A DNA stretch of 64,000 nucleotides from positions 6,743-70,742 of the forward strand of contig CAKKRP010000028.1 in assembly GCA_919902765.1 (NCBI GenBank). Reading direction: 5' to 3'. Numbering within the stretch: the first letter of the stretch is position 1; every line of letters begins with the position of its first letter. The notes beneath the pieces are model-generated. The model did no database searches. It saw nothing but the letters and a program-made list of their open reading frames with translations, and had not been told where the DNA came from. Source of the stretch: Gammaproteobacteria bacterium (lineage in GTDB: Bacteria; Pseudomonadota; Gammaproteobacteria; S012-40). Shown piece after piece: positions 1 to 64,000 of the stretch. Made by a program: the position numbers and the translations under genes.

Positions 1-276
1 GGGCAAATGCTTGCCGGACAAAACATACACAAACGCCAATACTTCCGCGACCGCCATATAAAGATTCACGGGGATATCATCATTCAAATCAAGCTTGGAT
101 AGAATTTTCACCAATTGCGCGTCTTCATATAAGGGGATGTTATGCGCACGTGCGATTTCAATAATTTTTTGCGCCAGCAACCCTTCACCTTTAGCGACCA
201 CACGCGGGACAGTCGCGTCGCCGGAGTATTTTAACACCACCGCGCTGGTGGGCGTGGTTTCAGACGGATTCGTCAT
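1..276 (-). CDS. FlhB C-terminal domain-like small protein (EscU/YscU/FlhB C-term family), 3' end truncated by window edge
   Basis: Minus-strand translation from ATG at 276: MTNPSETTPTSAVVLKYSGDATVPRVVAKGEGLLAQKIIEIARAHNIPLYEDAQLVKILSKLDL..., which resembles the FlhB/YscU C-terminal autocleavage domain. Its start overlaps the fliK-like stop in an ATGA arrangement. Confidence 0.55.
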   Translation of the reverse strand, partial: MTNPSETTPTSAVVLKYSGDATVPRVVAKGEGLLAQKIIEIARAHNIPLYEDAQLVKILSKLDLNDDIPVNLYMAVAEVLAFVYVLSGKHLP

Positions 277-2042
277 GCCTTGATATCCAACATCGATTTT
301 CCCATCGGTAACGGCGGGTCGGTTTGGTCCGCCACCGATCCTGCGAGGCAATGCAGGTGTTGCACTTCGAGCCCATTCGCAGCGAGCGCCCCGCGTAATT
401 TTGCAAGTTCCGTTTGGGCCTTGACCAGCGTCGGCGCGCGTTCGGCATAAAATACGACGGATACGTTTTTATCCAGCAAGCTAATGCGCGCCGACAGCGG
501 CCCCAGCGGCTCAATATCCGTCGCCAGTGTCACACAAAACGGCGCACGACCCTGCGCATCACGACGCGTGGTGTCTTCTTCGATGCGCATGCGCAAGGTG
601 TGGAGTTGTTGCGACAATTGCACAGGCAATTCAAACGTCCATACCGTTTGTTGATTCTGGTGGGCGGTGAGCGCCGCTAATTGATGCACTTGTTGACGTG
701 CCAATGCGCCTTCAGCGGATTTCGTTACTGCGGTAAATATCGCCTCGTCATGCGTCGCACGGGTGTGCGGTTTTAATTTTTTGGTATCTGGCGTGGGCAT
801 TTTTGCATTTTTAGGCGGGGTATCGACAAACGCGTCCGCTGTTGCGCGAGGCGCATTTGTATTGATAGGCGTAGTTGATTGATTAGCACTGGCCGCAATA
901 ACCGGTGGCACCTGCGTGCGTGGTGCGGGAACCACGCCACCGGCCTGATGCGTTGGCAATGGGGTGTCGTTAGTGATGGTAGCCTTCGCCGTGGCCCCGC
1001 TAGGGAATGCGCGATCTTTGGATGTGGTTGTACGCGCAACCGCATCTGTGGTCTCCGGCGTAGTCGTTGGGCCTACAATCACGACGGGGATGTCGCGTGT
1101 GGGTGTGGCAGACGCAGGCGCGGTTTGCGTGGCTGTCGCCGCCGGCGCGGGGTTGGTGGCCGGCGTTGTTGGCGCAAGTGCCGACGCCTTAGGCGGCAGC
1201 GGCTCGATGGGTGCCGGTGGAGCTGTTGCGGGGCGCGTGGTTAAATGGGGGGTGACCGCTTCCGGCGCGGCCTCAGCGGCCGTTGTGGAGGCTTCTGGAG
1301 CCATAGCTAGCGCATTTTTTGGTGACGATGTTGGGGTGGTCGCTGGGGTGGTGGGCGGGGACGGTTGCAGTTGCTGCACCAGCCTGAGCAAGGCCGCTTT
1401 AAAATCGGTGGTGGAGATCGTGGCGGGTGTCTCGGTCGCGGTGGAAGAGAGCGCTTGCGCCAAGCGATGTTCCAAAAAAATGCCGGAGTTACGCACCGCA
1501 TCCTGCACGCCCTTGGCGGTGGTCAATTGGTGCGCAGGCACGGCTTGTTGGGTGAACTGTTGCGTGGCATCATTCAGCGCCTTCAGTTGTGGCGTGGCCT
1601 GGGTTGTATCCAGCGCCTTGAGCATGGCAAACACATCCTGCACCAGTTTTTCCAACGATTGTTGTTGCGGCAACACATTCAGCAAGGCCTGCATACGTTG
1701 CAGGGCCTCGGTTTGTTGTGCGGTGATTTGCGGCATGATTTGCAACACCAAGGTCGCGCCAGCGTTGAGTATGCGTAAACTCAATTGTTGGCCGTTAAAC
1801 AACGGCACTTCGGTTTTGGCCTGGATTAATTTATTCGCGATTTCCAAGATGACGGTATGTGGGTCCAACGTCTCGACTACACGCGCCATTACTACCGTCT
1901 CCGCGTTTGGGTCGCCCTGCGGGCTGGGCGTGGGCGAGCCGCTAGTGGCGCGGTCAGGCGGGATGAATTGCTTAAATATATTGGAAATATCCATCGTCGC
2001 GGTCTCAATCAACCTTGGGCAAGCGATATGGGTGACGGCCAA
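273..2042 (-). CDS. fliK: Flagellar hook-length control protein FliK-like
   Basis: 589 aa with a long Pro/Thr/Ala-rich low-complexity centre. The C-terminus (TVWTFELPVQLSQQLHTLRMRIEEDT...LGPLSARISLLDKNVSVVFYAERAPTLVKAQTELAKLRGALAANGLEVQHL) matches the conserved FliK C-terminal Flg_hook domain. The start may instead be the internal Met at about 1994. Confidence 0.6.
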   Translation of the reverse strand: MAVTHIACPRLIETATMDISNIFKQFIPPDRATSGSPTPSPQGDPNAETVVMARVVETLDPHTVILEIANKLIQAKTEVPLFNGQQLSLRILNAGATLVLQIMPQITAQQTEALQRMQALLNVLPQQQSLEKLVQDVFAMLKALDTTQATPQLKALNDATQQFTQQAVPAHQLTTAKGVQDAVRNSGIFLEHRLAQALSSTATETPATISTTDFKAALLRLVQQLQPSPPTTPATTPTSSPKNALAMAPEASTTAAEAAPEAVTPHLTTRPATAPPAPIEPLPPKASALAPTTPATNPAPAATATQTAPASATPTRDIPVVIVGPTTTPETTDAVARTTTSKDRAFPSGATAKATITNDTPLPTHQAGGVVPAPRTQVPPVIAASANQSTTPINTNAPRATADAFVDTPPKNAKMPTPDTKKLKPHTRATHDEAIFTAVTKSAEGALARQQVHQLAALTAHQNQQTVWTFELPVQLSQQLHTLRMRIEEDTTRRDAQGRAPFCVTLATDIEPLGPLSARISLLDKNVSVVFYAERAPTLVKAQTELAKLRGALAANGLEVQHLHCLAGSVADQTDPPLPMGKSMLDIKA

Positions 2043-2093
2043 AATAGACGCGCACTTGATGATTTTTTGCGCTCAAAGGCGGGTGTATGAGAG

Positions 2094-2519
2094 TCATTCC
2101 GAGTGCAACGAGAGTTGAAATTGACGCAGCTCGGTGACAATATTCTTGAGCGCCTCGGAACCTATGCTGCTGCTCAATTGGTGATACAATACCGTCTCAA
2201 TATTTTCAATGTCCGCGTGCAAGGCAAAGGCCTTTGGGGTGGGCGCGACTTTGACAAGGCGCGCATCATGGGCGTCGTCATGTTTGCGCGTGACAAAGCC
2301 CTTCAGCTCCAATTGATCGACAATGCGGCTGACGGTGGATTTTTCTAGATTGAGCTCACGCGCCAGCACTTGGTGATTCAGCCCGAAATGGGTTAATACT
2401 GCACGCAGCACATAGGCCTGCTGAGAAGTCAGGCCCAATTGCGCATAGGCTTGATCCCACTGTCGGTTGAGGGTGCGTGCGAGGCTATTGACGTTAAAAT
2501 AGAGGCAGCGTTCAAACAT
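2094..2519 (-). CDS. MarR family transcriptional regulator
   Basis: 141 aa with a winged-HTH MarR-like core (LTSQQAYVLRAVLTHFGLNHQVLARELNLEKSTVSRIVDQLELKGFVTRKHDDAHDARLVKV). Confidence 0.8.
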   Translation of the reverse strand: MFERCLYFNVNSLARTLNRQWDQAYAQLGLTSQQAYVLRAVLTHFGLNHQVLARELNLEKSTVSRIVDQLELKGFVTRKHDDAHDARLVKVAPTPKAFALHADIENIETVLYHQLSSSIGSEALKNIVTELRQFQLSLHSE

Positions 2520-2729
2520 GGCGGTCTAAACTAAATAATGTGTATCCGTTGTACATGCAACAAGCGTGACCGATTGGCGGGGGATTAGCAGCAACGGGGC
2601 GCTTGTAGCATATTTGGCGCATTATCAACATTTTGGCGCTAAAAGTTTAGAATTCAATGCAGGTCAGGGCTACGCAATCGCTAGGCCATCTAAATTAGCG
2701 TCTCGCGCGGAAATATTGTAATGGCGAAG

Positions 2730-2906
2730 TCAAGGTGTATGTGGGTGGGAGCGTTGTTGGAGTAGCGGAGGGCCTGTGGGGCTTTCGCCGACCGGGTTGG
2801 AGACTTTGGCGCAACTGGAAAAAATAATAGCGAGGGCGACACCCCAAAGGGCTAAATGAAAAAGCGCGTAGGTGTTATGGTATTTGGGTCTGCCGTTAGA
2901 TTTCAT
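2730..2906 (-). CDS. Candidate small single-TM membrane protein (hypothetical)
   Basis: ORF MKSNGRPKYHNTYALFHLALWGVALAIIFSSCAKVSNPVGESPTGPPLLQQRSHPHTP with a strong SD (GGAGGGTGGGG) 7 nt upstream of the internal ATG at 2906. It has a hydrophobic stretch and sits in a 600-bp intergenic region divergent from marR. Confidence 0.25.
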   Translation of the reverse strand: MKSNGRPKYHNTYALFHLALWGVALAIIFSSCAKVSNPVGESPTGPPLLQQRSHPHTP

Positions 2907-3125
2907 AGCCCCACCCTCCATTGTTTTATTTAAAAATATTTAAAAACCCAATCATACGTTAATATACCCCATGCAGACAAGGCGGGGCTTGAAAATTTTC
3001 AAAAAATCGGTATGTTTGCGCGTGGTGGAACGGCAATGAAACTTTTTTTCGGTTTTGGGTCTAACCGCGCATCGTCGGTAAGGCTAGATGATAGACGGGC
3101 GTCATTTCAAAAAAGAGGTAATACT

Positions 3126-4052
3126 ATGGTGGAAGTACAGCAACTTACCAAACGCTTCGGATCGCGCTTGGCGGTCGATCAACTCAGTTTTAATGTGGGG
3201 CCAGGTGAGGTGTTAGGATTTTTAGGCCCCAATGGCGCGGGCAAATCGACGACCATGAAAATGGTCACGGGATTTTTGCAACCCACTTCGGGCACTGCGC
3301 GGGTCAATGGATTCGATATTTTAGAACAGCCTTTGGACGCCAAAAAAGCCATGGGTTATTTGCCGGAAGGCGCGCCCGCCTACGGCGATATGACAGTACA
3401 GCAATTTTTGAATTTTATCGCCGACATACGTGGATTGAGCGGCGATTTTAAACGCGCACGTATGCAACGCGTCGTCGAAGACGTACACCTCACGCAAGTA
3501 TTGGCGCAACGTATAGATACCTTGTCTAAAGGTTTTCGGCGACGCGTGGGTTTGGCGCAGGCGATTATACATGATCCAAAGGTATTGATTCTCGATGAAC
3601 CTACGGACGGTTTAGATCCCAATCAAAAGCATGAAGTACGACACCTGATACGCAATATGTCCAAAGATAAAATCATTGTAATTTCAACGCACATCCTCGA
3701 AGAAGTGGAGGCCGTGTGTACGCGCGCCATGATCATTGCGCATGGTAAACTGTTGGCGGACGGGACACCCGATGATCTCGCGGCAAAATCTCGCTATCAC
3801 GGGGCGGTGACTTTAAAACTAGCGGCGCGCGACGAGGCGGCCCGCGTATTAAAAGAATTACCCGATGTGCTCGAAGTGAAAAACGAAGATGCGTCTAATG
3901 AATTGACGGTCTTTCCGCGCCCAGGCGCGGCGGTGCTGCAAAGCGTCAGCGCCATGGTAGAACAGAAACGTTGGACGGTGCAGGCGCTTTATCAACAAAA
4001 GGGTAGGTTGGACGACGTGTTTAGACAAATTACCGGGGGGGCCGCAGCGTGA
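3126..4052 (+). CDS. ABC transporter ATP-binding protein (ABC-2 / GldA-like)
   Basis: Walker A GPNGAGKST, signature LSKGFRRRVGLAQA and Walker B ILDEPTDGLD are present. Start chosen at Met 3126 (MVEVQQLTKRFG), preceded by SD AAGAGG. The track ORF begins upstream at 3012. Confidence 0.9.
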   Translation: MVEVQQLTKRFGSRLAVDQLSFNVGPGEVLGFLGPNGAGKSTTMKMVTGFLQPTSGTARVNGFDILEQPLDAKKAMGYLPEGAPAYGDMTVQQFLNFIADIRGLSGDFKRARMQRVVEDVHLTQVLAQRIDTLSKGFRRRVGLAQAIIHDPKVLILDEPTDGLDPNQKHEVRHLIRNMSKDKIIVISTHILEEVEAVCTRAMIIAHGKLLADGTPDDLAAKSRYHGAVTLKLAARDEAARVLKELPDVLEVKNEDASNELTVFPRPGAAVLQSVSAMVEQKRWTVQALYQQKGRLDDVFRQITGGAAA

Positions 4053-4789
4053 AAAATCATCCCATTTCAATTTTGTTAAAACGTGAATTGAATAGTTATT
4101 TCGCGACGCCCTTAGCCTATGTGTTTATTGTTATTTTTCTCGCGTTGACCGGCGTTTTTACGTTTTATCTTGGCAATTTTTTTGAGCGTAATCAGGCGGA
4201 TTTAGCGCCGTTTTTCGGATTCCATCCGTGGTTGTATCTGTTTTTGATTCCAGCCATCGCCATGGGAATATGGGCCGAAGAGCGCAAGACCGGCACGATA
4301 GAATTGTTGCTGACCTTGCCGATTACGTTGTGGCAAACGGTGATCGCAAAATTTCTCGCTGCGTGGGCCTTTATCGCCATCGCCTTGGCGTGTACGTTTC
4401 CGATGTGGATTACCGTCAATTATTTGGGCGATGCGGACAACGGCGCGATATTTACCGCCTACATCGGTAGTTTATTAATGGCGGGCGGTTATTTGGCGGC
4501 CGGTATGTGCATATCCGCGCTCACACGCTCGCAGGTCATCGCATTTATCGTCAGTCTGGTCGTGTGTTTTGTCTTTGTGATGGCGGGTTTTCCGATGGTG
4601 GTCGATGTGGTGCGCGGATGGTTGCCCAATGGCATCGTCGATGCGTTAGCGGGTATGAGCTTTTTGACGCATTTTCAAGCGCTCAGCAAGGGCGTGTTGG
4701 ATCTGCGCGATGTCGTCTATTTTGTCGCCATGATCGCGGCTTGGTTGTACGCCAGCATCTTAATCATCGATCTGAAAAAGGCCGAGTAA
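4049..4789 (+). CDS. ABC-2 type transporter permease (GldF-like)
   Basis: 246 aa multi-pass hydrophobic protein, start overlapping the upstream ATPase stop (ATGA), typical of ABC-2 permeases. Confidence 0.8.
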   Translation: MKNHPISILLKRELNSYFATPLAYVFIVIFLALTGVFTFYLGNFFERNQADLAPFFGFHPWLYLFLIPAIAMGIWAEERKTGTIELLLTLPITLWQTVIAKFLAAWAFIAIALACTFPMWITVNYLGDADNGAIFTAYIGSLLMAGGYLAAGMCISALTRSQVIAFIVSLVVCFVFVMAGFPMVVDVVRGWLPNGIVDALAGMSFLTHFQALSKGVLDLRDVVYFVAMIAAWLYASILIIDLKKAE

Positions 4790-4802
4790 GGGAGTTCAGC
4801 AA

Positions 4803-6689
4803 ATGAAAAATTGGTTAGTGAATCGTAAGTTTACCTCTGGCAGCGGACTGGCCGTCATCGCCGTGTTATTGGTGGCCAGCGTCGCCCTCAGCAATGTCTT
4901 ATTGCGCGGCGTGCGCTTGGATTTAACGGAAAATTCTGTGTATACCTTATCCACGGGTACGCAATCTATCTTGTCAAAAATCGATGAACCGATAGATGTA
5001 TATTTCTTTTTCTCGAAATCAGGTTTGCAAGGTATCCCGCAGTTGGCGAGTTATGGCGCGCATGTGCGCGAAACCTTGGAAGAAATGGCGGGTGCGGCGG
5101 GGGGTAAATTGCGCCTCCATGTGATCGATCCCGAAGCGTTTTCGGACGATGAAGATCGCGCGGCAAAATTCGGTGTACAGCCTGTGCCCATAAGTAATGG
5201 CGGTGAAAATATTTATTTCGGTATGGCCGCGACCAACGCGGTGGGCAAGACAGAGGCGATTGCCTTTTTTCAACCGGAACGCGAAAGCACGTTGGAATAC
5301 GACGTGACCAAGGCGATTTACGAATTGAGCCGGGCCAAAAAGCCGGTCTTGGGCGTATTAAGTTCGCTGGAAATGCAGGGTGGTTTCGATGCTCAGCGTA
5401 TGGCGCCTAAACCGGGGTGGGTGGTGTATGACCAATTGCGTCAGATGTTTGAACTACGCAATTTGGAGAAAGAGGTAAAGGAAATCGCCAGGGATATCGA
5501 TTTATTATTGCTCGTCCATCCGGTGGCGCTGTCGCCGGCAACGAGCTATGCGATAGATCAATATGTCATGAATGGCGGCAAGGTGCTGGCCTTTATCGAT
5601 CCATACGCCGAGTCTGCCGCTGCCGGCCCCAACGGCATGCCCAATCAGGGCGCGCAAACACAGTCTAATCCGACTGAACTGCTGAAATCGTGGGGCTTGA
5701 GTATGCGCGCGGATAGCGTGCTGGGCGATTCAACCTACGCCTTACAAGTGGGTGTCGGTGCCATGGGTCCACCCGTCTATCATTATGCGATGTTAGGCAT
5801 CCCGTCGGAAGGTATGCACAAAACCGACGTAGCGACGCGTAATCTCAAACGCATTAACGTGGCCTTCGTTGGCATATTGGACACGCTGAAGGACAGCGGA
5901 ATGGAAGTGACGCCCTTGCTGACTTCGAGTAAACAGGCCGCACCTTTACCTGGCTTCCGCGTACAAATGGGCGGTAATCCTGCGCAATTGCAACAGGGTT
6001 TTGTGCCGACAAACGAACAATACACCTTTGCGGCGCGCAGTCATGGTACGGCGAAATCGGCATTTGCAAGCGGACCACCGGCAGGCGTGGCGGTGAGTGG
6101 TAAGCACTTGGCCCAATCTGCAACGCCAGTGGATGTAGTGGTTGTTGCCGATACGGATATGTTGACGGATAGATTCTGGGTGCGCGTACAGGACTTTTTC
6201 GGCCAACGCTTGATGTCGCCGTGGGCCAGTAACGGAGATTTTATCATCAACGTGGCGGATAACTTAGCGGGTAGCAGCGATTTGATCGGTATACGCGGTC
6301 GTGCGGCATTTACACGCCCGTTTGATAAGTTGGATCAACTAAAACGCAATGCGGATAAGAGTTTTCGTACAAAAGAACAGGAATTGCAGACCCGGTTGCG
6401 TGAAACGGAGAGCAAACTGGCGGCAATGGAACGCAGCAAGGGCGATGGCAATGCGTCTTTGTTGTCGGCGGAGCAGCAGCGTGAAATTCAAAATTTCCGT
6501 AACGAGAAATTAAAAATCCGCAAAGAATTGCGTGATGTGCGGCATCAATTAGACCGCGATATCGAACGCCTGGGTTCTATTTTGAAATTTATCAATATTA
6601 TCTTGGTCCCGGCCTTGCTGGTGGTGGGCGTCATAGTGTGGCTGCGTATGCAGCGCCGTAAAGAAGTCAGCGTTGGAGGTGCGGCATGA
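4803..6689 (+). CDS. ABC transporter auxiliary component, GldG-like (ABC_transp_aux family)
   Basis: 628 aa with an N-terminal TM anchor, a large periplasmic domain, and a C-terminal coiled-coil plus TM (ILVPALLVVGVIVWL). Its architecture and position after the GldA/GldF-like genes match GldG-family proteins. Confidence 0.7.
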   Translation: MKNWLVNRKFTSGSGLAVIAVLLVASVALSNVLLRGVRLDLTENSVYTLSTGTQSILSKIDEPIDVYFFFSKSGLQGIPQLASYGAHVRETLEEMAGAAGGKLRLHVIDPEAFSDDEDRAAKFGVQPVPISNGGENIYFGMAATNAVGKTEAIAFFQPERESTLEYDVTKAIYELSRAKKPVLGVLSSLEMQGGFDAQRMAPKPGWVVYDQLRQMFELRNLEKEVKEIARDIDLLLLVHPVALSPATSYAIDQYVMNGGKVLAFIDPYAESAAAGPNGMPNQGAQTQSNPTELLKSWGLSMRADSVLGDSTYALQVGVGAMGPPVYHYAMLGIPSEGMHKTDVATRNLKRINVAFVGILDTLKDSGMEVTPLLTSSKQAAPLPGFRVQMGGNPAQLQQGFVPTNEQYTFAARSHGTAKSAFASGPPAGVAVSGKHLAQSATPVDVVVVADTDMLTDRFWVRVQDFFGQRLMSPWASNGDFIINVADNLAGSSDLIGIRGRAAFTRPFDKLDQLKRNADKSFRTKEQELQTRLRETESKLAAMERSKGDGNASLLSAEQQREIQNFRNEKLKIRKELRDVRHQLDRDIERLGSILKFINIILVPALLVVGVIVWLRMQRRKEVSVGGAA

Positions 6690-7783
6690 AAACACAACAA
6701 TGGGGTGCATTGGCGTGGATCACCTTGGTCGTCGTTGCGCTGGGAGTGGGTTTGAGTATGTGGCGCGATCATGACGCCAGCGCCAAACCTAAGCCCGCGT
6801 TTCCACAATTGGAGTCACAGTTGAACGAGGTTGCGAAAATATCGGTGCGCGCCGCAAATAATGTCGCGGTGACTTTAGAACGCACAGACGCTGGGTGGGT
6901 GGTGGCCGACAAATCGCGTTATCCGGCTGACAGCGGCATGTTGCGCAAAGAGTTATTGCAACTTGCGCATCTGGAATTGTTAGAGGCCAAGACCAAAAAG
7001 CCGGAAAACTACGCGCAATTGGGCGTACAGGCCTTGGATCAAGCCGGCAGCGAAGCGATAGAGGTGCAGGTATTTGGCGCCAATAACGCAATGGTCGCGC
7101 ATGCCTTAGTCGGCAAGAACGCAAATGGCGGCGCGTATTTACGTTTGGGACACGATGCACAAACCTGGTTAGCGTCGGCACGTCCCGCATTTGCCACCAA
7201 GCCTGAGGATTGGTTGGAAAAAGAAATCGCCAACATCGATGCGCAACGCCTGAGCAAGGTGTCGGTACAGGCCAATGGTGCGAGCTATACCATTGAAAAA
7301 TCGACAGGCAACGATACACCCGTATTGAAAGACGTGCCCAAAGGGCGAGCCGTCAAAGACAGCGAAGTACGGCGCATCATCGGTGGTTTGAGTAATTTGC
7401 GATTTGAAAATGTGTTGCCCGCAGCACAAGCGCCGAGCGCCAAATCGGCGGTCAAAATGCGTTTTGAGACTGCCGATGGCTTGGTTGTGGAGACTATGAC
7501 GTATAAGGATGCGGATAAGATTTATACCACCTTTACGCCTAGTTTTGCCGCAAAGCCGCCAACGGCAGCGCCCGCGCCATCCAAAGATGGCCAGGCGCCG
7601 GTAGTAACGCCTACGCCCTCAAATAACACTGCGGTTGTGGCGAACGCACAAGGTGAAAGCGAAAAACTCAAACAGCGATTAAATGGTTGGGTCTATGTGA
7701 TACCGGCGCATCAGGCAGACGTCTTGATGTTAAATCGCGACGCCTTATTGGAACCCATGGTGAAAACCAAGGCCAAAAAATAG
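6686..7783 (+). CDS. DUF4340-like protein (conserved partner of GldG-type ABC systems)
   Basis: 365 aa with an N-terminal TM/signal anchor (WGALAWITLVVVALGVGL), translationally coupled to the gldG-like gene. This family typically follows GldG. Confidence 0.55.
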   Translation: MKTQQWGALAWITLVVVALGVGLSMWRDHDASAKPKPAFPQLESQLNEVAKISVRAANNVAVTLERTDAGWVVADKSRYPADSGMLRKELLQLAHLELLEAKTKKPENYAQLGVQALDQAGSEAIEVQVFGANNAMVAHALVGKNANGGAYLRLGHDAQTWLASARPAFATKPEDWLEKEIANIDAQRLSKVSVQANGASYTIEKSTGNDTPVLKDVPKGRAVKDSEVRRIIGGLSNLRFENVLPAAQAPSAKSAVKMRFETADGLVVETMTYKDADKIYTTFTPSFAAKPPTAAPAPSKDGQAPVVTPTPSNNTAVVANAQGESEKLKQRLNGWVYVIPAHQADVLMLNRDALLEPMVKTKAKK

Positions 7784-7808
7784 GCTTTGCAGCTCAGATC
7801 GCTACAGC

Positions 7809-7837
7809 AGGGGCGTTGCAGACGCCCCTCTTTTTTG
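7809..7837 (+). terminator. Rho-independent terminator after the ABC/DUF4340 operon
   Basis: AGGGGCG-ttgcaga-CGCCCCT hairpin followed by CTTTTTTG. Confidence 0.75.
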
Positions 7838-8006
7838 CCCTATCTATTCTTTAACTGTAGAATTTTACTACATTTTTCAAATAAATCAGCACGCTGTCTC
7901 CCGCATTTTTATGCGTTAAAGTTTTCTTGCATTGTGTCGAATACCCGACAGGCAATATTTGCTCGCGTTGAGTATTCAAGTTACTAACAAGAAAGTTGCA
8001 TGAATA

Positions 8007-10370
8007 ATGGAGATAGGCGATATGACAAACCCTGGCAGCAATAGCATCGCAAACGCGACCGTTGTGGACAATCTAGATGTGCTAAAAGATATATTGGAGT
8101 TCGCTCCCATCAATATTATGATCGCCGATGCCAATGAAAATATCATTTTCGTCAATAAACGCTCGCGCGATATTTTGCAAAATGTAGAGGGTGAATTGGC
8201 GAAATACCTGCCGGGCTTTAGCGCCAATCAAGTGTTAGGCGGCAGCATACATCGCTATCACAAAGACCCCGGTGCGATAAAAAGAATACTGCATGGATTG
8301 CAACCCGGTATGACACGTAAAGGCGAGATCGCGCCCGGTCATTTTGTCTTTGAACATGAAACACGTGTCTTAGTAGATCGTGCGGGGCAACGCCTCGGCT
8401 ATGTGGTGCAGTGGCATGATGTCACGGAAAAACGCCAAAAAGAAGAACAAGCGCAGCGTTTACAAACGGCGGTCGATGGTGCGCAATTGGCGATGATGAC
8501 CATTAATCGCGAACTGATAGTCACTTATGCAAATGAAGAAACCAAGAAATTAATGAAGAAAAACGCCGATGTGTTGTCGGGGTTGTATCGCGGATTCGAT
8601 GCCACTAAATTGTTGGGCACTTGTATCGATATTTTCCATAAAAATCCCGCGCATCAACGGCGATTATTGGAGGACGCAAGAAATTTGCCTTTTGAAACCG
8701 ACATCCAAGTCGGCCCATTGACATTTCATATTCGCGCGTCCGCCATCCACAACTTGGCGGGCCAATATGTGGGCAACACCTTAGAGTGGAATGATGTCAC
8801 CGAGTTGCGGCGCCGCGAAGTGGATGTAAAACGCTTGCAGTCCGCTATAGATGGCTCAAAAACCGCTTTGATGCTGTGCGACAAAGACCTCAAGATCACC
8901 TTTGCGAATCCTGCGGTGGTTGATTTGTTACGCCACCGGCAAAATCAATTGTCTAAATTATTTCCAGGATTTGATCCCAACAAATTGCTCGGCGTGTGTA
9001 TCGATGGGTTTCATAAAAACCCTGCGCATCAACGTGCGTTGTTATCGAATACCGCGCGTTTACCCTATGAAGGCCACATAGAATTACCAGGTATGGAATT
9101 TGTTGTGAACGCCACCGCTATACTCGATGGGCAAGGCAATTACATGGGTAATATGGTCGAATGGCAGGATGTGACGGAACAGAAAGATGCGGAACGGCGC
9201 GTACAAGAACTGATTGACGCGGCGATTAAAGGGCAATTAGATAAACGTATAGAATCTGAACGCTACCAAGGGTTTTTAAAAAAAATTGGAGAGGGCATAA
9301 ATCACTTGATAGATGCCGTCGTACAACCGCTTAAAGACGGCACGCAGGTCATGCAGTCGCTTGCCGAGGGTGACTTAACCAATACCATGGACGGCCATTA
9401 CGAAGGCGATTACGCGACGTTGCGTGACGCTCTAAATAAGTCGGTCGAGAATTTAGTGAATATGGTCGGTCAGATACGTAATTCTTCTTCCAGCATCACT
9501 GCCGGATCTTCCGAGATTGCGCAAGGCAACGCCGATCTAAGCCAACGCACGGAGCAACAAGCATCGTCATTGGAAGAAACCGCATCCAGCATGGAAGAGC
9601 TGACGAGCACGGTCAAACAAAACGCCGACAATGCGCGCCAAGCGAATCAGTTGGCGGCAGGCGCACGCGGACAGGCGGATAAAGGCCAAGAGGTAGTGCG
9701 CAATGCCATTACGGCAATGTCGGAGATCAGCGGGGCGAGTAAAAAAATTGCGGAAATTATCGGCGTTATCGACGAAATCGCCTTTCAAACCAATTTGCTG
9801 GCGTTGAATGCCGCTGTGGAGGCGGCGCGCGCGGGTGAGCAAGGGCGCGGATTCGCGGTTGTCGCCGCCGAGGTGAGAAATCTTGCGCAACGTAGCGCGG
9901 GTGCGGCTAAGGAAATCAAGAATTTGATTAAGGATAGCGTTGATAAGGTAAGCGAAGGGCAAAAGCTCGTGGATGCGTCCGGTAAGACTTTGGACGAAAT
10001 TGTCATCGCGGTGAAAAAGGTAAGCGATATTATTGCCGAGATTGCGGCCGCCAGCCAAGAACAATCAGCGGGAATCGAGCAAATTAATAAAGCCATTACC
10101 CAATTGGATGAAGTCACTCAGCAAAATGCCGCGTTGGTTGAAGAGGCTGCGGCGGCGAGTGAATCCATGGAGGATCAAGCACAGAATTTACAACAAATGA
10201 TCGCGTTTTTTAAAGTCGATGAACAACAGAACAATTCCCAAAATATGGCCCATGACCCTGCGGTGCGCGGCAAACGTGACGCTACGCGACCAGCAAGTCG
10301 TGCGCCTCGGCAACCCACTGCTGCGACGCCAAGATCGTCTACTAATGGCGGTGATGATGAATGGCGGTAA
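8007..10370 (+). CDS. Soluble methyl-accepting chemotaxis protein with three tandem PAS domains, HAMP and MCP signalling domain
   Basis: Three repeated PAS-like modules (…[24 protein letters not shown]… / …[24 protein letters not shown]…) with no TM segment. The C-terminus carries the highly conserved MCP hairpin ([27 protein letters not shown]… [44 protein letters not shown]). Confidence 0.9.
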
Positions 10371-10394
10371 TTTTAACCCAGATTTTCCATTTGC

Positions 10395-12374
10395 CTAATC
10401 CTGAAAACATGCGCCTTGTTTACACACAAATTGCACATGCAGCATCTGCACGGTCAAGATCAAGGTCATCACCCACTCAAGTTTCATTAATTGATAATAA
10501 GACGCCATATCTGTCGCGAACGACGCCTCTAGGATACGCGTACGCAAGGTTTCCACCTGTTCGGGATTGAATATTCCGGCGTTTGTAATCGCGTCCGCCG
10601 ACAGGTACGGGTCTAGCATCTCGTCCATTTCCGGTTCAAAAAACCATTCACGTATCGGCGTATAAAAGGCCTTCTTTTTAAAATTCCAGGGATGTTGCGG
10701 CAGATGCGGCGTGGCTATTTTTTTGAGAATATATTTTTCGTTCATGCCGTTGAGTTTTAAATCCGGCGGAATACGCGCGGCGAGCTCTACCAGCGGATGA
10801 TCTAAAAAAGGTACGCGCGCCTCTACGCCGTGCGCCATACTCATGCGGTCCGTTTTCCACAATATCCAACCTGGTAGGCGTGTTTTTGTCTCTATATATA
10901 AGGATTGATTCACACGATGCCTACCTTCTAAATGGGGCTTCATGACGGCTGCCGCTACGGCCATTTGATCTTGCTGCGCCGCCTGTTGGGTGAAATCCGG
11001 ATTGAACAAGCCGGGCAGTTGGTCGCCGGTGATTTGCCAAAAATCATACCACGCAGGATAACAACCGAATTGTTCCGTCACCTGCCGCTGATGGGTGCGA
11101 TCATGTAGGCGATAAAACATATCGACCTGCGGTTCGGAGAAGTTCATCGTATATTGCGTGAAGTATAATAATCGCCGCAGCTCCGGATTTTGAATATCGT
11201 TGCCCCATAGGCGCATATAGTCTTGACGATAACAATCGTAACCGGCCAGGATTTCATCGGATCCATCGCCCGTATAAACGACTTTATAGCCGCGACTTTT
11301 GACGAGACCGGAAAGCAAATAATAGGGAATATCCAGGCCCATACGCTGCGGTTGCTCAAGGTGATAGACCGCGTTTTCTAATTCTTGCAAATAACCTTGC
11401 CCGCCGTTAGAGGCTAGCGTGATCTCATGGTTCTCTACGCCCAGATGATCGGCGATGCGGTGATAAATCGGCGATTCGTCTAGATTTTCATCTTCAAAAC
11501 GTATCGAAAATGTCTGCACCGGTTTGTCATAGTGATTGGTCAGCAGCCAAGTGGTGGTGGACGAATCTATACCGCCGGATAAGTATGCGCCTATCGGCAC
11601 CTCGCCTATGGTATGACAGGCGGCGGATGCGTCGAGCGCCGTTTGAAACTCTTTTTCCCAATAGCTTTCCGCGTGCGTTTCATAATCGTTTTCACGCGGA
11701 AATTCGATATCCCAATATTGTTGAATATGCGGCGCTTGTCCCGGTGTCAGCGTCAGGTGGTGGCCGGGGGGCAGTTCAAAAATATCCGCAAACGGCGTAT
11801 TCGGTGAAATCGCAAACTGATAGGTAAAATAGCTGCGTATCGATGCCGGATTAAGTCGCGGTTCGACGCGCCCGGAGGCGTAGATGGATTTAATTTCGGA
11901 CGCAGCAAAAAAATCCGTGTTGTTCCAGTGGTAAAATAGCGGCTTGATCCCGAGACGATCACGCGCCAGGAATAGGCGTTGCTTTTCCCTGTCATGGATT
12001 GCAAAACTAAACATGCCGCGCAATTTGGTGACGCAAGCATCCGCTTCGCGTATATACAATTGTAAAATGACTTCGGTGTCCGAAGTGCTCTTAAAGCGCA
12101 CACCTTGAGCGTCCAATTGTTTGCGCAATTCACGAAAATTATATATTTCGCCGTTGAAAACGATGGCGTATCTTCCGTCTTGGCTGAGCATGGGTTGCGC
12201 ACCCTGCGCGATGTCCACGATGGACAATCGGGTGTGGCCTAGCGCGGCGGGGCCACGCAACACCGTCGCATCGTCATCCGGTCCGCGATGTGTGAGTGCG
12301 CGAGTCATCCGATCTATACATGATTGATTGGCCGCGTTGCCGTTAGCATGATACAAAACTGCGATGCCGCACAT
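10395..12374 (-). CDS. Asparagine synthetase (glutamine-hydrolysing) family amidotransferase, AsnB-like
   Basis: Begins MCGIAVLY with the Cys2 nucleophile of class-II glutamine amidotransferases. It has an SGGIDSS PP-loop motif. At 659 aa it is longer than housekeeping AsnB, suggesting a polysaccharide/secondary-metabolism paralog. Confidence 0.85.
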   Translation of the reverse strand: MCGIAVLYHANGNAANQSCIDRMTRALTHRGPDDDATVLRGPAALGHTRLSIVDIAQGAQPMLSQDGRYAIVFNGEIYNFRELRKQLDAQGVRFKSTSDTEVILQLYIREADACVTKLRGMFSFAIHDREKQRLFLARDRLGIKPLFYHWNNTDFFAASEIKSIYASGRVEPRLNPASIRSYFTYQFAISPNTPFADIFELPPGHHLTLTPGQAPHIQQYWDIEFPRENDYETHAESYWEKEFQTALDASAACHTIGEVPIGAYLSGGIDSSTTTWLLTNHYDKPVQTFSIRFEDENLDESPIYHRIADHLGVENHEITLASNGGQGYLQELENAVYHLEQPQRMGLDIPYYLLSGLVKSRGYKVVYTGDGSDEILAGYDCYRQDYMRLWGNDIQNPELRRLLYFTQYTMNFSEPQVDMFYRLHDRTHQRQVTEQFGCYPAWYDFWQITGDQLPGLFNPDFTQQAAQQDQMAVAAAVMKPHLEGRHRVNQSLYIETKTRLPGWILWKTDRMSMAHGVEARVPFLDHPLVELAARIPPDLKLNGMNEKYILKKIATPHLPQHPWNFKKKAFYTPIREWFFEPEMDEMLDPYLSADAITNAGIFNPEQVETLRTRILEASFATDMASYYQLMKLEWVMTLILTVQMLHVQFVCKQGACFQD

Positions 12375-12474
12375 GAGTCACATCCGCCAAGTTGGGTTGA
12401 GGCAGTCAATCTAGCAACTAACCCAACACGCGTCAACTTATCGGTGTGGTCATGGCGCTGGTCAACGCCTCGAT

Positions 12475-14280
12475 TCAATGCCCACGATACATTTCCGCGA
12501 TTTCTGCCGCGAATTTTTGCAAAATTTGCGCGCGACGTATTTTCAGCGACGGGGTCATCAACTCATTTTCCACCGTCCATGCATCCAATGTTAACGTAAC
12601 GCGACGGATTTGCGCGTAGCCGGGGAATTGATTGAGACGCGCGCCTAGGCGTTGCAAAATCGCTTGATGTGTACCTTCATTACGCAGCATTTCGGGGGTA
12701 CTGGATATGCCTAGTTTTTTAGCGAATTCCGCCCACAAAGCGGCATTCAGGACGATGATTGCCGTTAAGTAAGGTTTGTTTTCTCCAATCACCAAAACTT
12801 GCTCAAACATTGGATCGAGTGAGATCGCCATTTCCATATCGACGGGGGGCACCTTTTCACCATTTGATAAGACCAGGATTTCCTTAATGCGCCCAGTGAC
12901 ATAAATATGTCCGCGCTCGCCAATGCGGGCGAGGTCGCCGGTATGCAGCCATCCGTCTGTGTCTATGGTGTTGCGCGTGGCCTCTTGCATATTCCAGTAT
13001 CCCATCATCACGCTGGGGTTGCGTGTCAGCAACTCACCGTTGGCGGCGACTTTTACTTCGCTGCCTGGCCGCGGCGGGCCTATACTCGCGGGAATATTGT
13101 CCTGCATAGGATTAACGCTACTGCCCGGGCTGGACTCGGTGAGGCCATACCCCTGACAAATAGGCAAGCCTAGTCCAATAAAGGTGCGCGCGATCGGCGT
13201 CGAAAGGGCCGAGCCGCCGCTGATCGACATGCGCATGCGGCCGCCTAATTTGGCGAGGACTTTTTTTGCCACTAACGCATTCAAGAGCGGCCACATCAAC
13301 AGTTTGGGGTGCCACGCGCAACGTTGCTGTTGGTGTTCAAATCGATACCATCCGACATTGACCGCCGCCTGAAATAAGGCGCGCGCGATAGGCGATTTCT
13401 CTTGCATTTGGGTTTGAATTTTGGCGTATACACGCTCGAAAATTCGCGGCACCGTGATCAGTACCGTTGGTTTCACGCTGATTAAATCTTCACCCAATTC
13501 CGCAACAGAACGCGCAAACGCGACGCTCGCACCGGTCATCATAGGGATGTAATATCCTACGGTGCGTTCTAGCGTGTGTGACAACGGTAAAAAAGACAAA
13601 AATATATCATTGTTATATACCGCAACGGCGCTAATTCCCGCGTAGGCGTTGAAAAGAATATTACGATGACTCAGCATCACCCCTTTGGGGCGGCCAGTGG
13701 TGCCGGAGGTATAGACGATAGTGGCAAGATCATCGGCCTTGATGTCGGGGTGCGACGTAGCATTCCCCGTAGCCCCCACGAGCCAGGCGTCTAGGGTGGA
13801 CACGCGGGGCTCCTGCGGACTGTTCAACGGCGCTACGCTGACCACACGGAACGTGGCTGGAAATTCCCGCATGACGGGCTGCACGTTTTGCCATTGATCG
13901 TTGTTTTCGATAAGTAACAACTTGATTTGGGCATCATTTACGATATAAGAAATATTATCAGGTCTATCATTGGGATAGAGCGGTACTACGACTAGGCCTA
14001 GGCTCAGCGCAGCCTGCTCAAAATGGACCCAGACCGGACAATTTCGCAGCATGACGCCAACGCGGTCGCCTGGGGCGAGCTTTTCCAGGGCCAAGGCGGC
14101 GCGATAGCGATCTACCTGATTGGCCGCCTCTTGCCACGTCAGGCTGCACCAGGCGCGGGTGGCGCGATCAAAATGGCGGTAGGCGAGGGCCTGAGGGCTG
14201 CGGGTAACGCGCAAACTAAACAAGCCTGAAAGGGTGAGTGCTTGCTGTGGGGTAATTGCGTCGATCTTAGATTCAGCCAT
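12475..14280 (-). CDS. AMP-dependent synthetase/ligase (long-chain acyl-CoA synthetase-like)
   Basis: AMP-binding motif YTSGTTGRPKGVMLSHRNI. Start placed at MAESKIDAIT (ATG 14280) with a GAGGA SD. The track ORF extends to 14382. Confidence 0.85.
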   Translation of the reverse strand: MAESKIDAITPQQALTLSGLFSLRVTRSPQALAYRHFDRATRAWCSLTWQEAANQVDRYRAALALEKLAPGDRVGVMLRNCPVWVHFEQAALSLGLVVVPLYPNDRPDNISYIVNDAQIKLLLIENNDQWQNVQPVMREFPATFRVVSVAPLNSPQEPRVSTLDAWLVGATGNATSHPDIKADDLATIVYTSGTTGRPKGVMLSHRNILFNAYAGISAVAVYNNDIFLSFLPLSHTLERTVGYYIPMMTGASVAFARSVAELGEDLISVKPTVLITVPRIFERVYAKIQTQMQEKSPIARALFQAAVNVGWYRFEHQQQRCAWHPKLLMWPLLNALVAKKVLAKLGGRMRMSISGGSALSTPIARTFIGLGLPICQGYGLTESSPGSSVNPMQDNIPASIGPPRPGSEVKVAANGELLTRNPSVMMGYWNMQEATRNTIDTDGWLHTGDLARIGERGHIYVTGRIKEILVLSNGEKVPPVDMEMAISLDPMFEQVLVIGENKPYLTAIIVLNAALWAEFAKKLGISSTPEMLRNEGTHQAILQRLGARLNQFPGYAQIRRVTLTLDAWTVENELMTPSLKIRRAQILQKFAAEIAEMYRGH

Positions 14281-14551
14281 GGGGTATTTATCCTCAATTC
14301 CATAGAGCAATATAGGGGTATCGGTAAAAATGGCGCGCTTATGTAGTATTATGAACGATATGTGTTTAAGTGGGGAGCGCAATCCATTGATATTTAATAT
14401 CTTAGAATACTCAAGTTAGCGCATAAAAGGGAGAGGGTAAACACCTTTAATTATTCCATAACAATAATCTGGTATTAATGCCAGCCAATAATATTGGTAT
14501 TACTAAGTGAGTTTAGATTTAGTAAAATATTGGTGGTGATTTGGGATTACA

Positions 14552-16735
14552 ATGGCACAGGTAAAACTGGTCTATAACGCAGATAGGGGTTGGATGATTC
14601 CCATAACCGGAGAAGGGGTAGATAGTAGGCTAGGCGGCGCTCAGTCGAGGATCTGTTATGTCGATGATTCGCGCACCTCCACCTATGTTACAACCAAGGT
14701 TTTGAAGCAATACGGCTACGCGGTTGAACATTTCGAGCGTAGCGATGCTGCGTTAGAGGTTTTGCTGGATCAACATTTTGATCTGTTGTTGTTGGATTTT
14801 GCCGCCTCTGGCGCAGAGGGGTTGGGCGGTGAACACCTAATCCGCATCATACGCGGCAGCGGACATCCACGCAGTGCAGTGTTGCCGATTATCGTATTGG
14901 TGGGGAATAACGATCAAGCGGCGGTAGGTCAACTGAAACAATCCGGCGCCAACGACGTCATCATGAAACCGCTCAAAGGCAAAGAGCTGGACCAGGTGAT
15001 ACGACGCCTAGTCGCAAACTACCATAACCATCTTGGAATGGCCCCTGCGCATAAGGCCGCCGTAACGCCCGCGATAGATAGCGCAAACATCAAATCCAGC
15101 GGTGGGGCGGCATCAACGCGTCCGAAAAAAGTATATTCCGTATTAGAGTTGCAGCAGCGTTTTGGCGAGATTCCGACGGGCAAGACGCAAGAACATTCTG
15201 CTGCGCCGCCTACCCCGGAAACCTCACCTACGTCAGCAGCCCCAGCGGCGCCAAGGTCAACGCAAGATGTTCCGATTTTAGATAATGCCGTGCGCGGCAG
15301 CGAAGAGCGTGGCGCAGACATTACGCAAACAGTCCCCACGCTACAAACGCTGGCGACGATTGTAGATGCGCGTATTGTGGAAAAACTGTCGGCGGCGGTA
15401 GCCCAAAAATCTGAGCAATTGGCGGTCATAGATGCGCGCGGCGAGGTTATCCATGAAGCCGAGACTAAAATGCTACCACTGGCCAAACCTGCTGCGCAAG
15501 CACAAAAAAATAACACACCTGTTACGGATGCTACAACTCCTTTAGACAGTGGGTTGATGGCATTGCTGGAAAAGTTAGAGCACGGTCAAGACCGCACCGC
15601 CCCCAATCCATTTCAAAGTTCGTATATGCCGCCCAAGCTGGATTGGATGGCGCCCGCAAAAAATGTGCTTTCATGGAAGCTGATTGCGATAGGCGTGGGG
15701 ATAGGCGTTGCGATATTCGGGTATCAAAAATGGACTACGCGCGAATCGGCGGCATTCAATGTCGTAGTCGCGGAACGGGGTGCCATTTATGAATCGATTT
15801 CCGTTCCGGCCAAGGTGGTCAGCAAACGCATCGCCGAAATCACACCTTATTCTGCTGGGCAACTGATCAAGATCGAAGTTAAGGAAGGCGATAGCGTCGC
15901 CACCGGGCGGGTCTTAGCGGTATTGGATGACAGGGATGCGCAGAGTAACGTCAAACGCACGCAAGCGACGTTGTTGAGTATGGAAGAAGAAGTCAGCCGT
16001 ACGAACAAAAATCTACAGCGTCTACAACGCGCCCTCGAATTGGGCGCTGTTTCACGCCAACGCGTAGAAGACGCGGAAGGCGAGTGGCGCGCCGCGACCG
16101 CCCGTCAGAGTATTACGGAAGAGGAATTACGCTCTACTAAATTGGCCTTGGAACGGTTGCAAATCGTCGCCCCTTTTGATGGGGTAGTGACCTCTATTAT
16201 CGCGAATTCCGGCAAATGGATCGCGCCACCGGAAATTATCATGACGGTGGTGGATATCGCCGCCCAAGAAGTGATTGCGAAAGTGGATGCCGCCGATGCG
16301 CCGGCGATACAAATCGGCCATGAAGTGATGCTATCTAACGAGTCCTTTGCCGGGAAGAAATGGAAAGAAAAGGTCTCGCGCGTTGCGGCGACCACCAAGA
16401 AAGATAATGCGCCGAATTCGATAGATGTCGTTATTACGCTGAGCGCCAGCGCGCCCGCGTTACGGGTAGGCCAACAAGTGGATGCAGAAATTCGTTTGCG
16501 TGGCAAGTCGGATGTGGTAAAGATCCCTGTGCATGCCTTGATCAACAAAAGCGGATCGCCGATGGTGCCGGTGTTGCAGGGAGACATCGTGCGTCTCGTA
16601 CCGGTGGTGACCGGGATAGAAGATATTACCTCCGTAGAAATAGTGCGTGGGATAGAAGACGGCGAACAAATCGTTATAACAAACGGCAAAGAAGTCAATG
16701 ACGGCCAACACATACGTGTGTTGGGCAATAGTTAA
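14552..16735 (+). CDS. Response-regulator receiver domain fused to HlyD-family membrane fusion protein (periplasmic adaptor)
   Basis: The N-terminus has a CheY-like REC (ICYVDDS…LLLLDF…IIVLVG…IMKPL). A long Ala/Pro/Thr-rich linker and a TM helix (LSWKLIAIGVGIGVAIFGY) follow. The C-terminal region has HlyD/MacA-like biotin-lipoyl and beta-barrel regions (AKVVSKRIAEITPYSAGQLIKIEVKEGDSVATGRVLAVLD…). Confidence 0.75.
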   Translation: MAQVKLVYNADRGWMIPITGEGVDSRLGGAQSRICYVDDSRTSTYVTTKVLKQYGYAVEHFERSDAALEVLLDQHFDLLLLDFAASGAEGLGGEHLIRIIRGSGHPRSAVLPIIVLVGNNDQAAVGQLKQSGANDVIMKPLKGKELDQVIRRLVANYHNHLGMAPAHKAAVTPAIDSANIKSSGGAASTRPKKVYSVLELQQRFGEIPTGKTQEHSAAPPTPETSPTSAAPAAPRSTQDVPILDNAVRGSEERGADITQTVPTLQTLATIVDARIVEKLSAAVAQKSEQLAVIDARGEVIHEAETKMLPLAKPAAQAQKNNTPVTDATTPLDSGLMALLEKLEHGQDRTAPNPFQSSYMPPKLDWMAPAKNVLSWKLIAIGVGIGVAIFGYQKWTTRESAAFNVVVAERGAIYESISVPAKVVSKRIAEITPYSAGQLIKIEVKEGDSVATGRVLAVLDDRDAQSNVKRTQATLLSMEEEVSRTNKNLQRLQRALELGAVSRQRVEDAEGEWRAATARQSITEEELRSTKLALERLQIVAPFDGVVTSIIANSGKWIAPPEIIMTVVDIAAQEVIAKVDAADAPAIQIGHEVMLSNESFAGKKWKEKVSRVAATTKKDNAPNSIDVVITLSASAPALRVGQQVDAEIRLRGKSDVVKIPVHALINKSGSPMVPVLQGDIVRLVPVVTGIEDITSVEIVRGIEDGEQIVITNGKEVNDGQHIRVLGNS

Positions 16736-16804
16736 TTTTAGTTCCAGGTTCCCTTAAACAAATTTATCTCGAATCCGCTGTGCGACAAGGGTCAGTGTGA
16801 GGAT

Positions 16805-17530
16805 ATGGCGTTTTCTATTCCCAATTTTTCGAGCAACAAAAGCAATGTTCGTCCGATCATACAATTGGAAGGCGTTTCTAAATCATACACCATTGAGCAT
16901 GCCAGCATCGTCGCATTAAACGAAGTTTCGCTGACCATTTACCCCGGTGAATTTGTTGCGGTGACCGGCGCGTCAGGCTCCGGCAAATCGACGTTGATGG
17001 CGCTCATTGGATGCCTGGACCGGCCCGATACCGGCGATATAAACCTGGACGGCGAACCGGTAGGCCACATCAACGATGAGCGGATAGCCACACTACGCAA
17101 TAGAAGAATTGGATTTATTTTCCAGTCGTTTAATTTGATACCACGGTTGACTACGCTGCAAAATGTTGAATTACCAATGGTTTATGCAGGTACTCCACCG
17201 TTGAAAAGGCGTCGGCATGCGATGATTGCGCTGCAAATTGTGGGTATGCAACAACGCGCGCAACATACCCCCACGCAGTTATCCGGCGGGCAGCAACAAC
17301 GTGTCGCGATAGCGCGCGCGCTGGTCAATAACCCCGATATCATACTAGCGGATGAACCGACCGGTAGTTTGGATGCCGGGAATGTCGATGAGGTGATGAA
17401 GTTGCTGTCGCAGCTCAATAAAAACGGCAAAACCATCGTCATAGTCACGCACGATATGCAAGTGGCGAATTACGCGCAGCGCACCCTGTATATGCGCGAC
17501 GGCACTATTATATCGGACATTAGGCGATAA
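16805..17530 (+). CDS. MacB/LolD-type ABC transporter ATP-binding protein
   Basis: Walker [11 protein letters not shown]-loop, signature [15 protein letters not shown] and Walker [12 protein letters not shown] are present. Confidence 0.9.
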
Positions 17531-17532
17531 AC

Positions 17533-18795
17533 GTGCGTACTGCGGCGGATTGGAAAGAATACCTGGGTGAATCCTTAGCGCAAGCGATGTTGGCGTTAAA
17601 GGACAATCGTCAACGCACGTTGATGAGCATTATCGGCGTAGCCGTGGGCATCGCAGCGGTGATGTCGGTAGGCATTGTCAGCCAAGGGGGCAGGCAATAT
17701 ATTTTCAGTGAGTTGGAGAGCTTTGGTCTCAAAACGTTATGGGTTTATCGAGATCGTGACCAGAAAAATTCCTTAGACCTGGCGCGCGAAGGCAGTGGGA
17801 TCACCAATGAAGACTATGCAGCGCTGTTGACCGGCGGTTGTTGCAGTACGGTAGCGCGTTTTAGCGCCGTAGTATATCCCATGGATTGGCAGGCCTCCAT
17901 CAAATTGGGGAGCTTGCAGGTGCGGGCCAATGTAGAGGGTGTGGATACCGAATATCTCAATATTAATAATGACCAAGTGAGTCAAGGGCGTCCGTTTTCC
18001 ACTGAGGATATCAAACGTCGTCAAGCCGTGGTGCTGATCGGCGAGTCGGTACGTAAGTCCTTGTTTAACAATCATCCCTTACCGGTAGGCAAAACCTTGC
18101 GGATAGGCGAAACGCAATTTACTGTGATCGGATTGCTCAAGGAAAAACGCCGGGATTTTTTAACCAGCATGGGCGCAACACAGGAATTTGACGTGAACAA
18201 TCGCGTGTTGATTCCGTATACGCTGTTTCAGCAAATGTTGGGCATACAAGAAATCCAAACGTTACAGGCAGAGGTGTTGGATCAAAAAAAAATTAATCCC
18301 GGGATCGCTGAAATACAGGATTTTTTGTCCAAACAACATCGCGGGCGCTATAAATATAGGGCCGACAGTATGCTCGAATGGACCCAAACCGCGAATCGCA
18401 TTGTCTATGGCATTACGTTTATCGGCGTCTTAGCCGCATCTGTGGCGTTGTTTGTGGGCGGGATAGGGATAATGAATATCATGTCGACCGCCGTGATAGA
18501 ACGCACACGCGAAATCGGTATACGGATGGCGATAGGCGCGAAACGCAAAGACATTTTGTGGCAGTTCCTCATCGAGGCGGCATTGATAAGTCTGATCGGC
18601 GGCCTGCTGGGATTGTTACTCGGTGCGGGCGTGTTGGTGATACTCGCGCGCTGGACGGGTTTTCCGCTGCAAGCGGATGCCGTGTTGATTTTATTGGCCT
18701 TGTTAGTCGCAGTCGGCGTGGGGTTGGCCTCAGGTTTTTATCCGGCGCGGCGCGCCGCTGGGATGAATCCAGTGGATGCCTTGCGCTACGAGTAA
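17533..18795 (+). CDS. ABC transporter permease, FtsX/MacB-like
   Basis: 420 aa with an N-terminal TM, a large periplasmic domain and a C-terminal FtsX-type 3-TM bundle (GIGIMNIMSTAVIERTREIGIRMAIGA). Translationally coupled to the ATPase. Confidence 0.85.
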   Translation: MRTAADWKEYLGESLAQAMLALKDNRQRTLMSIIGVAVGIAAVMSVGIVSQGGRQYIFSELESFGLKTLWVYRDRDQKNSLDLAREGSGITNEDYAALLTGGCCSTVARFSAVVYPMDWQASIKLGSLQVRANVEGVDTEYLNINNDQVSQGRPFSTEDIKRRQAVVLIGESVRKSLFNNHPLPVGKTLRIGETQFTVIGLLKEKRRDFLTSMGATQEFDVNNRVLIPYTLFQQMLGIQEIQTLQAEVLDQKKINPGIAEIQDFLSKQHRGRYKYRADSMLEWTQTANRIVYGITFIGVLAASVALFVGGIGIMNIMSTAVIERTREIGIRMAIGAKRKDILWQFLIEAALISLIGGLLGLLLGAGVLVILARWTGFPLQADAVLILLALLVAVGVGLASGFYPARRAAGMNPVDALRYE

Positions 18796-18811
18796 GGTCG
18801 AAATTTTTTAG

Positions 18812-19570
18812 TTATGGCGAAACCGCAATATTGGTCTCCACCAGTGCGATTTCATCGTAACTATACATTTTGGCGCTCGCGCTATCGAGAAAACTCATGC
18901 TGGCTTTTACCATGCCCAGCGGCGGATACACCCAGACAGTGCCATTATAAAGCGGAAAATTCGCATTGAAATTCTGTTTAAATTTTATGCGATAACATTC
19001 AAAAAAGCCGAATGGCGTTTCGACCACCTCGGTAGTTTCAATATAGTAATCCATAGATCCACCGGTGATTTTATTGCTACATAGTTGATCGCGACAAGTC
19101 ACAAATGAAAAAACGGTGGTCGGTTGCGTTGCGCCTACGGTCAAATTTGTCGGATACAGGGTTATTCCATACTTGTCGTTGTTATCCACGAGATAGTTAA
19201 CCGCAGTGCCGCCTTCTTGCTGTAGCGCGAACAAGACGCTACGGTCTTTTTCTTGTTGAATGTAATAAAACATCGTGCGTGGCGGTTGATTAAAGGGCGT
19301 GATGGAATTGCTGATACGCATCAGATTGGCGGGGACTTGCGAGGATGGCGAGGGCGGCGGGAGTGGCACGTTTTGCCAGCGTGTGATCCAATCTCCTGAA
19401 AAGCTGCTGCCGTCACCATTAAATGCGAGAAATTGGTAGCGCAAATAGTCGCCATTGCTATAGGCGCGCCACGTGGTATTCTTTAAATTAAAATGTTGTT
19501 TATCGCGTGGCGGGGCGCACGCCACCATCAATGTGCAGGCGCAGAGTATCCAAAGTAAACGTTTCATCAT
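18812..19570 (-). CDS. Hypothetical lipoprotein/secreted protein
   Basis: Signal peptide with a lipobox-like LMVAC. No recognisable domain. Confidence 0.45.
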   Translation of the reverse strand: MMKRLLWILCACTLMVACAPPRDKQHFNLKNTTWRAYSNGDYLRYQFLAFNGDGSSFSGDWITRWQNVPLPPPSPSSQVPANLMRISNSITPFNQPPRTMFYYIQQEKDRSVLFALQQEGGTAVNYLVDNNDKYGITLYPTNLTVGATQPTTVFSFVTCRDQLCSNKITGGSMDYYIETTEVVETPFGFFECYRIKFKQNFNANFPLYNGTVWVYPPLGMVKASMSFLDSASAKMYSYDEIALVETNIAVSP

Positions 19571-19652
19571 ATGAAAACTAGTATAATATCATGTTATTAA
19601 GATTGCATTTGGGCCGTCAACACGCCCGCTGAAAGGTAATTATAACGCGCAA

Positions 19653-20223
19653 TTAGCGCGGCTCCCGATTTTTTTTCGTACGCAATAACACATACAGGGC
19701 ACCGGTGCCGCCGTCTTGCGCGCGCGCAGAACTATAGGCCAGCACATCGTCGCGCCGTTGTAGCCACAGGCCGACCTTGCCCTTTAAGATAGGTCGTTTA
19801 TGCGGCAGACCCATTGCCTTTACCATGAATAATACGCAGCGTGCGCAGTCCGCGTGCCTGGCACGCGTGCAGAAATGTACTCAAGGCGTTGGCGGCCGCC
19901 ACGACAGTTAAGCCATGTAAATCCAATTCCGCCTGGACCGCATACTGGCCGCGTCGCAGTTTGCGCATCACCGTCGGTGGAACTTCAGCGCGCCGAAAGC
20001 TCAATGCATCGCCCGTATCTAAGGTTTCCTCGTCGAGGCTGAACGGTGCCATAGATTCTTGCATCACCCGCTGTTCATCCTGCAACCTTTGGTGGGGAAT
20101 GGGGGCAGGGGGGACGCGTTGGTTCTCCGGCGCGGGGAAATCCAAGCGACGCACATCGGCCACCGCATCCCTAAACAAGGTGCGGTCTTCGGTCGTAACG
20201 ATGGGCGGCTTTTTGCGTCTCAT
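19653..20223 (-). pseudogene. Smr-domain protein (SmrB/YfcN-like) disrupted by a frameshift
   Basis: The N-terminal part (…LDLHGLTVVAAANALSTFLHACQARGLRTLRIIHGKGNGSAA*) stops at TAA 19798-19800. The conserved Smr C-terminus continues in the +1 frame to TAA at 19653-19655 (KRPILKGKVGLWLQRRDDVLAYSSARAQDGGTGALYVLLRTKKNREPR). The break lies at a GGG run. Confidence 0.6.
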
Positions 20224-20402
20224 GGGTACTTACGATGCGCGCTGGCGACGGTATGCCGGGTATAAATTTTAGTGCGTGGCGCTTGGAAAAGTATATACCC
20301 ACCCCCTATGCGCCGTGCTTTTGGTTATACTAGCATTGAGCTTATATCCCACTCTGTGGCAGGCGCTATCTGTAGGTTATACAGTGTACTGAGGAGTCAT
20401 GA

Positions 20403-21167
20403 GTGCAGCAGTTACGTATTTTGGTGAGCAATGACGACGGCTATCTTGCGCCAGGTATTATCATCTTAGCAAAAACTTTAGCATCGGCAGGTGACATAAC
20501 GGTCGTCGCGCCCGATAGAAATCGCAGCGGAGCAAGCAACTCGCTGACCCTAGAAAGGCCATTGCGCGCCTTTGGCGTAGGCCCACAGCGCTATCGTGTC
20601 GATGGCACGCCCACCGATTGCGTACACCTGGCGGTCACTGGTCTGCTGGATTTTGAGCCTGATATGGTCGTCTCCGGCATTAACAACGGCGCCAATTTAG
20701 GCGATGATGTTATTTATTCAGGAACGGTGGCAGCGGCCATAGAAGGGCGTTTTCTAGGGCTGCCCGCGATTGCGGTGTCGCTGGTCGGCCACGCGGGCGT
20801 TCACTACGAAACGGCCGCGCATGTGGCATTGCGTCTGGTAGAGACCTTGCGCAAAGAACCCTTGCCTGCCGATACCATACTCAACGTGAATGTCCCGGAT
20901 TTACCGCTGAGTGAATTGCGTGGCTACGCAGTCACGCGCTTAGGGCGGCGGCATCGCGCCGAACCGGTGATTAAATCCGAAGATCCGCGTGGCCAGCCTA
21001 TCTATTGGGTAGGGCCAGCGGGGCCAGAGCAAGATGCAGGACCGGGCACCGACTTCCATGCCGTGCGCAATGGGCAGGTGTCGGTGACGCCCATACAAAT
21101 TGATCTTACCCGGTATACGGCCATGGAGACAGTGGCGAACTGGCTCGTCCACCTGGATTTAGCATGA
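20403..21167 (+). CDS. surE: 5'/3'-nucleotidase SurE
   Basis: [11 protein letters not shown]-terminal motif. GTG start with GAGGAG SD 6 nt upstream. Confidence 0.9.
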
Positions 21168-21823
21168 GTATACGCCTGCAAGGCATAGGAATGACATCCT
21201 CACGCACGCGTGAGCGCATGTTGCTACGCTTGCAGAAACAAGGCATCATCGATGAGCGGGTACTCGACGCCATGCGCCATATCCCGCGCCATATTTTTGT
21301 AGACGAGGCCCTGGCGAGCCGCGCCTATGAAGACAGCGCGTTGCCGATAGGGTATGCGCAGACGATTTCGCGCCCCTTTACGGTGGCGAAAATGACCGAG
21401 ATATTGCTGAGTTCCCAGCCGCACAGTGTGCTGGAAATCGGCACCGGTTCAGGTTATCAAACGGCCATCTTGGCCACTACTATCGATCACGTCTACACCG
21501 TGGAGCGTATATTTTCGCTGCAACAACGGGCGCGCGAACGGGTGGCGGAATTAGGTTTGCGCAACGTGCGTTTTAAACACGATGACGGGCAAACCGGGTG
21601 GGTGCAGCATGCCCCCTACGACGCGATTTTGGTCGCCGCAGCGTCACCGGAAATCCCAGCGGCCCTATTGCAACAATTGGCGATTAACGGGCGCTTGATT
21701 ATGCCTACCGGTGAGGGTACCCACCAAGTATTGAGTTTAGTGGTGCGTACGAGCGATGGTTTTGAACAACAAAATTTGAGTACCGCCAGTTTCGTACCGT
21801 TAGTGCATGGCGTTAAACGCTGA
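21164..21823 (+). CDS. pcm: Protein-L-isoaspartate O-methyltransferase
   Basis: SAM-binding motif [13 protein letters not shown]. Overlaps the surE stop, in the classic surE-pcm arrangement. Confidence 0.9.
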
Positions 21824-21873
21824 TTTTTCGTTTCAACATTACATTCGGTAAATATCAACGCGAGGAAGGCGGC

Positions 21874-22617
21874 GTGGATAAAATAATCTGCGCGTGTATC
21901 GCGTTATGGTTAGCGGGTTGTGGCAGCCATGTCTACCACGTGGTGCGCCCAGGTGACACCTTGTATGCCATTGGTTGGCGTCACAATCAAGATTATCGCG
22001 ATATTGCTGCTTGGAACGACATCCCTCCCCCCTATATTCTAAAACGCGGCCAGCGCTTACGCGTCGCGCCGCGCGTGGCGGTCGTATCCACCAACACCCC
22101 ACCGACGAATTCGCTTTCTGCACCGCGCACGCCTCTAAAAACTGTTCCCCAAACTGCCCCCTTTGCCGCGCCAAAAAATGAGGAAAACGCACCGTCTCCT
22201 TTTAGCGACAGCGAGAATGGCATTGTATGGCGATGGCCTGCACAAGGCAGCCTCGTAAGGGTATTTTCAGGTGTATACCCCACAAATAAGGGAATTGATA
22301 TCGACGGCATTTTAGGACAGCCGGTGTATGCGGCGGCGAGCGGTCGAATAGTTTACAGTGGTAGTGGACTTATTGGATACGGCAAGCTTATTATTGTCAA
22401 ACATAACGATATATTTCTAAGCGCCTATGCCCATAATAATGAAGTGTTGGTAAACGAGGGGGACGCAGTGAGCGCTGGACAGCAGATTGCACGCATGGGT
22501 AGGACGGGGACTGAGAGGGCGATGTTGCATTTTGAAATACGCCGAAATGGTAAACCTATCAATCCTATTGAGTATTTGCCAAGGCGTCATCTGCAGCAAT
22601 TGGAGGACAGCGGGTGA
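21874..22617 (+). CDS. nlpD: Lipoprotein NlpD (LysM + M23 peptidase domains)
   Basis: Lipoprotein signal (ALWLAGCGS), a LysM segment ([15 protein letters not shown]…), and a C-terminal M23 domain (…GIDIDG…[14 protein letters not shown]…[13 protein letters not shown]). Sits immediately upstream of rpoS. Confidence 0.85.
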
Positions 22618-23588
22618 AAGATAACCAAGTTGAATCAGAACCTGGAGAGGATTTACTAGAACTCGAAGAACCAGGAGAAGTTGAGCAAGCATTGGCAGTG
22701 GATGCAGAGGAAGAAGTCGTTGAAATCGCCGCCGTTGCAGGCGATTCGCTGGACGAACAACTCGATGCGACGCGCCTTTATTTGAGTGAGATCGGATTTT
22801 CGCCCTTATTAAGCGCCATCGAAGAAGTATACTTTGCGCGCTTGGCGCAACGTGGCGATGCCGAAGCGCGGCGACGCATGATCGAGAGTAATCTGCGTCT
22901 GGTGGTGAAAATCGCGCGCCGCTATTTGAATCGTGGTTTGGCTTTGCTCGATTTGATTGAAGAAGGCAATCTCGGGTTAATCCATGCCGTCGAAAAATTC
23001 GATCCCGAACGTGGGTTTCGCTTTTCGACCTATGCCACCTGGTGGATACGCCAGACAATAGAACGCGCTTTGATGAATCAAACGCGCACCATACGATTGC
23101 CCGTGCATGTGGTGAAAGAAATCAATGTGTATCTACGCGCCGCGCGCAAATATGCGCAAACTCAAGACCACGAACCCAGCCCCGAAGAAGTCGCAAAATT
23201 TTTAGATAAACCTATTGAAGAGGTTAAGCGCATGCTCGGCTTAAACGAGCGTGTAACCTCGGCGGACGAAACCTTAAACGGTAGCGATAAGACCGTGCTC
23301 GACGGTATACCCGATGAGCAAAACATCGATCCCGCATTGATTCTGCATGATGACGATGTACGCCGCCATATCGAGCACTGGTTACAGCTCTTGAATGAAA
23401 AACAACGCCAAGTAGTGGAGCGTCGCTTCGGGCTCAATGGGTATCGCATCGCGACATTGGAAGAAGTCGGTACCGAGATCGGCGTCACACGTGAACGCGT
23501 ACGTCAAATACAGGTCGAGGCCTTGGGGAGATTACGTGAGATTTTAGAAAAAACGGGGTTTTCGGCCGACACCCTTTTTAGCGGGTGA
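22614..23588 (+). CDS. rpoS: RNA polymerase sigma factor RpoS
   Basis: Sigma-70 region 2 ([37 protein letters not shown]), 3 and 4 are present, and the acidic N-terminus resembles E. coli RpoS. GTG start overlapping the nlpD stop. Confidence 0.95.
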
Positions 23589-23999
23589 TTACAGTAGTAG
23601 CGCCGCCAAGACATTGCGGCCGTCCACCATTAAAAAATTATAGGTACGGCACGCCGCAGCAGTGTTCATGACCTCTACGCCGATGCCACGCGTCATCAGC
23701 GGTGCCAGGATAGCGGATATAGGAAATCGCAGGCGTGAGCCGGTGCCTAAGATCACGAGCTCCGGCGCCATAGGTAATAAGGCGGCGAAATGCTCGGCGG
23801 TAAAATCATCAAAACATTGCGGCGGCCAATTTTCATATAAACTGTCCGGCGTCAAGATACAGCTTTTTTGAACTGTCGTTTTGCGCTCTTCTAAGCTACT
23901 CGGGATTGGTGTTTGGCGCGGTTGCGCCAAGGTTAAACAACCCGGTGCGTACGAGATAATGGAATAGTGTTTGTGATCGGCTTCGAGAGAAATTTGCAT
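23589..23999 (-). CDS. Mth938-like (DUF498) domain protein
   Basis: 136 aa with the ELVILGTGSRLRFP…GIGVEVMNTAAACRTYNFLMVDGRNVLAALLL pattern typical of Mth938/Xcc1710-like proteins. Confidence 0.55.
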   Translation of the reverse strand: MQISLEADHKHYSIISYAPGCLTLAQPRQTPIPSSLEERKTTVQKSCILTPDSLYENWPPQCFDDFTAEHFAALLPMAPELVILGTGSRLRFPISAILAPLMTRGIGVEVMNTAAACRTYNFLMVDGRNVLAALLL

Positions 24000-24037
24000 C
24001 GTGATATTCTAACTCAAATAAACGGCAATTTCAGCGT

Positions 24038-24514
24038 CTAAAACCCGAGTTTAAGCTGTGCAAATAACACTAAATAATCATTCCAACCCTCGGCCGGGGG
24101 CAGCGCAAAAAGGTTTATACCTAAATATTTATATTGATATTCTACATACACCGACGGCATGACCAAATTCAGCGGCCCTTGATCGCGGCCATATCGCGCG
24201 CCCATCAGGCCCGCATAGAGTGTTATGCCGACTAAAGACCCTAAGTCCTTGGAGGCTGCGAGGTAGCGAAAGTCATGATCCAGGCTATTGGTAAACTGCC
24301 CGCCGGATAGCGTCATCCACGCACCTTGACACTCCAAGCCCACACCAGGGTGTGTTTGACGACGATATTTGGTATAAGGTTTGGGGGGATAGACTTCTAC
24401 ATGCTTGGATACACCCCCAAGGTGTAGCCAATACTGCTCACACACGGCGGCGGATACAGAAAACGGTAATAGTAGGGTGGCGATGACTATCCATCGTAAG
24501 TTTTTTTTCACCAC
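24038..24514 (-). CDS. Small outer-membrane beta-barrel protein, possibly PagL-like acyloxyacyl hydrolase
   Basis: 158 aa with a signal peptide and alternating amphipathic strands, ending in an aromatic residue (…LKLGF). The PagL assignment is tentative. Confidence 0.35.
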   Translation of the reverse strand: MVKKNLRWIVIATLLLPFSVSAAVCEQYWLHLGGVSKHVEVYPPKPYTKYRRQTHPGVGLECQGAWMTLSGGQFTNSLDHDFRYLAASKDLGSLVGITLYAGLMGARYGRDQGPLNLVMPSVYVEYQYKYLGINLFALPPAEGWNDYLVLFAQLKLGF

Positions 24515-24770
24515 TTAATGCACCCGCATTGTTTTTATCAAGGCCCATATAATGTATGGATTGCATTAAATCGTAATTAAAGTGGTATTTTAACTAAAAC
24601 CGTTACCTGGCTTAGTTCGATCTGGATTTTCCTGCATTCGATTGACAAATGCGGGAGACAGCGGTACTTTCCCTCGGTTTATCTAAGCCCTAGGGGGACG
24701 CTATCGCACCTGGGGGCAGGCCCGATGGGTGGGCGACAACAGGCAGTGTTTTTCATGTGAGGAGTACGGT

Positions 24771-26081
24771 GTGGAACCGGTCAATGTAGGTTTGTTGGGT
24801 CTGGGCACGGTTGGCGGGGGCACGGTCACCGTCCTTAAACGCAATGCCTCGGAGATCGCCAGGCGCGCAGGCAGGGGTATCGTGATTACGCACGCAGCGG
24901 CGCGCGATATACACAGCAAACGTAAAATCAATTTGGATGGGATCAAACTAACTGCGGACGGCTTCGCGGTCGTCAATGATCCGCAGGTACAAGTCGTGGT
25001 GGAGTTGATCGGAGGCGATACCATTGCACGCGAATTGGTGTTGCAGGCCATTCAAAATGGCAAACATGTGGTGACCGCCAATAAGGCCCTGATCGCCAAA
25101 CATGGCAATGAATTATTTGCGCTGGCCCAGCAACGTGGGGTTATGATCGCGTTTGAGGCTGCGGTCGCGGGTGGAATTCCCATTATCAAAACCTTACGCG
25201 AGGGTTTGGCGGGCAATCGCATCGAATGGCTGGCCGGCATCATCAATGGTACCGGCAATTTCATATTGAGTGAAATGCGCAGTAAAGGCCGCGATTTTCA
25301 CGACGTGTTAAAAGAGGCGCAACACCTAGGTTATGCCGAGGCCGACCCGACCTTCGATGTTGAAGGCATAGACGCCGCACATAAACTGACCATTTTGGCG
25401 GCCATTGCGTTTGGTATCCCATTGCAGTTTTCTAAGGTGTATACGGAAGGCATTACGCGCATTTCCGCCGACGATATCCGCTATGCCGAAGAATTGGGTT
25501 ACCGCATCAAACACCTGGGCATTGCCAAACACCACGATAAAGGCATAGAGCTGCGCGTGCATCCGACGCTGATCCCGGAGAGCCGTTTGATCGCCAATGT
25601 CGATGGCGTAATGAACGCAGTCGTAGTGAAAGGCGACGCCGTTGGACCAACCTTGTTTTACGGCGCAGGCGCGGGCGCGGAACCTACGGCCTCTGCGGTG
25701 GTGGCGGATTTAGTGGACGTGGTGCGTGCCTTGACGACAGATCCGGAAAATCGCGTGCCGCACCTGGCGTTCCAAGCGGATGCCTTGGTAAACGCACCCA
25801 TATTGCCTATGCGCCATGTGGAGACGACCTATTATTTGCGATTGAAGGCGCAAGATCGCATCGGCGTTTTGGCCGATGTCACGCGTATTTTGAGCGAGCA
25901 AGGGATCAATATCGAGGCCATACTGCAAAAAGAACCCGCCGTGCCGGGCAGCGATGTACACATTATTTTATTGACGCATCGCGTGTTGGAAAAACACATG
26001 GATGAGGCCATTGCCCGTATCGAGGCGCTAGAAAGTATAACCGACGACGTAATGCGCTTGCGCGTGGAAACGTTAAGTTAA
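24771..26081 (+). CDS. hom: Homoserine dehydrogenase
   Basis: N-terminal NAD fold VGLLGLGTVGGG, a conserved catalytic region, and a C-terminal ACT domain. GTG start at 24771 with GAGGAG SD. The track ORF begins at 24729. Confidence 0.9.
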   Translation: MEPVNVGLLGLGTVGGGTVTVLKRNASEIARRAGRGIVITHAAARDIHSKRKINLDGIKLTADGFAVVNDPQVQVVVELIGGDTIARELVLQAIQNGKHVVTANKALIAKHGNELFALAQQRGVMIAFEAAVAGGIPIIKTLREGLAGNRIEWLAGIINGTGNFILSEMRSKGRDFHDVLKEAQHLGYAEADPTFDVEGIDAAHKLTILAAIAFGIPLQFSKVYTEGITRISADDIRYAEELGYRIKHLGIAKHHDKGIELRVHPTLIPESRLIANVDGVMNAVVVKGDAVGPTLFYGAGAGAEPTASAVVADLVDVVRALTTDPENRVPHLAFQADALVNAPILPMRHVETTYYLRLKAQDRIGVLADVTRILSEQGINIEAILQKEPAVPGSDVHIILLTHRVLEKHMDEAIARIEALESITDDVMRLRVETLS

Positions 26082-26129
26082 CTAAAGGGAACCTCTAAAC
26101 ATTCGACAGCAATTTTTGAGGAAGAATAT

Positions 26130-27209
26130 ATGCCATTTGGACGCCGTTATACCGGATTGATAGATAGATACCGTGATCGTTTACCGATCAAAGACGATGC
26201 CCGCATTATCAGTTTGTGCGAGGGCAATACGCCGCTGATCCGCTTAAATAACATTCCGCGTCTGATCGGAAATGCCGTGGATATTTACGTTAAATACGAG
26301 GGTTTGAATCCCACCGGGTCGTTTAAAGATCGCGGCATGACCATGGCGGTGACCAAGGCGGTAGAAGACAATAGTAAGGCGATTATTTGCGCCTCTACCG
26401 GCAACACGTCAGCATCCGCAGCCGCCTACGCAGCGCGCGCCGGAATCACGGCCTTTGTGTTAATCCCGGACGGCAAAATCGCCATGGGTAAATTGGCGCA
26501 AGCGGTATTGCATGGCGCGCGCGTGTTGCAAATCAAAGGCAATTTCGATGACGGGATGCAAATTGTCAAAGAGATCGGTAAGGCAATCCCTATTACGATA
26601 GTCAATTCCATCAACCCTTTTCGTTTGCAAGGACAAAAAACGGCGGCATTTGAAATTATCGAGGCCCTGGAACGCGCCCCTGACTTTCATTGCTTGCCGG
26701 TCGGCAACGCAGGCAACATTTCGGCGCATTGGATGGGGTATACCGAATATTTTGAACATGGCATGGTCAATGACCGGCCCCGGATGGTGGGCTATCAAGC
26801 GGCGGGCGCAGCACCGTTTTTGCGTGGCAAGATGGTCGATCAGCCGGAAACCATAGCGACTGCAATACGCATTGGCCACCCCCAATCTTGGGATTTGGCC
26901 TGGGACACCCAGCGCATGTCCAACGGTTGGTTCGACGAGTGTAGCGACGCGGAAATCTTGACCACCCAAAAATTGTTGTCTGAGAAAGAAGGAATATTCT
27001 GTGAACCCGCCTCCGCGACTTCGTTGGCGGGCGCGTTACGCGATATAAAATCGGGTAAAATCCCCGCAGGCAGCAAGGTGGTATGTACCTTGACGGGGCA
27101 TGGGCTCAAAGACCCGGACACTGCAATCAAACAGGGTGGTGGCGCGATCCAATCCGTTGAGGCGACTTTAGCGGCGGTCAAGGATGCAATCGCTAAGAAC
27201 GTTTATTAA
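26130..27209 (+). CDS. thrC: Threonine synthase
   Basis: PLP-lysine motif NPTGSFKDRGMT. Short-form ThrC located immediately after hom. Confidence 0.9.
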   Translation: MPFGRRYTGLIDRYRDRLPIKDDARIISLCEGNTPLIRLNNIPRLIGNAVDIYVKYEGLNPTGSFKDRGMTMAVTKAVEDNSKAIICASTGNTSASAAAYAARAGITAFVLIPDGKIAMGKLAQAVLHGARVLQIKGNFDDGMQIVKEIGKAIPITIVNSINPFRLQGQKTAAFEIIEALERAPDFHCLPVGNAGNISAHWMGYTEYFEHGMVNDRPRMVGYQAAGAAPFLRGKMVDQPETIATAIRIGHPQSWDLAWDTQRMSNGWFDECSDAEILTTQKLLSEKEGIFCEPASATSLAGALRDIKSGKIPAGSKVVCTLTGHGLKDPDTAIKQGGGAIQSVEATLAAVKDAIAKNVY

Positions 27210-27267
27210 AATATGCACTCCAATAAAACAAGTGATGAGATGTATGACATACAGCAAGGGGTAGACT

Positions 27268-27567
27268 ATGTCTAAAGAAGTAGGTCAGTTGGTGATAGAA
27301 AGCGTTAAAGAAGACGGCCGCGCGTTTCGGCCGAGTGATTGGATTGAACGCATTTCGTCGGTATTGGGTAGTTTTGGAACGGATCATCGTTTGCACTATG
27401 CGAAAAGTGTACAGCCGCGCTCGATTAACGGCCAAAAATGCCTGGTTGTGGATGATGCGTTGAAGGAAGAGAATCCCGCCGCCTACGAATATATTTTAAA
27501 TTTTGCAGCATCAAACGGTCTGCGCGTACACCATGAGCGGCTCGCGCAAGACGAAAAATCCGCATAA
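27268..27567 (+). CDS. DUF3579-like small protein
   Basis: 99 aa (MSKEVGQLVIESVKEDGRAFRPSDWIERISSVLGSFGTDHRLHYAKSVQPRSINGQKCLVVDD…), a conserved hypothetical. Preceded by a GGGG SD. Confidence 0.45.
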   Translation: MSKEVGQLVIESVKEDGRAFRPSDWIERISSVLGSFGTDHRLHYAKSVQPRSINGQKCLVVDDALKEENPAAYEYILNFAASNGLRVHHERLAQDEKSA

Positions 27568-27619
27568 TCTGGCAGCGCGTCCGATGGAAGATTAACTCCA
27601 CCGGACGCAACACCTTTAA

Positions 27620-28453
27620 TCAACTGCTGACGTGCCGTTCGCGCATCTCCGAAAGCGTCTTACATTCTATACACAGCGTTGCCGTTGGGCGTGCCTCTAA
27701 GCGGCGGATACCGATTTCGTCGCCACACTGTTCACAAAAGCCATATTCATGTGCGTCTAACGCCGCAAACGCCTCATCGATCTTTTTAATGAGTTTGCGT
27801 TCGCGATCGCGCGCGCGCAGCTCCATCGTGAACTCGGACTCTTGTGTTGCGCGATCATTGGGATCAGGGAAATTGGCGGCCTCGTCTTGCATGTGATGAA
27901 CGGTACGATCCACTTCCTCCATTAACACGCGCTTCCATTCGCGCAGAATGTTGCGGAAATGCGCCTCTAGGCCTGAGCTCATGTAGTCCTCGCCCTTCTT
28001 TTCCACATAAGGCGCGATTCCTAAAAAACCTAGCGTGCCACTTGCCCCGGAATTGGCGTTAGGGGCAGGGTTAGAGGAACTTGGCCGTGGCGACGCAGCG
28101 GGCTTGGCCGGCATAGGCTTGGGGGTGCTGCCGACTTTGGCCGTAACAGGCGTAGGCGCAGGTGCTTTAGGCGCGGGTTTTTCGGCCGCTGGTGCAGCGC
28201 TGGGTTTGCTGACAACCTTGGTACGCGCAGGCGTTTTGGTCGCAGTTTTGGCGGCAACGGACGCTTTGCTCGCGTTGGACTTAGTAGGCGTAGATTTCAC
28301 TATAGTTTCCTTAGCGGTCGCTTTGGTCGGTTTGGTCGGTTTAGCTTTGGGCGGCGGTGACTTTTTGGCCGCAGGTTTGGAAGGCGACGACTTGCCACCA
28401 GCCTTAGCGGGTCCTTTGGCTGGTTTGCTGGATTTGGGTTTTTTAACTACCAT
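27620..28453 (-). CDS. dksA: DksA/TraR-family RNA-polymerase-binding transcription factor with long Lys/Ala/Pro-rich histone-H1-like N-terminal extension
   Basis: The C-terminal approximately 130 aa is a canonical DksA coiled-coil with a C4 zinc finger (CEQCGDEIGIRRLEARPTATLCIECK). The N-terminal approximately 140 aa is KKPKSSKPAKGPAKAGGKSSPSKPAAKKSPPPKAKPTKPTKATAK…, resembling H1/AlgP-type KAP repeats. Confidence 0.8.
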   Translation of the reverse strand: MVVKKPKSSKPAKGPAKAGGKSSPSKPAAKKSPPPKAKPTKPTKATAKETIVKSTPTKSNASKASVAAKTATKTPARTKVVSKPSAAPAAEKPAPKAPAPTPVTAKVGSTPKPMPAKPAASPRPSSSNPAPNANSGASGTLGFLGIAPYVEKKGEDYMSSGLEAHFRNILREWKRVLMEEVDRTVHHMQDEAANFPDPNDRATQESEFTMELRARDRERKLIKKIDEAFAALDAHEYGFCEQCGDEIGIRRLEARPTATLCIECKTLSEMRERHVSS

Positions 28454-28594
28454 CCGCGTGCTGCTCCATCACGAGGTTAAAGTGAAGCTCACCTTTCTAC
28501 CAAAATCTAACCTCCATGACAAGTGATGCGTTGCATAAAAATGAGTCTTGGTGATTGAACTCGCTCGGAACGGTATACTATGGGCAAATAATGC

Positions 28595-29365
28595 GTGGGA
28601 TTTGATATGACCTTAACAACCTTGATTTTTGACGTAGATGGCACGTTGGCCGACACCGAACGCGATGGTCACCGGGTGGCCTTTAATCGCGCGTTTAGCG
28701 AGACGGGCTTGGACTGGCAATGGGATGTGTCACTCTACGGGGGGTTGCTGGCGGTCACTGGTGGCAAGGAACGTATCCTTCACTATATCGAACGGTTTCG
28801 TCCTGAATTTGTGCGCCCACGGGACATGGCGGGTTTTCTAAAATCCTTACACCTGGCCAAGACGCGTTACTATGTTGCGATGTTGGAGGCCGGGGAGATA
28901 CCGCTACGCACCGGGGTGCAACGCCTGCTCACCGAGGCCCGCAACGCCGGGCTGCGCCTCGCCATCGCCACCACCACCACCCCGGACAACGTGACCGCAC
29001 TGCTGCGTCACGCGCTGGCCCCCGGCGGTGAGACATGGTTTGAGGTCATAGGGGCAGGGGACATTGTGGCGGCCAAGAAACCCGCACCCGACATTTATCA
29101 CTGGGTGTTGCACCAGTTGCGCCTCGATCCCCACCAGGCCTTGGCATTAGAGGATTCTGAAAACGGGTTGCGTGCGGCGCGCGCGGCGGGCTTGCGTACG
29201 CTTATTACCCTCAACCATTACACCTTGCACCAAGACTTCTCCGGGGCGCTGGCGGTGTTTGATCACCTTGGCGATCCTGGTCTGACGTGTCGTTGCGTGC
29301 AAGGCCAAGTGACCGCCCCGGCAATGGTAGATGTCGCCTGGCTGCGCTCAGTTGCCGAGGGATGA
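28595..29365 (+). CDS. HAD-superfamily hydrolase, CbbY-like sugar-phosphate phosphatase
   Basis: HAD motif I LIFDVDGTLADTE. Overall similarity to CbbY/phosphoglycolate-phosphatase-like proteins. Start may be Met 28607. Confidence 0.7.
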   Translation: MGFDMTLTTLIFDVDGTLADTERDGHRVAFNRAFSETGLDWQWDVSLYGGLLAVTGGKERILHYIERFRPEFVRPRDMAGFLKSLHLAKTRYYVAMLEAGEIPLRTGVQRLLTEARNAGLRLAIATTTTPDNVTALLRHALAPGGETWFEVIGAGDIVAAKKPAPDIYHWVLHQLRLDPHQALALEDSENGLRAARAAGLRTLITLNHYTLHQDFSGALAVFDHLGDPGLTCRCVQGQVTAPAMVDVAWLRSVAEG

Positions 29366-30643
29366 AGAATTAGCACGATAGCGCGCGATCCCACGTTTAG
29401 CCAGCAGGGCGCTGCCATACGCTGCGTCTAGGTGCATCGCCTGAGGCATAGGGACTTGCAATAGCCGACTGCGGATACGCGACCAAGCGGTATTGCGCGC
29501 GCCGCCCCCGAGCGTGCGTAACGTGCGCACAGGCGTCGCCCCTAACTGGGCCAAGCGTGCATATCCCTGCGCTTCGATACGCGCGATGGATTCCAACAAC
29601 CCTTGAAAAAACTCAGTGTCCTGCGCCGGTCTGGGGGTCAGCCGTGGGGCCAGCGTCGGGTCGGCGATGGGGAATCGTTCACCCGGCTTGGTCAATGGGT
29701 AATAGTCTAACCCAGTGGGTTCATCGGGCTTCAAATGGGCGCTGAGTGCCTCCATTTCAGCAACGGAAAAAAATGGTAGCAGCGCAGCGCCACCCGTATT
29801 TGATGCCCCACCTACTAGCCAAAGATCTCCAAGGCGATGGCTATACACGCCAAATTCGGCAGCGTATACGGGCGACGCCGAAATGAGTTTGATGGTCAGC
29901 GTAGACCCTAGTGAGGTAACGGCGTCACCGATTTCCTGCGCGCCGCTCGCGATAAAAGCGGCCACACTATCCGTCGTGCCGGCCATCACCAGCGTGTCAG
30001 GATTCAGGCGTAAAACACGCGCTTGCGGACTTTCGCAGATACCCAAATATGTTCCAGGTGGAACAATGCACAACAACTCGTTGATGTCAACAAGATTTTC
30101 CAGCCAACGTGGCCAAGCGCGTGAAACGGGATCATAGCCCGTTTTGAGTGCATTATTCTCGTCACTGGTCATAAACTTGGCACCTAGCCGCGCCGCCAGC
30201 CAGTCGGCTTGGTGTATGATGCGGCTTTTTGGGTAGTGCTTTTTAAGCCACAGCCATTTGGCCAAGCCGCTGGTGCGTCCACGCGCAGGGCTTTCCATCG
30301 GCGCGTATAAAGCGATTTGATCGGCTTCCAATACGCAACCGCTGTCGTCATACATGAGCGCGGGGCCCATGGGCTCGCCTTGTGCATCCACGGCTAACAG
30401 GCTACCGGAGGTGCCGTCTATGCTCAGTGCGGCCACCTGTTTCAGATCGGCCTGCGCCGCCAGTTGACTAAGGGCCAGCGTCAGCGCCGCCCACCACGCA
30501 GACGGATCTTGGGTGACATGTAGACCCTGGACGATGGAAGCAGGCAGGCTAGCGGCGGATTGCGCGACTACAGATTCGGCCTCGTCTATGATGATGGCGC
30601 GACAACCGCTAGTCCCCAGGTCGATACCGAGATACCGTTCCAA
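29348..30643 (-). CDS. FGGY-family carbohydrate kinase
   Basis: N-terminal MERYLGIDLGTSGCRAIIID actin-like ATPase motif and FGGY C-terminal domain. Convergently overlaps the HAD gene by 18 nt. Confidence 0.8.
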   Translation of the reverse strand: MERYLGIDLGTSGCRAIIIDEAESVVAQSAASLPASIVQGLHVTQDPSAWWAALTLALSQLAAQADLKQVAALSIDGTSGSLLAVDAQGEPMGPALMYDDSGCVLEADQIALYAPMESPARGRTSGLAKWLWLKKHYPKSRIIHQADWLAARLGAKFMTSDENNALKTGYDPVSRAWPRWLENLVDINELLCIVPPGTYLGICESPQARVLRLNPDTLVMAGTTDSVAAFIASGAQEIGDAVTSLGSTLTIKLISASPVYAAEFGVYSHRLGDLWLVGGASNTGGAALLPFFSVAEMEALSAHLKPDEPTGLDYYPLTKPGERFPIADPTLAPRLTPRPAQDTEFFQGLLESIARIEAQGYARLAQLGATPVRTLRTLGGGARNTAWSRIRSRLLQVPMPQAMHLDAAYGSALLAKRGIARYRANSSSLGN

Positions 30644-31033
30644 TCAGGGTAGCTGCACTAAACTAGGGGCCGTCCACGTGGAGTGTCGATAGTCGGCGGC
30701 AACGGTGGTATAGATGCCCCCGCGAACATTGAACTCGGCGGTCAGCCGCATAAAGCGGGGTTGGGTGGCAGCGACCAGATCGTCCAAGATGCGGTTAGTC
30801 ACCGCTTCGTGAAAGGCACCTTCGTCGCGGAACGACCAGACATACATTTTGAGCGATTTAAGCTCAACACAGGTTTGATCGGGTATATATTCGAGATGGA
30901 GTGTGGCAAAGTCCGGCTGGCCGGTCTTGGGACACAAACAGGTAAATTCAGGGATGCGGATACGTATGGTGTAATCCCTACCGGGCCCAGGGTTCGGAAA
31001 GGTCTCTAAATCTTTAGTCGGTTGGGTAGGCAT
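30644..31033 (-). CDS. queF: NADPH-dependent 7-cyano-7-deazaguanine reductase QueF (type I)
   Basis: [17 protein letters not shown] catalytic Cys motif and the QueF motif region are present. 129 aa. Confidence 0.9.
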
Positions 31034-31128
31034 GAGTCGCTCTCTATGGTAGTTTACGTGTCCAATTTTAACTCAATCGCCCTGGGGCTAACAGCTCAAA
31101 CAGGGGGGAAGTCTATGGAGTTGCCGTT

Positions 31129-36674
<5,546 letters not shown>

Positions 36675-36728
36675 ATTGTGCGTATGTCCCCCGGTTCTGC
36701 ACGCGGCAAACCGGAGGACGATAGGCGA

Positions 36729-37538
36729 CTATTTAATTTCCGCACCCGCTTTGATCGTTGCTTTATTGCGCAATCCGGTAATAAATTCACCAATAATCTT
36801 ATTTTCAACGATAATACGCACTTGTTTTTCCACGTCTTCAAACGAAGGCGGTTCGGCCTTGCGTTTGTTTTCCACTAAAATCACATGCCATCCGAAATCC
36901 GTCTGCACGGGTTTTTCGGTATATTTACCGACGGCAGTACGTGTTACCGCATCGGCTATCGGCTTCATTACTTGATTGGGCGAAAACCATCCTAAATCTC
37001 CGCCTTGCGGCCCGGACGAGCCCATGGATTTCTTTTTCGCCAACGCCGCAAAGTCCGCGCCGTTATCGAGTTCAATAATAATGCTCAACGCTTCTTTTTC
37101 CGTCTCAACCAACACATGGCGGGCGTGATATTCGGTAGATGCGGCCTCTACGATTTGCTGCTTGTATACACGTTTGAGTTCGCCCTCGCTTGGGGGATGA
37201 TCTTCCAACAATTTACGTATCCGATACCGCGTGACGATATTGCGAGTTTGTTCTTGTATTTCTAGCTGGACATCCGGGTTTTTTAATATGGCGCCGGAAT
37301 CCAAAAATATGAGTTCGCGATTAATCAACTCCTTTATCAATTTGTGGCGCTGATCGTCGGAAACCGTGTCGTTCTCAGTGCCTATGCGCATTTGGCGATA
37401 CAACTCGAAGCTATGCTTCGAAATGGCGTTCCCATTGACGACCGCGATTGGTGTGGAGACCGTCGCATCCTCGGCCTTACTCGTCACGGACGCGCCGATG
37501 AGTAACAGGCCTAACGTAAAAATGATGGGCAAATACAT
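36729..37538 (-). CDS. Parvulin-type peptidyl-prolyl cis-trans isomerase (PpiC/SurA-like)
   Basis: Signal peptide (MYLPIIFTLGLLLIGASVTS) and a PpiC rotamase domain (…ASTEYHARHVLVETEKEA…GGDLGWFSPNQVMKPIADAV…). Start moved to the internal Met so it does not overlap bolA. Confidence 0.8.
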   Translation of the reverse strand: MYLPIIFTLGLLLIGASVTSKAEDATVSTPIAVVNGNAISKHSFELYRQMRIGTENDTVSDDQRHKLIKELINRELIFLDSGAILKNPDVQLEIQEQTRNIVTRYRIRKLLEDHPPSEGELKRVYKQQIVEAASTEYHARHVLVETEKEALSIIIELDNGADFAALAKKKSMGSSGPQGGDLGWFSPNQVMKPIADAVTRTAVGKYTEKPVQTDFGWHVILVENKRKAEPPSFEDVEKQVRIIVENKIIGEFITGLRNKATIKAGAEIK

Positions 37539-37560
37539 AGAGTACCCTTGCGATGTACTA

Positions 37561-37842
37561 TTAAACACCGGTTTCTTCCGGCGTATAGGCCTTGATGCTA
37601 AGCGCGTGTATTTCTTCACGCATGGCGTCTTGCAAGGCCTCGTACACCAAACGGTGACGTTGAATTAATGATTTACCCGCGAAGGCGGTCGCCACTATTG
37701 TCACCTGAAAATGTCCACCGCCACGCGCGCTGGTGTGTCCCGCATGATGATGACTGTCGTCTACAATATCTATTTGCACGGGTTGCAATGCCGCCGTCAG
37801 GCGCTCGCGTATATATTGCGCTCTATCTTTAATAACCGTCAT
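37561..37842 (-). CDS. bolA: BolA family protein
   Basis: 93 aa with the BolA signature (…DDSHHHAGH…[26 protein letters not shown]). Confidence 0.85.
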
Positions 37843-38141
37843 GATGGGAACACCTTTCGAAAGGGTTTAACGACGACATTTTGAAAAACGCCAGCCGCCA
37901 TATAGGGGTCTTGCGCGGCCCATGTCTGCGCAGCGTCCAAATTGGAGAATTCGGCAACAATAAGACTGCCTGTAAAGCCCGCCGGACCTGGATCTACGCT
38001 ATCTATAGCGGGAAAAGGACCCGCCAATAACAGGCGTCCTTCATTTTGCAACTGGGTCAAGCGTTCCACATGCGCCGCGCGCACGGATAAACGTTTTTGC
38101 AAACTATCTGCGGTGTCTTCACCGACTATCGCGTACAGCAT
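37839..38141 (-). CDS. yciI: YciI-like protein
   Basis: 100 aa Dabb/YciI-family fold ([28 protein letters not shown]…LLAGPF). Translationally coupled with yciB and bolA. Confidence 0.75.
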
Positions 38142-38698
38142 TAGGCGTCATCCTGCGTAGGATGCGTATCTTCCAGCTTTATATAGCGTGAAATATACAT
38201 CGCTTGCGCGATGGCGAAAATGGCGGTGATGCCAAGCAAACCGAACAATTTAAAATTCACCCAGGTTTCGGTATCGAAATTGTACACGACGTATAGGTTC
38301 AAAAAACCGCTTAAAATAAAAAATGTCACCCAACTTAAGTTTAATCGAGTCCACACAGTGTTTGGCAATTGCACGGCGCTGCTCATGGCGCGCTCTATCA
38401 GGGTTTTTTTACCGATAAATTGTCCCGCCAAAAAAGTGATCGCCAGTACCCAATTGACGGCGGTCGGTTTCCATTTGATAAACATCTCATCGGCTAACCA
38501 TAACGTCGCCCCGCCAAAAACGCCGATAATGCCTAGATTCACTAGATGCATGGGCTCAAAACGTTTGATTTTAATGCGCGTATAGATGACTTGTACAATG
38601 GTTGCACCCATTGCAACAGCGGTCGCCGTATAAATCCCAAAAAATTTGAAGGCGATAAAAAACAGTATGATAGGAAAGAAATCGTAAAGCAGTTTCAT
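38141..38698 (-). CDS. yciB: Intracellular septation protein A (YciB/IspZ)
   Basis: Multi-pass membrane protein beginning [28 protein letters not shown], characteristic of YciB. Start set at the internal Met (38698). The track ORF extends to 38791. Confidence 0.85.
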
Positions 38699-38800
38699 AG
38701 TGTGGAACTGACTCGCTGTAACGGCTAGGTAGAGCAGGCACTCTAGCTCACCGTAAGGCAAACTGCAACCGCCAAACAACGATCTGCGCAAGATGTCGCT

Positions 38801-38829
38801 TGCAAACCCTCATTCGGATGACTATAATA
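38801..38829 (+). promoter_or_regulatory. Sigma-70 promoter for tRNA-fMet with GC-rich discriminator
   Basis: TTGCAA, a 17-nt spacer, then TATAAT, followed by the GC-rich discriminator ACGCCCC. The -10 element lies about 15 nt upstream of the mature tRNA 5' end. Confidence 0.7.
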
Positions 38830-38844
38830 CGCCCCACTCGATGT

Positions 38845-38921
<77 letters not shown>

Positions 38922-38990
38922 CTTTCTTGGCTGCTGTACGCAGCGGCCTGCCGTAATAAATAGCCCGTTGCCCATGTTTCACTATGCGAA

Positions 38991-39302
38991 ATGTGCTGTG
39001 AATACAGCGGGTTATGTCGCATTCTTGGTGCTCTTTTCCGGGTTGACCGTATGCATTGCCGACCTGGCTGTGCGGCTTGTTGCACCGCGCCTTCTATGTC
39101 TTCAAGCATCCCTGGTATGCAGTTCGGTAAGCCTGCAGCCATTCCTTGCGTTCAATTGGATGAGCATGGCTTGTGTCGATTATTTGGATTGGCGACGCGT
39201 CCTGCGGTTTGCAGTTCATTTAAACCGGCGCGAGATACCTGCGGTGATACACGAGAAATGGCGCTGCAGATATTAACGATGTTAGAGAAAAATACACGTT
39301 AA
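38991..39302 (+). CDS. YkgJ-family (CxxCxxCC) cysteine-cluster protein
   Basis: Contains CRPGCAACC and a downstream C…RP…C…F pattern (LCRLFGLATRPAVCSSFKP), characteristic of the UPF0153/YkgJ putative Fe-S/Zn domain. The exact start is uncertain. Confidence 0.45.
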   Translation: MCCEYSGLCRILGALFRVDRMHCRPGCAACCTAPSMSSSIPGMQFGKPAAIPCVQLDEHGLCRLFGLATRPAVCSSFKPARDTCGDTREMALQILTMLEKNTR

Positions 39303-39307
39303 GTTCC

Positions 39308-40066
39308 TTATGCCGCGTGTTTTTGACAAAGCTGCTGAGTCAGTAGCACCGCATGGGCTTGGAGTAGCGTAATCCACCGCATGTCCAATCGCGCGCGTGG
39401 GGCGTGTATAGAAAGCGCTGCGATCGGGCCGTTGCAATCACTAATCAGCGTCGCAATACTCGCGTACCCTTGTTCAACTTCATCAAACTCACGACCATAG
39501 CCACGTTTATGTGCGCGCCGCGTCTCATGCAATAATTTTTCAACATCGGTCACAGTGGCACTGGTAAGCGCTGCAAGTCCAAAACGGGCGGCATAAACAT
39601 TGACTGCGTGTACGCCGCATTCACCCAACCACAATTTACCGCAGGCGGCAGCGTGTAAGGGCACGGCAGTACCTTCTGCCAGGTCAATCAATGGCACGCG
39701 TCCACCGCTCATGCAACTGGTAAATATTGCGTGACTTTCATTAAACCGTGCAATGCTTACTGTTTCCCCGACGGCGTCACGCACACGCTCCAAGGTATTG
39801 TGGGCCTGCACTTCTATGTCGGTGGTTGCATTTTTAACCGTACGCGCTTTCGTCCCTAGACGATAGAATCCGGTTGCCACGCGATCCACATAACCGTGAC
39901 GATGCAAGGCCTCTAAAATTCGACACGCCGTTGAACGATGTAAGTGCGTGGAGAGTGACAATTCTTTGAGCGATGCATTGTGTTGACAACGCGACAACGC
40001 GTCGATGAGCGCCATTGCGCGATCCAATACTTGTATGGATGATTGACGTTTGACGCGCTTAGTCAT
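39308..40066 (-). CDS. IclR family transcriptional regulator
   Basis: N-terminal HTH (SIQVLDRAMALIDALSRCQHNASLKELSLSTHLHRSTACRILEALHRHGYV) and a C-terminal IclR effector domain. Confidence 0.85.
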   Translation of the reverse strand: MTKRVKRQSSIQVLDRAMALIDALSRCQHNASLKELSLSTHLHRSTACRILEALHRHGYVDRVATGFYRLGTKARTVKNATTDIEVQAHNTLERVRDAVGETVSIARFNESHAIFTSCMSGGRVPLIDLAEGTAVPLHAAACGKLWLGECGVHAVNVYAARFGLAALTSATVTDVEKLLHETRRAHKRGYGREFDEVEQGYASIATLISDCNGPIAALSIHAPRARLDMRWITLLQAHAVLLTQQLCQKHAA

Positions 40067-40076
40067 GCAACCGCAT

Positions 40077-41609
40077 TCACTCCAACCATACTCGATAGCT
40101 ACGTTCGCCTAAACGCGTATCAAATACTACTTGCGGCATCAGTCCGGTATCACGGATGCGCTGTAACACAGCCTTTAAATCCAGCTCCTTGCTCGTGCGC
40201 AAATGTGTCAATACATCTTCTGGTATCAACTTTTCTAAATCTAACGCCGCCTCTGCCGGCATGCTGACCGACACCACCGGCTGATTGCGCTCTAAGACTT
40301 TAACTTTGAGGTCTTTGGCCAAATGACTAAGGGTGGGGGCGCTCCGAGTTTCAGGTACCACGGGCAATTCAAAAGTCTGCGCGTGCGCAAGCAGATTGTT
40401 GCCTACCGTTTGTTGTAAAATGTCCCACCAAGAGCCGTAAAAATGTAAGGCTTGCAGTTGATTGACAACGCCTTGAAAGGCGCGTAATAGCAATAATAAA
40501 TTCGCCGGTCCCGCCGACCTGAACCACCAGCGTTTGTCGCCCAGAAGGGTGGCAAGGTCTTCACTCAATCGCCAAAAACTCAAATGGAACGGGGCATTTT
40601 CTAAAAAAGGCCGCAACAATATCTTACTTAACATCGGCAATTGTTGCCCAATATAAGACAGTTTTTTGCCGTCAAAACCCATCGCAGCAAAACATGCCAT
40701 GGGAGATACATCTTGTTTGTGGTGCAGGGCGACAATAAGCTTTAACAATGCCAGCCGCGCCTGCTCGCCGATGGGCGCGGTACAACCGAAATCCAACAAT
40801 ACGACTTCGGGTGCGCCGTTGCGGTAACGATAAAACGAATTTCCTTGATGTGGATCGGCATGAACCTCGCCTGCCGCGAAGACGCTTTTAAACAGCGTTT
40901 TTAACAAGGTCACGCCGACTTCATGCTGCAGATGATCCGGCCATTTTAATACTTCAGTGAACTTTACACCGGACTCCCAAGATTGCACTAATACGCGATC
41001 CGTTGCATATTGTGGAAACACCTTGGGGATATGCAGACCTTGAACGCGAACGCGGTCAATGAAATACTGCTGACGAGCGGCCTCGCCGCGATAATCCAAT
41101 TCTCTGTCCATATTTTGCTTCAACTCGGTTTTATACGCGTCTAGGTCGAAGCCCCAGGTTTTGACAGGCCCTAAGCCTGGCAATAAACCCGCCAAACGCA
41201 TTTCCGCTGCTATAGAATCCGCAATGTCCGGATAGCGCACCTTCACCGCGACTTCAGTGCCGTCCAACAGCTTGGCGTGGTGTACTTGCCCCAGGGACGC
41301 CGCTGCGGCAGCCTCGTCGAATTCGGAAAATATTTCATCCAATGGCTTGCCCATGGATGTTTCAATATAGGGACCGATCAACTCCAGCGCTAGCGGTTCG
41401 ATATTGTCTAGCAATGGACGCAAGGGCGTATCATCGTCCTGCACCAATAACTGCCCGACCTTCATGGTTACGCCGCGCGCATCGGCAAAAAGATTATATA
41501 AGGCCTTTTTCGCCAGTGTACGTTCAACCTCAGTGGTCGCCGATTTTAATTTCGCGGCATTCCATCCGATGCGCAGAATTTTTAAACTGCGTTTTGCGGT
41601 TTCTAACAT
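40077..41609 (-). CDS. ABC1/UbiB-family atypical protein kinase
   Basis: ABC1 motifs are present (…ASLGQVHHAKLLDGTEVAVKVRYPDI…, …HADPHQGN…, LLDFG). 510 aa. Confidence 0.85.
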   Translation of the reverse strand: MLETAKRSLKILRIGWNAAKLKSATTEVERTLAKKALYNLFADARGVTMKVGQLLVQDDDTPLRPLLDNIEPLALELIGPYIETSMGKPLDEIFSEFDEAAAAASLGQVHHAKLLDGTEVAVKVRYPDIADSIAAEMRLAGLLPGLGPVKTWGFDLDAYKTELKQNMDRELDYRGEAARQQYFIDRVRVQGLHIPKVFPQYATDRVLVQSWESGVKFTEVLKWPDHLQHEVGVTLLKTLFKSVFAAGEVHADPHQGNSFYRYRNGAPEVVLLDFGCTAPIGEQARLALLKLIVALHHKQDVSPMACFAAMGFDGKKLSYIGQQLPMLSKILLRPFLENAPFHLSFWRLSEDLATLLGDKRWWFRSAGPANLLLLLRAFQGVVNQLQALHFYGSWWDILQQTVGNNLLAHAQTFELPVVPETRSAPTLSHLAKDLKVKVLERNQPVVSVSMPAEAALDLEKLIPEDVLTHLRTSKELDLKAVLQRIRDTGLMPQVVFDTRLGERSYRVWLE

Positions 41610-42424
41610 GCGGCTTGTTTTTTTGCGATTGCCACGCCAGGCTCGGCGGCGGGAGGCGCATAGAAAAGGCTGCTATCCAACTGCCATTGACGTGGGCCAA
41701 AATAATCAATATAGGCGCTGGTCCAATGTTGCCATAGTCGTTGCGGATCTTGTGCCCACAAAAATGATATATTCGATAAAGAATCAAATAGCGTTTGTGC
41801 GGATGCATGCCAGTCTTCTTGCACAACACCTTGCCATAACACGTCTTTTGTTTCACGACGATAGGGGTCTACAAATATGCGTACCCGTGACAGACCTAAA
41901 CTACGCTCATCCTCAATGCGCGATTCCACAATGATATCCAACCGATCACGATAGCGTCGTCCGCTGACTCGGCCCAAGCTCAGCGTGGCGCCCTCGAAAC
42001 GCGTATTTCCTTCGGTGATTTCGTGGACAAAAATGAACCCCATAATATTTTGAGTATCACGTAACAAATCGTCCACAAAGCGGCGCGTTTCATCATTCAA
42101 AACGCCATGTTGCGCCGCGAGGATCTGTGCCGCCAAGTCCAACAGGGCTTGATCTTGCATAGGCCTTAATTTGAAACTCTGAAAATTCATGACATTATAT
42201 TTATTCCAAGGACGCGACCATCCGTATTTGCGCGCACGCCGATAGGCTTCAAACGCGCTCATGACCAGGCGTAACATCAATGGTGGACGATTTTGTTGAT
42301 TCAATGTCGAAAGCGCCCAACGATACTGTTCTTCGGTGGAAATTTGAAATATTTCTGAATTATTTCCCATATATACATCCAGTCCTTGTGTTGGGGTGAG
42401 CGTATAGGCTATCGACATGCGCAT
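41603..42424 (-). CDS. Hypothetical protein co-transcribed with ABC1 kinase
   Basis: 273 aa with no recognised domain. It overlaps the downstream ABC1 kinase start by 7 nt, which indicates an operon. Confidence 0.45.
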   Translation of the reverse strand: MRMSIAYTLTPTQGLDVYMGNNSEIFQISTEEQYRWALSTLNQQNRPPLMLRLVMSAFEAYRRARKYGWSRPWNKYNVMNFQSFKLRPMQDQALLDLAAQILAAQHGVLNDETRRFVDDLLRDTQNIMGFIFVHEITEGNTRFEGATLSLGRVSGRRYRDRLDIIVESRIEDERSLGLSRVRIFVDPYRRETKDVLWQGVVQEDWHASAQTLFDSLSNISFLWAQDPQRLWQHWTSAYIDYFGPRQWQLDSSLFYAPPAAEPGVAIAKKQAAC

Positions 42425-42536
42425 GCATAGACTTGAAACACCGCTAGCAATAATTTCATAAGCAAAGTGCAGGCCATTAAGTGCTGTACGATTTGTAGCA
42501 AAAACAGTATGATAGTCATGCGTCCATCTGAGGGAT

Positions 42537-43292
42537 ATGTGTCTGAACGCAATCGAATTTCACGATGTAAAAAAGTCCTACGCGCATATTGTGGCGGTGG
42601 CGGGTGTCACGTTTTCCATCGCTCAAGGCTCGGTATCCGCCTTGTTGGGCGGTAATGGTGCAGGTAAAACGACATTATTGTCTATGCTGTTGGGGTTGGT
42701 CACCCCTACGCACGGGCAAATCCACGTGCTAGGCACCGATATGTTGCGGCATCGCTATCGTGTCTTGCCGAGGATTAGCTTTATGTCGCCTTATGTCGAT
42801 CTGCCTTTCCGTCTTACCGTGTTGCAAAATCTCACTTTTTTCGCGCAGCTATACGGCGTTTCAGATACTAATAAGCGTGTCGCAAAATTGTTAAATGAAT
42901 TGAATTTGGAACCGGTGGCGCGGCGGCATTACGGGCGTTTATCGGCGGGGCAGCGGACACGGGTTGCGCTGGCCAAGGCATTGTTAAATGCGCCGGAACT
43001 ACTGGTGCTCGACGAACCCACCGCCTCGTTAGATCCCGACACTGCGGATTTTATGCGGCGCTATTTGCTCGATTACCGACGTGAAAAAAATGCCACTATA
43101 TTGATGGCGTCGCACAATATGGTAGAAGTCGAACGTATGTGTGAGCGAGTGATTATTTTAAAAGCCGGGCGCGTTGTCGATACCGATGCGCCGACGGCCC
43201 TATTGAAAAAATACGGGCGCGAAACCTTGGAGCAAGTATTTTTAGATGTAGCCAGACACACACGTCAAGCGTCGGTAGCGCATGGAGAATAA
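42537..43292 (+). CDS. ABC transporter ATP-binding protein (ABC-2 export type)
   Basis: Walker A GGNGAGKTT, signature LSAGQRTRVALAKAL and Walker B LVLDEPTASLD are present. Confidence 0.9.
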   Translation: MCLNAIEFHDVKKSYAHIVAVAGVTFSIAQGSVSALLGGNGAGKTTLLSMLLGLVTPTHGQIHVLGTDMLRHRYRVLPRISFMSPYVDLPFRLTVLQNLTFFAQLYGVSDTNKRVAKLLNELNLEPVARRHYGRLSAGQRTRVALAKALLNAPELLVLDEPTASLDPDTADFMRRYLLDYRREKNATILMASHNMVEVERMCERVIILKAGRVVDTDAPTALLKKYGRETLEQVFLDVARHTRQASVAHGE

Positions 43293-44106
43293 TACCATGT
43301 CTCGATCCCTGCGCCTGTCCTTGTTGCGCATCTACGCGATACACAAACGACACTATTATCTTTTACGCGGTTCATGGCCGCGTATCGCCGAACTATTTTA
43401 TTGGCCCACTGTGCAAATGATTATGTGGGGTTTTATGAATCAATATCTCATGCAAAGGCCTGGCGGTGAGCTGATCGGCACCGGGATGTTGATTGCGGCG
43501 TTCTTGCTGTGGGATATCTTATTTCGCTCCCAACTTGGTGTTTCGCTGGCTTTTTTTGAAGAAATATATTCACGCAATCTGGGCTATTTATTCGTGAGTC
43601 CGTTGCGTCCGCACGAATTAGTGTGTTCGTTGCTGTCTATCGCGGTATTGCGCACCCTACTGGGTGTCGGTGTCGCCGCATGGTTGGCCACACCATTTTA
43701 TGGCTTTTCGATATTCGATATGGGGTGGGCGCTAGTCGCGTTTTTTAGTAACCTAATTTTTTTCGGATGGGCCATAGGACTGGCGGTAGTGGCCATGGTC
43801 ATGCGTTATGGTATGGGCGCGGAAAGTTTAGCATGGGCCTTGGTTTTTATCTTCGCACCGATTACCGGCGTGTATTATCCAGTCGCCATTTTACCCGCTT
43901 GGTTACAACCCATCAGTTGGTCATTGCCACCCACTTATGTATTCGAAGGATTAAGAGAACTTATTACTACCCATCAATTTAATACCGCCCATTTCTTCTA
44001 CGCGGTGTTATTAAATGCAGTATATTTATCGCTCTCCATCATTCTTTTTATGATCGCCTTTCGAATTGCGCGCAAACACGGCTTATTATTGCAAATCGGT
44101 GAATAA
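43282..44106 (+). CDS. ABC-2 family transporter permease
   Basis: 274 aa with 6 predicted TM segments, overlapping the ATPase stop. Confidence 0.75.
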   Translation: MENNTMSRSLRLSLLRIYAIHKRHYYLLRGSWPRIAELFYWPTVQMIMWGFMNQYLMQRPGGELIGTGMLIAAFLLWDILFRSQLGVSLAFFEEIYSRNLGYLFVSPLRPHELVCSLLSIAVLRTLLGVGVAAWLATPFYGFSIFDMGWALVAFFSNLIFFGWAIGLAVVAMVMRYGMGAESLAWALVFIFAPITGVYYPVAILPAWLQPISWSLPPTYVFEGLRELITTHQFNTAHFFYAVLLNAVYLSLSIILFMIAFRIARKHGLLLQIGE

Positions 44107-44184
44107 TCCGCTTGATAATTTTGACTATGTGCCCCATATTATAAGTGCCGTTGTTATGGTTTGTTTTGAAAAAGGAGCAATGTC

Positions 44185-44682
44185 ATGGCAATCGAAACAG
44201 CAAGCAAGGTAGAGGTGCGGCCGGGTGCGGAATCCAAGACACGCGCATTAAGCCCATTCGATGAATTTGAGAATTTTTTTGATAACGTATTTGGCAGAAG
44301 GAGCTGGCTGCGGCCGCTCGCATTGGCGCGGGAATGGCCCGCGCTAGAAAAATTGGACGCGCGCTTACCGAAGGTGGACGTGGTGGAACGCGATAAGGAG
44401 ATCGTAGTACGCGCAGAAGTGCCCGGCGTGGATAAAAAAGATCTCGAAATTTCTGTTACGGAAAACACCGTCACCATCAAAGGTAGCACAATGCGTCAAG
44501 AGAAGGAGGAAAAAGGGGATTATTATCGGTGTGAAATATCGCAAGGCGCGTTCGCCCGGGTAGTTGGGCTGCCTAGCGATGTCAACAGCGATGAGGCGAA
44601 GGCCAGCTTTAAAGACGGCATACTTGAAATTACCGCGCCTAAAAAACAAGCCGCCAAACGTAGGAATATCCTTGTAGAATGA
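44185..44682 (+). CDS. Hsp20/alpha-crystallin family small heat-shock protein
   Basis: Alpha-crystallin domain (VDVVERDKEIVVRAEVPGVDKKDLEISVTENTVTIKG…FARVVGLPSDVNSDEAKASFKDGILEITAPK). A good SD (AAAGGAG) precedes it. Confidence 0.9.
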   Translation: MAIETASKVEVRPGAESKTRALSPFDEFENFFDNVFGRRSWLRPLALAREWPALEKLDARLPKVDVVERDKEIVVRAEVPGVDKKDLEISVTENTVTIKGSTMRQEKEEKGDYYRCEISQGAFARVVGLPSDVNSDEAKASFKDGILEITAPKKQAAKRRNILVE

Positions 44683-44756
44683 CCTATTTACTAGCATGAA
44701 GCCTCTTGCAAGTATCTAATCTGTCCTCTATATCCATTTTTTGGTATGATTCCAAC

Positions 44757-44785
44757 GACCGGCCTAAGTGGCCGGTCTTTATTTT
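44757..44785 (+). terminator. Rho-independent terminator after hsp20
   Basis: GACCGGCC-taagt-GGCCGGTC hairpin followed by TTTATTTT. Confidence 0.75.
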
Positions 44786-44950
44786 GCAGGGTAGATGGGC
44801 TGTGGGCTTAAGACGCCTGAGTGTACCGTCGCTATTCTATGTTGAATTCGTTGCTTCAACGAACGGTGTAGGCGTTTGCCAATTCAAATAACCGGAGTAT
44901 TCGTCATTTGGATAATCCAGCATCTTATCGTTACGCATAGCCTTTAGGGA

Positions 44951-46003
44951 TTGATTGTGGATCATACATCGTATGCACGGCGCACCGGCGCGCACCGCTT
45001 GCTCAAAGTATTGGGTGTATTTTTAGCGCTTAGTTGCGGCTATTGTAATGCAGCAGACCTCGCGTTTACCGAATGGTTAACCGCGCTCAAGGCCGAGGCG
45101 CGCGAACAAGGCATTTCGGATGCGGTCTTAGAGGAGGCGTTTAAAGGTGTGGAACCTCTCCCTCGCGTCCTAGAATTAGACCGCAATCAACCAGAATTGA
45201 AATTTAATCTGGAGCAATATTTAGAGCGCGTTTTGCCCATGGATCGCATCGTTAAAGCGCGTCGGCACTACAAGGAAAATCATAAGTTACTGGTGAAAAT
45301 CGCCAAAAAATATCGCGTACAGCCTCATTATATTGTGGCGTTCTGGGGCGTTGAAAGCGATTTTGGGCGCATTACCGGAAACTTTTCCGTCATTGCGGCG
45401 CTGGCGACCTTGGCCTATGATGGGCGTCGTGCGCAATTTTTTCGTCGCGAATTGTTCAACGCCTTAAAAATTCTGAATGCAGGTCATATCTCCGCAGCGC
45501 AAATGACCGGTTCCTGGGCGGGCGCAATGGGACAAACCCAATTTATGCCATCGACATTTTTGAACTACGGCGTAGACTTTGATAACGACGGCAAAATCAA
45601 TATTTGGAACGACCTTCCGGACGCCTTTGCCTCGGCGGCGAATTATCTGCATAGTATCGGCTGGGAAGGGCAGCAGTCATGGGGGCGCGAGGTCAAATTA
45701 CCTAAGGAATTCGATCTCCAATTGGTGGATATGGAATTGAGAAAAACGGTACAAGAATGGCGTAAATTGCGCGTCCGCCGGGTAGACGGCGGGCATTTGC
45801 CCGACAGTACGCTTGAGGCGTCATTGGTGCAACCCGATGGGCCTAAGGGCCGTACTTATTTGGTATATAAAAACTATCGCATGATACTGAATTGGAATCG
45901 CTCGCACGTTTTCGCGGTAGCCGTAGGCAGCTTGGCGGATCGAGTCACCCAAACGCGCTTGCCGAAGCGCGCGCGTGGCCACCAAATCGCAGACCAACAT
46001 TAG
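44951..46003 (+). CDS. mltB: Lytic murein transglycosylase B
   Basis: Signal peptide and an SLT_2 family core including the hallmark SWAGAMGQTQFMPSTF. Confidence 0.85.
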   Translation: MIVDHTSYARRTGAHRLLKVLGVFLALSCGYCNAADLAFTEWLTALKAEAREQGISDAVLEEAFKGVEPLPRVLELDRNQPELKFNLEQYLERVLPMDRIVKARRHYKENHKLLVKIAKKYRVQPHYIVAFWGVESDFGRITGNFSVIAALATLAYDGRRAQFFRRELFNALKILNAGHISAAQMTGSWAGAMGQTQFMPSTFLNYGVDFDNDGKINIWNDLPDAFASAANYLHSIGWEGQQSWGREVKLPKEFDLQLVDMELRKTVQEWRKLRVRRVDGGHLPDSTLEASLVQPDGPKGRTYLVYKNYRMILNWNRSHVFAVAVGSLADRVTQTRLPKRARGHQIADQH

Positions 46004-46029
46004 CAGTTTGACGTAGCGCGCGAGGATTG

Positions 46030-46884
46030 TTAAACCGGCTTTTCTAATTGCGGCGCCAGGCGCACGCCCAGGGGACCACGCGGCACGTACACCGTCATTG
46101 GTTGTCCCGCGCGCACAACATCAACCGCGACGTTTTCACCCATACGACCGGTCGCCGTTAAATTGGTCAGATCCGACCAGCGAAAAATTCGACGATGATC
46201 ATAGCGAAAAATGATGTCGCCGTCTTGTATGCCCGCCGCTTGAGCCGCCGATCCCGCCAACACCGATTGCACGGCCACGCGATTTTCTTCGCCCGATAGG
46301 TATAAATATTTATCGTATGACTCATCACCGATTTCGGCACGTACTACACCGTCGCGGTCTTCCAATTTACGTCGTTCTTCGTTATACCGCGAGGTACCCA
46401 ACCAGCCCTCGCGTTGCGCTTGATTGCGCAAATAAATCTGCTGCAATTCCATTTGTTCGATACGTTGACGCAAATCCGTAATCCGGGGGGCGGGGACTCC
46501 GATGGCGATTAAGGCATTTTCAAACGCCGTTTTTTGATCATTCTGCACGGCATTTTCGCGTACCGTAGCGACTGCGTCGCGCGCCGTTTCGGTGGTGTAG
46601 GTTTTGTGTGGTGTGGCGATAGCGGATTTACCGAGCTGCGCCACCGTTTCCTCCAGATGTCTACGCGCAAGCATTTCATCTTCCAGCGCCTTTTTGAGAT
46701 TGACGATTTCTAACTGCAATTGCGCAAGATCTAACTTTTCAGATGTGCTGTCGGGTACACGCGCCACGGGCGCAGGAAGCACCGCTTGAGCGGGCGATAG
46801 CCACCACCACGCGCCCACCGCGACACCGGAAACCAAGGTGAGCAACCCTATCGTTAAGACATACTTTGAGATATTCATACGCAT
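46030..46884 (-). CDS. Membrane-anchored coiled-coil protein with C-terminal PDZ domain
   Basis: N-terminal TM (YVLTIGLLTLVSGVAVGAWWW), a coiled-coil, and a C-terminal PDZ-like segment (VQSVLAGSAAQAAGIQDGDIIFRYDHRRI…VDVVRAGQPMTVYV). Confidence 0.5.
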   Translation of the reverse strand: MRMNISKYVLTIGLLTLVSGVAVGAWWWLSPAQAVLPAPVARVPDSTSEKLDLAQLQLEIVNLKKALEDEMLARRHLEETVAQLGKSAIATPHKTYTTETARDAVATVRENAVQNDQKTAFENALIAIGVPAPRITDLRQRIEQMELQQIYLRNQAQREGWLGTSRYNEERRKLEDRDGVVRAEIGDESYDKYLYLSGEENRVAVQSVLAGSAAQAAGIQDGDIIFRYDHRRIFRWSDLTNLTATGRMGENVAVDVVRAGQPMTVYVPRGPLGVRLAPQLEKPV

Positions 46885-46951
46885 AAACCCTTGTGCTGCG
46901 TGACAAAACTGTGCGAAAACATGTATAATACCGCCATTTTACTAAGTTTGT

Positions 46952-47944
46952 ATGATGCCTGAACGTACCTTAAATAATCCCTACCGTCTGTGTATCGCGC
47001 CTATGATGGACTATACAGACCGGCACGCGCGCTATTTGTTGCGTCTGCTGACCCAACATACGCGTTTATATACTGAAATGATTACCGCCACGGCGATTTT
47101 ACGCGGTGACAGAGACTATTTATTGGAGTTTCACCCCACAGAACATCCCGTTGCCCTGCAATTGGGTGGTAATGACCCACAGATTTTGGCGGAGGCCGCC
47201 CAGATAGGGGAGGCCTATGGTTATGACGAAATTAATCTCAATATCGGCTGCCCCAGCGACCGGGTGCAGGCCGCGCGTTTTGGCGCGTGTTTAATGGCGG
47301 AACCGCAGTTGATCGCCGCATGTGTCGCGACGATACGGCGTCGCGTTTCCATCCCGGTCACCATAAAAACGCGCTTAGGGATAGACGATCAGGATTCCTA
47401 TGAATTCCTGAAGCGGTTTATCTTGCCCGTACATGATGCGGGTTGCGATATATTTATATTGCATGCGCGCAAGGCCTGGTTAATGGGTTTGAGTCCAAAA
47501 GAAAATCGCGAAATTCCGCCCTTGGATTATGCGCGCGCGTATCGACTGAAACAGGAATTCCCTCACTTGACTATCGTAGTCAATGGCGGAATTACCACGT
47601 TAGATCAAACAGATGCGCACCTCGCACGATGCGATGGCGTGATGATAGGACGCGCGGCGTTCGATAACCCCTACTTACTCGCCAGCGTCGATCAACGTAT
47701 ATTTAATGATCGAAAAGCCATCGCCACCCGCGTTGACATCGTCAACGGTTTTATACCTTACATTGAGGCGCAAATCGCCACCGGTGTACCGCTGGCACGG
47801 CTCACACGTCATATGTTGGGCTTGTTTCACAATGTGAAAGGCGGTCGCATTTGGCGACGCGTGCTTTCGGAACAAGCACATAGGCCGCGCGCCAATGTAG
47901 AAGTCATCCGCACCGCCTTAGACAAGGTGGCGGCGACAATTTAG
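46952..47944 (+). CDS. dusA: tRNA-dihydrouridine synthase A
   Basis: Dus TIM-barrel motifs (CIAPMMDYTDRHARYLLR…INLNIGCPS…TIKTRLGID). 330 aa. Confidence 0.9.
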   Translation: MMPERTLNNPYRLCIAPMMDYTDRHARYLLRLLTQHTRLYTEMITATAILRGDRDYLLEFHPTEHPVALQLGGNDPQILAEAAQIGEAYGYDEINLNIGCPSDRVQAARFGACLMAEPQLIAACVATIRRRVSIPVTIKTRLGIDDQDSYEFLKRFILPVHDAGCDIFILHARKAWLMGLSPKENREIPPLDYARAYRLKQEFPHLTIVVNGGITTLDQTDAHLARCDGVMIGRAAFDNPYLLASVDQRIFNDRKAIATRVDIVNGFIPYIEAQIATGVPLARLTRHMLGLFHNVKGGRIWRRVLSEQAHRPRANVEVIRTALDKVAATI

Positions 47945-48084
47945 TTTGCAAACTTTGCGGTTGTGACGCGACGTTACCCCCCGGCGACGCCTATTTAAGT
48001 TAAGTTTTTTCATTTATTGGCGATAACTCCACATAATGAAAACAATCCCTAAACTCTGGAACGGGTTAGGCAGGAGTGTAACCT

Positions 48085-48969
48085 ATGCGCAAAAGCGCAA
48101 AAGATATGGTTAAAAATGTCGCTCAATTGGCGACGTTGCCCGATATTTGCTTACGCGTCAACGAGATCGCTAACGATCCAAAATCTACCGCCAACGATAT
48201 GGGAAAAATTATCGGTCAAGACCCCGCCCTGACCGCGCAAATTCTAAAGGCAGCGAACAGTTCCTATTATAATTCAAACGCCAAGATCGATACCTTGACC
48301 CGTGCGGTGGTGTTACTCGGTTTGCAACAACTGCGTTTTTTGACCGTGAGTATCTGCTCGTTAGATGTCATCGCCAGTTTTAAATTACCCGCCGGTGAAT
48401 TAAAGCGTTTTTGGGAACACAGTTTATACACGGCAATTTGCTCACGTATATTGGCGTCGAAACTGCATGTGCTGAACACCGAACGCTTGTTTGTCATCGG
48501 TTTGTTACATGACATAGGCAAATTGGTCTTTCAACACTCGGCCCCGGAACACTACCGGCGTGCCGCTACTGGTGCCAGCCGGGAGCGTATGCCGCAGTAT
48601 CGCTGGGAACAAGGGACGTTTGGTTTCGACCATGCGGAACTTGGCGCGGAGTTATTGACCCATTGGCGATTGCCGCAAGTGATATGCGACGCAGTGAGGT
48701 TTCATCATGACCCGGAAAGGGCGGGAACCGCGCGCGTAGAAGCAGCACTGGTACACCTCGGGGATGCCATAGCATGGCGCATACAAGGCTCTACAGAGGC
48801 CCAAATAGCGCCGGAAATACATCCCAGTGCCTGGGCGATCACGCGCCTGAATGAACGAATTTTTGACGCCACTGGCGCGCTTGCGCAAAAGCAATTTGCG
48901 GAGGCAATGGAACTCTATAGCGGTTTTACTTCCGAGGCGAGTGTTCGTCAATGGGGGGGGATTGCGTAG
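48085..48969 (+). CDS. HDOD domain signalling protein
   Basis: HDOD motifs (LATLPDICLRVNEIANDPKSTANDMGKIIGQDPALTAQILKAANSSYY…LLHDIGKLVF) with no other output domain. Confidence 0.8.
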   Translation: MRKSAKDMVKNVAQLATLPDICLRVNEIANDPKSTANDMGKIIGQDPALTAQILKAANSSYYNSNAKIDTLTRAVVLLGLQQLRFLTVSICSLDVIASFKLPAGELKRFWEHSLYTAICSRILASKLHVLNTERLFVIGLLHDIGKLVFQHSAPEHYRRAATGASRERMPQYRWEQGTFGFDHAELGAELLTHWRLPQVICDAVRFHHDPERAGTARVEAALVHLGDAIAWRIQGSTEAQIAPEIHPSAWAITRLNERIFDATGALAQKQFAEAMELYSGFTSEASVRQWGGIA

Positions 48970-49174
48970 GGTGAGTACGTTTTGTGTTTTTGACCGAGAC
49001 ATACTAAAGTAAACTGATCATCATCCGACAAACATTCGGAGATGTTTGCATGCAGCGGGCGCGGAACTATGCGGCACATAAATAGGGTATTGGCATGCTC
49101 AAAGCTAGGTTTTGGTTAACCCTGCTTTGCGCGAGTCGATGATGGTTGGTCACCGTTAGGGATGGCGAAACGAC

Positions 49175-50047
49175 GTGGATAGACGTGGCTTTTTAAAGGC
49201 GTTCGCGTTAGGCACCGTGGTCACTAGTTGTTACCGGTTGTCTGCGCATGCGGAAGACGTTCCATTGGAAGATGTTGAAGATAATTCCGAGCTCGATCTG
49301 AGCGGAGATTTTGACGAGCAGTATATTAAGGACTATCTCGAAAAAATTCATAACTACGATAAGGTTCATAAGGACGATCTTTTTGTCAAACCAAGAGATT
49401 TGCGCACGTTGCGCGGCACAGTGCTACGTTTACAGAAGGTGCAGAACTATGTAGGACCCGCCAATTTTGCATTGTTAAGTTTCGATAATTGTCTAAAACA
49501 TGCGGCGCGCGTTTCGCGCATCGGTGAATTTACCAAGTATGAAATCGAATTTTTAGAATCTATCTTTTATACAAACGCCAAGGATTACGGATTTTTCGGC
49601 GAAAAACCCGTTGATAAATTGACCGCCGCGCCGCATTCCGAAGAAGTCGAAAAGATTTCCGGTACCGGCAATTATTTGATGAGAGGCGCGCCGATAAAAC
49701 TCTATAACAAGATACGCAGGGACATTGGTAATTCCGTTATTCTAACGTCAGGCGTACGCGGCGTGATGAAACAAATGCATTTATTCTTGACCAAGACGAT
49801 CGCTTCCGGTGGCAACCTGTCGATGGCGTCGCGGTCATTGGCGCCACCGGGACATTCGTTCCATGGGGTAGGCGATTTCGATGTAGGCAAAGTCGGTTGG
49901 GGGGCGCGTAATTTCACCGAATATTTTGCCGACACCATGGAATACCGGCGGTTGACCGACATGGGCTTCATCAAAATTCGTTACCCTGAAGACAATTTTT
50001 TGGGTGTACGTTTTGAACCCTGGCACATCAAAGTCAACAGTGCATAA
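49175..50047 (+). CDS. Tat-secreted peptidase M15 (VanY-like D-Ala-D-Ala carboxypeptidase family)
   Basis: Twin-arginine signal MDRRGFLKAFALG. The C-terminus has an M15 metal-ligand pattern (…PGHSFHGVGDFDVG…FEPWHIKV). Confidence 0.6.
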   Translation: MDRRGFLKAFALGTVVTSCYRLSAHAEDVPLEDVEDNSELDLSGDFDEQYIKDYLEKIHNYDKVHKDDLFVKPRDLRTLRGTVLRLQKVQNYVGPANFALLSFDNCLKHAARVSRIGEFTKYEIEFLESIFYTNAKDYGFFGEKPVDKLTAAPHSEEVEKISGTGNYLMRGAPIKLYNKIRRDIGNSVILTSGVRGVMKQMHLFLTKTIASGGNLSMASRSLAPPGHSFHGVGDFDVGKVGWGARNFTEYFADTMEYRRLTDMGFIKIRYPEDNFLGVRFEPWHIKVNSA

Positions 50048-50670
50048 TTATGCAATTGCCAAAAAATAGTAGTCGCTAAGATGTCTTCTATGGTCTAATC
50101 CCCCCCTTTGTCCCTCTAACGTTAATATCTCGCAAGTTGTGACAGCCGCTGTGTTTTAGTGTCAACCGCTAGGCTGTTACCCCGTTACAGGTTGTCGGGA
50201 GGGCACGACAATGACCTTGGATAGCGTAAACCTACGTTGCATTGATTTATTTTTCCGCCCGCGCGTGCAGGCATTGCATTGGCCGGTAGACTTATTTTGG
50301 CGATTACCGGACCATGCGCGCCGTGACGCCAATGTACTGCGCGAACCCAGCGTAAATTTATTTGAGCTTGAGGTGTTGCTCTCGACTGCGGCAAATGTGC
50401 CGTCGTTGTGCGCGCAATTTTTGGACCTGCATATGCCCAATCGTGGCGAATTTATACGCCTATCAATGCGGCGGGGTAGAATACCGATGTTGAGTCCGGC
50501 GTGCGCGGCAGCACTCCAAGCCGCTGCGTAAGTTTAACCCAAATTTCCCAATCCTCAGTGCGCCGTAACGGCGCACGCCCGCTTGCTGGCACGCCTCGGT
50601 TTGGTGCATCAGCACCTGTCCCCACGCATTAATATTGCGTAAATAACTGATTATTATATATATTTTAGGA

Positions 50671-50684
50671 TGGCACGTAAGCTG
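50671..50684 (+). promoter_or_regulatory. Putative sigma-54 (-24/-12) promoter upstream of narK-like gene
   Basis: TGGCAC-gtaag-CTGCT fits the GG-N10-GC sigma-54 consensus (TGGCAC-N5-TTGCW). It lies about 35 nt upstream of the transporter start codon. Confidence 0.5.
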
Positions 50685-50716
50685 CTGATAGCCTTCGACG
50701 GCAGCGTGCCGGAAGC

Positions 50717-52006
50717 GTGTCGAGAGCAGTTATGAATTTTCGTGAATTTAAACAAGCGGGCCATTGGCCCACCTTACTAGCCGCGTTTTTATATTTTGAT
50801 GTGAGTTTTATGGTGTGGGTGGTATTAGGCCCGCTGTCACTTTATGTCAGTCAAGATTTGGCGTTGAGTATTGAAGAAAAATTTACGATAGTGGCGGTGC
50901 CGATACTCGCAGGTGCATTGTTGCGTATGCCACTGGGTTTTCTCGCAGATCACATAGGGCCAAAACGCACCGGTATTGCAGCGCAGTCTATCGTTATTGC
51001 AGGAATGGCCTACGCCTGGATTTTTGGTTTGCATTCCAAGGTCGAGGTGGAATTATTGGGTATTGTTTTAGGTGTGGCAGGCGCAAGTTTCGCAGTAGCG
51101 CTGCCACAAGCCTCGCGGTGGTATCCGCCTAAATATCAAGGGGCGGTCATGGGTATCGCGGGTGCCGGAAATATGGGCGTCGTGCTCGATTCGATGTTTG
51201 TACCGTGGATGGCGGAACATTGGGGTTGGCAATCCGTGTTTGGTATATTGATTATCCCGTTAGCAATAGTACTCGGCCTATATAGTTTGATGGCCAAAGA
51301 TGCGCCTCAGTCACGCGCGCCGGTATCGTTAAAAAATTATGCTGTAGTGTTGCAAGATCGCGATACTTGGTGGTTTATGTTTTTTTATTCCATCACGTTC
51401 GGTGGCTTCGTGGGCCTAGGGAATGCGTTGCCGATTTATTTCACCCATTGGTATCACGCATCTGGAATCACGGCGGGGCTATTGGCCGCCTGCGTGGTAC
51501 TGGCGGGTTCGATGGCGCGGCCCGTCGGTGGGGTCGTCGCGGATCGTTTTGGCGGTATACGTACGCTACAGATTTTATTTGTGTTCATCGCATGCACCTA
51601 TGGTGCAGTAGCGCTGCTGCCGCAAGGACCTGCGCCCACGATGCTGGATGGCGCAAAGGTTGCGGGCTGGACGTTAGCGGAATTGCCCGCGATTGCATGG
51701 ATTGCAATGACAATATTTTTATTGGGCGCGACCGCGTTAGGGATGGGCAACGGATCGGTGTTTCAATTGGTGCCGTTGCGATTTCGCAACGAAATCGGCG
51801 TCATGACGGGCCTGGTCGGTGCCGCAGGCGGAATCGGAGGCTTTTTTCTGGCCAAGTCCTTAGGACTATCGAAAGGCATAACCGGGGGATTTACGGCCGG
51901 ATTTTCGATATTTGCCGGGCTCGCAATCATCGGGCTCGTTGGCTTGGTAGTCGTTAAAACGCGTTGGCGCACTACGTGGGGCGCGGTGTCAGGTGCGCGC
52001 GTGTGA
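50717..52006 (+). CDS. narK: MFS nitrate/nitrite transporter (NNP family, NarK/NasA-like)
   Basis: 12-TM MFS protein with glycine-rich nitrate/nitrite porter signature regions (…GIAGAGNMGVV…, …GLVGAAGGIGGFF…). First gene of the nitrate assimilation cluster. Confidence 0.85.
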   Translation: MSRAVMNFREFKQAGHWPTLLAAFLYFDVSFMVWVVLGPLSLYVSQDLALSIEEKFTIVAVPILAGALLRMPLGFLADHIGPKRTGIAAQSIVIAGMAYAWIFGLHSKVEVELLGIVLGVAGASFAVALPQASRWYPPKYQGAVMGIAGAGNMGVVLDSMFVPWMAEHWGWQSVFGILIIPLAIVLGLYSLMAKDAPQSRAPVSLKNYAVVLQDRDTWWFMFFYSITFGGFVGLGNALPIYFTHWYHASGITAGLLAACVVLAGSMARPVGGVVADRFGGIRTLQILFVFIACTYGAVALLPQGPAPTMLDGAKVAGWTLAELPAIAWIAMTIFLLGATALGMGNGSVFQLVPLRFRNEIGVMTGLVGAAGGIGGFFLAKSLGLSKGITGGFTAGFSIFAGLAIIGLVGLVVVKTRWRTTWGAVSGARV

Positions 52007-52043
52007 CGAATGAAATGCCAACGAAATATTATCATATGTACCA

Positions 52044-53759
52044 TTGATGATGACCCAATCCGCAATGGAAGTTCGTGTCGGCTTTTTAACTGAGGCAGGG
52101 CGGCGACCCAGCAACGACGATTTTATTTTGGCTGCAATGGGAGAAAACTCCCTGCTTGCCGACGTTGTGGTTTCGATCGCGGACGGCACGGGTGGAAGCC
52201 CGGAGGGGAGGATGGCGGCAGAAACCGCCGTACGCGGATTTTTAGACGCCTACCTCCACCAACCAAAAACCCTCAGCGTAGAACGCGCCGCCGCCAATGC
52301 GTTAAATTGCATGAATAATTGGCTATATGCGCAAGGTCGTAGCGGCCACCATCGCGAAGGATTGGTAACGACATTCACCGCATTAATTTTACGCGCACGC
52401 GAAGCGCATATTGTGCATGTCGGCGATACGCGTATTTATCGCTTGCGTGGCGAACGCCTGGCGCGTTTAACGCAGGATCACACCCATCCGCATCCCGATT
52501 TACATCATGTGTTGGTGCGCGCAGTGGGGATGGAAGATCAAGTGCGTGCGGACTATCAGCGCCATTCATTGGAGGCGCACGATAGATTTTTATTGTGTAC
52601 CGACGGCGTACACGCGGCATTGAACGAGGGAAAAATATGCGCCCTTATGGCGATGCGCGGCACCCCGCAAGAAGACGCGGCGCGTATTGTCGAGTCCGCG
52701 CTAGCAGCGAGTGGACAAGACAACGCCACGGCGTTGGTATTGGATATTTTGGCCTTACCTTCTGCGTTACATAGAGACATCGAATCGTCATTAGCGGAAT
52801 TACCCATCGCGGAGTTACCGCAGGCCGGAGAAATCACTGATGGCTATCGGTTGTTGTCCGCAATCTCAAATGGACGCTATAGCCGATTATTCCATGCGTT
52901 AGATACAAAAAATTCTAATCGCGAAGTGGCGCTGAAATTCCCACATCCACGAGTGGCGCAAGATGCAATTTATAGAAGTGCATTTACGCGCGAATCGTGG
53001 GTGGCCTCTCAAGTGCAAAGTCCGTATCTCGCGGAAGTAATCGAACCGGAACCGGGCCGCCGTACGCGTTTATACGTGGTAATGCCGTTTTATCGCGGTG
53101 AAACGTTAGAATGTAGACTAAAACGTCAACCTGCGGTGAGCTTGGTCGAAGGAGTGGATATTGCGATCAAATTATCTAAGGCGATCTACGCGCTCAATCG
53201 TAGGCGAATCATACACCGCGATATTAAACCGGAAAATATTTTATTGGAACTAGGCGCTGCGGGCGCAAGTGGTTTACGCTTGATCGATTTGGGGGTGGCG
53301 CGTCTGCCCGACGTAAACGCTGACGGCGATGTAGTTCCGGGTACGCCCAGTTACATGGCGCCCGAGTTGATTCTTGGACAAGCCGGTGATGAATTCTCTG
53401 AGGTATACGCGCTAGGTGTTAGTTTGTATCGCATGTGGAGCGGTGGTGAATATCCGTACGGAGAAATAGAACCCTTCTCTACGCCACGCTATACAAAACG
53501 TGTTGCGCTGGCGCGTTACCGTCCTGATCTTCCCGCGTGGCTTGATCAAGTGTTAGCGCGCGCAACCGCAGTTGATCCCGCACAACGCTATGCCGACACC
53601 ATGGAATTCGCATTTGAATTGGAAAACGCGGCGCTCAAAGGGGCGCAATTACGCGTGCGGCACAGCCCCTTAATAGAACGCGATCCGGTGCGATTTTGGC
53701 AGGTGATTTCTGCAATTTTATTGTTAATGTTGATTCTAGCATTGGCGTTCCACAGTTGA
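52044..53759 (+). CDS. PP2C-type Ser/Thr phosphatase fused to Hanks-type Ser/Thr protein kinase, C-terminal TM anchor
   Basis: N-terminal PP2C motifs (GRRPSNDD, ADGTGGS, VGDTRIY, LTQDH, CTDGV, QDNATALV). The C-terminal kinase carries VALKF, HRDIKPENILL, IDLGVAR and GTPSYMAPE. The terminal hydrophobic helix is FWQVISAILLLMLILALAF. Confidence 0.8.
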   Translation: MMMTQSAMEVRVGFLTEAGRRPSNDDFILAAMGENSLLADVVVSIADGTGGSPEGRMAAETAVRGFLDAYLHQPKTLSVERAAANALNCMNNWLYAQGRSGHHREGLVTTFTALILRAREAHIVHVGDTRIYRLRGERLARLTQDHTHPHPDLHHVLVRAVGMEDQVRADYQRHSLEAHDRFLLCTDGVHAALNEGKICALMAMRGTPQEDAARIVESALAASGQDNATALVLDILALPSALHRDIESSLAELPIAELPQAGEITDGYRLLSAISNGRYSRLFHALDTKNSNREVALKFPHPRVAQDAIYRSAFTRESWVASQVQSPYLAEVIEPEPGRRTRLYVVMPFYRGETLECRLKRQPAVSLVEGVDIAIKLSKAIYALNRRRIIHRDIKPENILLELGAAGASGLRLIDLGVARLPDVNADGDVVPGTPSYMAPELILGQAGDEFSEVYALGVSLYRMWSGGEYPYGEIEPFSTPRYTKRVALARYRPDLPAWLDQVLARATAVDPAQRYADTMEFAFELENAALKGAQLRVRHSPLIERDPVRFWQVISAILLLMLILALAFHS

Positions 53760-53798
53760 ATTCAACTGCTATACACCATTGACTCCAGTGCCGGAGAT

Positions 53799-53815
53799 TG
53801 CACCATAGTGGTGCA
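53799..53815 (+). promoter_or_regulatory. NtrC (NR-I) binding site
   Basis: Perfect palindrome TGCACCA-tag-TGGTGCA, which is the NtrC consensus TGCACCA-N3-TGGTGCA. It lies about 120 bp upstream of a sigma-54 promoter. Confidence 0.65.
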
Positions 53816-53935
53816 TAGGCCTGGAAAGCGCTCCCCGCTGTTGTGCATGTAACTTGTTAAGTGGAATTCGATTAAGCATTGACAATCGCACATAACATAT
53901 TGTTAAATATCGTTATTATGACATTTAATGCAGTT

Positions 53936-53950
53936 TGGCATGGAGCTTGC
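53936..53950 (+). promoter_or_regulatory. Sigma-54 promoter for nirBD-nasA
   Basis: TGGCAT-ggagc-TTGC matches the -24 GG / -12 GC spacing of sigma-54 promoters. It lies about 45 nt upstream of the nirB GTG start, which has a GGAGGTGG SD. Confidence 0.6.
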
Positions 53951-53993
53951 CGAGTGACTACTAATAGGCGCTTGGTGCCGACGGAGGTGGAAC

Positions 53994-56447
53994 GTGCAAG
54001 AGCAATTGGTTTTGGTCGGTAATGGTATGGCGGGTGTGCGTACATTGGAAGAATTATTAAAAATTGCGCCTGATAAATATGCTATCACGGTGTTTGGTGC
54101 GGAATGTTACGGAAATTACAATCGCATTTTGTTATCACCGGTGCTCGCCGGAGAAAAAAACGTCGATGACATCATGTTGAATGATGAACAATGGTATGTA
54201 GACAATAAAATAACCTTGCACAAAGGCAAGACCATTACACATATTGACCGGCGCAAACGTATCGTCGTCGCGGACGACGGCACCACCGCGCATTATGATC
54301 GCTTACTGCTAGCGACAGGCTCCGATCCCTTCATTTTGCCGATTCCGGGCAGCCACCTGCCCGGCGTAATCAGTTTCCGCGATTTGCATGACGTAGAAAT
54401 TATGTTGGAAACATCGCGCAATTATAAACACGCGGTCGTTATCGGGGGCGGATTGTTAGGATTGGAAGCCGCCAACGGCCTGCGCAAACAAGGTATGAGC
54501 GTAACCGTCGTGCATATTCATGGCCATTTGATGGAACGCCAACTCGATTATGCGGCCGCTAGCCTATTAAAAAAAGCCATGGAACAAGACGGCATACGCT
54601 TTTTTTTAGAAAAAAATACGGCTGCTATTTTAGGACAGGAACGTGTCACCGGAATCCAATTCAAAGATGACCAGCGCATAGATGCAGACCTCGTGGTCAT
54701 GGCGGCCGGTATACGCCCGAATATACGTTTGGCAAAATCGGTGGGCCTGCAATGCGATAAAGGTGTATTGGTCAATGACACGATGCAAACCTTCGACCCC
54801 CGCATTTACGCGGTCGGCGAGTGCGTACAACATAGGGGCAGTACCTACGGATTGGTCGCACCTTTGTTCGAGCAAGCAAAGGTGTGTGCAAATCATTTAG
54901 CAGCCTACGGTATCGCGCGTTACGAAGGTAGCGTGACATCTACGAAGTTAAAAGTGACCGGTATCGAAGTGTTTTCCGCCGGAAATTTCCATAGCACGGA
55001 TAAAGACGACGAAATCGTGTTTACCGATGGCGCGCGCGGTATTTATAAAAAAATAGTACTACGCAACAATAAAATTCAAGGCGCGGTACTCTATGGTGAC
55101 ACCATGGACGGCGCTTGGTACTTCCAACTTATGCGTGAAAAGGCGGATGTTGCGCACATGCGCGACAATATCTTGTTCGGTCAAGCGCATCTAGGAGACG
55201 CCGGGCATGGCGATGAAAAACAACACGTCAACGCCTTGCCCGCGAATGCCGAGATTTGCGGCTGTAACGGCGTATGTAAAGGCACCATAGTTGACGCCAT
55301 TATCAATAAAAAACTGTTTACCTTGGATGAAGTGCGCGCGCACACCAAGGCATCTAGTTCTTGTGGTTCATGCACGGGATTGGTGGAATCGTTGTTAGCG
55401 GCTACGGTGGGCGGAGACTATTCAGCCAATCCCAAAAAGAAACCGTTGTGTCATTGTACCGATTACGCGCATGATGAAGTGCGCACGCTCATCGACAAGC
55501 GCGGGTTGAAATCTATGGATACCGCCATGCGTTCGATGGATTGGAAAACGCCGGACGGATGCCATGTGTGTCGGCCGGCCTTAAATTTCTATTTGCTCGC
55601 GCGATGGCCTGCGGAATATCAAGATGATGCGCAATCGCGCTTGGTCAACGAGCGTATGCACGCGAATATTCAAAAAGATGGAACATACTCCGTGGTGCCG
55701 CGCATATGGGGCGGTGTGACCAATCCTGCCGAACTGCGTGCGATTGCGGATGTCGCGGAAAAATATCAAATCCCGTCGGTGAAAATTACCGGGGGGCAAC
55801 GTATAGATCTGCTGGGGGTGACCAAGGAACAACTGCCCGCCGTATGGGCGGATTTGACCGAGGCGGGATTCGTATCCGGTCATGCCTATGGAAAATCCCT
55901 GCGCACCGTAAAAACATGTGTGGGCTCGGAATGGTGCCGTTACGGTACGCAGGATTCCACGGGCATGGGTGTCAAATTGGAAAAACTTACGTGGGGATCG
56001 TGGACGCCCCACAAATTCAAAATGGCCGTTTCCGGTTGTCCGCGCAATTGCGCTGAAGCCACCATAAAAGATTTTGGCGTGGTCGCGGTGGATTCGGGTT
56101 GGGAGCTACATGTAGGCGGTAACGGCGGTGTGAAAGTGCGTGCGACCGATTTCTTGTGTAAGGTGAATAGCGAGGCCGAGGTGATGGAATATGCTGCGGC
56201 CTTCATGCAGCTTTATCGTGAAGACGCCCGTTATTTGGAACGCACCGCGCCGTGGATAGAACGTGTGGGCCTTGCCTATGTAAAGCAACACATCGTCGAA
56301 AATGAGATTCGACGCAAACAATTGTATGAAAGTTTTAAAGACTCGCAACGCGCAGCGCAACACGACCCGTGGGCGCGTTTAAGCGCCGGTAACCATGCCG
56401 AGGGGTTCAAGACGTTAACAATGTCGAATCAAGAGGAGGTCGCGTGA
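53994..56447 (+). CDS. nirB: Assimilatory nitrite reductase [NAD(P)H] large subunit
   Basis: N-terminal FAD/NAD Rossmann fold (LVLVGNGMAGVRTLEEL), a BFD-like 2Fe-2S region, and a siroheme/4Fe-4S sulfite-nitrite reductase domain (…TCVGSEWCRYG…SGCPRNCAEA…). 817 aa. Confidence 0.95.
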   Translation: MQEQLVLVGNGMAGVRTLEELLKIAPDKYAITVFGAECYGNYNRILLSPVLAGEKNVDDIMLNDEQWYVDNKITLHKGKTITHIDRRKRIVVADDGTTAHYDRLLLATGSDPFILPIPGSHLPGVISFRDLHDVEIMLETSRNYKHAVVIGGGLLGLEAANGLRKQGMSVTVVHIHGHLMERQLDYAAASLLKKAMEQDGIRFFLEKNTAAILGQERVTGIQFKDDQRIDADLVVMAAGIRPNIRLAKSVGLQCDKGVLVNDTMQTFDPRIYAVGECVQHRGSTYGLVAPLFEQAKVCANHLAAYGIARYEGSVTSTKLKVTGIEVFSAGNFHSTDKDDEIVFTDGARGIYKKIVLRNNKIQGAVLYGDTMDGAWYFQLMREKADVAHMRDNILFGQAHLGDAGHGDEKQHVNALPANAEICGCNGVCKGTIVDAIINKKLFTLDEVRAHTKASSSCGSCTGLVESLLAATVGGDYSANPKKKPLCHCTDYAHDEVRTLIDKRGLKSMDTAMRSMDWKTPDGCHVCRPALNFYLLARWPAEYQDDAQSRLVNERMHANIQKDGTYSVVPRIWGGVTNPAELRAIADVAEKYQIPSVKITGGQRIDLLGVTKEQLPAVWADLTEAGFVSGHAYGKSLRTVKTCVGSEWCRYGTQDSTGMGVKLEKLTWGSWTPHKFKMAVSGCPRNCAEATIKDFGVVAVDSGWELHVGGNGGVKVRATDFLCKVNSEAEVMEYAAAFMQLYREDARYLERTAPWIERVGLAYVKQHIVENEIRRKQLYESFKDSQRAAQHDPWARLSAGNHAEGFKTLTMSNQEEVA

Positions 56448-56782
56448 GTGCATTGGCAGGCAACACAGAATTGGTTTGGCAACGCGTAGGCGCTGCGCAC
56501 ACGATACCCCGCCAAGGGGCGAGGGTGGTCAAAATAGGCGAGGTTAACGTTGCGATATTCAAAAATGTCAGCGATGAAATTTTTGCACTTGAAGATCGCT
56601 GCCCGCATAAAGGCGGGCCTTTGTCGCAAGGCATCGTACATGGGCGGCGCGTGACCTGTCCATTACATAACTGGGTGATAGAATTGCATGATGGCAATGC
56701 CGTCGCGCCGGATATCGGCTGCGTCAAGACCTTTAGCACCAAAGTGGTCAATGGCGACCTCTATATCGCGTTGTCGAAATGA
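56444..56782 (+). CDS. nirD: Nitrite reductase small subunit (Rieske-like)
   Basis: 112 aa with a Rieske-type fold (…EDRCPHKGGPLSQG…RRVTCPLHNW…), overlapping the nirB stop. Confidence 0.85.
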   Translation: MSALAGNTELVWQRVGAAHTIPRQGARVVKIGEVNVAIFKNVSDEIFALEDRCPHKGGPLSQGIVHGRRVTCPLHNWVIELHDGNAVAPDIGCVKTFSTKVVNGDLYIALSK

Positions 56783-56821
56783 AAATAGCGCGCGCCGACA
56801 CGACAACGAGGGACTAAATCT

Positions 56822-59473
56822 ATGCCATCTATACCTACCACCTGTCCTTATTGTGGCGTAGGGTGCGGCCTTATTGCGGAGCCGCAAGGAGATACCTTTG
56901 CGGTGCGCCCGGATCGCGATCACCCCGCCAATCTTGGACGTATATGTACCAAAGGGGCCACGTTAGGTGAGACGCTAGGCTTGCAGGGACGCATCTTAGC
57001 GCCTCTGGTACGGGGGCAAGAGACCGGTTGGGATGCAGCGTTGGAAGAAGTCGCCGGTTCATTTTCGCGCATCATCGCCGAACACGGCCCAGACGCGGTG
57101 GCGTTTTATGTGTCCGGGCAATTGCTTACCGAAGACTATTATGTCGCCAATAAATTGATGAAAGGATTTATCGGTAGCGGCAACATAGATACCAATTCTA
57201 GATTGTGTATGGCATCGGCGGTGGCGGCGCACAAACGCGCCTTTGGCGAGGACATTGTGCCGGGGAATTATGCCGACATCGAGCAGTCGGATCTTACGAT
57301 ATTGGTAGGCTCCAACATGGCGTGGACGCACCCGGTGTTGTACCAACGCCTCGCTGCGTCAAAAGAAAAAAATCCACACAAGCGCGTTGTCGTGATAGAT
57401 CCAAGGCGTACCGCGAGTTGCGATATTGCAGATCTACATTTGGCATTAAAACCAGGTACGGACGGATATTTATACAATGGTTTACTGAATTTTTTGCGCC
57501 GCGAAAACGCCTTCGATTGGGATTATTTAGAACACCACACCCACGGCTTTGCCGCGACACTTAAAGCGGCGCAGGAAAGCAGTGGGACGCTGCCGCAAGT
57601 GGCGCAGGACTGCGGGCTTGACGCCGCGCAGGTTGCACAATTTTACCGTTGGTTCGCACAAACGGCTAAAACCACGACCCTGTTTTCGCAAGGCATCAAT
57701 CAATCGTCTAGCGGTGTAGATAAAGGCAATGCGATTATCAACGTACATCTCGCAACGGGGCGCGTGGGCAAACCCGGTGCGAGCCCGTTCTCATTAACTG
57801 GGCAACCGAACGCGATGGGCGGGCGCGAAGTGGGTGGTCTGGCCAACACTTTGGCGGCACACATGGATTTTGCGCCGGAAAATTGCGCTATGGTCGGCGA
57901 ATTTTGGCAAACATCGCGCATCGCAACTCAGCCCGGCTACAAGGCGGTGGACATGTTCGAGGCCATTGCCGACGGGCGCATTAAGGCGGTTTGGATTATG
58001 GGCACCAATCCAGTGGTCAGCTTGCCGAATTCCGGACATATACGTGCAGCGCTAAAAAAATGTTCTTGTGTGATCGTCTCCGATTGCGCGCGATATACCG
58101 ACACCACGGCCTATGCGCATGTGCTATTGCCTGCCGCCGCGTGGGGAGAAAAGAGCGGCACAGTGACCAATTCCGAACGTTGTATATCGCGACAACGCGC
58201 TTTTTTGCCGACCCCAGGCTTGGCGCAGCCCGATTGGTGGATAATCACCCAGGTAGCGCACAAATTGGGTTACGCGAAGTCCTTTGATTACACGTCCAGC
58301 GCGCAGATTTTTCGCGAACACGCCGCCCTCAGCGCATACCATAATCATGGCCAACGCATTTTTGATATCGGCGCTTACGCGGATATCAGCGATCAACAAT
58401 ACGAGGCATTAACACCTATGCAATGGCCGTTGCCGGTGAACGTCCATCGAGGCACTGCGCGCCTATTTGCGCACGGTGGATTTGCGACGGCAAACCATAA
58501 GGCGCAATGGACGCCGATCATTCCGCGTGCTCCCCATGTAGCCGCAAATACAACATATCCGTTCATGCTTAACACCGGCCGGGTGCGTGATCAGTGGCAC
58601 ACGATGACACGCACGGCAAAAGTCCCACGTTTGTTGCAACACATCAGCGAGCCCTTGTTGTATATGCAACCATTGGATGCGCAACGCCTGGGCATGATCA
58701 ATGGCGACATCGCGCGCGTTACTTCTGCGCATGGTTTTGCGCTAGCACGAGTTGAATTTTCGCACGATATTGGCGCTGGCCAGTTATTTATGCCTATGCA
58801 TTGGAATGCGCAATTTGCCGTAAATGGCAGCGTTAATGCGATGGTTGCCTCGACCGTCGATCCGATTTCAGGACAACCGGAATTCAAGGCGACGGCGGTA
58901 CATGTGCGGCCTTTTAACGCGGCGTGGTATGCGGTGCTATTCACCACCGTGCCGATTGATACGGTTATGCCTGAATATTGCGTGCGCGTACCAGAGTCCA
59001 GTGTGACCCGATATGAAATGGCGGATACTAAAACTGCGTTAGACTGGCATACGTGGTTCGAGCAATTAATAAAAGATAGCGATGAGATCATCAAATATGC
59101 GGATCAACGGTTAGGTATAGTGCGTATGGGTAGCGTGCGCGCGGGGCAACTGCAAGCGGTACTATTTGTGTCGCCCAAACCGGTGATCGTTGATCGCGCG
59201 TGGTTGGCTGCGTTATTTGTGACGCCCATGTTGGCTACGCATGATCGCTCCGCGATACTGAGCGGACGCCCTCCAGTAGGGCGTGTCGAGGGCGGGGCGA
59301 TGGTATGTATTTGCATGGGTGTGCAGCGCAATACAATCGAACGCGCTATACACGCGCAAGGCGTTACGAACCTACAGGAATTACAAACATTAACTACCGC
59401 AGGTACATGCTGCGGCGCATGCGTGCCGCAATTGCAAGCGATCTTGACGCAAAATATGTTGCGCGCAGGTTAA
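56822..59473 (+). CDS. nasA: Assimilatory nitrate reductase catalytic subunit (molybdopterin oxidoreductase) with C-terminal BFD-like [2Fe-2S] domain
   Basis: N-terminal 4Fe-4S motif CPYCGVGCG…C, MGD-binding domains, and a C-terminal CICMGV…CCGAC BFD-like cluster motif. 883 aa. Confidence 0.9.
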   Translation: MPSIPTTCPYCGVGCGLIAEPQGDTFAVRPDRDHPANLGRICTKGATLGETLGLQGRILAPLVRGQETGWDAALEEVAGSFSRIIAEHGPDAVAFYVSGQLLTEDYYVANKLMKGFIGSGNIDTNSRLCMASAVAAHKRAFGEDIVPGNYADIEQSDLTILVGSNMAWTHPVLYQRLAASKEKNPHKRVVVIDPRRTASCDIADLHLALKPGTDGYLYNGLLNFLRRENAFDWDYLEHHTHGFAATLKAAQESSGTLPQVAQDCGLDAAQVAQFYRWFAQTAKTTTLFSQGINQSSSGVDKGNAIINVHLATGRVGKPGASPFSLTGQPNAMGGREVGGLANTLAAHMDFAPENCAMVGEFWQTSRIATQPGYKAVDMFEAIADGRIKAVWIMGTNPVVSLPNSGHIRAALKKCSCVIVSDCARYTDTTAYAHVLLPAAAWGEKSGTVTNSERCISRQRAFLPTPGLAQPDWWIITQVAHKLGYAKSFDYTSSAQIFREHAALSAYHNHGQRIFDIGAYADISDQQYEALTPMQWPLPVNVHRGTARLFAHGGFATANHKAQWTPIIPRAPHVAANTTYPFMLNTGRVRDQWHTMTRTAKVPRLLQHISEPLLYMQPLDAQRLGMINGDIARVTSAHGFALARVEFSHDIGAGQLFMPMHWNAQFAVNGSVNAMVASTVDPISGQPEFKATAVHVRPFNAAWYAVLFTTVPIDTVMPEYCVRVPESSVTRYEMADTKTALDWHTWFEQLIKDSDEIIKYADQRLGIVRMGSVRAGQLQAVLFVSPKPVIVDRAWLAALFVTPMLATHDRSAILSGRPPVGRVEGGAMVCICMGVQRNTIERAIHAQGVTNLQELQTLTTAGTCCGACVPQLQAILTQNMLRAG

Positions 59474-59681
59474 ACCGATTAAATAGTTGACTTCGGTCAC
59501 ACAACCTATTGCAGGCGCGCAAATTCCGCCTACTATGTCACACAAATAATGTAATGTTATATATATTATTGAAACATATAAATAATTACAATATTTTTCA
59601 GCTGCAACACAAACTTACACACGTAAAGGTTTGCAAAAAAAGTTCGTTATAGTACGCAGTCCACCTGATAAAGACATCACA

Positions 59682-61076
59682 ATGAATATGCGCAACAGAT
59701 TGGTACATACGCAATGGATTTTAGGCCTCTGTCTAGGATGGACGATACAACAACCCGCTGCCGCGCTGAGCTTGGCGCAAGAGGCGCTCACGCATACCGC
59801 TATAGGTCAGCCGCTACGCGCGGAGATCGCGATCAACGCCTTCTCTGAGGCCGAACTCGATTCCTTACAGGTGGATTTAGCGCCCAGCCAAGAATATGCA
59901 AATCTGGGCTTGGACTATGCCACGCTGGCCAAACAGCTTCAGTTTACTATAGAACGTCGTAATGGCGCTGCGTTAATAGCGATTATGTCACAATCCGGCA
60001 TGCGCGATCCGGCGCTGCCGTTAATGTTGGATATTCAATGGTCGGGTGGCCATTTAATGCGTGAGTATCCGGTTGTTCTAGATATGCCACAATTTCAAGT
60101 CGTAGAGCGCAGCGTTGCCACTGCGGCGCAAACGCCTGCACCGATACGTGTAGCGGAGCCCATTGCGGTTGTAGACGCCGTTGTTAATAATACCAAAACG
60201 GCCGCCCCGGCCGTCGCCCATGTTGCGCAAGCGCCTACGCAAACACAAAACGTGGTGAAACCATCGTCTAATCGCTACGGGCCTGTCAAAGGTGGAGAAA
60301 CACTTTCTGAAATAGCGATGCGTGTGCGTCCAGACCCGGCGCTGAGTTTACCGCAAGTGATCCTAGCGTTGTATGAGCGCAATCCTGAGGCATTTATCGA
60401 CAATGATATTCATCAACTCCAGAAGGGTGTCAGCTTAGCCTTGCCCGAAATAGATATATATCGCGCGACTTCGCGCGCTGAGGCCCGTGTAGCGTTAGAA
60501 GATATCCTTGATGGAGCGGATTCCGCAACACCGCGCACCGCACATACGCTGATAATTGGACCGCTAAAAGAGGGTTCCATGGTGGCGGAAAATACGCCTA
60601 CTAATGCGCCCGGCGATAGCAAAAATGCGACTATCGATGCCACGCGCAAACATTTAGACGACGCCAATGCCTTGACCGCGCAACTGCGTCGAGAAAATGA
60701 GGCCTTGCAAAATAAAATCTTGGCCTTGCAACAGCAATCGCAGACCTTGTTACAGCAATTGGCCGCGCGCGGTGTCGACATACCGAATGCCCCGACGACT
60801 GCGCCCACGGCCTCTGTCGCTGCAATGAATACGTCAGCCTTACCGGTCAATAACGCCGCTAAACCTGCGCCTGCCTCGACCACTACGACGACCAAAGTGG
60901 CGGCGCGTCGCATCACCCCGGTGCCTGGCAATGGTCCGGATGGTACGTTGATCGTCTTGTTGGCGGCGGTGGTTACTTCTGCGGCCGGGCTCGCACAGGT
61001 CATGACCGATGAGAATCGACAGAAAGTTTCGGATTGGTTCAACGGTTTGCTGCGTAAGAGTCATGCAAGCACATAA
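59682..61076 (+). CDS. FimV-like LysM-motif membrane protein (N-terminal periplasmic domain + TM)
   Basis: Signal peptide after the internal Met (MNMRNRL…AAALSLA), a FimV-type LysM-like peptidoglycan-binding segment (YGPVKGGETLSEIAMRVRPDPALSLPQVILALYERNPEAFIDNDIHQLQKGVSLALP), a Pro/Ala-rich linker and a C-terminal TM. Shorter than canonical FimV. Confidence 0.45.
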   Translation: MNMRNRLVHTQWILGLCLGWTIQQPAAALSLAQEALTHTAIGQPLRAEIAINAFSEAELDSLQVDLAPSQEYANLGLDYATLAKQLQFTIERRNGAALIAIMSQSGMRDPALPLMLDIQWSGGHLMREYPVVLDMPQFQVVERSVATAAQTPAPIRVAEPIAVVDAVVNNTKTAAPAVAHVAQAPTQTQNVVKPSSNRYGPVKGGETLSEIAMRVRPDPALSLPQVILALYERNPEAFIDNDIHQLQKGVSLALPEIDIYRATSRAEARVALEDILDGADSATPRTAHTLIIGPLKEGSMVAENTPTNAPGDSKNATIDATRKHLDDANALTAQLRRENEALQNKILALQQQSQTLLQQLAARGVDIPNAPTTAPTASVAAMNTSALPVNNAAKPAPASTTTTTKVAARRITPVPGNGPDGTLIVLLAAVVTSAAGLAQVMTDENRQKVSDWFNGLLRKSHAST

Positions 61077-61096
61077 TTAAAAAAGTCGAAATTAAG

Positions 61097-61131
61097 AGGC
61101 GCAATAATTACAAGTTATTGCGCCTTTTTTA
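61097..61131 (+). terminator. Rho-independent terminator
   Basis: AGGCGCAATAA-ttacaag-TTATTGCGCCT hairpin followed by TTTTTTATT. Confidence 0.8.
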
Positions 61132-61266
61132 TTGCCTCTATAAAGCCGCGTAGTTCGCTCACTTCCAATGGCAACTCTTCCGTTATAATTCGACAATTCG
61201 CGCGAACTCTGCTAGCTTTTACATATGGGATAGAGAATATATTTTAGCTTATGGAGGAGATTCAAA

Positions 61267-62031
61267 ATGTTTATAGATGCCAAGCTTAAATTCCTTGTTG
61301 TTGCAACCCTATTCTACGCAGGTGCTGTTTGCGGCTACGATCTACCTAATCATTATAATTTGTTAGGCCCACAAGTCCAAATCGATTATACAGTGCCCAA
61401 AGCGGTCAATATGCCTGTCTTGATACTACGTCAGCATCACAAAGTCTCTCAATTTGCGGCCGACCAGATACAAACCACTGATACGCTCATGGGACAATGG
61501 GTGACGATAACGATAGCGCAGATTGTGGATTTACAAACTGAGACACTTTCGTTTTTGTTACCCAAAATTCAATTGGACAATGACACGGCCTATTTTCGTA
61601 GCGAGTTGATCTACACCATACACAAAACCACCATCGCAGGACCGGACTTGGTGCGTGGACCGGTGCAAATATACCGGCCCGCCCCTCTGTTCGGCAGGGC
61701 GACATACGTGCCGCCTACAGGCGATATATTGGGTACATTGGAAGGTAACGTCACGTTAATTCACACCTGCCCAGGCCCAGAGCTTCCAGGCCAAAATTGT
61801 ACGGCTCCCTATGTTGATGCCGCTGTGCAAGTGCTCAATGCGCGCGGTGAGGCAGTGGCAAAAGCGACGACAGACAAAAATGGCTATTTTAACACGCAGG
61901 TTGCCAGTGGCAGCTATACGGTACATGTAGCGACCACCGCAGTATTACCACGTTGTGGAGATGAACCAGTAACGATCTTGCCCGATATTGTGGTGCAAGT
62001 AAAAGTGTATTGTGATTTAGGTCTGCGGTAA
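61267..62031 (+). CDS. Secreted hypothetical protein with C-terminal carboxypeptidase-regulatory-like (Cna-B/transthyretin-like) fold
   Basis: Signal peptide (KLKFLVVATLFYAGAVCG), a strong SD GGAGGAG, and a C-terminal segment (VQVLNARGEAVAKATTDKNGYFNTQVASGSYTVHVA) typical of CarboxypepD_reg beta-sandwich domains. Confidence 0.45.
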   Translation: MFIDAKLKFLVVATLFYAGAVCGYDLPNHYNLLGPQVQIDYTVPKAVNMPVLILRQHHKVSQFAADQIQTTDTLMGQWVTITIAQIVDLQTETLSFLLPKIQLDNDTAYFRSELIYTIHKTTIAGPDLVRGPVQIYRPAPLFGRATYVPPTGDILGTLEGNVTLIHTCPGPELPGQNCTAPYVDAAVQVLNARGEAVAKATTDKNGYFNTQVASGSYTVHVATTAVLPRCGDEPVTILPDIVVQVKVYCDLGLR

Positions 62032-62070
62032 ATAGTACCAACGCGTTGAATACCGGTTCCCGGATCTTGT

Positions 62071-62475
62071 TTATGTGGTACTAATTTCTTTGAGCAATTC
62101 GGGGTGTCGATCCAATAACTGAAATAGCTTCACCAGCGCGAGCGGCGGCTTAGTCCTGCCGCTCTCGTAACGAGAAAACGCATTGACTCCACCGCCGAAA
62201 ATCAACGCTGCTTCGCGCTGGTCTAGACCAAGTTTTTTACGCACCTTGGCGATAAAAGCGGGATCAATGATGGAGGCGTTCACCTGTTTATTAAACTTCA
62301 CCATCGCCTGATGGGTGCGCGCAGATTCTGTAACGCCTAACACAATCTCTCCACAAGCAGAGCAGTATTCACCCATCACTGCGGGAATTGTGAATGTCTC
62401 GCCTTTATAGATATAGGGGATGTCACGCGTATCATGCACCAGTGTGGCCGCTCCGCAAGATGGACACTGCATCTT
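62071..62475 (-). CDS. mqsA: MqsA-like antitoxin (YgiT-type zinc finger + XRE HTH)
   Basis: N-terminal CxxC…CxxC zinc ribbon (MQCPSCGAATLVHDTRDIPYIYKGETFTIPAVMGEYCSACGEIVL) resembling MqsA/YgiT, and a C-terminal HTH (…LGLDQREAALIFGGGVNAFSRYESG…). No mqsR-like ORF is adjacent. Confidence 0.65.
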   Translation of the reverse strand, partial: KMQCPSCGAATLVHDTRDIPYIYKGETFTIPAVMGEYCSACGEIVLGVTESARTHQAMVKFNKQVNASIIDPAFIAKVRKKLGLDQREAALIFGGGVNAFSRYESGRTKPPLALVKLFQLLDRHPELLKEISTT

Positions 62476-62967
62476 ATCGCTCCTTGAAGACGCATTAGGC
62501 GCATCTTCTGTCAGAACCAAATCGATATTATCGAAAAATACGTTTTATTAGGCCGCATTTATTTGATACATAATAATATTGCGTGTGGTAGATAAGTCGC
62601 GACGTTATTTGCCAACGTTAACCAAGTAGGTAGTCGGCTAAAAGGACTTTATACTTGAGTCTATTGGGCGTTGACCGTGTATAGAAGAGGACTGAAGCGT
62701 TAATGCGTTTTTGAAGCCTTCAGGCGATATTTTTGGAGCTATTCTAGAGCAACGTTTGGGGTGAGGTACAACGTCTTACTTGTGGATAAAATGAAGTAAC
62801 TTTCGCTTTTTTGAGTATTGGTATTTAATAATATAGTAAAGGCCGCATGTAGCGGCCTTTCATTTGGTGCTCTGAAAGCTTGTTAGCGGACAGGGCGCAT
62901 TTCCCGATGTAGTAACAAGGTGTACTATACATATCGTCAATAGGGAAATCAACTATCAGGGGGAAGT

Positions 62968-64000
62968 ATGATACCGAAGATGCAGTATAGTTTGGCGTTA
63001 GACATGGGTTCAACCTCGCTCGGCTGGTGCTTAATTCGACTAAACGCCGATAAGCGGCCTGTTGCCGTCATCCGCATGGGTGTGCGCATATTCTCTGATG
63101 GGCGTAACCCCGAAGACGGCAGTTCATTGGCCGTGACCCGTCGCACCGCACGACAAATGCGCCGCAGACGCGATCGTCTGCTCCTACGCAAACAACAAAT
63201 GTTGACCGCATTAGTCAAATATGGATTTTTCCCTGAGGATGAAAAGCGAAGGCAAGCGTTAGTGAATCTCGATCCCTATATCCTCCGTAAAAAGGGCTTG
63301 TATGAACGGCTCACCAGCGAGGAATTCGGCAGGGCGCTTTTTCATATCAATCAAAGACGCGGATTTTTAAGTAATCGAAAAACCGATTCAAAAGATAAAG
63401 AAAGCGGTCTGCTCAAAAAGTCTATCGTCGATTTACGCGAAAAACTGGCCAAGGAAAATTGCCAGACACTAGGCGAATGGTTGGCGAATCGCCATGCGGC
63501 GCGATTAAGCGTCAGGGCGCGCCTGCACGGAACAACACAAAAGGATAAGGCATACGATTTCTATGCCGACCGTGCGATGGTAGCACATGAATTCGACGCA
63601 TTGTGGGGCAAACAAAAAAGCCTGAATCCCGAGTTATACACCGATACCGCGCGCGATGTTCTAAAGGATGTATTGTTGTATCAACGCCAGCTCAAACCAG
63701 TTCGTCCAGGTCGATGTACATTAATGCCAGACGAAGAACGCGCACCCTTGGCGTTGCCCAGCGTTCAAAAGTTTAAGATTTATCAAGACCTCAATCATCT
63801 GCGTATACTGAACGACGATTTAACGGAAAAGCCACCGCTAACGATTGAACAGCGAGATATATTGGCGAGACATCTCGATAAAGGCGATAACGCGACGTTT
63901 AAAACAGACGTCCGCAAATTGTTAGGCCTAAACGCAAAGACACGCTTTAATCTAGAGGACGGTAAGCGCGACCGATTGAAAGGCAATGCGACGACCGCGA
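62968..64000 (+). CDS. cas9: CRISPR-associated endonuclease Cas9 (type II-C-like), N-terminal 344 aa; continues beyond window
   Basis: RuvC-I motif with the catalytic Asp (YSLALDMGSTSLGWCL), and an Arg-rich bridge helix (SLAVTRRTARQMRRRRDRLLLRKQQM). The HINQRRGFLSNRK segment parallels Neisseria Cas9 HLIKHRGYLSQRK. Strong SD AGGGGGAAG before the ATG at 62968. Confidence 0.85.
   Translation, partial: MIPKMQYSLALDMGSTSLGWCLIRLNADKRPVAVIRMGVRIFSDGRNPEDGSSLAVTRRTARQMRRRRDRLLLRKQQMLTALVKYGFFPEDEKRRQALVNLDPYILRKKGLYERLTSEEFGRALFHINQRRGFLSNRKTDSKDKESGLLKKSIVDLREKLAKENCQTLGEWLANRHAARLSVRARLHGTTQKDKAYDFYADRAMVAHEFDALWGKQKSLNPELYTDTARDVLKDVLLYQRQLKPVRPGRCTLMPDEERAPLALPSVQKFKIYQDLNHLRILNDDLTEKPPLTIEQRDILARHLDKGDNATFKTDVRKLLGLNAKTRFNLEDGKRDRLKGNATTA

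Follow-up and report, generated by a model that had tools for sequence, protein, structure and literature searches.

A MacAB-like exporter locus whose periplasmic adaptor carries an N-terminal receiver domain, a putative signaling input

Introduction

MacAB-TolC, the macrolide and enterotoxin exporter of Escherichia coli, is a type VII ABC system that works by "mechanotransmission." Its adaptor, MacA, has an N-terminal transmembrane (TM) anchor and only a short cytoplasmic tail, its nucleotide-binding domain (NBD) and permease are joined in one polypeptide (MacB), and it uses an unlinked TolC. Separate adaptor, ATPase, and FtsX-type permease genes occur in DevBCA-HgdD, a cyanobacterial glycolipid exporter with a lipid-derived substrate, and in YknXYZ of Bacillus; the adaptors of both lack a receiver (REC) domain. 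Two-component control of tripartite efflux and secretion pumps is thought to be almost entirely transcriptional. In BceAB-BceRS-type modules, a transporter of the MacB/FtsX superfamily is coupled to two-component signaling at the protein level.

Here, we describe a locus in a 64-kb window (i.e., the whole stretch of DNA that was analyzed) in which a MacA-like adaptor bears a 375-aa cytoplasmic extension with a receiver, and the pump is encoded, as in the Dev and Ykn systems, by separate adaptor, ATPase, and permease genes. Dozens of uncultured bacteria share this design. No description of a REC-adaptor fusion was found in the literature searched; each part belongs to a known kind, and it is the combination, a REC tethered to a part of a periplasmic machine, that is undescribed in those papers.

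Results

The fusion gene (positions 14552 to 16735, forward strand, as are its parts and the two pump genes downstream) encodes a 727-aa periplasmic adaptor, or membrane fusion protein (MFP), with a cytoplasmic receiver, in the order REC, linker, TM helix, and adaptor, according to the open reading frame (ORF) list, its translation, and Pfam matches. The protein starts with a short conserved peptide, MAQVKLVYNADRGWMIP (14552 to 14605), that precedes the REC and is specific to the window's subfamily. Its motif, M-x-HVK(L/I)(V/I)YDA(D/E)(K/R)G, is present in the homologs P0003, P0039, P0046, P0050, and P0051, and AlphaFold2 models it with low confidence as a beta-hairpin. The REC itself (residues 31 to 160; 14642 to 15031) matches Response_reg (PF00072) at residues 34 to 150 (E value, 2.2e-14; 54 bits versus a cut-off of 30.2) and is predicted to adopt the (beta-alpha)5 fold, with five strands and five helices at residues 33 to 160 (AlphaFold2; pLDDT, ~80). 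It is followed by a low-complexity linker of ~215 aa rich in A, P, T, and S (residues 161 to 374; 15032 to 15673), which is predicted to be disordered (pLDDT below 50 at residues 165 to 375) and includes a weakly conserved juxtamembrane helix (residues 333 to 343, GLMALLEKLEH). The single TM anchor helix (residues 375 to 395; 15674 to 15736) was located by AlphaFold2 and by Kyte-Doolittle hydropathy, the top-scoring 19-mer of the whole protein starting at residue 372. The periplasmic body (residues 396 to 727; 15737 to 16732) matches HlyD_D23 (PF16576; residues 424 to 618; E value, 9.6e-13; 48.3 bits versus a cut-off of 30), HlyD_3 (PF13437; residues 538 to 640; E value, 1.5e-11; 45.4 bits versus 22.2), and the NCBIfam model RND_mfp (TIGR01730; 177.4 bits versus 94.9). 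Profiles and the AlphaFold2 model, which is beta-rich up to residue 723 (pLDDT of ~90 at residues 400 to 723), predict the order expected of an adaptor, i.e., anchor, then lipoyl, alpha-hairpin (461 to 496 and 502 to 534), beta-barrel, and membrane-proximal domains.

The two downstream genes encode the pump proper. The ATPase (16805 to 17530; 241 aa) is a separate polypeptide that matches ABC_tran (E value, 9e-35) and, as its best NCBIfam match, MacB (NF007826) at profile positions 3 to 224; its translation contains an intact Walker A motif, the signature LSGGQQQR, the Walker B motif ILADEPT, and the H-loop VTHD. The permease (17533 to 18795; 420 aa) comprises TM1, a periplasmic core domain (MacB_PCD; residues 29 to 236; E value, 1e-31), and three FtsX TM helices (FtsX; residues 300 to 413; E value, 6e-23), and it covers positions 253 to 646 of the same MacB profile. 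With NBD motifs, MacB_PCD between TM1 and TM2, and a C-terminal FtsX domain, the two proteins are assigned by sequence to the MacB-type (type VII) ABC transporters and correspond to the two halves of MacB. The alignment of the adaptor with MacA (3fpp/5nik; E value, 2e-17; residues 401 to 713) runs from end to end, except for two 7-residue gaps in the hairpin, which is two heptads shorter than that of MacA. The scores are far below the equivalog cut-offs (78 bits versus 342 for MacA NF008606; 260 bits for the ATPase and 211 bits for the permease versus 966 for MacB NF007826), and the adaptor is thus MacA-like rather than a MacA ortholog. Domain matches of DevA and YknX type were also obtained; DevC scores weakly (21 bits), and the gene order differs from that of devBCA. 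The scanned ORFs of the window and of all related loci included no outer-membrane factor (TolC-like) gene, and the tripartite nature of the pump is therefore assumed from homology; since MacAB relies on a TolC encoded elsewhere, the absence of such a gene near the pump genes is uninformative.

As profile and database searches show, the fusion represents a sizeable unnamed family with one to six REC domains rather than a one-off. In each of the 24 loci examined (22 distinct contigs from different studies), a single unbroken reading frame encodes both REC and adaptor, a recurrence well outside what chance would yield. The fusion is carried by 11 clusters at 90% identity in a database protein search and by 19 species-level loci in metagenome-assembled genomes (MAGs). 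A profile search of 1.84 billion representative proteins returned about 60 representatives of REC(n)-adaptor clusters among its best 150 matches, including 39 REC-MFP and 16 REC-REC-MFP proteins, plus forms with three, four, or six RECs. The ABC and MacB_PCD/FtsX genes directly follow the fusion gene in nearly all loci, the four-REC form included; the ATPase gene is directly 3' of it wherever downstream DNA is available, except in L006 and L034, and the permease gene is conserved as well. Family members are annotated in NCBI style as "efflux RND transporter periplasmic adaptor subunit," the only name given to P0001, a database protein identical to the window's, and this name hides the receiver. 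A first-pass annotation of the window had described a REC, a disordered linker of ~200 aa, one TM helix, and an HlyD/MacA-type adaptor, followed by a MacB ATPase and an FtsX permease. This layout was borne out; the three Pfam models that it proposed to search (PF00072, PF16576, and PF13437) all exceed their cut-offs in one protein, and the orthologs that it proposed to compare are fused, not split into separate genes. It was right that the domain order is functionally uncharacterized, and the size of the family speaks against its being uncommon. The same REC subtype also occurs on rhodanese-ended adaptors and LolA-like periplasmic proteins, which may hint at a general design, a "cytoplasmic receiver on a periplasmic accessory," in Gammaproteobacteria related to sulfur oxidizers.

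The catalytic residues of the receiver are highly conserved. The acidic pair (D38 and D39 in the window) is present in 23 of 23 family loci, one further sequence lacking these columns through an N terminus shortened by the chosen start codon; the phospho-acceptor Asp (D82) is present in 23 of 24 loci, and the Lys-Pro pair (K139-P140) is present in all 24. About 40 single-REC cluster representatives essentially all show the D-D-D-T-K pattern. The exception in the window is the switch position at the end of beta4 (T87 in CheY), which is Thr in 22 of the 24 loci; the window protein has Val (V117), and its closest relative, L003, has Ala. Only three other single-REC representatives lack Thr here, namely, P0062 (Ser, still canonical) and P0083 and P0155 (both Ile). 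Judged by these residues, the window REC is not fully canonical, having lost the Thr switch residue, a trait that it shares, among the 24 loci, with its sister sequence L003 only. In relatives with two to six tandem RECs, the phospho-acceptor position is occupied by Ser in nearly every REC (Asn and Gly also occur), and so the module is evidently able to work in a pump setting without Asp phosphorylation. The receiver is under purifying selection and is the most constrained part of the protein, with dN/dS values of 0.02 to 0.03 versus 0.09 to 0.29 for the linker and, for the same pairs, amino acid identities of 94 to 97% versus 56 to 68%. Between the window and L003, identity is 82% in the REC, 73% in the adaptor, and 41% in the linker. 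Across the family, the linker ranges from 200 to 460 aa and is hypervariable, with many indels.

A scan of all ORFs of at least 300 aa across the 64-kb window revealed no histidine kinase (HK) domain, and a phmmer search of the window with a family-linked kinase as the query found no kinase. Most clades, that of the window among them, lack a two-component system next to the fusion gene. In one clade, a pair of PhoP/PhoQ-like response regulator (RR) and HK genes lies directly upstream of the fusion gene on the same strand in nine distinct contigs. This clade shows the extended synteny relA-fabA-fabB-bactofilin-cytochrome c-RR-HK, and the kinase adjacency, being confined to it, may therefore stem from shared ancestry of the gene order and carry no functional meaning. 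The REC of the adjacent RR is only ~28% identical to that of the fusion protein. The "orphan receiver" without an adjacent kinase, as the first-pass annotation put it, is thus a correct description of the window and does not hold as a general rule. Similarly, the "complete" REC with phospho-acceptor Asp and Lys residues has both residues, conserved in the alignment as a genuine REC should have them, and falls short of complete at Val117.

A FadD-like acyl-coenzyme A/AMP ligase gene (12475 to 14382, reverse strand; AMP-binding and AMP-binding_C_3 in Pfam) is transcribed divergently from the fusion operon. The AT-rich, 169-bp intergenic region (14383 to 14551) presumably holds both promoters; a promoter-like scan of it scored no better than shuffled sequence, and no promoter was assigned. 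Orthologs of the ligase are found at the corresponding position in L003, L033, and L036 (74, 50, and 57% identity, respectively). Within the window's subfamily, the ligase is therefore a conserved neighbor that may be functionally linked with the exporter, and its conserved divergent position hints that the pump substrate is a fatty-acyl-derived molecule. A parallel with the lipid-derived substrates of the Dev system may exist in this respect.

Discussion

From the anatomy of the locus, its conservation, and the selection on the receiver, we infer a regulatory mechanism. The three genes of the locus encode a MacAB-like (type VII ABC) exporter of the envelope, whose adaptor bears, on a long flexible tether, an N-terminal cytoplasmic receiver. 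This receiver would serve as the regulatory input of a signal-gated pump, a proposal to which we give about even chances. In the ancestral and typical form, Asp82 would be phosphorylated by a histidine kinase; the most obvious candidate in the kinase-bearing clade is the PhoQ-like product of the adjacent gene. Oligomerization of the adaptor would bring phosphorylated receivers together, and these could pair with one another or dock on the ATPase or the juxtamembrane region at the cytoplasmic face. Such pairing or docking would change adaptor-pump assembly, or the stimulation of ATP hydrolysis by the adaptor, and thereby switch export posttranslationally. Given a tether that is both disordered and hypervariable, control would have to operate by tethered binding or local concentration, and not by relaying a rigid conformational change across the membrane; direct mechanical coupling through 200 to 460 aa of unconserved linker is implausible. 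Control of export by phosphorylation may reasonably be inferred, and nothing more. In the window's lineage, which lacks both the Thr switch residue and a nearby kinase, output coupling may be altered or partly phosphorylation independent.

Other readings were weighed against this proposal. Nothing was found in favor of an origin of the fusion by misassembly, frameshift, read-through of two genes, or a chance REC-like stretch, the only hints being that the source is a MAG and that one database gene call (P0002) begins inside the REC. An open frame that runs unbroken from REC to adaptor in each of the 24 loci, on 22 distinct contigs from different studies, a REC above the Pfam threshold with the (beta-alpha)5 fold and strong purifying selection, and the family recovered by the profile search make such an artifact exceedingly improbable, and it was rejected. 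The receiver could instead be a phosphorylation-independent module for interaction or oligomerization, akin to a pseudo-receiver, which clusters adaptors, recruits a cytoplasmic partner, or localizes the pump without any kinase, either in the window's lineage only or in the whole family. The loss of Thr in the window and L003, the lack of a kinase near either, and the retention of the same pump genes by the multi-REC relatives, whose phospho-acceptor position holds Ser, Asn, or Gly, all fit such a module. However, if no phosphoryl chemistry took place, one would hardly expect the phospho-Asp, the acidic pair, and Lys-Pro to be nearly invariant in about 40 single-REC representatives and in the window protein, and a receiver that loses its Thr generally suffers more in output coupling than in its phosphorylation; we consider this reading unlikely, though worth keeping in view.

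The pump-tethered receiver might also act as a phosphate sink or feedback arm that competes with a PhoP-like DNA-binding regulator for the phosphoryl groups of the kinase, so that the abundance or state of the pump tunes transcription, a reverse flow of information as in Bce-type transporter-kinase coupling. One clade does have the fusion gene directly downstream of a complete RR and HK pair with its own DNA-binding regulator, and the low identity of the two RECs is as expected for a branched pathway. Yet most clades, the window's included, lack such a neighbor, and a sink would need neither fusion to a periplasmic adaptor nor conservation alongside pump genes, which leaves it quite improbable.

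If the signal-gated pump is the correct reading, it would provide the first example of a response regulator built into a pump as one of its components and would allow fast, posttranslational control of export, with pumps switched directly by signaling rather than via gene expression, as the design suggests. More tentatively, and with the balance somewhat against it, tethered-receiver adaptors may constitute a previously unrecognized class of signal-gated envelope exporters, in which two-component phosphorylation, or Ser-based or phosphorylation-independent signaling in the aspartate-less arrays of two to six RECs, switches assembly or ATPase activity within seconds and bypasses transcription. 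The question is made testable by the family's natural variants, i.e., canonical Asp receivers, the Thr-less lineage of the window, and tandem aspartate-less arrays. It also bears on what the N-terminal cytoplasmic segments of adaptors from ABC, MFS, and type I secretion pumps do; section 7.2 of PMC8277102 describes these segments as essential for recognizing the substrate and assembling the complex, a precedent for the role proposed for the window receiver.

Among the described systems, HlyD-type type I secretion adaptors offer a functional parallel, since the N-terminal cytoplasmic region of these TM-anchored proteins takes part in controlling assembly or substrate engagement, according to the same section (PMC8277102, section 7.2), much as proposed here. 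In HlyD, this region is short, is not a REC, and senses the substrate, and the partner is an HlyB-type transporter, whereas the window adaptor has a receiver on a long disordered tether and a MacB-type partner. Bce modules differ in that information passes from the transporter to the kinase and that their regulator is soluble and binds DNA, whereas the window receiver is covalently part of the adaptor; the two pumps have no sequence relationship beyond the superfamily. The window REC, with no DNA-binding or enzymatic output, presumably acts by binding, like CheY, CpdR, and RssB, which work through protein-protein contacts, and its multi-REC relatives resemble aspartate-less receivers. Unlike CheY, CpdR, and RssB, it is tethered at the membrane to a part of a periplasmic machine.

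Architecture of the fusion protein and its operon

The fusion gene (14552-16735) encodes a 727-aa protein and is followed in the same direction by ORFs for a 241-aa ABC ATPase (16805-17530) and a 420-aa permease (17533-18795). Pfam placed a CheY-like receiver (REC) domain at residues 34-150 of the fusion protein (Response_reg; E value, 2.2e-14; 54 bits with a cut-off of 30.2) and adaptor matches at residues 424-618 (HlyD_D23) and 538-640 (HlyD_3). The protein also passed the NCBIfam model TIGR01730 (177 bits; threshold, 94.9), whose name, "efflux RND transporter periplasmic adaptor subunit," is all that the NCBI label of the protein says. Its periplasmic part aligned end to end with E. coli MacA (3fpp and 5nik; E value, about 2e-17), and the only gaps were two of 7 residues each, both in the coiled-coil hairpin. 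An AlphaFold2 model built from the family alignment predicted a (beta-alpha)5 receiver fold at residues 33-160 (pLDDT, about 80), a region without confident structure at residues 165-375 (pLDDT, below 50), a transmembrane (TM) helix at residues 375-395 (the most hydrophobic 19-mer of the protein, with a low pLDDT of 50-70), and the adaptor at residues 400-723 (pLDDT, about 90), with hairpin helices at 461-496 and 502-534. Since the protein has only one TM helix, its receiver must lie in the cytoplasm and its adaptor in the periplasm.

The Walker A, signature, Walker B, and H-loop motifs of the ATPase are all intact, and the permease carries a MacB periplasmic core domain and an FtsX C-terminal domain (Pfam). 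Of the 648 positions of the NCBIfam MacB model, the two proteins jointly cover 3-224 and 253-646; judged by sequence, the pair is a split MacB. The anatomy proposed in the first-pass annotation (REC, linker, TM helix, adaptor, MacB-type ATPase, and FtsX permease) is therefore borne out by Pfam, NCBIfam, AlphaFold2, and the single TM helix.

An internal start candidate, Met366, which could give a REC-less adaptor, is preceded by only a weak GGA. The peptide before the REC domain (14552-14605; residues 1-18), M-x-HVK(L/I)(V/I)YDA(D/E)(K/R)G(V/I)(M/L)VP, is conserved solely in the subfamily of the window protein (cluster representatives P0003, P0039, P0046, P0050, and P0051). A promoter and terminator scan of 14300-19700 gave counts no higher than those of shuffled sequence, and no promoter was therefore assigned to the operon. 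An Rfam search of the whole window detected no riboswitch upstream of the operon; its sole match was a tRNA gene (38845-38918, plus strand).

Distribution of the fusion

Each of the 24 loci examined, on 22 distinct contigs, has REC and adaptor in one uninterrupted frame of 678-999 codons, which rules out a mis-joined assembly of genes that are split in orthologues, the outcome that the first-pass annotation had named as refuting it; the REC-adaptor fusion that it reported is real. A word-index protein search recovered eleven 90%-identity clusters containing both domains (699-973 aa), all from metagenomes or Gammaproteobacteria metagenome-assembled genomes (MAGs); this count is an underestimate, as an exhaustive profile search of 1.84 billion representatives found more. 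The best 150 matches of the latter comprised 39 REC-adaptor, 16 REC-REC-adaptor, one 3xREC, two 4xREC, and one 6xREC proteins, the remainder being REC-less adaptors (about 356 aa) and fragments. A scan of one genome per species yielded 19 loci, all in MAGs (labeled Gammaproteobacteria, Ectothiorhodospiraceae, Thiohalomonadales, or Chromatiales) and none in an isolate genome. These proteins thus form a conserved family so far restricted to uncultured Gammaproteobacteria. In a neighbor-joining ordering of adaptor domains, which is crude and carries no support values, the REC-bearing proteins formed one block apart from the REC-less ones, a grouping consistent with a single old fusion event.

Conservation of the receiver and the linker

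The acidic pair (D38 and D39 in the window protein) is present in 23 of 23 family loci (one more sequence lacks these columns, its N terminus being shortened by the chosen start codon), the phospho-acceptor Asp (D82) in 23 of 24, and Lys-Pro in all 24; almost all single-REC cluster representatives show the D-D-D-T-K pattern. The locus without the Asp, L017 (a UBA6920 contig), is the sole single-REC member with Asn at this position (LLITNMNLD). REC is the slowest-evolving portion of the fusion protein: dN/dS, taken from few usable pairs because dS was saturated in most, was 0.02-0.03 for REC, 0.09-0.29 for the linker (with many indels), and 0.01-0.14 for the TM helix plus adaptor. Per-region identities between the window protein and its closest relative (L003), used to back up these ratios, were 82%, 41%, and 73%, respectively.

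The Thr/Ser position at the end of beta4 (the T87 switch residue of CheY) is occupied by Val117 in the window protein and by Ala in L003, whereas the remaining 22 loci and more distant members of the same subfamily (P0039, P0046, P0050, and P0051) have Thr there; P0008 is another Thr-containing orthologue. Four of five sequence hallmarks of REC domains are therefore present in the window receiver. The first-pass annotation, which overlooked Val117, was right about the phospho-acceptor Asp and the Lys but wrong in calling the domain complete. In receivers, this Thr/Ser matters less for phosphorylation itself than for passing its effect on to the output surface, so output coupling may be altered in the window lineage. 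At the position of the aromatic switch (CheY Y106), nearly all single-REC members and the entire window clade carry Val or Ile, and P0059 carries His.

The linker spans 200-460 aa across the family and is A/S/P/K-rich, hypervariable, and predicted to be disordered, with weak conservation limited to a short juxtamembrane helix (residues 333-343 in the window protein). A rigid relay between REC and adaptor is thereby excluded, and the nature of the linker instead suggests that the receiver works as a tethered domain on the cytoplasmic side of the pump.

Variant architectures

Tandem-REC adaptors include P0022 (1572 aa, six REC domains), P0027 and P0030 (four each), P0035 (three), and many with two; such adaptors are encoded at loci L031, L032, and L035. 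In adaptors with two to six REC domains, nearly every repeat has Ser (sometimes Asn or Gly) at the phospho-acceptor site instead of Asp (pattern E-D-S-T-V-K), and Thr and Lys are retained; by these residues, they are aspartate-less receiver arrays on a pump adaptor. ABC and FtsX genes still lie 3' of the 4xREC form.

A rhodanese (sulfurtransferase) domain forms the C terminus of some REC-REC-TM-adaptor proteins and of some REC-less adaptors (P0060, P0064, P0072, P0074, and P0078, about 1000 aa; P0094 and P0108; locus L034); given the topology, this domain would be periplasmic. P0129 (990 aa), and probably P0144 and P0156 as well, carry a C-terminal LolA_like domain where the adaptor would be, behind two receivers of the family's sequence subtype with the canonical Asp, which suggests that the design of a cytoplasmic receiver on a periplasmic accessory protein recurs.

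Genomic context

ATPase and permease genes lie directly 3' of the fusion gene in nearly all loci, including one encoding a 4xREC form; this does not hold for L006 or for L034, the latter encoding a rhodanese-ended protein and having no adjacent ABC genes. No histidine kinase was detected in the 64-kb window by Pfam on all ORFs of at least 300 aa or by phmmer with the family-linked kinase; the window's kinase-like genes are limited to a fusion of PP2C with a Ser/Thr kinase and a UbiB/ABC1-type gene (40077-41609), both unrelated. The earlier description of an orphan receiver with no adjacent kinase is thus apt for the window. No outer-membrane factor gene was seen among the window ORFs scanned. 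In one clade (9 distinct contigs), the fusion gene is immediately preceded, on the same strand, by genes for a PhoP-like regulator and a PhoQ-like kinase (the latter at 7332-8705 in L001); since a longer stretch of synteny is common to this clade as well, the adjacency is a hint rather than proof. The gap between the kinase and REC-adaptor genes is unusually long in L001, L004, and L007 (about 1.1-1.5 kb), and the ORFs called inside it are tiny and exclusively on the opposite strand.

In the window's subfamily, the upstream neighbor is always a divergent gene for a FadD-like AMP-binding ligase (12475-14382, minus strand, in the window; orthologues in L003, L033, and L036; 50-74% identity), which keeps its position even where other neighbors vary; it is possibly a clue to an acyl-derived substrate or merely retained synteny. 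In the window, as in L003 and L036, Smr-surE-pcm-nlpD-rpoS lies near the operon. A gene for a 252-aa protein with a below-threshold DUF3108-like match (18812-19570, minus strand) converges on the permease gene; L003 has an orthologue (50% identity) in the same place, and L036 has an unannotated 260-aa gene there.

Elsewhere in the window, the PP2C phosphatase and Ser/Thr kinase domains are fused in one gene (52044-53759, plus strand), preceded by an MFS transporter gene (50717-52006) and closely followed by genes for a NirB-like nitrite reductase and a NasA-like assimilatory nitrate reductase (53994-56447 and 56822-59473). The segment 3012-7783 encodes an ABC-2 ATPase and permease and then a GldG-like accessory set of ABC_transp_aux/DUF7088 and DUF4340 proteins, after which comes a stand-alone PAS-HAMP methyl-accepting chemotaxis protein (8007-10370), with che genes absent nearby.

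Possible roles of the receiver

Type I secretion systems need the cytoplasmic N-terminal regions of their TM-anchored adaptors to recognize substrates and to assemble the complex; such regions also exist in ABC and MFS pumps, where they are little studied (PMC8277102). We see an even chance that the receiver at the adaptor's cytoplasmic N terminus gates the pump through phosphorylation of D82. Phosphorylation would alter how the receivers associate with one another or dock on the ATPase or the juxtamembrane region, which would in turn change adaptor-pump assembly or ATPase stimulation. The loss of the beta4-end Thr in the window protein and the aspartate-less multi-REC relatives speak for an alternative, a receiver that serves as a phosphorylation-independent interaction module, a reading that we regard as rather unlikely. 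A role in a two-component system, as its phosphate sink or feedback arm, is more improbable still, and an artefact, refuted by the continuous frames, has practically no chance. The first-pass interpretation is supported in part: it holds for the architecture and its uncharacterized status, and its regulatory mechanism is only plausible, with caveats that include the Thr loss.

Comparison with known systems

No description of a REC-adaptor fusion was found in the openly accessible literature searched; within that literature, the fusion has no precedent either as an output type of response regulators or as an adaptor type. The window proteins did not reach the NCBIfam equivalog thresholds for MacA and MacB and are therefore MacAB-like rather than MacAB. 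The system is homologous to MacAB-type pumps and presumably works alike, and its split gene layout is the same as that of DevBCA and YknXYZ.

Follow-up and report, generated by a model that had tools for sequence, protein, structure and literature searches.

The 64,000-nucleotide stretch of DNA analysed here, referred to as the window, carries a gene whose product is almost certainly a bona fide DksA, judged from its sequence, and which bears a long polycationic tail ahead of the canonical core. DksA is a ppGpp-dependent factor whose coiled coil is inserted into the secondary channel present in RNA polymerase (RNAP), and it is usually shown as acting purely through the polymerase, never touching DNA. 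That picture derives from the tail-less DksA of E. coli and its close relatives. Among the nearest relatives of the present gene, most carry a polycationic tail, between 30 and ~300 aa long, and the E. coli form may therefore be unrepresentative of them. We lean, with modest confidence, towards reading the protein as a genuine DksA, started at position 28453, whose disordered polycationic tail would act as a tether to DNA or the nucleoid. The tail is real, but related bacteria commonly have one and precedents for it have been published. It counts as under-studied rather than new, and the present gene adds an example rather than a discovery.

Gene structure, start codon and the DksA core

The features of the locus, all on the minus strand, are as follows.

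27620..28453 (-): long-form dksA coding sequence, 277 aa plus TGA, identified by DksA domain and equivalog matches
28061..28453 (-): polycationic, predicted-disordered tail, codons 1-131, from composition, AF2 pLDDT and analogous tails in relatives
27620..28060 (-): canonical DksA core, codons 132-277, from alignment with E. coli DksA
27848..27865 (-): coiled-coil tip D197-P-N-D200-R-A202, equal to E. coli D71, D74 and A76 by pairwise mapping
27662..27736 (-): C4 zinc finger C240, C243, C261 and C264, from Pfam and mapping to E. coli C114, C117, C135 and C138
28451..28453 (-): ATG start of the long form, first start in the ORF and conserved in the closest relative (L081/P0001)
28464..28467 (-): Shine-Dalgarno-like GGAG, 10 nt ahead of the ATG, kept in L081, with a presumed function
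28494..28522 (-): putative sigma-70 promoter, read from the sequence, its hexamers kept in L081
27576..27609 (-): 14-bp stem-loop directly past the stop, between the convergent dksA and DUF3579 genes

Tail and DksA share one continuous frame, as originally predicted: a single 277-aa ORF spans the locus. In the ORF listing it opens at the first ATG past an in-frame stop, with no earlier in-frame start. Pfam places DksA_N (PF21157) at residues 164-230 of the protein (E 8e-32, 109.7 bits; cut-off 27) and zf-dskA_traR (PF01258) at residues 236-267 (E 2e-12, 47.1 bits; cut-off 24.9). The TIGR02420 dksA model is passed with 163.7 bits against a cut-off of 115.5, and the enterobacterial model NF008045 (PRK10778) gives 198 bits, under its cut-off of 289. 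Residues 6-149 of E. coli DksA (PDB 1TJL) match residues 132-275 of the query (E 3e-55), with a pairwise identity of 59% over about residues 132-276. The description of a standard DksA with coiled coil and C4 zinc finger therefore stands, except that this part makes up about half of the protein (~146 of 277 aa) rather than its C-terminal two-thirds.

The core takes in the N-terminal portion of the globular domain along with the coiled coil, the zinc finger and the C-terminal helix. Its tip motif DxxDxA is invariant across 30 homologues. E. coli residues R91, K94, K98, R125, R129 and K139, which the literature assigns to ppGpp site 2 and to contacts with RNAP, are identical here (R217, K220, K224, R251, R255 and K265), and pairwise mapping shows L95 to be kept likewise. 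Two differences from E. coli DksA stand out: an alanine in place of N88, where the consensus of the 30 homologues reads ELRARDRERK, and 126 extra aa ahead of the position of E. coli Met1. The AF2 model places core helices at residues 160-193, 198-233 and 262-276, and its pLDDT averages 69-92 in 10-residue blocks from residue 141 onward. Against the closest relative, core substitutions fall 16/10/73 at codon positions 1/2/3, a skew that indicates purifying selection. Binding in the RNAP secondary channel and potentiation of ppGpp would be expected from the 59% identity to E. coli DksA.

The long form opens identically in the closest relative (MVVKKPKSS), whose core is ~89% identical and whose contig, L081, is an independent metagenomic contig with the same DUF3579 neighbour gene. 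DNA identity between the two reaches 96% over the ATG and codons 1-9 and drops to 48% in the remaining tail. The 76 nt upstream of the start are 85% identical, against ~47% farther upstream, and the tail frame stays intact across 111 nt of net indels. The original prediction had weighed an internal methionine as an alternative start. This residue, M158, lies within the conserved domain: it corresponds to E. coli M32, is invariant in 30 homologues and is preceded by residues that are invariant or nearly so in the same set (P148, Y149, G154, E155 and Y157). A start at this position would therefore truncate the fold. The ATG at 28453, as first proposed, is the best-supported start, and comparison with relatives makes it very probable that the tail is translated in the present organism. 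A shorter tail, begun at an internal start (for example, GTG-52 or M114), is less likely.

The GGAG-to-ATG distance of 10 nt is rather long. Within the 76-nt conserved block, a putative promoter consists of a -35 hexamer TTGTCA (28517..28522), a 17-nt spacer ending in TGG and a -10 hexamer TAGAAA (28494..28499). The assignment to sigma-70 is a reading of that block, and a scan for consensus promoters and terminators made no call on the dksA strand. Downstream, the stem-loop folds at -32.1 kcal/mol (z -4.3), a stability that no sequence among 200 shuffles reaches. It has no adjacent T-run and, from its fold, is likely a transcription terminator. Rfam offers no RNA element that accounts for the conserved 5' block, either at the locus (E <= 1) or over the whole window, where the only match is a tRNA-Met at 38845..38921.

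The genomic context of dksA is thrC / DUF3579 / HAD hydrolase. A surE-pcm-nlpD-rpoS cluster is also present and fits a gammaproteobacterial origin. Two further candidates were discarded. An 8-codon out-of-frame mini-ORF over the start (ATG GAG CAG ... TAA) is broken after two codons in L081 and does not qualify as a conserved uORF. An antisense ORF of 163 aa (28035..28526, plus strand) has no Pfam match and mirrors the Xanthomonas ORF XCV2557. Another open frame of 75 aa crosses the low-complexity stretch on the same strand as dksA.

Composition and distribution of the tail

The tail (residues 1-131) contains 27 K, 27 P, 26 A, 17 S, 13 T, 2 E and no D, so that K, P and A each contribute ~20%, S 13% and T 10%. 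Its net charge is +27 and its pI 11.3. About +21 of this charge falls within residues 1-80, and residues 81-131 are P/A/S-rich and nearly neutral. The tail is charge-dilute: it has ~2 charges in every 10 aa and 0-2 across the 60 residues adjoining the core; the family mean is 2.8-4.3. The AF2 model predicts neither helix nor strand before H160, and pLDDT lies below 50 over most of residues 1-141 (10-residue block means 40-51).

The original prediction of a highly basic tail is thus upheld, whereas its description as a KAP/KPA repeat region gives way to one of biased composition. Tandem Repeats Finder detects one array only, 9 bp x 3 (KPT KPT K), at 28316..28342. No regular array of S/TPKK, KPAA or S/T-A/T-A-K-K units occurs in the tail, although isolated KPAK, KPTK, SPSK, TPTK and KPAA motifs are present. 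Neither a Pfam search with the whole protein (E <= 0.1) nor one with the tail by itself (E <= 1) matches any family in the tail, HC2 (PF07382) included. Homology to H1, HC2 or AlgP is for that reason not claimed. The proposed likeness to H1, AlgP and Hc1 holds in composition only, and the K/P/A make-up is nearer to the KPAA type than to the K-dense H1.

Shared codon usage between tail and core, another element of the original prediction, is at best weakly apparent: per codon, the frame-0 log-likelihood ratio reaches 0.27 in the core and 0.05 in the tail. No other sense frame of the tail does better than frame 0, yet one antisense frame scores above it. Such ratios are uninformative on low-complexity sequence, and comparative evidence was relied on instead.

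Absence of the tail from close relatives, which the original prediction had entertained, is not what is found: they carry it. Among the 79 nearest species genomes, with loci selected by the core, 52 had an in-frame basic tail 30 aa or longer, which makes the extension the majority state among the nearest relatives in the orthologue survey that had been suggested. In a core-only search, 71 of the 150 best representatives of 50%-identity clusters had such tails, a proportion inflated in favour of tailed forms by the clustering itself. The first homologue search works by word sharing and is biased to tailed proteins; it was left out of the prevalence estimates. With these counts and the precedents in Xanthomonas and in the Streptomyces protein DdbA, the architecture can no longer be called unusual. 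The best cores in the scanned genome collection come from MAGs and are 63-78% identical. The nearest-relative MAGs are labelled Thiohalomonadaceae, Ectothiorhodospiraceae and Chromatiales.

Tail length among relatives ranges from 0 to ~300 aa, and whole families are tail-less (Thiodiazotropha, Sedimenticolaceae and Thiohalocapsa). Tail state and length are alike among cores that are at least 92% identical. Species genomes supplied 54 tails that are 35 aa or longer. These are unalignable, with a median K+R content of 33%, a median D+E content of 0% and a median net charge of +27; net charge scales with length (r = 0.77). Many homologues with a DksA tail hold precomputed PF07382 matches. A putative N-terminal M-[PA]-[AT]-K-K-K motif in the tails carries little weight, being partly circular because the rule used to pick starts demanded K or R after the start. 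The same type of in-frame tail in dozens of independent relatives indicates more than chance, and the composition of these unalignable sequences appears to be under selection.

Proposed function and alternative readings

The DksA core most probably functions as it does in E. coli. The tail would project off the globular domain, outside the secondary channel, and its likeliest role would be that of a non-specific tether that binds polyanions, chiefly DNA. Such a tether could concentrate DksA on the nucleoid or touch DNA flanking the polymerase. By analogy with characterised basic tails, we put the chance that it works as a DNA or nucleoid tether at about even; nucleoid tethering is a reasonable reading with an experimental precedent in DdbA. 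DNA binding by the tail, and any effect on transcription, would follow from this analogy. Any polycation binds DNA in vitro, and an electrophoretic mobility shift assay (EMSA) alone would be no proof of a physiological tether. As a processed, shorter DksA occurs in Xanthomonas, the tail may also be removed in vivo.

A different polyanion, such as polyphosphate (polyP) granules or RNA and ribosomes, could be the ligand instead, coupling DksA to polyP or to condensates. We consider this unlikely, though it has several points in its favour. According to work cited in the AlgP literature (Gray 2019), DksA reportedly regulates polyP accumulation in E. coli. The lysine-rich disordered C-terminal domain (CTD) of AlgP localises to polyP granules, for which an electrostatic interaction with polyP has been proposed (PMC9239181, PMC11894788). 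The composition of the present tail resembles the KPAA type more than K-dense H1, and the affiliation of the nearest MAG relatives with Thiohalomonadaceae, Ectothiorhodospiraceae and Chromatiales points the same way. Against this, the sole tail-DksA fusion to have been tested, DdbA, both binds DNA and condenses it. DNA is also bound by the H1-like tails of AlgP and PhaF (PMC11894788), so binding of polyP and of DNA is not mutually exclusive.

It is also improbable that the tail is a fast-evolving low-complexity expansion without a specific ligand, at most an entropic spacer, a solubility tag or a proteolytic handle. Solvent exposure of the DksA N-terminus would let such an expansion be tolerated. 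Tail identity at random level (48%) with many indels, next to a core identity of ~89%, would fit this view, as would the wide range of lengths, the tail-less families and the processed variant in Xanthomonas. The tight composition of unalignable tails nevertheless argues otherwise, with almost no D or E, a median of 33% K+R and charge correlated with length; acidic residues would not stay out under neutral drift. Most lineages keep the tail, its length is similar in close relatives, and both frame and start are conserved.

That the tail is untranslated, with the true start at M158 or later and the open frame a T-poor, GC-rich accident or an assembly artefact, is very improbable: several frames are indeed open on both strands (75 aa on the same strand, 163 aa antisense), codon statistics are not decisive and the scanner called no consensus promoter, but core residues are conserved before M158, the E. 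coli alignment starts at residue 132, the ATG, first nine codons and 5' region are conserved in the independent contig L081, dozens of independent assemblies share the architecture and the equivalent Xanthomonas extension is proven to be translated.

If the tail tethers DksA to DNA or polyP, the effective concentration of DksA, its promoter selectivity or its stress coupling would be altered in many environmental sulfur-oxidisers and plant pathogens. More tentatively, the orthodox DksA, a textbook case of a transcription factor that leaves DNA unbound, may be tethered to the nucleoid or to polyP across sulfur-oxidiser lineages and the Xanthomonadaceae, a large and for the most part uncultivated section of the Gammaproteobacteria. 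The polycationic tail would then shift the place and strength of DksA action, for example, by concentrating it locally on DNA, by touching DNA that flanks RNAP or by linking the stringent response to polyP, with tail length and charge tuned by lineage. For genome annotation, gene callers easily cut such tails off, as the Xanthomonas case illustrates, and the tails create spurious antisense ORFs.

Comparison with known systems

The closest precedent is the long DksA of Xanthomonas euvesicatoria 85-10 (XCV2556), which grew from 147 to 256 aa on re-annotation (PMC5559785). The mass spectrometry peptide AAPAAAKPAAKPVASK maps upstream of the old start, the new start was confirmed by mutagenesis and a processed, shorter form was seen (PMC5559785). 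The authors propose deletion of the antisense ORF XCV2557 over the extension, whose histone-like nature or function their paper does not discuss (PMC5559785). Compared by description and by this peptide, the Xanthomonas protein resembles the present one in its in-frame, K/A/P-rich extension of ~110 aa and in the spurious antisense ORF that covers it (XCV2557 there, 28035..28526 on the plus strand here). It differs in its GTG start with proof at the protein level, whereas the ATG here is supported by comparison.

DdbA of Streptomyces coelicolor (SCO2075) has an H1-like N-terminus of 93 aa with a pI of 10.5 and a tail length that varies among orthologues (PMC3643593). Its H1-like N-terminal domain binds DNA in EMSA, whereas the DksA-like C-terminal domain does not, and the tail alone both binds and condenses DNA (PMC3643593). 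The protein is reported as streptomycete-specific, with a conserved position near ftsZ (PMC3643593). Domain order is the same as here: a basic, low-complexity H1-like N-terminus precedes a coiled coil and C4 zinc finger of the DksA type, and both Asp residues of the coiled-coil tip are present. The DdbA core resembles DksA only distantly (BLAST E 8e-11 against the E. coli protein), in contrast to the 59% identity of the present core, and its tail is built of S/T-A/T-A-K-K pentapeptide repeats, whereas the tail here is non-repetitive, proline/serine-rich and less charged. From this comparison by description, of core similarity and genomic context, the shared architecture is most likely convergent rather than orthologous, and orthology to SCO2075 is unlikely.

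AlgP/AlgR3 and PhaF of Pseudomonas, chlamydial Hc1/Hc2 (PF07382) and the C-terminal domain of eukaryotic histone H1 share with the present tail a K/A/P-rich, disordered, strongly basic segment. In these proteins the segment is C-terminal or forms the whole protein, whereas here it is N-terminal. AlgP contains regular KPAA repeats and H1 contains S/TPKK motifs; the tail here has neither a repeat array nor a profile match.

A further parallel lies in CarD. A variant of the CarD type with an H1-like tail is said to have been described by Garcia-Heras et al. in 2009 (PNAS 106:13546). The myxobacterial CarD joins an RNAP-binding CarD_CdnL_TRCF domain to a basic DNA-binding tail of the HMGA type (PMC2919716). 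The design principle is the same as the one proposed here, an RNAP-interacting module combined with a basic, non-specific DNA-binding tail. In CarD, by contrast, the tail sits at the C-terminus, and the RNAP-binding domain is unrelated and contacts the beta subunit rather than the secondary channel.

Gene layout and the DksA core

The gene is carried in the following setting, in window coordinates.

27620..28453 (-): dksA, a single 277-codon ORF opening at the first ATG past an in-frame stop
27268..27567 (+): DUF3579 (PF12112) gene, directly downstream of dksA and convergent with it
27576..27609: GC-rich hairpin of 14 bp between dksA and the DUF3579 gene (wider structure 27565..27622; -32.1 kcal/mol, z -4.3)
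upstream of dksA, divergent: HAD-hydrolase gene
20403..23588 (+): surE-pcm-nlpD-rpoS cluster
50717..59473 (+): nitrate-assimilation cluster (NarK-family transporter, NirB, NasA/NasC-like molybdoenzyme)

By its layout, dksA is monocistronic. The hairpin is probably a bidirectional terminator, and no T-run adjoins it on the dksA strand. In L081, the contig of the closest relative, a DUF3579 gene likewise follows dksA closely on the other strand (1103..1417, -). The surE-pcm-nlpD-rpoS cluster is consistent with a gammaproteobacterial origin of the window, which further contains smc-ligA, one tRNA-Met, and, after a homoserine dehydrogenase gene, a PALP-family ORF (probably thrC). Between narK and nirB sits an inserted gene for a 571-aa protein with a PP2C-type phosphatase N-terminus and a Ser/Thr kinase domain, which may be a regulator.

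The C-terminal half of the DksA product is orthodox, as family matches, alignment, retained residues, and predicted helices jointly establish. Pfam places DksA_N at residues 164-230 (E 8e-32) and the dksA/traR C4 zinc finger at residues 236-267 (E 2e-12). The NCBIfam equivalog TIGR02420 'dksA' is matched at 163.7 bits (cut-off 115.5), and the score for the enterobacterial model NF008045 falls under its cut-off. Residues 132-275 align without gaps to residues 6-149 of Escherichia coli DksA (PDB 1TJL; E 3e-55, 59% identity). In E. coli numbering, the coiled-coil tip (D71, D74, A76), R91, K94, L95, K98, R125, R129, K139, and the four zinc-finger cysteines are kept. The sole difference among the residues checked is N88, replaced by Ala, which also occupies this position in the consensus of 30 homologues (ELRARDRERK). 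An AlphaFold2 model built from 30 homologues contains helices at 160-193, 198-233, and 262-276, with pLDDT of 69-92 (10-residue block means) from residue 141 onward.

Ahead of this core, the tail (residues 1-131) comprises 27 K, 27 P, 26 A, 17 S, 13 T, 8 V, 2 R, 2 E, and 0 D, with a net charge of +27 and a pI of 11.3. Residues 1-80 hold about +21 of this charge, and residues 81-131 form a near-neutral P/A/S stretch. The region is predicted to be disordered: pLDDT stays below 50 over most of residues 1-141 (block means 40-51), and the model contains no helix or strand ahead of H160. No other K/A/P-rich segment occurs in the window's 43 long ORFs. The original prediction likened it to H1, AlgP, and Hc1. 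That likeness holds for composition but not for homology or repeat structure, since Pfam gave no match to the tail, searched alone or within the full protein, and TRF found no repeat array save a 9-bp unit in three copies at 28316..28342.

Translation of the tail from position 28453

Sequence statistics of the query alone are weak evidence for translation of the tail. The coding strand is T-poor across this stretch, where a second sense frame (75 aa) and, antisense to the tail, a 163-aa L/G/A-rich ORF (28035..28526, +) are open too. Codon log-likelihood barely exceeds zero in frame 0 and is surpassed by that of one antisense frame. The antisense ORF, although gene callers may annotate it, was rejected as a gene: it has no Pfam match and is an artefact, a shadow of low-complexity sequence, just like XCV2557. 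That antisense gene likewise lies opposite the dksA extension of Xanthomonas euvesicatoria, and its deletion has been proposed (PMC5559785).

Comparison with the closest relative provides strong evidence that translation would begin at 28453. Its DksA, P0001, encoded on the 1.4-kb Logan contig L081, has a core about 89% identical to the query and the same N-terminus, MVVKKPKSS. DNA identity reaches 96% over codons 1-9 and 85% over the 76 nt upstream of the ATG (28454..28529, -), dropping to 47% farther upstream and 48% in the tail beyond codon 9. The start is thus conserved, and the frame runs on continuously despite 111 nt (37 codons) of net indels between the two tails. Core substitutions number 16/10/73 at codon positions 1/2/3. 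Two elements were read from the sequence of the conserved upstream block.

10 nt ahead of the ATG (-): GGAG
within the block (-): candidate promoter, TTGTCA and TAGAAA, with a 17-nt spacer ending TGG (TGn extended -10)

A promoter scanner made no call for this candidate, and Rfam returned no match to the 76-nt block, which could be a promoter or leader, e.g., for autoregulation.

Initiation at the internal Met named originally is disfavoured. This residue, M158 (E. coli M32), is invariant in homologues; with conserved P148, Y149, G154, E155, and Y157 all N-terminal to it, and alignment to E. coli DksA from residue 132, a start there would forfeit part of the globular domain. Shorter DksA products may arise through internal starts or processing. 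Core matches, composition, and the comparative start evidence bear out the predicted ORF and its basic tail, with minor corrections.

Basic tails among relatives

Relatives were taken as the 80 best loci picked by core peptides (MAGs and isolates, 50-78% identity), labelled Thiohalomonadaceae, Ectothiorhodospiraceae, Chromatiales, Thiotrichales, Sedimenticolaceae, and others. The frame was read upstream from each core for in-frame basic low-complexity sequence. Such a tail reaches at least 30 aa in 52 of 79 loci and at least 20 aa in 58, and is absent from 17. The group below 20 aa includes Thiodiazotropha, Sedimenticolaceae, Thiohalocapsa, Thiocapsa, and one Pseudomonas. When 1.84 billion cluster representatives (50% identity) were searched with the core only, a basic tail of at least 30 aa was present in 71 of the top 150 matches, a fraction inflated because variable tails split clusters at 50%; N-terminal extensions extend to about 300 aa. 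Tailed proteins are labelled plainly 'DksA' in databases. By these counts, a tailed DksA is the common state around the query gene, and the architecture is not the unusual one originally supposed.

Tails recur under a compositional constraint. Those of at least 35 aa have medians of 81 aa, 33% K+R, 0% D+E, and a net charge of +27, equal to that of the query, whose tail is long but charge-dilute relative to the family. Net charge rises with length (r = 0.77). Between cores at least 92% identical, tail state is mostly shared and lengths are similar.

Many tails open with an M-[P/A]-[A/T]-K-K-K-A-A-like motif (MVVKKPKSS in the query), the remainder being unalignable. This motif may reflect constraints on translation initiation or N-terminal processing, an argument that is partly circular because the start-picking rule demanded K/R after the start codon. 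At the family extreme, far beyond the query, four cluster representatives (P0137, P0201, P0160, P0143) have basic tails of 190-300 aa and total lengths up to 452 aa, and would be the most suitable proteins for tests of tail function.

Tail function and known systems

Given 59% identity and full conservation of functional residues, the query would enter the RNAP secondary channel as E. coli DksA does. In E. coli DksA structures, the N-terminus is part of the globular domain, which remains outside the channel, so the tail would be free to extend. A disordered chain of some 130 residues would, roughly estimated, span a distance of order 10 nm and could reach DNA or keep DksA at the nucleoid.

Acidic residues are nearly missing from tails that otherwise cannot be aligned, a pattern that favours selection for a polycationic chain, and hence putative polyanion binding. 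DNA is the best-precedented ligand, by analogy with DdbA of Streptomyces coelicolor. The main rival is polyphosphate or RNA: AlgP and PhaF bind DNA through H1-like tails, and AlgP is also found at polyphosphate granules (PMC9239181, PMC11894788). Next comes a near-neutral appendage or proteolytic handle. An untranslated tail is unlikely on the comparative evidence.

The original interpretation is partly supported: the tether to DNA or the nucleoid stands as the best-precedented reading, and the claim of an unusual architecture falls. Literature on a histone-like tail of an orthodox proteobacterial DksA as such was not found in a search with subscription journals largely outside its scope. In X. 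euvesicatoria, the dksA annotation was lengthened from 147 to 256 aa by proteogenomics, with a peptide, AAPAAAKPAAKPVASK, upstream of the former start; the first GTG was identified as the start codon by mutagenesis, and a processed variant was detected too (PMC5559785). In CarD of myxobacteria, a domain that binds RNAP is linked to a basic DNA-binding tail of HMGA type (PMC2919716), and the title of Garcia-Heras et al. 2009, cited there, indicates an H1-like variant. DdbA itself carries, ahead of a DksA-like domain, a 93-aa H1-like N-terminus (pI 10.5, S/T-A/T-A-K-K repeats). DNA is shifted in EMSA, and condensed, by this N-terminus and not by the C-terminal domain; the authors regarded the fusion as streptomycete-specific and as the first NAP that could couple DNA conformation to RNAP (PMC3643593). 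A tailed DksA is therefore already known: relatives commonly have one, its translation is verified in Xanthomonas, and DdbA supplies a functional precedent.

Follow-up and report, generated by a model that had tools for sequence, protein, structure and literature searches.

A predicted tail-anchored PP2C phosphatase/Ser/Thr kinase fusion of the PA1782/PpkB family as a candidate regulator of nitrate uptake

The combination of a PP2C phosphatase and a Ser/Thr kinase in one protein was published in 2005 for P. aeruginosa, P. putida and P. syringae (PMC1262709). In P. aeruginosa, the gene order is nasA (encoding the transporter)-PA1782-nirB, and PA1782 has been designated 'ppkB', a probable Ser/Thr kinase (PMC6954232). 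For Pseudomonas sp. UW4, the order nasA-ppkB-nirBD, with PputUW4_03641 as ppkB, was described in 2013, and this genome carries the arrangement nasST-nasA-ppkB (PMC3596284). PA1782 is still listed as merely predicted (PMC11197903), and members of the family have been left without functional characterisation (PMC8560001, PMC11197903). In the open-access literature, we found genome-annotation mentions and no functional study of any family member. Outside cyanobacteria, the adjustment of nitrate uptake to a changing nitrogen supply within seconds is poorly understood in heterotrophic bacteria.

A gene of this type was analysed in a 64-kb stretch of DNA, which is called the window throughout. The most likely role of its product is to tune nitrate uptake rather than to replace the usual nitrate sensors.

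Gene, domains and family membership

The open reading frame of the fusion was confirmed on the plus strand from a TTG at 52044 to 53759. The ATG at 52047 is the likelier start codon; its product has the same sequence as the NCBI/ENA protein P0001 and as the gene call in ENA. The gene lies between that of a predicted NarK-type nitrate transporter on its 5' side and nirB-nirD-nasA on its 3' side (Table 1). It starts 40 nt after the end of narK, and the terminator scan revealed no terminator-like site in between. The upstream transporter matched MFS_1 with 116.8 bits and the NarK family profile TIGR00886 with 258.5 bits, which is below the cutoff of 311.7. Its nearest PDB sequences are E. coli NarU and NarK (E values of 1e-18 and 9e-16), its annotated homologues are named nitrate/nitrite transporter, and about 12 hydrophobic segments were seen in its hydropathy profile. 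The product of the putative nasA gene matched Molybdop_Fe4S4, Molybdopterin, Molydop_binding and Fer2_BFD of Pfam; in the NCBIfam ranking, Fdh-alpha came first and NasC and NasA were among the top matches, all below their own cutoffs. An ORF of 106 codons further upstream (ORF106, 50211-50531) was considered as an additional component and was rejected: neither Pfam nor NCBIfam yielded a match, the related loci contain no relative of it, and it does not resemble the 106-aa ORF of locus L004.

Table 1. Features of the fusion locus, with positions given in the window
Feature	Coordinates	Strand	Basis
Inverted repeat TGCGCCGTAACGGCGCA, ~95 nt 5' of the narK promoter motif	50559..50575	.	two-mismatch NtrC-type palindrome
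Sigma-54-type promoter motif TGGCAC-N5-CTGCT, 61 nt 5' of the narK ATG	50671..50686	+	pattern match
Predicted narK/nasA-type nitrate (NNP-family MFS) transporter, 424 aa	50732..52006	+	Pfam MFS_1; NCBIfam best match TIGR00886
Codons of RWRTTWGA, cytoplasmic C-terminal tail motif of NarK, candidate phospho-acceptor or docking site	51962..51985	+	conservation
PP2C phosphatase/Hanks Ser/Thr kinase gene	52047..53759	+	570 aa plus stop
PP2C phosphatase domain, ~aa 8-236	52068..52754	+	Pfam PP2C_2/SpoIIE
Hanks-type Ser/Thr kinase domain, ~aa 263-530	52833..53636	+	Pfam Pkinase
Predicted C-terminal transmembrane tail anchor, aa 547-569	53685..53753	+	hydropathy, AF2 helix
Perfect NtrC-type palindrome TGCACCATAGTGGTGCA, ~120 nt 5' of the nirB promoter motif	53799..53815	.	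predicted, pattern match
Sigma-54-type promoter motif TGGCAT-N5-TTGCC, 58 nt 5' of the nirB GTG	53936..53951	+	pattern match
nirB, assimilatory NAD(P)H nitrite reductase large subunit	53994..56447	+	TIGR02374, 961 bits, cutoff 578
nirD, nitrite reductase small subunit	56444..56782	+	TIGR02378, 97 bits, cutoff 75
nasA/nasC-type assimilatory nitrate reductase, C-terminal BFD [2Fe-2S] domain	56822..59473	+	Pfam domains

Two Pfam profiles scored above their cutoffs on the fusion protein: residues 24-194 matched PP2C_2 with 53.7 bits (cutoff 24), and residues 269-469 matched Pkinase with 97.8 bits (cutoff 31.7). The catalytic residues were inspected in an alignment of 29 diverse family members that reaches down to 27% identity. 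The metal-binding residues of the PP2C part (D25, D46-G47, D127, D186-G187 and D225) are invariant, and so are K297, E316, H390, D392, N397, D414 and E440 of the kinase. The profile search and the check for catalytic degeneracy, which the sequence-only reading had put forward, thus both spoke in its favour, and judged from the sequence both enzymatic domains are complete and catalytically intact. The fusions of the NarK clade carry S-[DN]-G-R-Y-S-R-L-F in place of the glycine-rich loop. The activation loop of the kinase contains a conserved Ser/Thr only in the GT(P)S of the P+1 region, and because there is no other, the fused phosphatase is not obviously present merely to reset the kinase.

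In the AF2 model (mean pLDDT 88.9, pTM 0.64), which is confident, two globular domains are followed by a helix at the C-terminus (residues 547-569). In the Kyte-Doolittle profile there is one strongly hydrophobic segment, residues 550-568, which ends two residues from the C-terminus and is the only one with a value above 1.7; W551 and the hydrophobic tail are conserved throughout the family. As this single segment lies at the C-terminal end, the protein is predicted to be anchored by its tail and to expose both catalytic domains to the cytoplasm. Pfam, hydropathy and the AF2 model revealed no recognisable ligand-binding, periplasmic or extracytoplasmic sensor domain. Among solved structures, the PP2C part is closest in fold to tPphA, PstP and STP and the kinase part to PknI and PknB, and no PDB structure was found to span both domains (TMq at most 0.41). 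The ORF, the domains, the transmembrane helix and the flanking genes all agree with the earlier description of one membrane-anchored polypeptide between a nitrate transporter and nirBD-nasA.

That description had also regarded the fusion as an unusual signalling solution, a view that does not hold. More than 7,000 homologues were found, which fall into about 1,600 clusters when grouped at 50% identity. Members occur widely in Proteobacteria and Nitrospirota, among them the model organism P. aeruginosa with its nasA-PA1782-nirB order. P0001 and dozens of homologues bear the NCBI product name 'bifunctional protein-serine/threonine kinase/phosphatase'; apart from its full identity (100%) with P0001, the fusion is 56-69% identical to many others with this name and 27-52% identical to annotated plasmid-borne members. 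The homologues are 555-600 aa long and match over their full length. All family features tested were present in the fusion, i.e. the PP2C aspartates, the downstream kinase motifs, the length, the single transmembrane tail and the full-length similarity. On these sequence features it is a member of the large, already annotated PA1782/'PpkB' family, with the orthology to PA1782 taken from literature descriptions.

Nitrogen transporters as genomic partners

The gene neighbourhoods of about 36 distinct fusion loci were surveyed. A scan of metagenomes with the family alignment had yielded 80 loci, namely 72 ordinary kinases with generic motifs and the family loci L022-L029, six of which are full length, and a query of genome contigs with the single protein had yielded one locus, L001. 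In nearly all surveyed loci, a transporter gene related to nitrogen is the direct neighbour of the fusion gene; in the others, it is at most one gene away. Its usual position is directly upstream on the same strand. The sole exception is L016, in which the fusion gene is flanked by insertion sequences. The partner is a short NarK in the window and in L004, L008-L010, L012, L027 and L112-L115, and a short NarK in divergent or convergent orientation in L011, L014 and L116. A long NarK/MFS transporter is the partner in L019, L110 and L111, an FNT (formate/nitrite-family) channel, often together with the cyanase gene cynS, in L015, L017, L018, L020, L106, L108 and L109, an APC permease in L001, L013 and L026, and a divergently encoded Amt in L022-L025. 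In a neighbour-joining tree, the clades of the fusion track the type of the partner transporter. Chance adjacency and a pseudo-enzyme were both ruled out by the invariant catalytic residues together with the repeated linkage across classes.

The partner transporters have four unrelated folds, which are hard to square with a single mode of substrate recognition. Gene adjacency as such is equally compatible with the transporter as a co-sensor instead of a substrate.

The survey of homologues for linkage to nas genes, which the sequence-only reading had proposed, was favourable to it insofar as linkage to nitrate assimilation or nitrogen transport genes is conserved; the steady partner, however, is a nitrogen transporter and not the reductases. 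This also bears on the possibility that the kinase and the phosphatase modulate the activity of NirBD or NasA, similar to the phosphorylation of plant nitrate reductase. In the window, L004, L112 and L114, about 170-235 nt separate the fusion gene from the start of nirB, a short distance that is in line with such a target. However, narK and the fusion gene form a pair by themselves in four members of the lineage (L008, L010, L113 and L115), with no nir or nas genes within 9-10 kb, and the loci of the clades with APC, Amt or FNT plus cyanase partners have no nitrate or nitrite reductase gene. In addition, soluble enzymes would not need a membrane-tethered modifier, and we consider a reductase target highly improbable.

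The window was also searched for the usual nitrate sensors. A Pfam sweep of all ORFs of at least 150 aa in the 64 kb detected no ANTAR, NIT, NMT1/NasS, NarX or NarL match, in agreement with the sequence-only reading; such genes may lie elsewhere in the genome. Together with the position of the fusion gene inside a nas cluster, this absence would fit a fusion that takes the place of NasR, NasS/NasT or NarXL, serves the pathway as its dedicated sensor of nitrate or nitrite and turns the entire nas operon on or off; the fusion had indeed been said to stand where NasR, NasS/NasT or NarXL-type regulators are usually found. The relatives contradict this. In L112 and L114, homologues with 56-61% identity are part of the order nasT-nrtABC-narK-fusion-nirBD-nasA, and in the more distant L020 and L106 (Pseudoalteromonas and Ideonella) NasR or NIT-domain proteins adjoin the FNT-fusion pair. 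Coexistence is also evident in UW4 (PMC3596284). Moreover, the fusion has no recognisable ligand-binding or periplasmic domain, and the narK-fusion pair exists without reductase genes. A replacement of the nitrate sensors is, therefore, very unlikely. The broader suggestion that the fusion is a candidate regulatory switch is credible, given the invariant catalytic residues and the linkage of homologues to nas or nitrogen transport genes.

Promoter motifs, the NarK tail and possible modes of action

Sigma-54-type promoter motifs were found by pattern matching upstream of narK and of nirB. The pattern TGGCAY-N5-YTGCY matched only at these two sites in the whole window, compared with 0.43 matches expected by chance. 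In all nine related loci in which narK heads the pair, the motif is located 45-81 nt 5' of narK, and in L009 (Nitrospirota) an equivalent one also precedes the downstream reductase gene. The gaps between narK and the fusion gene are 16-118 nt. The NtrC consensus, which underlies the search for palindromes, is established knowledge. TGCACCATAGTGGTGCA is the only NtrC-type palindrome in the window with zero mismatches, whereas TGCGCCGTAACGGCGCA has two and could be either an activator site or the end of the transcript of the orphan ORF. The Rfam search of the window yielded a tRNA only and no RNA leader, and the terminator scan was at background (17 sites, 13.4 expected); neither a leader nor a terminator was found 5' of narK or nirB.

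The cytoplasmic tail of the transporter carries the motif RWRTTWGA, which is invariant in 13 of 13 short NarKs linked to a fusion. The TT doublet occurs in none of seven NarK homologues (45-52% identity) without an adjacent fusion gene, in a comparison of 20 sequences that are phylogenetically non-independent and in which an unlinked NarK could pair with a fusion encoded elsewhere in the genome. The threonine pair is a putative phosphorylation site, as suggested by this conservation pattern. The FNT tail motif TH[VYI][RK]T was tried as a second signature of linkage and was discarded: three of four FNTs without an adjacent fusion gene carry it as well, so a tail signature is no general mark of linkage.

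The reading that we prefer is a phospho-switch that is coupled to the transporter and controls nitrate uptake; as a whole, we give it an even chance of being correct. A tail-anchored enzyme facing the cytoplasm, whose single chain combines a PP2C phosphatase and a Hanks kinase, both active, would be fixed at the inner face of the membrane by its C-terminal helix. It would be produced together with the NarK/NasA-type transporter from a sigma-54 promoter of the NtrC type, i.e. under nitrogen limitation. How far the co-encoded transporter is phosphorylated, most plausibly at the threonine pair of the invariant tail, would be determined by the kinase and the opposing phosphatase, and nitrate uptake would thereby be matched post-translationally to the nitrogen status of the cell. 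This layer would add to the transcriptional control by NtrC and NasT/NasR without substituting for it. We infer the transporter as the substrate, and likewise the modified residue, the direction of the effect and the input signal. The phospho-switch is supported because the domains appear intact, a single transmembrane helix is present without a sensor domain, the transporter linkage includes solo narK-fusion pairs, the clades follow the transporter type, the sigma-54-type motif recurs in the nine loci with narK heading the pair, and the tail motif distinguishes the linked NarKs from the unlinked ones that were compared. The make-up of the kinase activation loop and the eukaryotic precedents described below count in its favour too.

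Alternatively, the transporter could act as a co-sensor. The fusion would then read the transport activity or occupancy of its neighbour and phosphorylate a soluble regulator, for example a factor acting in transcription or antitermination, or a protein of the PII type. The output would be gene expression or metabolism instead of transporter activity. Trigger transporters of this kind are known from AmtB-GlnK, DctA-DcuS and fusions of Amt with histidine kinases. The data on transporter adjacency apply equally to this alternative, and a common soluble target is easier to reconcile with partners of four unrelated folds. In L009, amtB-glnB is located immediately upstream of the narK-fusion pair, and tPphA, the closest solved fold of the PP2C part, is a homologue of the cyanobacterial PII phosphatase. 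Furthermore, the 5' regions of narK and nirB (about 30-45 nt past the sigma-54-type motif) are too short for a leader terminator of the NasT/NasR type, and because the window also contains no regulator of this type, nitrate-specific induction is left unexplained within it. However, no candidate substrate gene is conserved beside the fusion gene across the clades, the fusion is not needed as a nitrate sensor where it coexists with NasT, NasR or NIT proteins, and proteobacterial PII proteins are uridylylated rather than phosphorylated at serine. The strict RWRTTWGA tail of the linked NarKs points to the transporter itself. On balance, we regard the co-sensor as unlikely, while taking it more seriously than a reductase target or a replaced sensor.

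The transporter-coupled phospho-switch can be extended from nitrate to the whole family. All members would then be general membrane-tethered kinase/phosphatase switches, each dedicated to its adjacent transporter and gating uptake by reversible phosphorylation of a tail threonine, with nitrate (NarK), nitrite or cyanate (FNT), ammonium (Amt) and an amine or amino acid (APC) as the substrates taken up. This extension is tentative, and we hold it to be possible rather than probable. If it were true, these proteins would be a bacterial counterpart of the control of NRT and AMT by CIPK23 and PP2C in plants, and could provide the missing mechanism by which ammonium rapidly shuts off the uptake of nitrate in heterotrophic bacteria. 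The proposed control of transporters, if true, would mean that a phospho-control of nitrogen transporters thought to be a feature of plants and yeast also operates in bacteria, and about 1,600 sequence clusters annotated by domains alone would gain a function. The family and its architecture are already known; a general class of transporter-dedicated switches may have gone unrecognised as such. The predicted co-expression with the transporter from a nitrogen-limitation promoter, together with at least four kinds of nitrogen transporters, yields a concrete hypothesis for standard genetics.

Comparison with known regulatory systems

The closest described proteins, PA1782 and ppkB of UW4, have the PP2C plus kinase architecture and the order transporter-ppkB-nirB in common with the fusion analysed here. 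In contrast to Pseudomonas, in which nasST is adjacent, no such regulator is encoded within the 64 kb. NasS/NasT and NasR resemble the fusion in being encoded in or beside nas clusters and in controlling nitrate assimilation. However, they operate with ANTAR, NIT and NrtA-like domains and by RNA antitermination, and the fusion, with which they coexist in other genomes, has none of these domains.

The separately encoded pairs PknB-PstP of Mycobacterium, PrkC-PrpC of Bacillus and Stk1-Stp1 share the catalytic folds, the motifs and the joint encoding of opposing activities. The best NCBIfam matches of the fusion were accordingly named PknB_PASTA_kin and Stp1_PP2C_phos. The match to NF033483 (Stk1/PknB PASTA kinase) reached 135.2 bits, compared with a cutoff of 450, and covered no more than the kinase core, positions 6-270 of the 563 in the profile; in this test no PASTA repeats were detected, and the fusion has no sequence beyond the transmembrane helix. 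NF033484 (Stp1/IreP PP2C) matched with 131.7 bits (cutoff 230), and the domain is here fused to a kinase instead of standing alone. In contrast to the separate pairs, the fusion is one chain with the phosphatase first, an atypical glycine-rich loop and a C-terminal tail anchor instead of a mid-chain transmembrane helix, and its neighbour is a nitrogen transporter gene instead of cell-wall or division genes.

In eukaryotes, phosphorylation of cytoplasmic tails or loops controls several nitrogen transporters: NRT2.1 is activated by the PP2C phosphatase CEPH, NRT1.1 and AMT1 are controlled by CIPK23, and Ynt1 by Npr1. No bacterial NarK or NasA is known to be phosphorylated. NRT2.1 of Arabidopsis and Ynt1 of yeast belong to the NNP/NarK family, of which the transporter upstream of the fusion is a probable member, and both cases involve a Ser/Thr kinase, with a PP2C phosphatase in addition for NRT2.1. 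The eukaryotic kinases, however, are soluble, differently recruited and not encoded together with the transporter; the likeness is one of logic only. The analogy to the eukaryotic phospho-control of transporters was already drawn in the UW4 genome paper (PMC3596284).

With AceK, HPr kinase/phosphorylase and NtrB, the fusion shares the presence of opposing modifying activities on a single protein. Such an arrangement gives robust, ratio-type control of one substrate. The folds and the chemistry are unrelated, however: these three rely on a single active site or on a single domain family, whereas the fusion joins two separate domains of eukaryote type.

The fusion protein and its family

The fusion gene can be read from a TTG codon or from the next codon, an ATG at position 52047. 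The ATG start yields a protein of 570 amino acids that is identical to the deposited MAG protein P0001 and matches the gene call that ENA has on a groundwater-metagenome contig exactly. Residues 24-194 matched PP2C_2 and residues 269-469 matched Pkinase, both far above the Pfam gathering scores. A hydropathy scan revealed a single strongly hydrophobic segment (residues 550-568, two residues short of the C-terminus), and a confident AlphaFold2 model based on 97 homologues (mean pLDDT 88.9, pTM 0.64) placed a long terminal helix (residues 547-569) after two globular domains. Because of this single hydrophobic stretch and the modelled helix, the protein is tail-anchored, and both of its catalytic domains face the cytoplasm. 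Pfam, hydropathy and the model revealed no extracytoplasmic sensor domain. The single membrane-anchored PP2C-kinase polypeptide proposed in the sequence-only reading is therefore real, as ORF, domains and C-terminal helix were all seen.

Residue conservation was judged on alignments of 20, then 97, then 29 very diverse homologues (identity as low as 27%). Invariant positions comprised the metal ligands of the PP2C domain (D25, D46-G47, D127, D186-G187, D225) and the kinase residues K297, E316, H390, D392, N397, D414 and E440. Degenerate catalytic residues, which had been named as grounds for giving up the proposed role, were thus not encountered; both the phosphatase and the kinase are intact, and the gene looks functional. 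In the NarK clade, the glycine-rich loop is atypical (S-[DN]-G-R-Y-S-R-L-F, with one glycine where GxGxxG is expected), and the DFG motif is DLG. The homologue alignment contained no conserved Ser/Thr in the activation loop beyond the GTPS of the P+1 segment, and therefore the fused phosphatase is not obviously there only for resetting the kinase. The nearest solved structures cover one domain each: the kinase is closest to PknI/PknB and the phosphatase to tPphA/PstP/STP, with query-normalised TM-scores of at most 0.41.

A word-indexed search yielded 7,262 significant matches. The best 120 of these were all about 560-600 aa long, contained both domains, showed 56-69% identity, and came from Gammaproteobacteria, Burkholderiaceae, Nitrospirota, Sulfuricaulis and others. 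Exhaustive searching of 50%-identity representatives resulted in 1,596 clusters at E <=1e-30, nearly all full-length (555-600 aa). Identity as a PASTA kinase (score 135, cutoff 450) or as a stand-alone Stp1 phosphatase (score 132, cutoff 230) was ruled out. The architecture was described as new and uncharacterised in P. aeruginosa, P. putida and P. syringae (Krupa and Srinivasan 2005, PMC1262709). The gene order in a P. aeruginosa expression table is PA1783 nasA, PA1782 ppkB, PA1781 nirB (PMC6954232), and that of the Pseudomonas sp. UW4 genome (2013) is nasST-nasA-ppkB-nasDEC-cobA (PMC3596284). PA1782 was still a predicted, unstudied kinase in papers of 2021 and 2024 (PMC8560001, PMC11197903), and no functional study of the family was found in the open-access literature. 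Judged by its sequence, the fusion has every testable defining feature of a PA1782-like family member, PA1782 itself being known here by published descriptions. As a family member it is ordinary: the family is widespread and annotated, and its place in nas clusters had been noted before.

Genomic partners across relatives

The survey of gene neighbourhoods took in about 36 distinct loci (L-numbers), some from genomes, some from metagenomes and some from annotated plasmids or chromids. In the short NarK clade, whose fusions are 50-69% identical to the window protein, the gene immediately before the fusion encodes a NarK of about 425 aa, on the same strand; this holds for the window and for L004, L008, L009, L010, L012, L112, L113, L114 and L115. 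The same arrangement was found in L027, the fusion of which is only 37% identical, and NarK is nearby in another orientation in L011, L014 and L116. In the long NarK/MFS clade (about 30% identity; Thioclava, Catenovulum, Vibrio) the partner is a NarK/MFS protein of about 490 aa. In the FNT clade (29-34% identity), a formate/nitrite-family channel lies directly upstream, often with cyanase alongside; the hosts are Azospirillum, Methylobacterium, Cupriavidus, Ideonella, Pseudoalteromonas, Psychrobacter and twelve Acinetobacter plasmids. The partner in the APC clade (39-41% identity; L001, L013, L026) is an APC permease, with a GlxD-type gene of the glutamate-synthase family ahead of it, and in the Amt clade (47-48% identity) an ammonium transporter is adjacent and divergent in 4 of 4 loci (L022-L025). 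A neighbour-joining tree of 29 fusion proteins grouped them by partner type. Survey and tree together show that what is conserved beside the fusion is a transporter for a nitrogen source rather than the reductases. Linkage of homologues to nas genes, which the sequence-only reading had named as a check, took the form of linkage to a nitrogen transporter, which adjoins the fusion or lies within one gene of it throughout the survey except in the A. caldus locus L016, where insertion sequences flank the gene.

Control of the reductases by the kinase/phosphatase is very unlikely, because the pair also occurs without them: in L008, L010, L113 and L115 it lies between secDF and glyA-nrdR, with no nir/nas genes within 9-10 kb. 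Two further arrangements bear on the sequence-only reading, in which the fusion would take over the sensor role of NasR or NasST in the pathway. The L112 and L114 clusters have the order nasT (receiver+ANTAR)-nrtA-nrtB-nrtC-narK-fusion-nirB-nirD-nasA, so that the fusion coexists with a canonical antiterminator, and the FNT-fusion pairs of Pseudoalteromonas and Ideonella have a gene for a NasR or NIT protein as neighbour. The window does lack NasR/NasST regulators and leader RNAs, which leaves such a replacement a small chance in this particular genome; however, because close and distant relatives carry both fusion and regulator, and because the fusion has no ligand-binding domain, such a replacement is improbable.

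Several observations were made alongside. In the secDF-narK-fusion-glyA-nrdR-rib block of L008 and L113, a second protein of about 431 aa with Pkinase and weak ABC1 matches is encoded about 5-7 kb downstream of the fusion. In L116 (Azospirillum thermophilum plasmid, NZ_CP029357.1) the fusion is flanked by two nitrogen-anion transporters, a convergent FNT and a divergent NarK with the tail RWRTTWGA. One subfamily of FNT channels is highly conserved (62-84% identity across classes) and travels with the cyanase gene cynS on plasmids both small and large, whether the kinase/phosphatase is present or not (L017, L018, L120, L123, L107; Psychrobacter, Acinetobacter, Moraxella, Rhizobium, Sulfitobacter); this set looks like a mobile cyanate/nitrite-handling module. 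The nitrate reductase of the relatives L004, L009, L112 and L114 is shorter (about 727-737 aa) and is followed by a protein of about 600 aa with 4Fe-4S and DmsC-like domains, whereas the window NasA (883 aa) has a fused BFD domain and no such partner; the electron-transfer arrangement therefore differs.

Expression signals and surroundings

The pattern TGGCAY-N5-YTGCY matched twice in the 64-kb window (0.43 expected). Where narK heads the pair, this sigma-54-type motif preceded it by 45-81 nt in all 9 loci; it was absent ahead of narK in both loci in which narK is internal to a nirBD operon. The narK-fusion gap is 16-118 nt across loci and 40 nt in the window, where it contains no terminator-like site. 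Because of the two motifs and this short gap, narK and the fusion, which are probably co-transcribed, would form one nitrogen-limitation (sigma-54) transcription unit and nirBD-nasA a second. A leader terminator of the NasT/NasR type would not fit into the short untranslated regions of narK and nirB, and Rfam detected nothing in them.

Features of the window and of related loci (each related locus in its own numbering)
Feature	Position	Strand	Remark
ABC ATPase, ABC-2 permease, GldG-like auxiliary (ABC_transp_aux + DUF7088), DUF4340	3012-7783	+	four-gene cassette
Receiver domain (N-terminal) + HlyD-type membrane-fusion protein	14552-16735	+	
MacB-type ABC ATPase	16805-17530		after receiver-HlyD ORF
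FtsX-like permease	17533-18795		after receiver-HlyD ORF
HDOD/HD-domain signalling protein	48085-48969	+	just upstream of nitrate cluster
VanY-like D,D-carboxypeptidase	49175-50047	+	just upstream of nitrate cluster
106-aa ORF	50211-50531	+	directly upstream of narK; called as gene on ENA contig
Perfect 8-bp inverted repeat GTGCGCCG-TAA-CGGCGCAC	50558-50576		after 106-aa ORF
Sigma-54-type motif	50671	+	61 nt before narK ATG
narK, NarK-type MFS transporter	50732-52006		upstream of fusion
Fusion ORF	52044 (TTG)-53759	+	
Perfect NtrC-type palindrome TGCACCATAGTGGTGCA	53799		predicted site
Sigma-54-type motif	53936	+	58 nt before nirB GTG
nirB	53994-56447		downstream of fusion
nirD	56444-56782		downstream of fusion
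Assimilatory nitrate reductase with BFD domain	56822-59473		downstream of fusion
MqsA-type antitoxin	62071-62520	-	full-length; 202.9 bits (Pfam)
L008 second Pkinase protein	16052-17350	-	
L113 second Pkinase protein	17410-18705	-	
L004 4Fe-4S/DmsC-like protein	16949-18787		
L009 4Fe-4S/DmsC-like protein	14171-15943		
L112 4Fe-4S/DmsC-like protein	15997-17793		
L114 4Fe-4S/DmsC-like protein	15993-17789		

Neither Pfam nor NCBIfam matched the 106-aa ORF, none of the related loci contained a relative, and the related loci revealed no link of the HDOD/HD and VanY-like genes to the nitrate cluster. The receiver-HlyD protein may be an efflux adaptor under phosphorelay control, which would be unusual as an architecture. 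MqsA may be an orphan antitoxin, as no ORF of at least 50 aa lies at the MqsR position immediately upstream on the same strand. The four-gene cassette belongs to the gliding-motility-associated type of ABC export systems and is uncharacterised.

The NarK tail and a proposed phosphorylation of the transporter

The linked short NarKs end in VK-x-RWRTTWGA-x(2-5)-A-[RQHK]-[VI], a cytoplasmic tail right after the last transmembrane helix, and RWRTTWGA was present in all 13. For comparison, seven NarK homologues (45-52% identity) from clusters without the fusion, several with nasT-nasS instead, were analyzed. Their tails (RWRATW, RWRRSW, QWKKTW, RRSWNK, RWRADF, GWRSRW, RWRATW) keep a related basic/aromatic pattern, and none contains the TT pair. 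At face value the Fisher probability for 13/13 versus 0/7 is about 1e-5, the sequences being phylogenetically non-independent. Moreover, a genome with an unlinked NarK might carry a fusion gene at another locus that serves it. The FNT tail motif TH[VYI][RK]T was rejected as a mark of linkage, since it was also found in 3 of 4 unlinked FNTs.

We give an even chance to the proposal that the kinase and phosphatase determine how far the neighbouring transporter is phosphorylated, in NarK probably at the tail threonines, and that nitrate uptake would thereby be tuned post-translationally. The input signal might be a metabolite that reflects nitrogen status, a PII protein, or the state of transport itself. 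The main rival, in which the transporter is a co-sensor and the true substrate a soluble regulator, is possible but rather doubtful. Phosphorylation of the transporter by the kinase was already the speculation of the UW4 paper, by analogy with Arabidopsis and Hansenula (PMC3596284). Added here are the rule, valid across the family, of a nitrogen transporter as conserved partner, the conserved, motif-predicted sigma-54 promoter ahead of narK-fusion, and a specific tail with a threonine pair that can be tested as the target.

NNP-family and AMT transporters of plants and yeast are under phospho-control, and the logic of the fusion may be similar; to our knowledge, no bacterial case has been demonstrated. 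For transporter phosphorylation by the fusion, the output would be set by the ratio of the two activities, because both opposing activities reside on one protein, as in AceK or NtrB.

Follow-up and report, generated by a model that had tools for sequence, protein, structure and literature searches.

The current analysis provides a regulatory reading of a nitrate assimilation (nas) gene cluster from an uncultured groundwater gammaproteobacterium, contained in a 64,000-nucleotide stretch of DNA (64 kb, hereafter the window). The intergenic region between a protein kinase gene and nirB very probably serves as an NtrC-dependent sigma-54 promoter for nirB-nirD-nasA, one that operates without an antitermination leader. 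The features directly observed here are the sequence elements themselves, their rarity, their positional conservation among orthologous loci and the lack of leader structure.

The cluster begins with a NarK-family MFS transporter gene (narK-like; 50732..52006, +), followed by a gene for a PP2C phosphatase fused to a Ser-Thr kinase, with a hydrophobic tail at the C terminus (52044..53759, +); both genes were assigned by Pfam and NCBIfam. Next are nirB, encoding the large subunit of NAD(P)H nitrite reductase (53994..56447, +; TIGR02374, 960 bits, plus Pfam domains), nirD, encoding the small subunit and overlapping nirB by 4 nt (56444..56782, +; TIGR02378 and Rieske_2), and a nasA-type assimilatory nitrate reductase gene, the product of which carries a C-terminal BFD-like [2Fe-2S] domain (56822..59473, +; Pfam and NCBIfam). 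A preliminary description of this DNA had called nirB, nirD and nasA downstream of the promoter, and Pfam and NCBIfam searches confirmed all three. The ATG at 50732 yields MNFREF, which is the start seen in orthologs of the narK-like transporter, and GTG 53994, preceded by the Shine-Dalgarno sequence GGAGG at 53983-53987, is a sound start for nirB because the orthologs begin at the equivalent residue. Contigs encoding an identical NirB come only from Hainich groundwater metagenomes, and the next-closest NirB proteins in the genome and metagenome collections are 72-74% identical and belong to uncultured gammaproteobacteria, Thioalkalivibrio and Methylococcaceae. Domain searches found no ntrB, ntrC, rpoN, ANTAR or NIT genes in the 64-kb window.

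Several genes elsewhere in the window also deserve mention in their own right. An unusual fusion joins a response-regulator receiver domain to an HlyD-type membrane-fusion protein (727 aa), and its gene is followed by those for a MacB-like ABC ATPase and permease, all within 14552-18795 (+). At 62071-62520 (-) there is an MqsA-type antitoxin/HTH gene (Pfam E = 2e-60) with no mqsR toxin ORF of at least 40 aa recognised upstream, which looks like an orphan antitoxin-like regulator. The 277-aa DksA-domain ORF at 27620-28453 (-) has its DksA domains only in residues 164-267, and this reflects either a long N-terminal extension or an over-called start codon.

The principal element upstream of nirB is a strong predicted NtrC-type upstream activator site at 53799..53815 (unstranded), the perfect dyad TGCACCA-TAG-TGGTGCA = TGCACCATAGTGGTGCA, which agrees with the extended NtrC consensus TGCACCA-N3-TGGTGCA at 14/14 specified positions. 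The exact palindrome claimed in the preliminary description is present, and it is the only match to the extended dyad with ≤1 mismatch in the 64 kb, versus 0.03 expected from shuffles. Five sites in the window match the 12-base NtrC core with ≤2 mismatches, and this one alone is perfect. Likewise, the TGGCAT-N5-TTGC sequence that had been placed about 120 bp downstream of the palindrome was found at 53936..53950 (+), following a gap of 120 bp. This predicted sigma-54 -24/-12 promoter element (TGGCATggagcTTGC, TGGCAT-ggagc-TTGC) has its GG at 53937-38, 130 bp from the dyad centre, and its GC at 53949-50, with 10 nt between them, and it ends 43 bp upstream of GTG 53994. The sequence TGGCATggagcTTGCc matches TGGCAC-N5-TTGCW at 9/10 core bases, the one departure being a T for C in the -24 region, a variant also found in 16/69 orthologous promoters. 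TTGC is followed by C and not by W, as it is in 1/69 orthologous promoters. When both strands of the 64 kb were scanned, only two copies of TGGCAY-N5-YTGC were found, both of them on the sense strand and preceding the start codons of the two nas transcription units by 45-60 bp. Two intergenic TGGCCT-N5-TTGC matches were seen as well, at 2674-2688 (-), upstream of MarR/FliK-like genes, and at 42462-42476 (-), where an unannotated ORF of 273 aa, itself followed by an ABC1-kinase gene, begins 38 bp downstream; they may represent weak sigma-54 elements or have arisen by chance.

Classical NtrC enhancers comprise two or more sites, permitting oligomerisation. Upstream of nirB there is only one strong NtrC site, together with a tentative, weak second NtrC-like site at 53831..53847 (unstranded; CTCCCCGCTGTTGTGCA, 4 mismatches), which is located 32 bp from the strong site and has a good right half-site and a poor left one. 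The spacer that separates the activator site from the promoter (53850..53935, unstranded) is AT-rich, having 28% G+C vs 51% for the window, and contains an IHF-like match on the minus strand at 53893-53905 (TAACAATATGTTA; 1 mismatch to WATCAANNNNTTR), although such consensus matches are weak. Both the weak second site and the AT-rich, IHF-like spacer would fit the classical enhancer-loop-promoter design, with the spacer possibly serving in DNA bending, but they are suggestive only. At the E. coli glnAp2 promoter, NtrC dyads are found >100 bp upstream of the -24/-12 element, with two strong sites centred at -140 and -108 and several weak ones. The window resembles glnAp2 in the placement of its dyad >100 bp upstream of -24/-12 and in the possible second site ~32 bp away, whereas it differs in having one perfect and one doubtful site and in a dyad centre that would lie at about -155 relative to the predicted transcription start.

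An alternative would be that the palindrome acts at the RNA level, forming a hairpin at the 3' end of the kinase mRNA, and not at the DNA level; it is located 40 bp past the stop codon of the kinase gene and can fold into a 7-bp hairpin. This is highly improbable, as the palindrome is not followed by a U tract, its sequence is the NtrC consensus and not that of any GC-rich stem, and the site is retained by orthologs in which the upstream gene is divergent.

Motif-position statistics were used in place of nucleotide alignment for the comparison with other species, because no close relatives are available (best NirB match 72-74%). From 160 related nirB loci, with NirB ~70% identical, we obtained 141 distinct 300-bp upstream regions and accepted -24/-12 elements with ≤1 mismatch and NtrC-like dyads with ≤2 mismatches located 60-200 bp upstream of -24/-12. 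A -24/-12 element is present on the sense strand of 75/141 upstream regions, and 28/141 have an NtrC-like dyad in addition. The corresponding counts are 3 and 0 on the antisense strand, 0-3 and 0 in three controls drawn from nirB coding sequence, and ~1 and 0 in shuffled sequence. The order and spacing of elements, described earlier as textbook, are a recurrent arrangement at orthologous nirB loci and are absent from the controls. Among the orthologous loci, the -24/-12 element occupies positions -47 to -100 relative to the nirB start in 69, and in 28 a distance of 72-127 bp separates the NtrC-like sites from the -24 GG downstream of them, a main range just outside of which falls the 130 bp measured in the window. 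Methylococcaceae loci in the ortholog set share the layout (e.g. L042), perfect dyads also occur in three loci (L058, L062 and L064), and the spacings of NtrC-like site pairs peak at 13 and 31 bp. Furthermore, positions of the sequence logos that had not been selected are nonetheless constrained: R follows TGGCAC (34 A + 34 G of 69), W follows TTGC in 65/69, and A and T occupy dyad positions 7 and 11 (24/31 each), as they also do in the window dyad. These unselected positions are independent evidence that the predicted sigma-54 and NtrC sites in the ortholog set are real.

It is also evident that this arrangement is not shared by all members of the family. There is no -24/-12 element within 300 bp of nirB in 66/141 orthologous regions, and the kinase-nirB interval has none in some loci that share the gene order of the window (L014, L017, L034, L076 and L100), which indicates that the internal promoter is not universal. 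Moreover, no terminator could be located 3' of the kinase gene in the window, and read-through from an upstream promoter may consequently add to nirB expression. Whether nirBD-nasA could be expressed mainly in this manner, or from a sigma-70 promoter within the spacer (TTGACA at 53879; ATAACA-16-TATTAT at 53892-53919), must therefore be considered. The scan for sigma-70 promoters returns a best match of 9/12, but this candidate was rejected as no better than background, given 20 sigma-70-like matches vs 17.6 expected in shuffles. Together with the positional conservation of the sigma-54 and NtrC pair in many orthologs, this leaves read-through or a sigma-70 promoter improbable as the main source of nirBD-nasA transcripts.

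A different question concerns the identity of the activator. The sigma-54 promoter could be real, but served by another enhancer-binding protein, either an NtrC paralogue or a nitrate/nitrite-responsive regulator recognizing an NtrC-like dyad. NtrC has been named through motif similarity only, and its gene is not encoded in the 64-kb window. We nonetheless regard another activator as quite unlikely, seeing that the dyad is identical to the NtrC consensus at each of the 14 specified positions, and we know of no other enhancer-binding protein with a TGCACCA-N3-TGGTGCA site. In addition, the NtrC motif that ChIP-exo revealed at nirBD of a related gammaproteobacterium resembles that of E. coli (PMC12799797). 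NtrC consequently remains the favoured activator.

The preliminary description had also claimed that there is no room for a NasR/NasT-type leader. With C 53950 taken as -12, transcription would start at 53961-62, yielding a predicted 5' leader of 32-33 nt (53961..53993, +), the folding of which is no better than that of shuffles (z = 0.09). T runs of ≥3 are absent from this leader as well as from that predicted for the transporter unit discussed below, the nirB intergenic region has none of ≥4, and a scan of the nirB upstream region predicted no terminator. The known ANTAR target consists of two stem-loops with hexanucleotide loops, in which the first base is A and the fourth is G, together with a terminator (PMC3369931), and the NalA leader element of P. 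putida measures 75 nt (PMC10783516), which is longer than the predicted window leader. No paired hexaloop hairpins (A1, G4) were found in 53760-53993 or 50532-50731, and Rfam searches of the whole window at gathering thresholds and of 50000-54100 at E ≤5 returned only tRNA and one chance snoRNA match. A hairpin at 50559-50575 was tried as an ANTAR element and rejected, as it has a 3- or 7-nt loop, lacks the A1/G4 bases and is situated upstream of the promoter. The claim has therefore held up, particularly as the same criteria detect real leaders at related loci and in Azospirillum, and these observations support a predicted nirB operon without a NasR/NasT-type antitermination leader.

Such real leaders are a minority among the orthologs. 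Predicted leaders of ≤75 nt are given by 65/75 promoters, the median being 36 nt, while 5/10 of the longer ones (L005, L012, L050, L119 and L130) contain a hairpin with an AACGGC hexaloop and a terminator with a T5-T9 run. These long leaders with the hairpin extend over 110-250 nt, and include that of Azospirillum; L163 8664-8880 also belongs to this minority. For example, on plasmid AZO_p5 of Azospirillum lipoferum 4B, a perfect sigma-54 element (TGGCACGCGGATTGC) is found ~250 nt before nirB, and its leader folds with z = -5.26, the cggacAACGGCgtccg hairpin (AACGGC hexaloop) overlapping a long terminator that is then followed by UUUCUUUUU. Leaders were detected by T-run counts plus folding; a hairpin script with loops ≤8 nt misses the Azospirillum terminator. 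L130, one of the loci with a long ANTAR-type leader, shares its gene order with the window. Nitrate-specific antitermination accordingly looks to have been repeatedly gained or lost within the orthologous nirB family. No ANTAR gene adjoins the long-leader loci L050, L119 and L012, and hence the absence of an ANTAR gene from the 64-kb window says nothing.

Despite the short leader, nitrate or nitrite could still exert control by non-classical means, such as translational control on the short leader, a co-regulator binding the spacer, or the PP2C/kinase protein. As a rule, nas operons are under dual control, being repressed by ammonium and induced by nitrate (PMC10783516), and a conserved narK-kinase pair adjoins nirB in the window. 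We consider this a real but minor possibility. The leader has no conserved structure, the window contains no NIT or ANTAR gene, although adjacency is uninformative in this regard, and P. aeruginosa possesses both the kinase and the NalA leader, which argues that the kinase is not a simple substitute for antitermination. General nitrogen control through NtrC and sigma-54 is the reading we prefer for the nirB promoter.

A second NtrC/sigma-54 unit, which was absent from the preliminary description, likely precedes the narK-like gene. It has a pair of NtrC-like sites spaced by 33 bp, at 50559-75 (TGCGCCGTAACGGCGCA) and 50592-608 (CGCCTCGGTTTGGTGCA), both unstranded, and an AT-rich spacer separates this 50559-50608 pair from a second predicted sigma-54 -24/-12 element at 50671..50685 (+; TGGCACgtaagCTGC), 46 bp before ATG 50732. 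Five loci that share this gene order (L014, L076, L097, L131 and L018) similarly have a -24/-12 element 47-70 bp before the transporter start, with paired NtrC-like sites ~31 bp apart upstream of the transporter promoter. Our confidence in the transporter unit is lower than that in the nirB promoter because its sites in the window are poorer, with 2 and 3 mismatches. The region 50559-50685 also contains three small palindromes (50559-75, 50602-15 and 50624-40), and directly upstream of the narK promoter region there is a 106-aa ORF (50211-50531, +) with no Pfam or NCBIfam match.

Based upon these features, a mechanism can be proposed, in which the transcription start, NtrC as the activator and its binding, rpoN dependence, DNA looping and the extent of the operon are all predictions made from sequence. 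Under nitrogen limitation, phosphorylated NtrC would bind the dyad at 53799-53815, possibly aided by the weak site 32 bp downstream. The AT-rich, IHF-like spacer would loop the DNA, permitting the NtrC ATPase to open the closed complex formed by sigma-54 RNA polymerase on TGGCAT-N5-TTGC. Transcription would then start near 53961-62 and pass via an unstructured leader of 32-33 nt straight into nirB. As there would be no NasR/NasT-type terminator checkpoint, expression at the nirB promoter should track general nitrogen status. Transcription of the narK-like transporter and PP2C/kinase genes is probably driven by the weaker unit, comprising the sites at 50559-50608 and the promoter at 50671-50685.

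The predicted arrangement resembles known systems. The standard model for nas operons combines activation by NtrC-P and RpoN with antitermination by NasST or NasR (PMC10783516), and across Pseudomonadota, sigma-54 promoters are enriched upstream of the genes for NAD(P)H nitrite reductase (PMC12316311). In Klebsiella oxytoca nasFEDCBA and Azotobacter vinelandii nasAB, nitrogen control is exerted by NtrC and sigma-54, much as we propose for the window, but both have a nitrate-responsive terminator leader (NasR or NasST) and their gene content differs, such as the ABC transporter of Klebsiella (PMC10783516; PMC3369931). Methylomonas sp. DH-1 is likewise gammaproteobacterial, and its nirBD belongs to the NtrC regulon, being bound and activated by NtrC according to ChIP-exo and ntrC-deletion RNA-seq, with an E. 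coli-like motif that is conserved across the genus (PMC12799797). It represents a different lineage (NirB ~70% identical), however, and its genome encodes NasT and a NIT-domain protein. In Azospirillum lipoferum 4B, the AZO_p5 nirBD-nasA-cobA cluster shares with the window a sigma-54 element upstream of nirB, but it has a structured leader of ~250 nt and a divergent transporter operon of the ABC type.

Close parallels are found in the nas clusters of P. aeruginosa and P. putida, which, like that of the window, comprise a NarK-type transporter, a Ser/Thr kinase, nirB, nirD and an assimilatory nitrate reductase. In P. aeruginosa, the order is PA1783 nasA, PA1782 ppkB, PA1781 nirB, PA1780 nirD and PA1779 (PMC6954232), and the expression of PA1783, PA1781, PA1780 and PA1779 is down 16-650-fold in ntrB/ntrC mutants (PMC7214821). 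Its nirB is also preceded by a sigma-54 consensus promoter, in this case that of the NalA leader (PMC4253122). Unlike the window, Pseudomonas has the 75-nt NalA, which is read by NasT and contains a terminator in addition to two hairpins with A..G.. hexaloops (PMC10783516), and in the window no cobA follows nasA. It is mainly the absence of an antitermination leader and of cobA that distinguishes the window from the P. aeruginosa-type cluster. Ntr/sigma-54 control of nas genes is already established in Klebsiella, Azotobacter, Pseudomonas and Methylomonas; it is textbook knowledge and not new.

The PP2C/kinase fusion is a further recurrent component of these loci. Its gene is directly 3' of a NarK-family gene in the window and in ~60/160 related nas loci (e.g. 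L049 2443-4179, L052 2460-4196 and L146 378-2075), including pairs that are divergent from nirB and encode a NarK of a different subfamily (~27% identical). By position, it corresponds to PA1782 (ppkB) of P. aeruginosa, and for the function of nas-linked kinases the literature gave only the PA1782/ppkB name. The fusion may regulate the narK-linked transporter. A broader and rather speculative scenario, to which we assign a low probability, is that the short-leader lineages, i.e. the window and most of the 65 related loci, have dropped nitrate/nitrite antitermination and respond to nitrogen status alone through twin NtrC/sigma-54 promoters. The nitrate response would then have shifted to the tail-anchored PP2C/kinase, encoded always directly 3' of narK and possibly phosphorylating the transporter.

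Current understanding of Ntr control is left unchanged by these results. They do provide a regulatory annotation for the nas cluster of an uncultured groundwater gammaproteobacterium, in which expression should track nitrogen limitation, and they point to the narK-linked kinase/phosphatase as a possible regulator. They also outline an ortholog family in which some members have a nitrate-sensing antitermination leader, whereas the majority of members in which a sigma-54 promoter can be recognised, the window included, do not. The presence or absence of such a leader should be useful for predicting when these bacteria consume nitrate in aquifers.

Follow-up and report, generated by a model that had tools for sequence, protein, structure and literature searches.

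The window analysed here, a stretch of DNA of 64,000 nucleotides (64 kb), probably ends inside a type II-C cassette, at its left edge; the cassette would be horizontally mobile and belong to the betaproteobacterial and gamma proteobacterium HdN1 Cas9 clade. The explanation that we hold likely as a whole comprises a predicted tracrRNA divergent from cas9, a deletion beyond the window that fused cas9 to a CRISPR repeat, the decay of the system in this strain and a solo mqsA gene that is unrelated to the cassette. The features discussed below are the following.

62071-62472, minus strand: solo mqsA-family antitoxin or HTH regulator, 133 aa from its ATG, outside the CRISPR locus (Pfam MqsA_antitoxin).
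62473-62826, no strand: AT-rich spacer from mqsA to the tracrRNA terminator, GC ~37%, no function assigned beyond a presumed mqsA promoter and operators.
62827-62918, minus strand: predicted tracrRNA, ~90 nt, divergent from cas9 (covariance model, conservation, fold z-score).
62838-62860, minus strand: predicted intrinsic terminator hairpin, then UUUACUAUAUUAUU (terminator scan and compensatory pairs).
62869-62879, minus strand: small stem-loop 1 of the scaffold, GCU-UUCAG-AGC (outer pairs invariant in 15 of 15 loci; weakly supported, with an ambiguous alignment).
62881-62917, minus strand: predicted anti-repeat of the tracrRNA (pairing with the strain's own crRNA repeat, -41.7 kcal/mol).
62924-62952, minus strand: predicted sigma-70 promoter of the tracrRNA, inside the cas9 5' leader (promoter scan, 9/12).
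62968-64000, plus strand: 5' third of cas9, codons 1-344 of 986 (TIGR01865, 2.4e-70; 344/344 identity to P0145, MEK6748278.1).

The plus-strand frame at the window end is stop-free on translation over its 344 codons. Residues 7-339 of the encoded 344-aa fragment match the Cas9 equivalog TIGR01865 with the score given above, and Pfam Cas9_a also matches the fragment. In an alignment of 34 family members, the RuvC-I aspartate D12 (in LALDMGSTS) and the bridge-helix arginines R58, R59, R62 and R65-R68 are invariant, in agreement with a preliminary description of this DNA that had recognised a Cas9 N-terminus with a RuvC-I Asp and an Arg-rich bridge helix. The same description had called the gene a type II-C-type cas9, and this assignment is supported by Cas9 homology together with the gene layout of related loci, the two grounds on which we place the locus in subtype II-C. 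A scan of one genome per species yielded 14 such loci, whose Cas9 N-terminus is 65-74% identical to that of the window. In 11 related loci cas9 is followed by cas1, cas2 and the array, whose repeats are 36 nt and spacers 30 nt long, and the relatives' layout includes no fourth gene; at one locus (L008) only 2 repeats are left and cas9 is fragmentary. The strain's own locus does not show the arrangement of cas9 with cas1 and cas2 and without csn2 or cas4: there the array stands directly after cas9.

The remainder of the gene could be followed past the window. A 3.2-kb Logan contig, L021, overlaps window positions 62789-64000 (1212 nt, 0 mismatches; window-equivalent coordinate = L021 position + 62788), and in it cas9 runs to window-equivalent position 65928. 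The 986-aa Cas9 P0145 (MEK6748278.1, from a 73,512-nt contig of a Pseudomonadota MAG), to which the window fragment is identical over all 344 residues, was found with a chimeric protein query made of the strain's first 440 Cas9 residues, taken from L015 (2 differences from the window in 5050 nt), and the C-terminus of a relative. The same 986-aa protein is on record in NCBI, MGnify, ENA and Logan. In L021 the 3' end of cas9 reads ...GCTTCTCTGAACGAT ATCGGGAAATGCGCTCTGACCGGAAC C TAA and is followed by a 31-nt spacer and then by a full repeat, AGTATACATCATCGGGAAATGCGCTCTGA... The junction itself is ...CTGAACGAT / ATCGGGAAATGCGCTCTGACCGGAAC / C TAA, which can also be read across the junction as CTGAACGAT / ATCGGGAAATGCGC. 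The 26 nt that precede the stop codon (L021 3111-3136) are the 3' part of a CRISPR repeat, in frame with cas9, and the last 9 aa of P0145 (IGKCALTGT) are encoded by this repeat. A full repeat begins at L021 3168 with normal spacing, and 1.8 repeats of the adjacent array of ~36-nt repeats are visible up to the contig end.

The alignment of P0145 to intact Cas9 ends at residue 977 of 986 versus residue 974 of 1021, and ~47 conserved C-terminal residues are missing. The lost segment holds the invariant or nearly invariant positions N976, R980, Y990, K993, S997, R1004, S1009 and G1012, and a complete C-terminal PAM-interacting domain is absent from P0145. In an AF2 model of an intact relative, poor as a whole (mean pLDDT 59, pTM 0.39), the segment is modelled as 2 short helices and 2 strands with pLDDT 57-87.

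The preliminary description had expected cas1, cas2 and an array to lie just beyond 64 kb. The array is indeed there, as the partial repeat, the 31-nt spacer and the full repeat after cas9 in L021, but where cas1 and cas2 were anticipated the contig shows cas9 fused in frame to the partial repeat. Neither cas1 nor cas2 was found in the 64-kb window or in L021, and no CRISPR array was found within the 64-kb window. The two genes could still be present beyond the array or in another part of the genome. The most economical reading of the junction, and one in which we have good confidence, is a single deletion that would have joined cas9 codon ~977 to about position 11 of a CRISPR repeat with the orientation unchanged. 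Taking the junction as a whole, it is quite likely that this deletion cost the strain the final ~47 Cas9 residues together with cas1, cas2 and the repeats proximal to them.

The site of the junction lies outside the window, and the evidence for it comprises this one Logan contig and the entries for the 986-aa protein in databases. When JGI metagenomes were scanned for exact sequence, there were 0 matches to the window's cas9 end and 0 to the strain's repeat, and spacer 1 had 0 matches among viral contigs. The locus might really be intact, with full cas9, cas1, cas2 and array, if the junction in L021 and P0145 were an assembly artefact or a minority deletion variant; CRISPR arrays are hard to assemble from short reads, a single readable contig spans the junction, and the several database sources of P0145 may share one assembly. 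We consider this unlikely. The repeat shared at the junction is only 26 nt, less than typical assembly k-mers, so that reads would have had to span from unique cas9 to spacer 1, and the contig crosses the junction without a branch. Further, the Logan contig was assembled from a single run, independently of the MAG, and one contig of 50-200 kb carries MqsA, its 254-aa neighbour and P0145.

If the deletion is accepted, the locus that is left consists of the tracrRNA, a C-terminally truncated cas9 and the array, and it cannot acquire spacers. The cas9 ORF is otherwise intact over 977 codons. Degenerate HNH or RuvC residues in the longer protein, which the preliminary description had named as a reason to doubt the gene, were not found: the columns E511/E515, H608, N631 and H748/D752 (P0121 numbering) are invariant, P0145 included, and Pfam HNH_4 and RuvC_III are on record for this protein, though it is truncated at its C-terminus. 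Private substitutions at otherwise invariant columns, counted as a test for relaxed selection, number 17 in P0145 versus at most 7 in the others, but P0145 is also the outgroup of the set. The truncated Cas9 is most likely without PAM-dependent DNA cleavage, a loss of function that we infer from the conservation of the missing segment and from the low-confidence AF2 model (mean pLDDT 59). The system is thus probably decaying in this strain, and the locus would be a recently decayed one.

We also weighed the idea that the truncated Cas9 still works, be it as a nuclease whose PAM requirement is altered or relaxed or in RNA-guided binding or regulation, and that the locus is an interference-only module under selection. 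The 977 intact codons with all RuvC and HNH catalytic residues speak for it, although a recent deletion would be expected to leave the ORF just as intact. The promoter, anti-repeat and terminator of the tracrRNA are likewise intact, with a compensated change in repeat and anti-repeat (see below), and the window, L021, L016/L020, L017 and L019 are identical in their overlaps, with the 2 differences of L015 in 5050 nt, across several sequencing runs. The 47 lost residues are, however, conserved and predicted to be structured in the family, and the loss of part of the PAM-interacting domain is known to abolish activity in Cas9s that have been studied. A functional truncated Cas9 seems improbable to us on balance. 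Decidedly improbable is the more specific proposal of a naturally minimised type II-C module that selection keeps in a groundwater bacterium, in an interference-only or regulatory role with altered or relaxed PAM dependence. Such a module would combine the tracrRNA and an array whose repeats promote themselves with a Cas9 that has a repeat-encoded tail instead of the final ~47 residues of its PAM-interacting domain.

Turning from the decayed end of the cassette, which remains the reading we prefer, to its left edge, a block of ~95 nt directly upstream of cas9 is common to the window and to 14 of 14 related loci, and the flanks outside this block are unrelated between loci. Read on the minus strand, the block begins with a repeat-like segment (resembling the plus-strand repeat), continues with the scaffold CGCUAACAAGCUGAAAGAUGCACCAAAUGAG, which is nearly invariant among the loci, and closes with a GC-rich hairpin and a U-rich tail; anti-repeat, scaffold and terminator therefore follow each other as they should in a tracrRNA. 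A covariance model built for this element has a single match in the window, at 62827-62918 on the minus strand (91.9 bits). On the plus strand the same model gives weak matches to all CRISPR repeats of the relatives, which is what an anti-repeat should do. The candidate tracrRNA folds better than shuffled sequences (z = -2.85). A search of 62775-62918 against Rfam 15 gave nothing better than E = 0.97, the sole match being Trp_leader noise, and the curated Rfam models evidently do not cover the tracrRNA of this clade.

The gap between the mqsA-like gene and cas9 had been put forward in the preliminary description as the site of a tracrRNA, and a hairpin with a T-stretch had been flagged within it. 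Both suggestions hold up: the element predicted from the sequence occupies 62827-62918 on the minus strand, and the flagged hairpin is its predicted terminator. The hairpin string quoted then sits at 62839-62865, one base to the left of where it had been placed, and the full stem, AAAGGCCGC/GCGGCCTTT, is a perfect 9-bp helix formed by 62838-62846 and 62852-62860. All cells of the stem are paired in the 15 sequences and 4 of 7 pairs show compensatory changes; when the partner columns were slid as a control, only 24-58% paired. Given its conservation in 15 of 15 loci, the complete pairing and the compensatory changes, the hairpin is well beyond chance. Most relatives have a stronger U-tract after the hairpin than the window does (UUUACUAUAUUAUU). 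The hairpin had also been described as readable on either strand; the terminator scan finds it on the minus strand, and as the tracrRNA terminator we read it on that strand only.

Between anti-repeat and terminator, the scaffold reads AACAA, the small stem-loop and CCAAAUGA. The outer G-C and C-G pairs of stem-loop 1 are invariant across all 15 loci; in L004 the stem is GCC/GGC rather than GCU/AGC, and in L006, L008 and L009 the loop is enlarged by an inserted hairpin of 12 nt. On the other side of the anti-repeat, the predicted minus-strand promoter consists of a -35 element TTGATT (62952-62947), a 17-nt spacer and a -10 element TATAGT (62929-62924). All 15 loci have a -35/-10 pair that is equally far from the anti-repeat, and the -35 element is TTGnnn in 14 of them.

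In support of the tracrRNA assignment, the search of the gap for an anti-repeat, which had been proposed as a check, located one at 62881-62917 on the minus strand. Its duplex with the strain's own repeat has an energy of -41.7 kcal/mol versus -15.4 +/- 3.3 kcal/mol for shuffles. The 15-nt core CATCGGGAAATGCGC pairs perfectly over 15 bp and occurs once in the window (62895-62909, minus strand). The window's anti-repeat has GGGAAATG where all relatives have GGGATATG, and the strain's repeat bears the exact complement of this change. Among the relatives with an array (n = 12), the crRNA-sense repeat and the anti-repeat form duplexes of -43 to -55 kcal/mol, and repeat and anti-repeat co-vary between loci (CCCAAT/ATTGGG, CTCAAT/ATTGAG, CCCGGTG/CACCGGG).

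The minus-strand duplex is more stable than the plus-strand duplex in 10 of these 12 relatives. The G:U argument for the strand is only supportive, since the plus strand does better in the remaining 2 of 12 and is also slightly favoured by the window's own pair (-45.2 versus -41.7 kcal/mol). Rather, we assign the minus strand because only there does the anti-repeat precede the scaffold and the terminator, and because a promoter is conserved on that strand alone. The geometry of a minus-strand tracrRNA implies that the crRNAs would be made antisense to cas9, that is, from the minus strand of the array and antisense to the cas genes. The crRNA-sense repeats all begin with GTT and end with TAnnnT (TATACT in the window strain).

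We propose that the sigma-70 promoter in the cas9 leader would drive a minus-strand tracrRNA of ~90 nt, the 5' 37 nt of which (62917-62881) would form the anti-repeat and pair with ~26 nt at the start of each crRNA repeat. Next would come a short scaffold, and the GC-rich hairpin at 62860-62838 with its U-rich tail would end the RNA. The crRNAs would be transcribed from the minus strand of the array, where each repeat ends in a -10-like TAnnnT. The expression of the tracrRNA, the ends of the RNA and the polarity of the crRNAs are predictions. It is most unlikely that the element is no tracrRNA at all and represents either a cis-regulatory leader in the cas9 mRNA or a degenerate orphan repeat beside a terminator that works on the plus strand or on both strands: the hairpin with TTTCATTT does read as a terminator on the plus strand also, the plus-strand copy is like a crRNA-sense repeat whose -10-like end could, by inspection, drive cas9, and the plus-strand duplex energy is similar, but on that strand the hairpin precedes the anti-repeat and has no upstream gene to terminate (mqsA lies on the minus strand), whereas on the minus strand alone the order is that of a tracrRNA, the promoter and U-tract are conserved in position, the 40 nt of scaffold that separate anti-repeat from hairpin hardly vary while repeats and anti-repeats co-vary, and a divergent tracrRNA has been annotated in the sister clade (PMC4624362).

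The gene on the far side of the gap matches PF15731 (MqsA_antitoxin; 2.2e-60, 130 of 131 profile positions) and TIGR03830 (7.5e-43). Its open frame is listed as 62071-62520; translation probably starts from the ATG at 62472, where the profile match begins and which has an AAGGAG Shine-Dalgarno sequence before it. With this start the gene spans 62071-62472 and leaves a gap of 495 bp (62473-62967). As to the toxin gene mqsR, there is no ORF upstream, no Pfam match on six frames and no tblastn match with the MqsR of pDCB1, a query that as a positive control detected a frameshifted mqsR in another plasmid (L022). We rejected an mqsR pseudogene in the gap on the negative six-frame Pfam and tblastn searches. 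The earlier term of an orphan mqsA-like gene is thus apt, with MqsA identified and its toxin partner not found. In none of the relatives does an mqsA homologue occur less than 10 kb away from cas9, and we rejected a linkage of mqsA and cas9 on this ground. Because there is neither an mqsR nor a linkage in the relatives, we regard mqsA as a solo regulator that merely abuts the cassette; it would be an unrelated member of the antitoxin family that flanks the insertion by chance.

The GC content is 40.6% over 62473-62967 and 36.6% over 62521-62840 versus 51.4% for the whole window, and there is no credible ORF, as befits the AT-rich non-coding gap described beforehand. No ORF of at least 20 aa lies wholly in 62552-62817 on either strand. 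Only one ORF of at least 60 aa reaches into the gap, a mechanical ORF of 62 aa with a TTG start (62825-63013, minus strand) that overlaps the tracrRNA and the cas9 start, as do the ORFs at 62818-63013 generally. The suggestion that the gap may hold short Acr/Aca-type ORFs fails on these results, and mqsA has no co-oriented neighbour with which it would form an Acr/Aca operon. In the spacer at 62473-62826 we found no Pfam signal, no homology to the flanks of the relatives and no Rfam match above noise. It contains palindromes at 62484-62506 and 62521-62533, to which MqsA might bind. A structured RNA in the other 306 nt of the gap was rejected (fold z = -0.28). The rest of the AT-rich gap is presumably junction DNA with the promoter and operators of mqsA.

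What the window end holds is a known CRISPR architecture in a degenerate copy, and it offers nothing conceptually new for CRISPR biology unless the truncated Cas9 is active. For a widespread and little-studied proteobacterial clade of ~1020-aa Cas9, it does fix, as predictions, which strand encodes the tracrRNA, where this RNA begins and ends, and its promoter and terminator, and the matched repeat/anti-repeat pairs from 13 loci could serve in single-guide RNA design. The case further illustrates that the start of cas9 at a contig edge is no guarantee of an intact system.

Among known systems, the window's solo gene resembles MqsR/MqsA in that its protein has an N-terminal CxxC...CxxC zinc ribbon and a C-terminal HTH, and it is 65-72% identical to MqsA proteins of plasmids. 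Unlike Diaphorobacter pDCB1, in which mqsR ends 2 nt before mqsA, the window has neither an ORF nor a remnant in the 350 nt upstream. For the CRISPR locus, the closest counterpart is in the sister clade, where Bordetella pseudohinzii has a putative tracrRNA that is divergent from cas9 and has its own promoter and a stem-loop terminator, and gamma proteobacterium HdN1 forms the neighbouring branch to the B. pseudohinzii clade (Ivanov et al. 2015, PMC4624362). The Cas9 proteins of B. pseudohinzii, Alicycliphilus denitrificans and HdN1 fall in the same clade as that of the window or an adjacent one, HdN1 being our locus L012 (65% identity over the N-terminal part). Shared with the B. pseudohinzii type are the divergent tracrRNA upstream of cas9, 36-nt repeats, ~30-nt spacers and, in the relatives, the order cas9-cas1-cas2-array. 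In contrast to that type, the locus of the window strain would, by the deletion, be without cas1, cas2 and the 3' end of cas9, and it has the cas9-repeat fusion and the GGGAAATG core.

More distantly, Cas9 (~1000-1080 aa) matches solved type II-C structures over its RuvC and HNH regions, with scores up to 2.6e-72, among them entry 6jdq and related ones, which we take to be Neisseria meningitidis Cas9. Mapping PAM-contacting residues by way of solved Cas9 structures was tried and rejected, the PAM-interacting domain being too diverged to align. The type II-C system of N. meningitidis, with Nme1Cas9, a tracrRNA and repeat-embedded crRNA promoters, was reportedly described by Zhang and colleagues in 2013. 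The predicted tracrRNA is shorter than that of N. meningitidis and has one terminal hairpin, but the two agree in the succession of anti-repeat, AA(G/C), small stem-loop and terminator. Repeat-embedded promoters are a property of the type II-C arrays of Neisseria and Campylobacter, and the window strain is like both in that its crRNA-sense repeats have GTT at the start and a -10-like TAnnnT at the end, which suggests that its repeats, too, may carry internal promoters.

The strain of the window recurs over several runs and assemblies (ERZ1292636, ERR3858122, ERR3858126 and SRR32696680), with 0-2 mismatches per 1-5 kb in contigs L015-L021, so the truncation of the cas9 locus seems to have become fixed in a population that persists. 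Contig names in ERZ1292636 start with 'Hain_', apparently for the groundwater site at Hainich. When the strain's own Cas9 (P0145) was compared with 33 family members (alignment A2), 17 private substitutions were found at otherwise invariant columns, most of them conservative, versus at most 7 in any other member. This excess may reflect the protein's outgroup position or relaxed constraint. An Aquabacterium MAG from an ONT assembly (L008), whose annotated Cas9 is a 369-aa fragment (P0008) and which keeps only 2 repeats beside an intact tracrRNA, apparently represents a second degenerate locus of the clade, and its degeneration may be true decay or frameshift errors from long reads.

The region upstream of cas9 holds the following features (window coordinates):

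59631-61076: FimV_N-domain protein (2.5e-25), an upstream neighbour
61093-61133: hairpin 3' of the FimV-like gene; sub-threshold Rfam matches to plastid psbA 3'UTR and STnc40
61267-62031: second upstream neighbour, a protein of 254 aa that has a weak CarboxypepD_reg-like domain
62484-62506 and 62521-62533: pair of palindromes in the mqsA 5' region, GAAGACGCATTAGGCGCATCTTC, immediately upstream of the mqsA Shine-Dalgarno sequence, and TCGATATTATCGA, the second of the pair
62693-62739: within the AT-rich gap, short direct repeats that match imperfectly, TGAAGCGTTAATGCGTTTT / TGAAGCCTTCAGGCGATAT and TTTTTGAAGC / TTTTTGGAGC
62899-62908 and 62940-62949: 10-nt inverted repeat, ATTTCCCGAT / ATAGGGAAAT, 90% complementary

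The hairpin after the FimV-like gene looks like a plain terminator. The two palindromes are candidate operators for MqsA autoregulation, and neither follows the ACCT(N)AGGT pattern of E. coli. On Azotobacter chroococcum plasmid L022, mqsR (1213-1495) is split across two frames upstream of a 70%-identical mqsA; this mqsR is missing from the PLSDB gene table and is a frameshifted pseudogene. Loss of the toxin beside a kept mqsA seems to be recurrent.

The arms of the 10-nt inverted repeat lie in the anti-repeat core and in the cas9 leader immediately 5' of the ribosome-binding site. GGGAAATCAAC is common to the window and L002 and absent from other relatives. The pairing may have arisen by chance, or it may be a leader structure specific to the lineage. 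Three relatives (L006, L008 and L009) carry a 12-nt insertion in the tracrRNA scaffold (alignment A3, columns 49-60), which folds into an additional small hairpin, GGCUUUUAGCC / AACUUUUAGUU, within the loop of stem-loop 1 and occurs in two co-varying forms.

Finally, every repeat of this Cas9 clade closes, in the crRNA sense (minus strand), with a -10-like hexamer TAnnnT, in the form TATACT, TAGACT, TAAACT or TACACT (arrays of L002-L014; L021 3168-3196), which suggests repeat-embedded promoters in the clade's arrays. If the repeats do carry promoters, their firing after the deletion would run antisense directly into the cas9 3' end. Repeat-embedded promoters are a feature of Neisseria and Campylobacter arrays, which the -10-like ends of the clade's repeats resemble.
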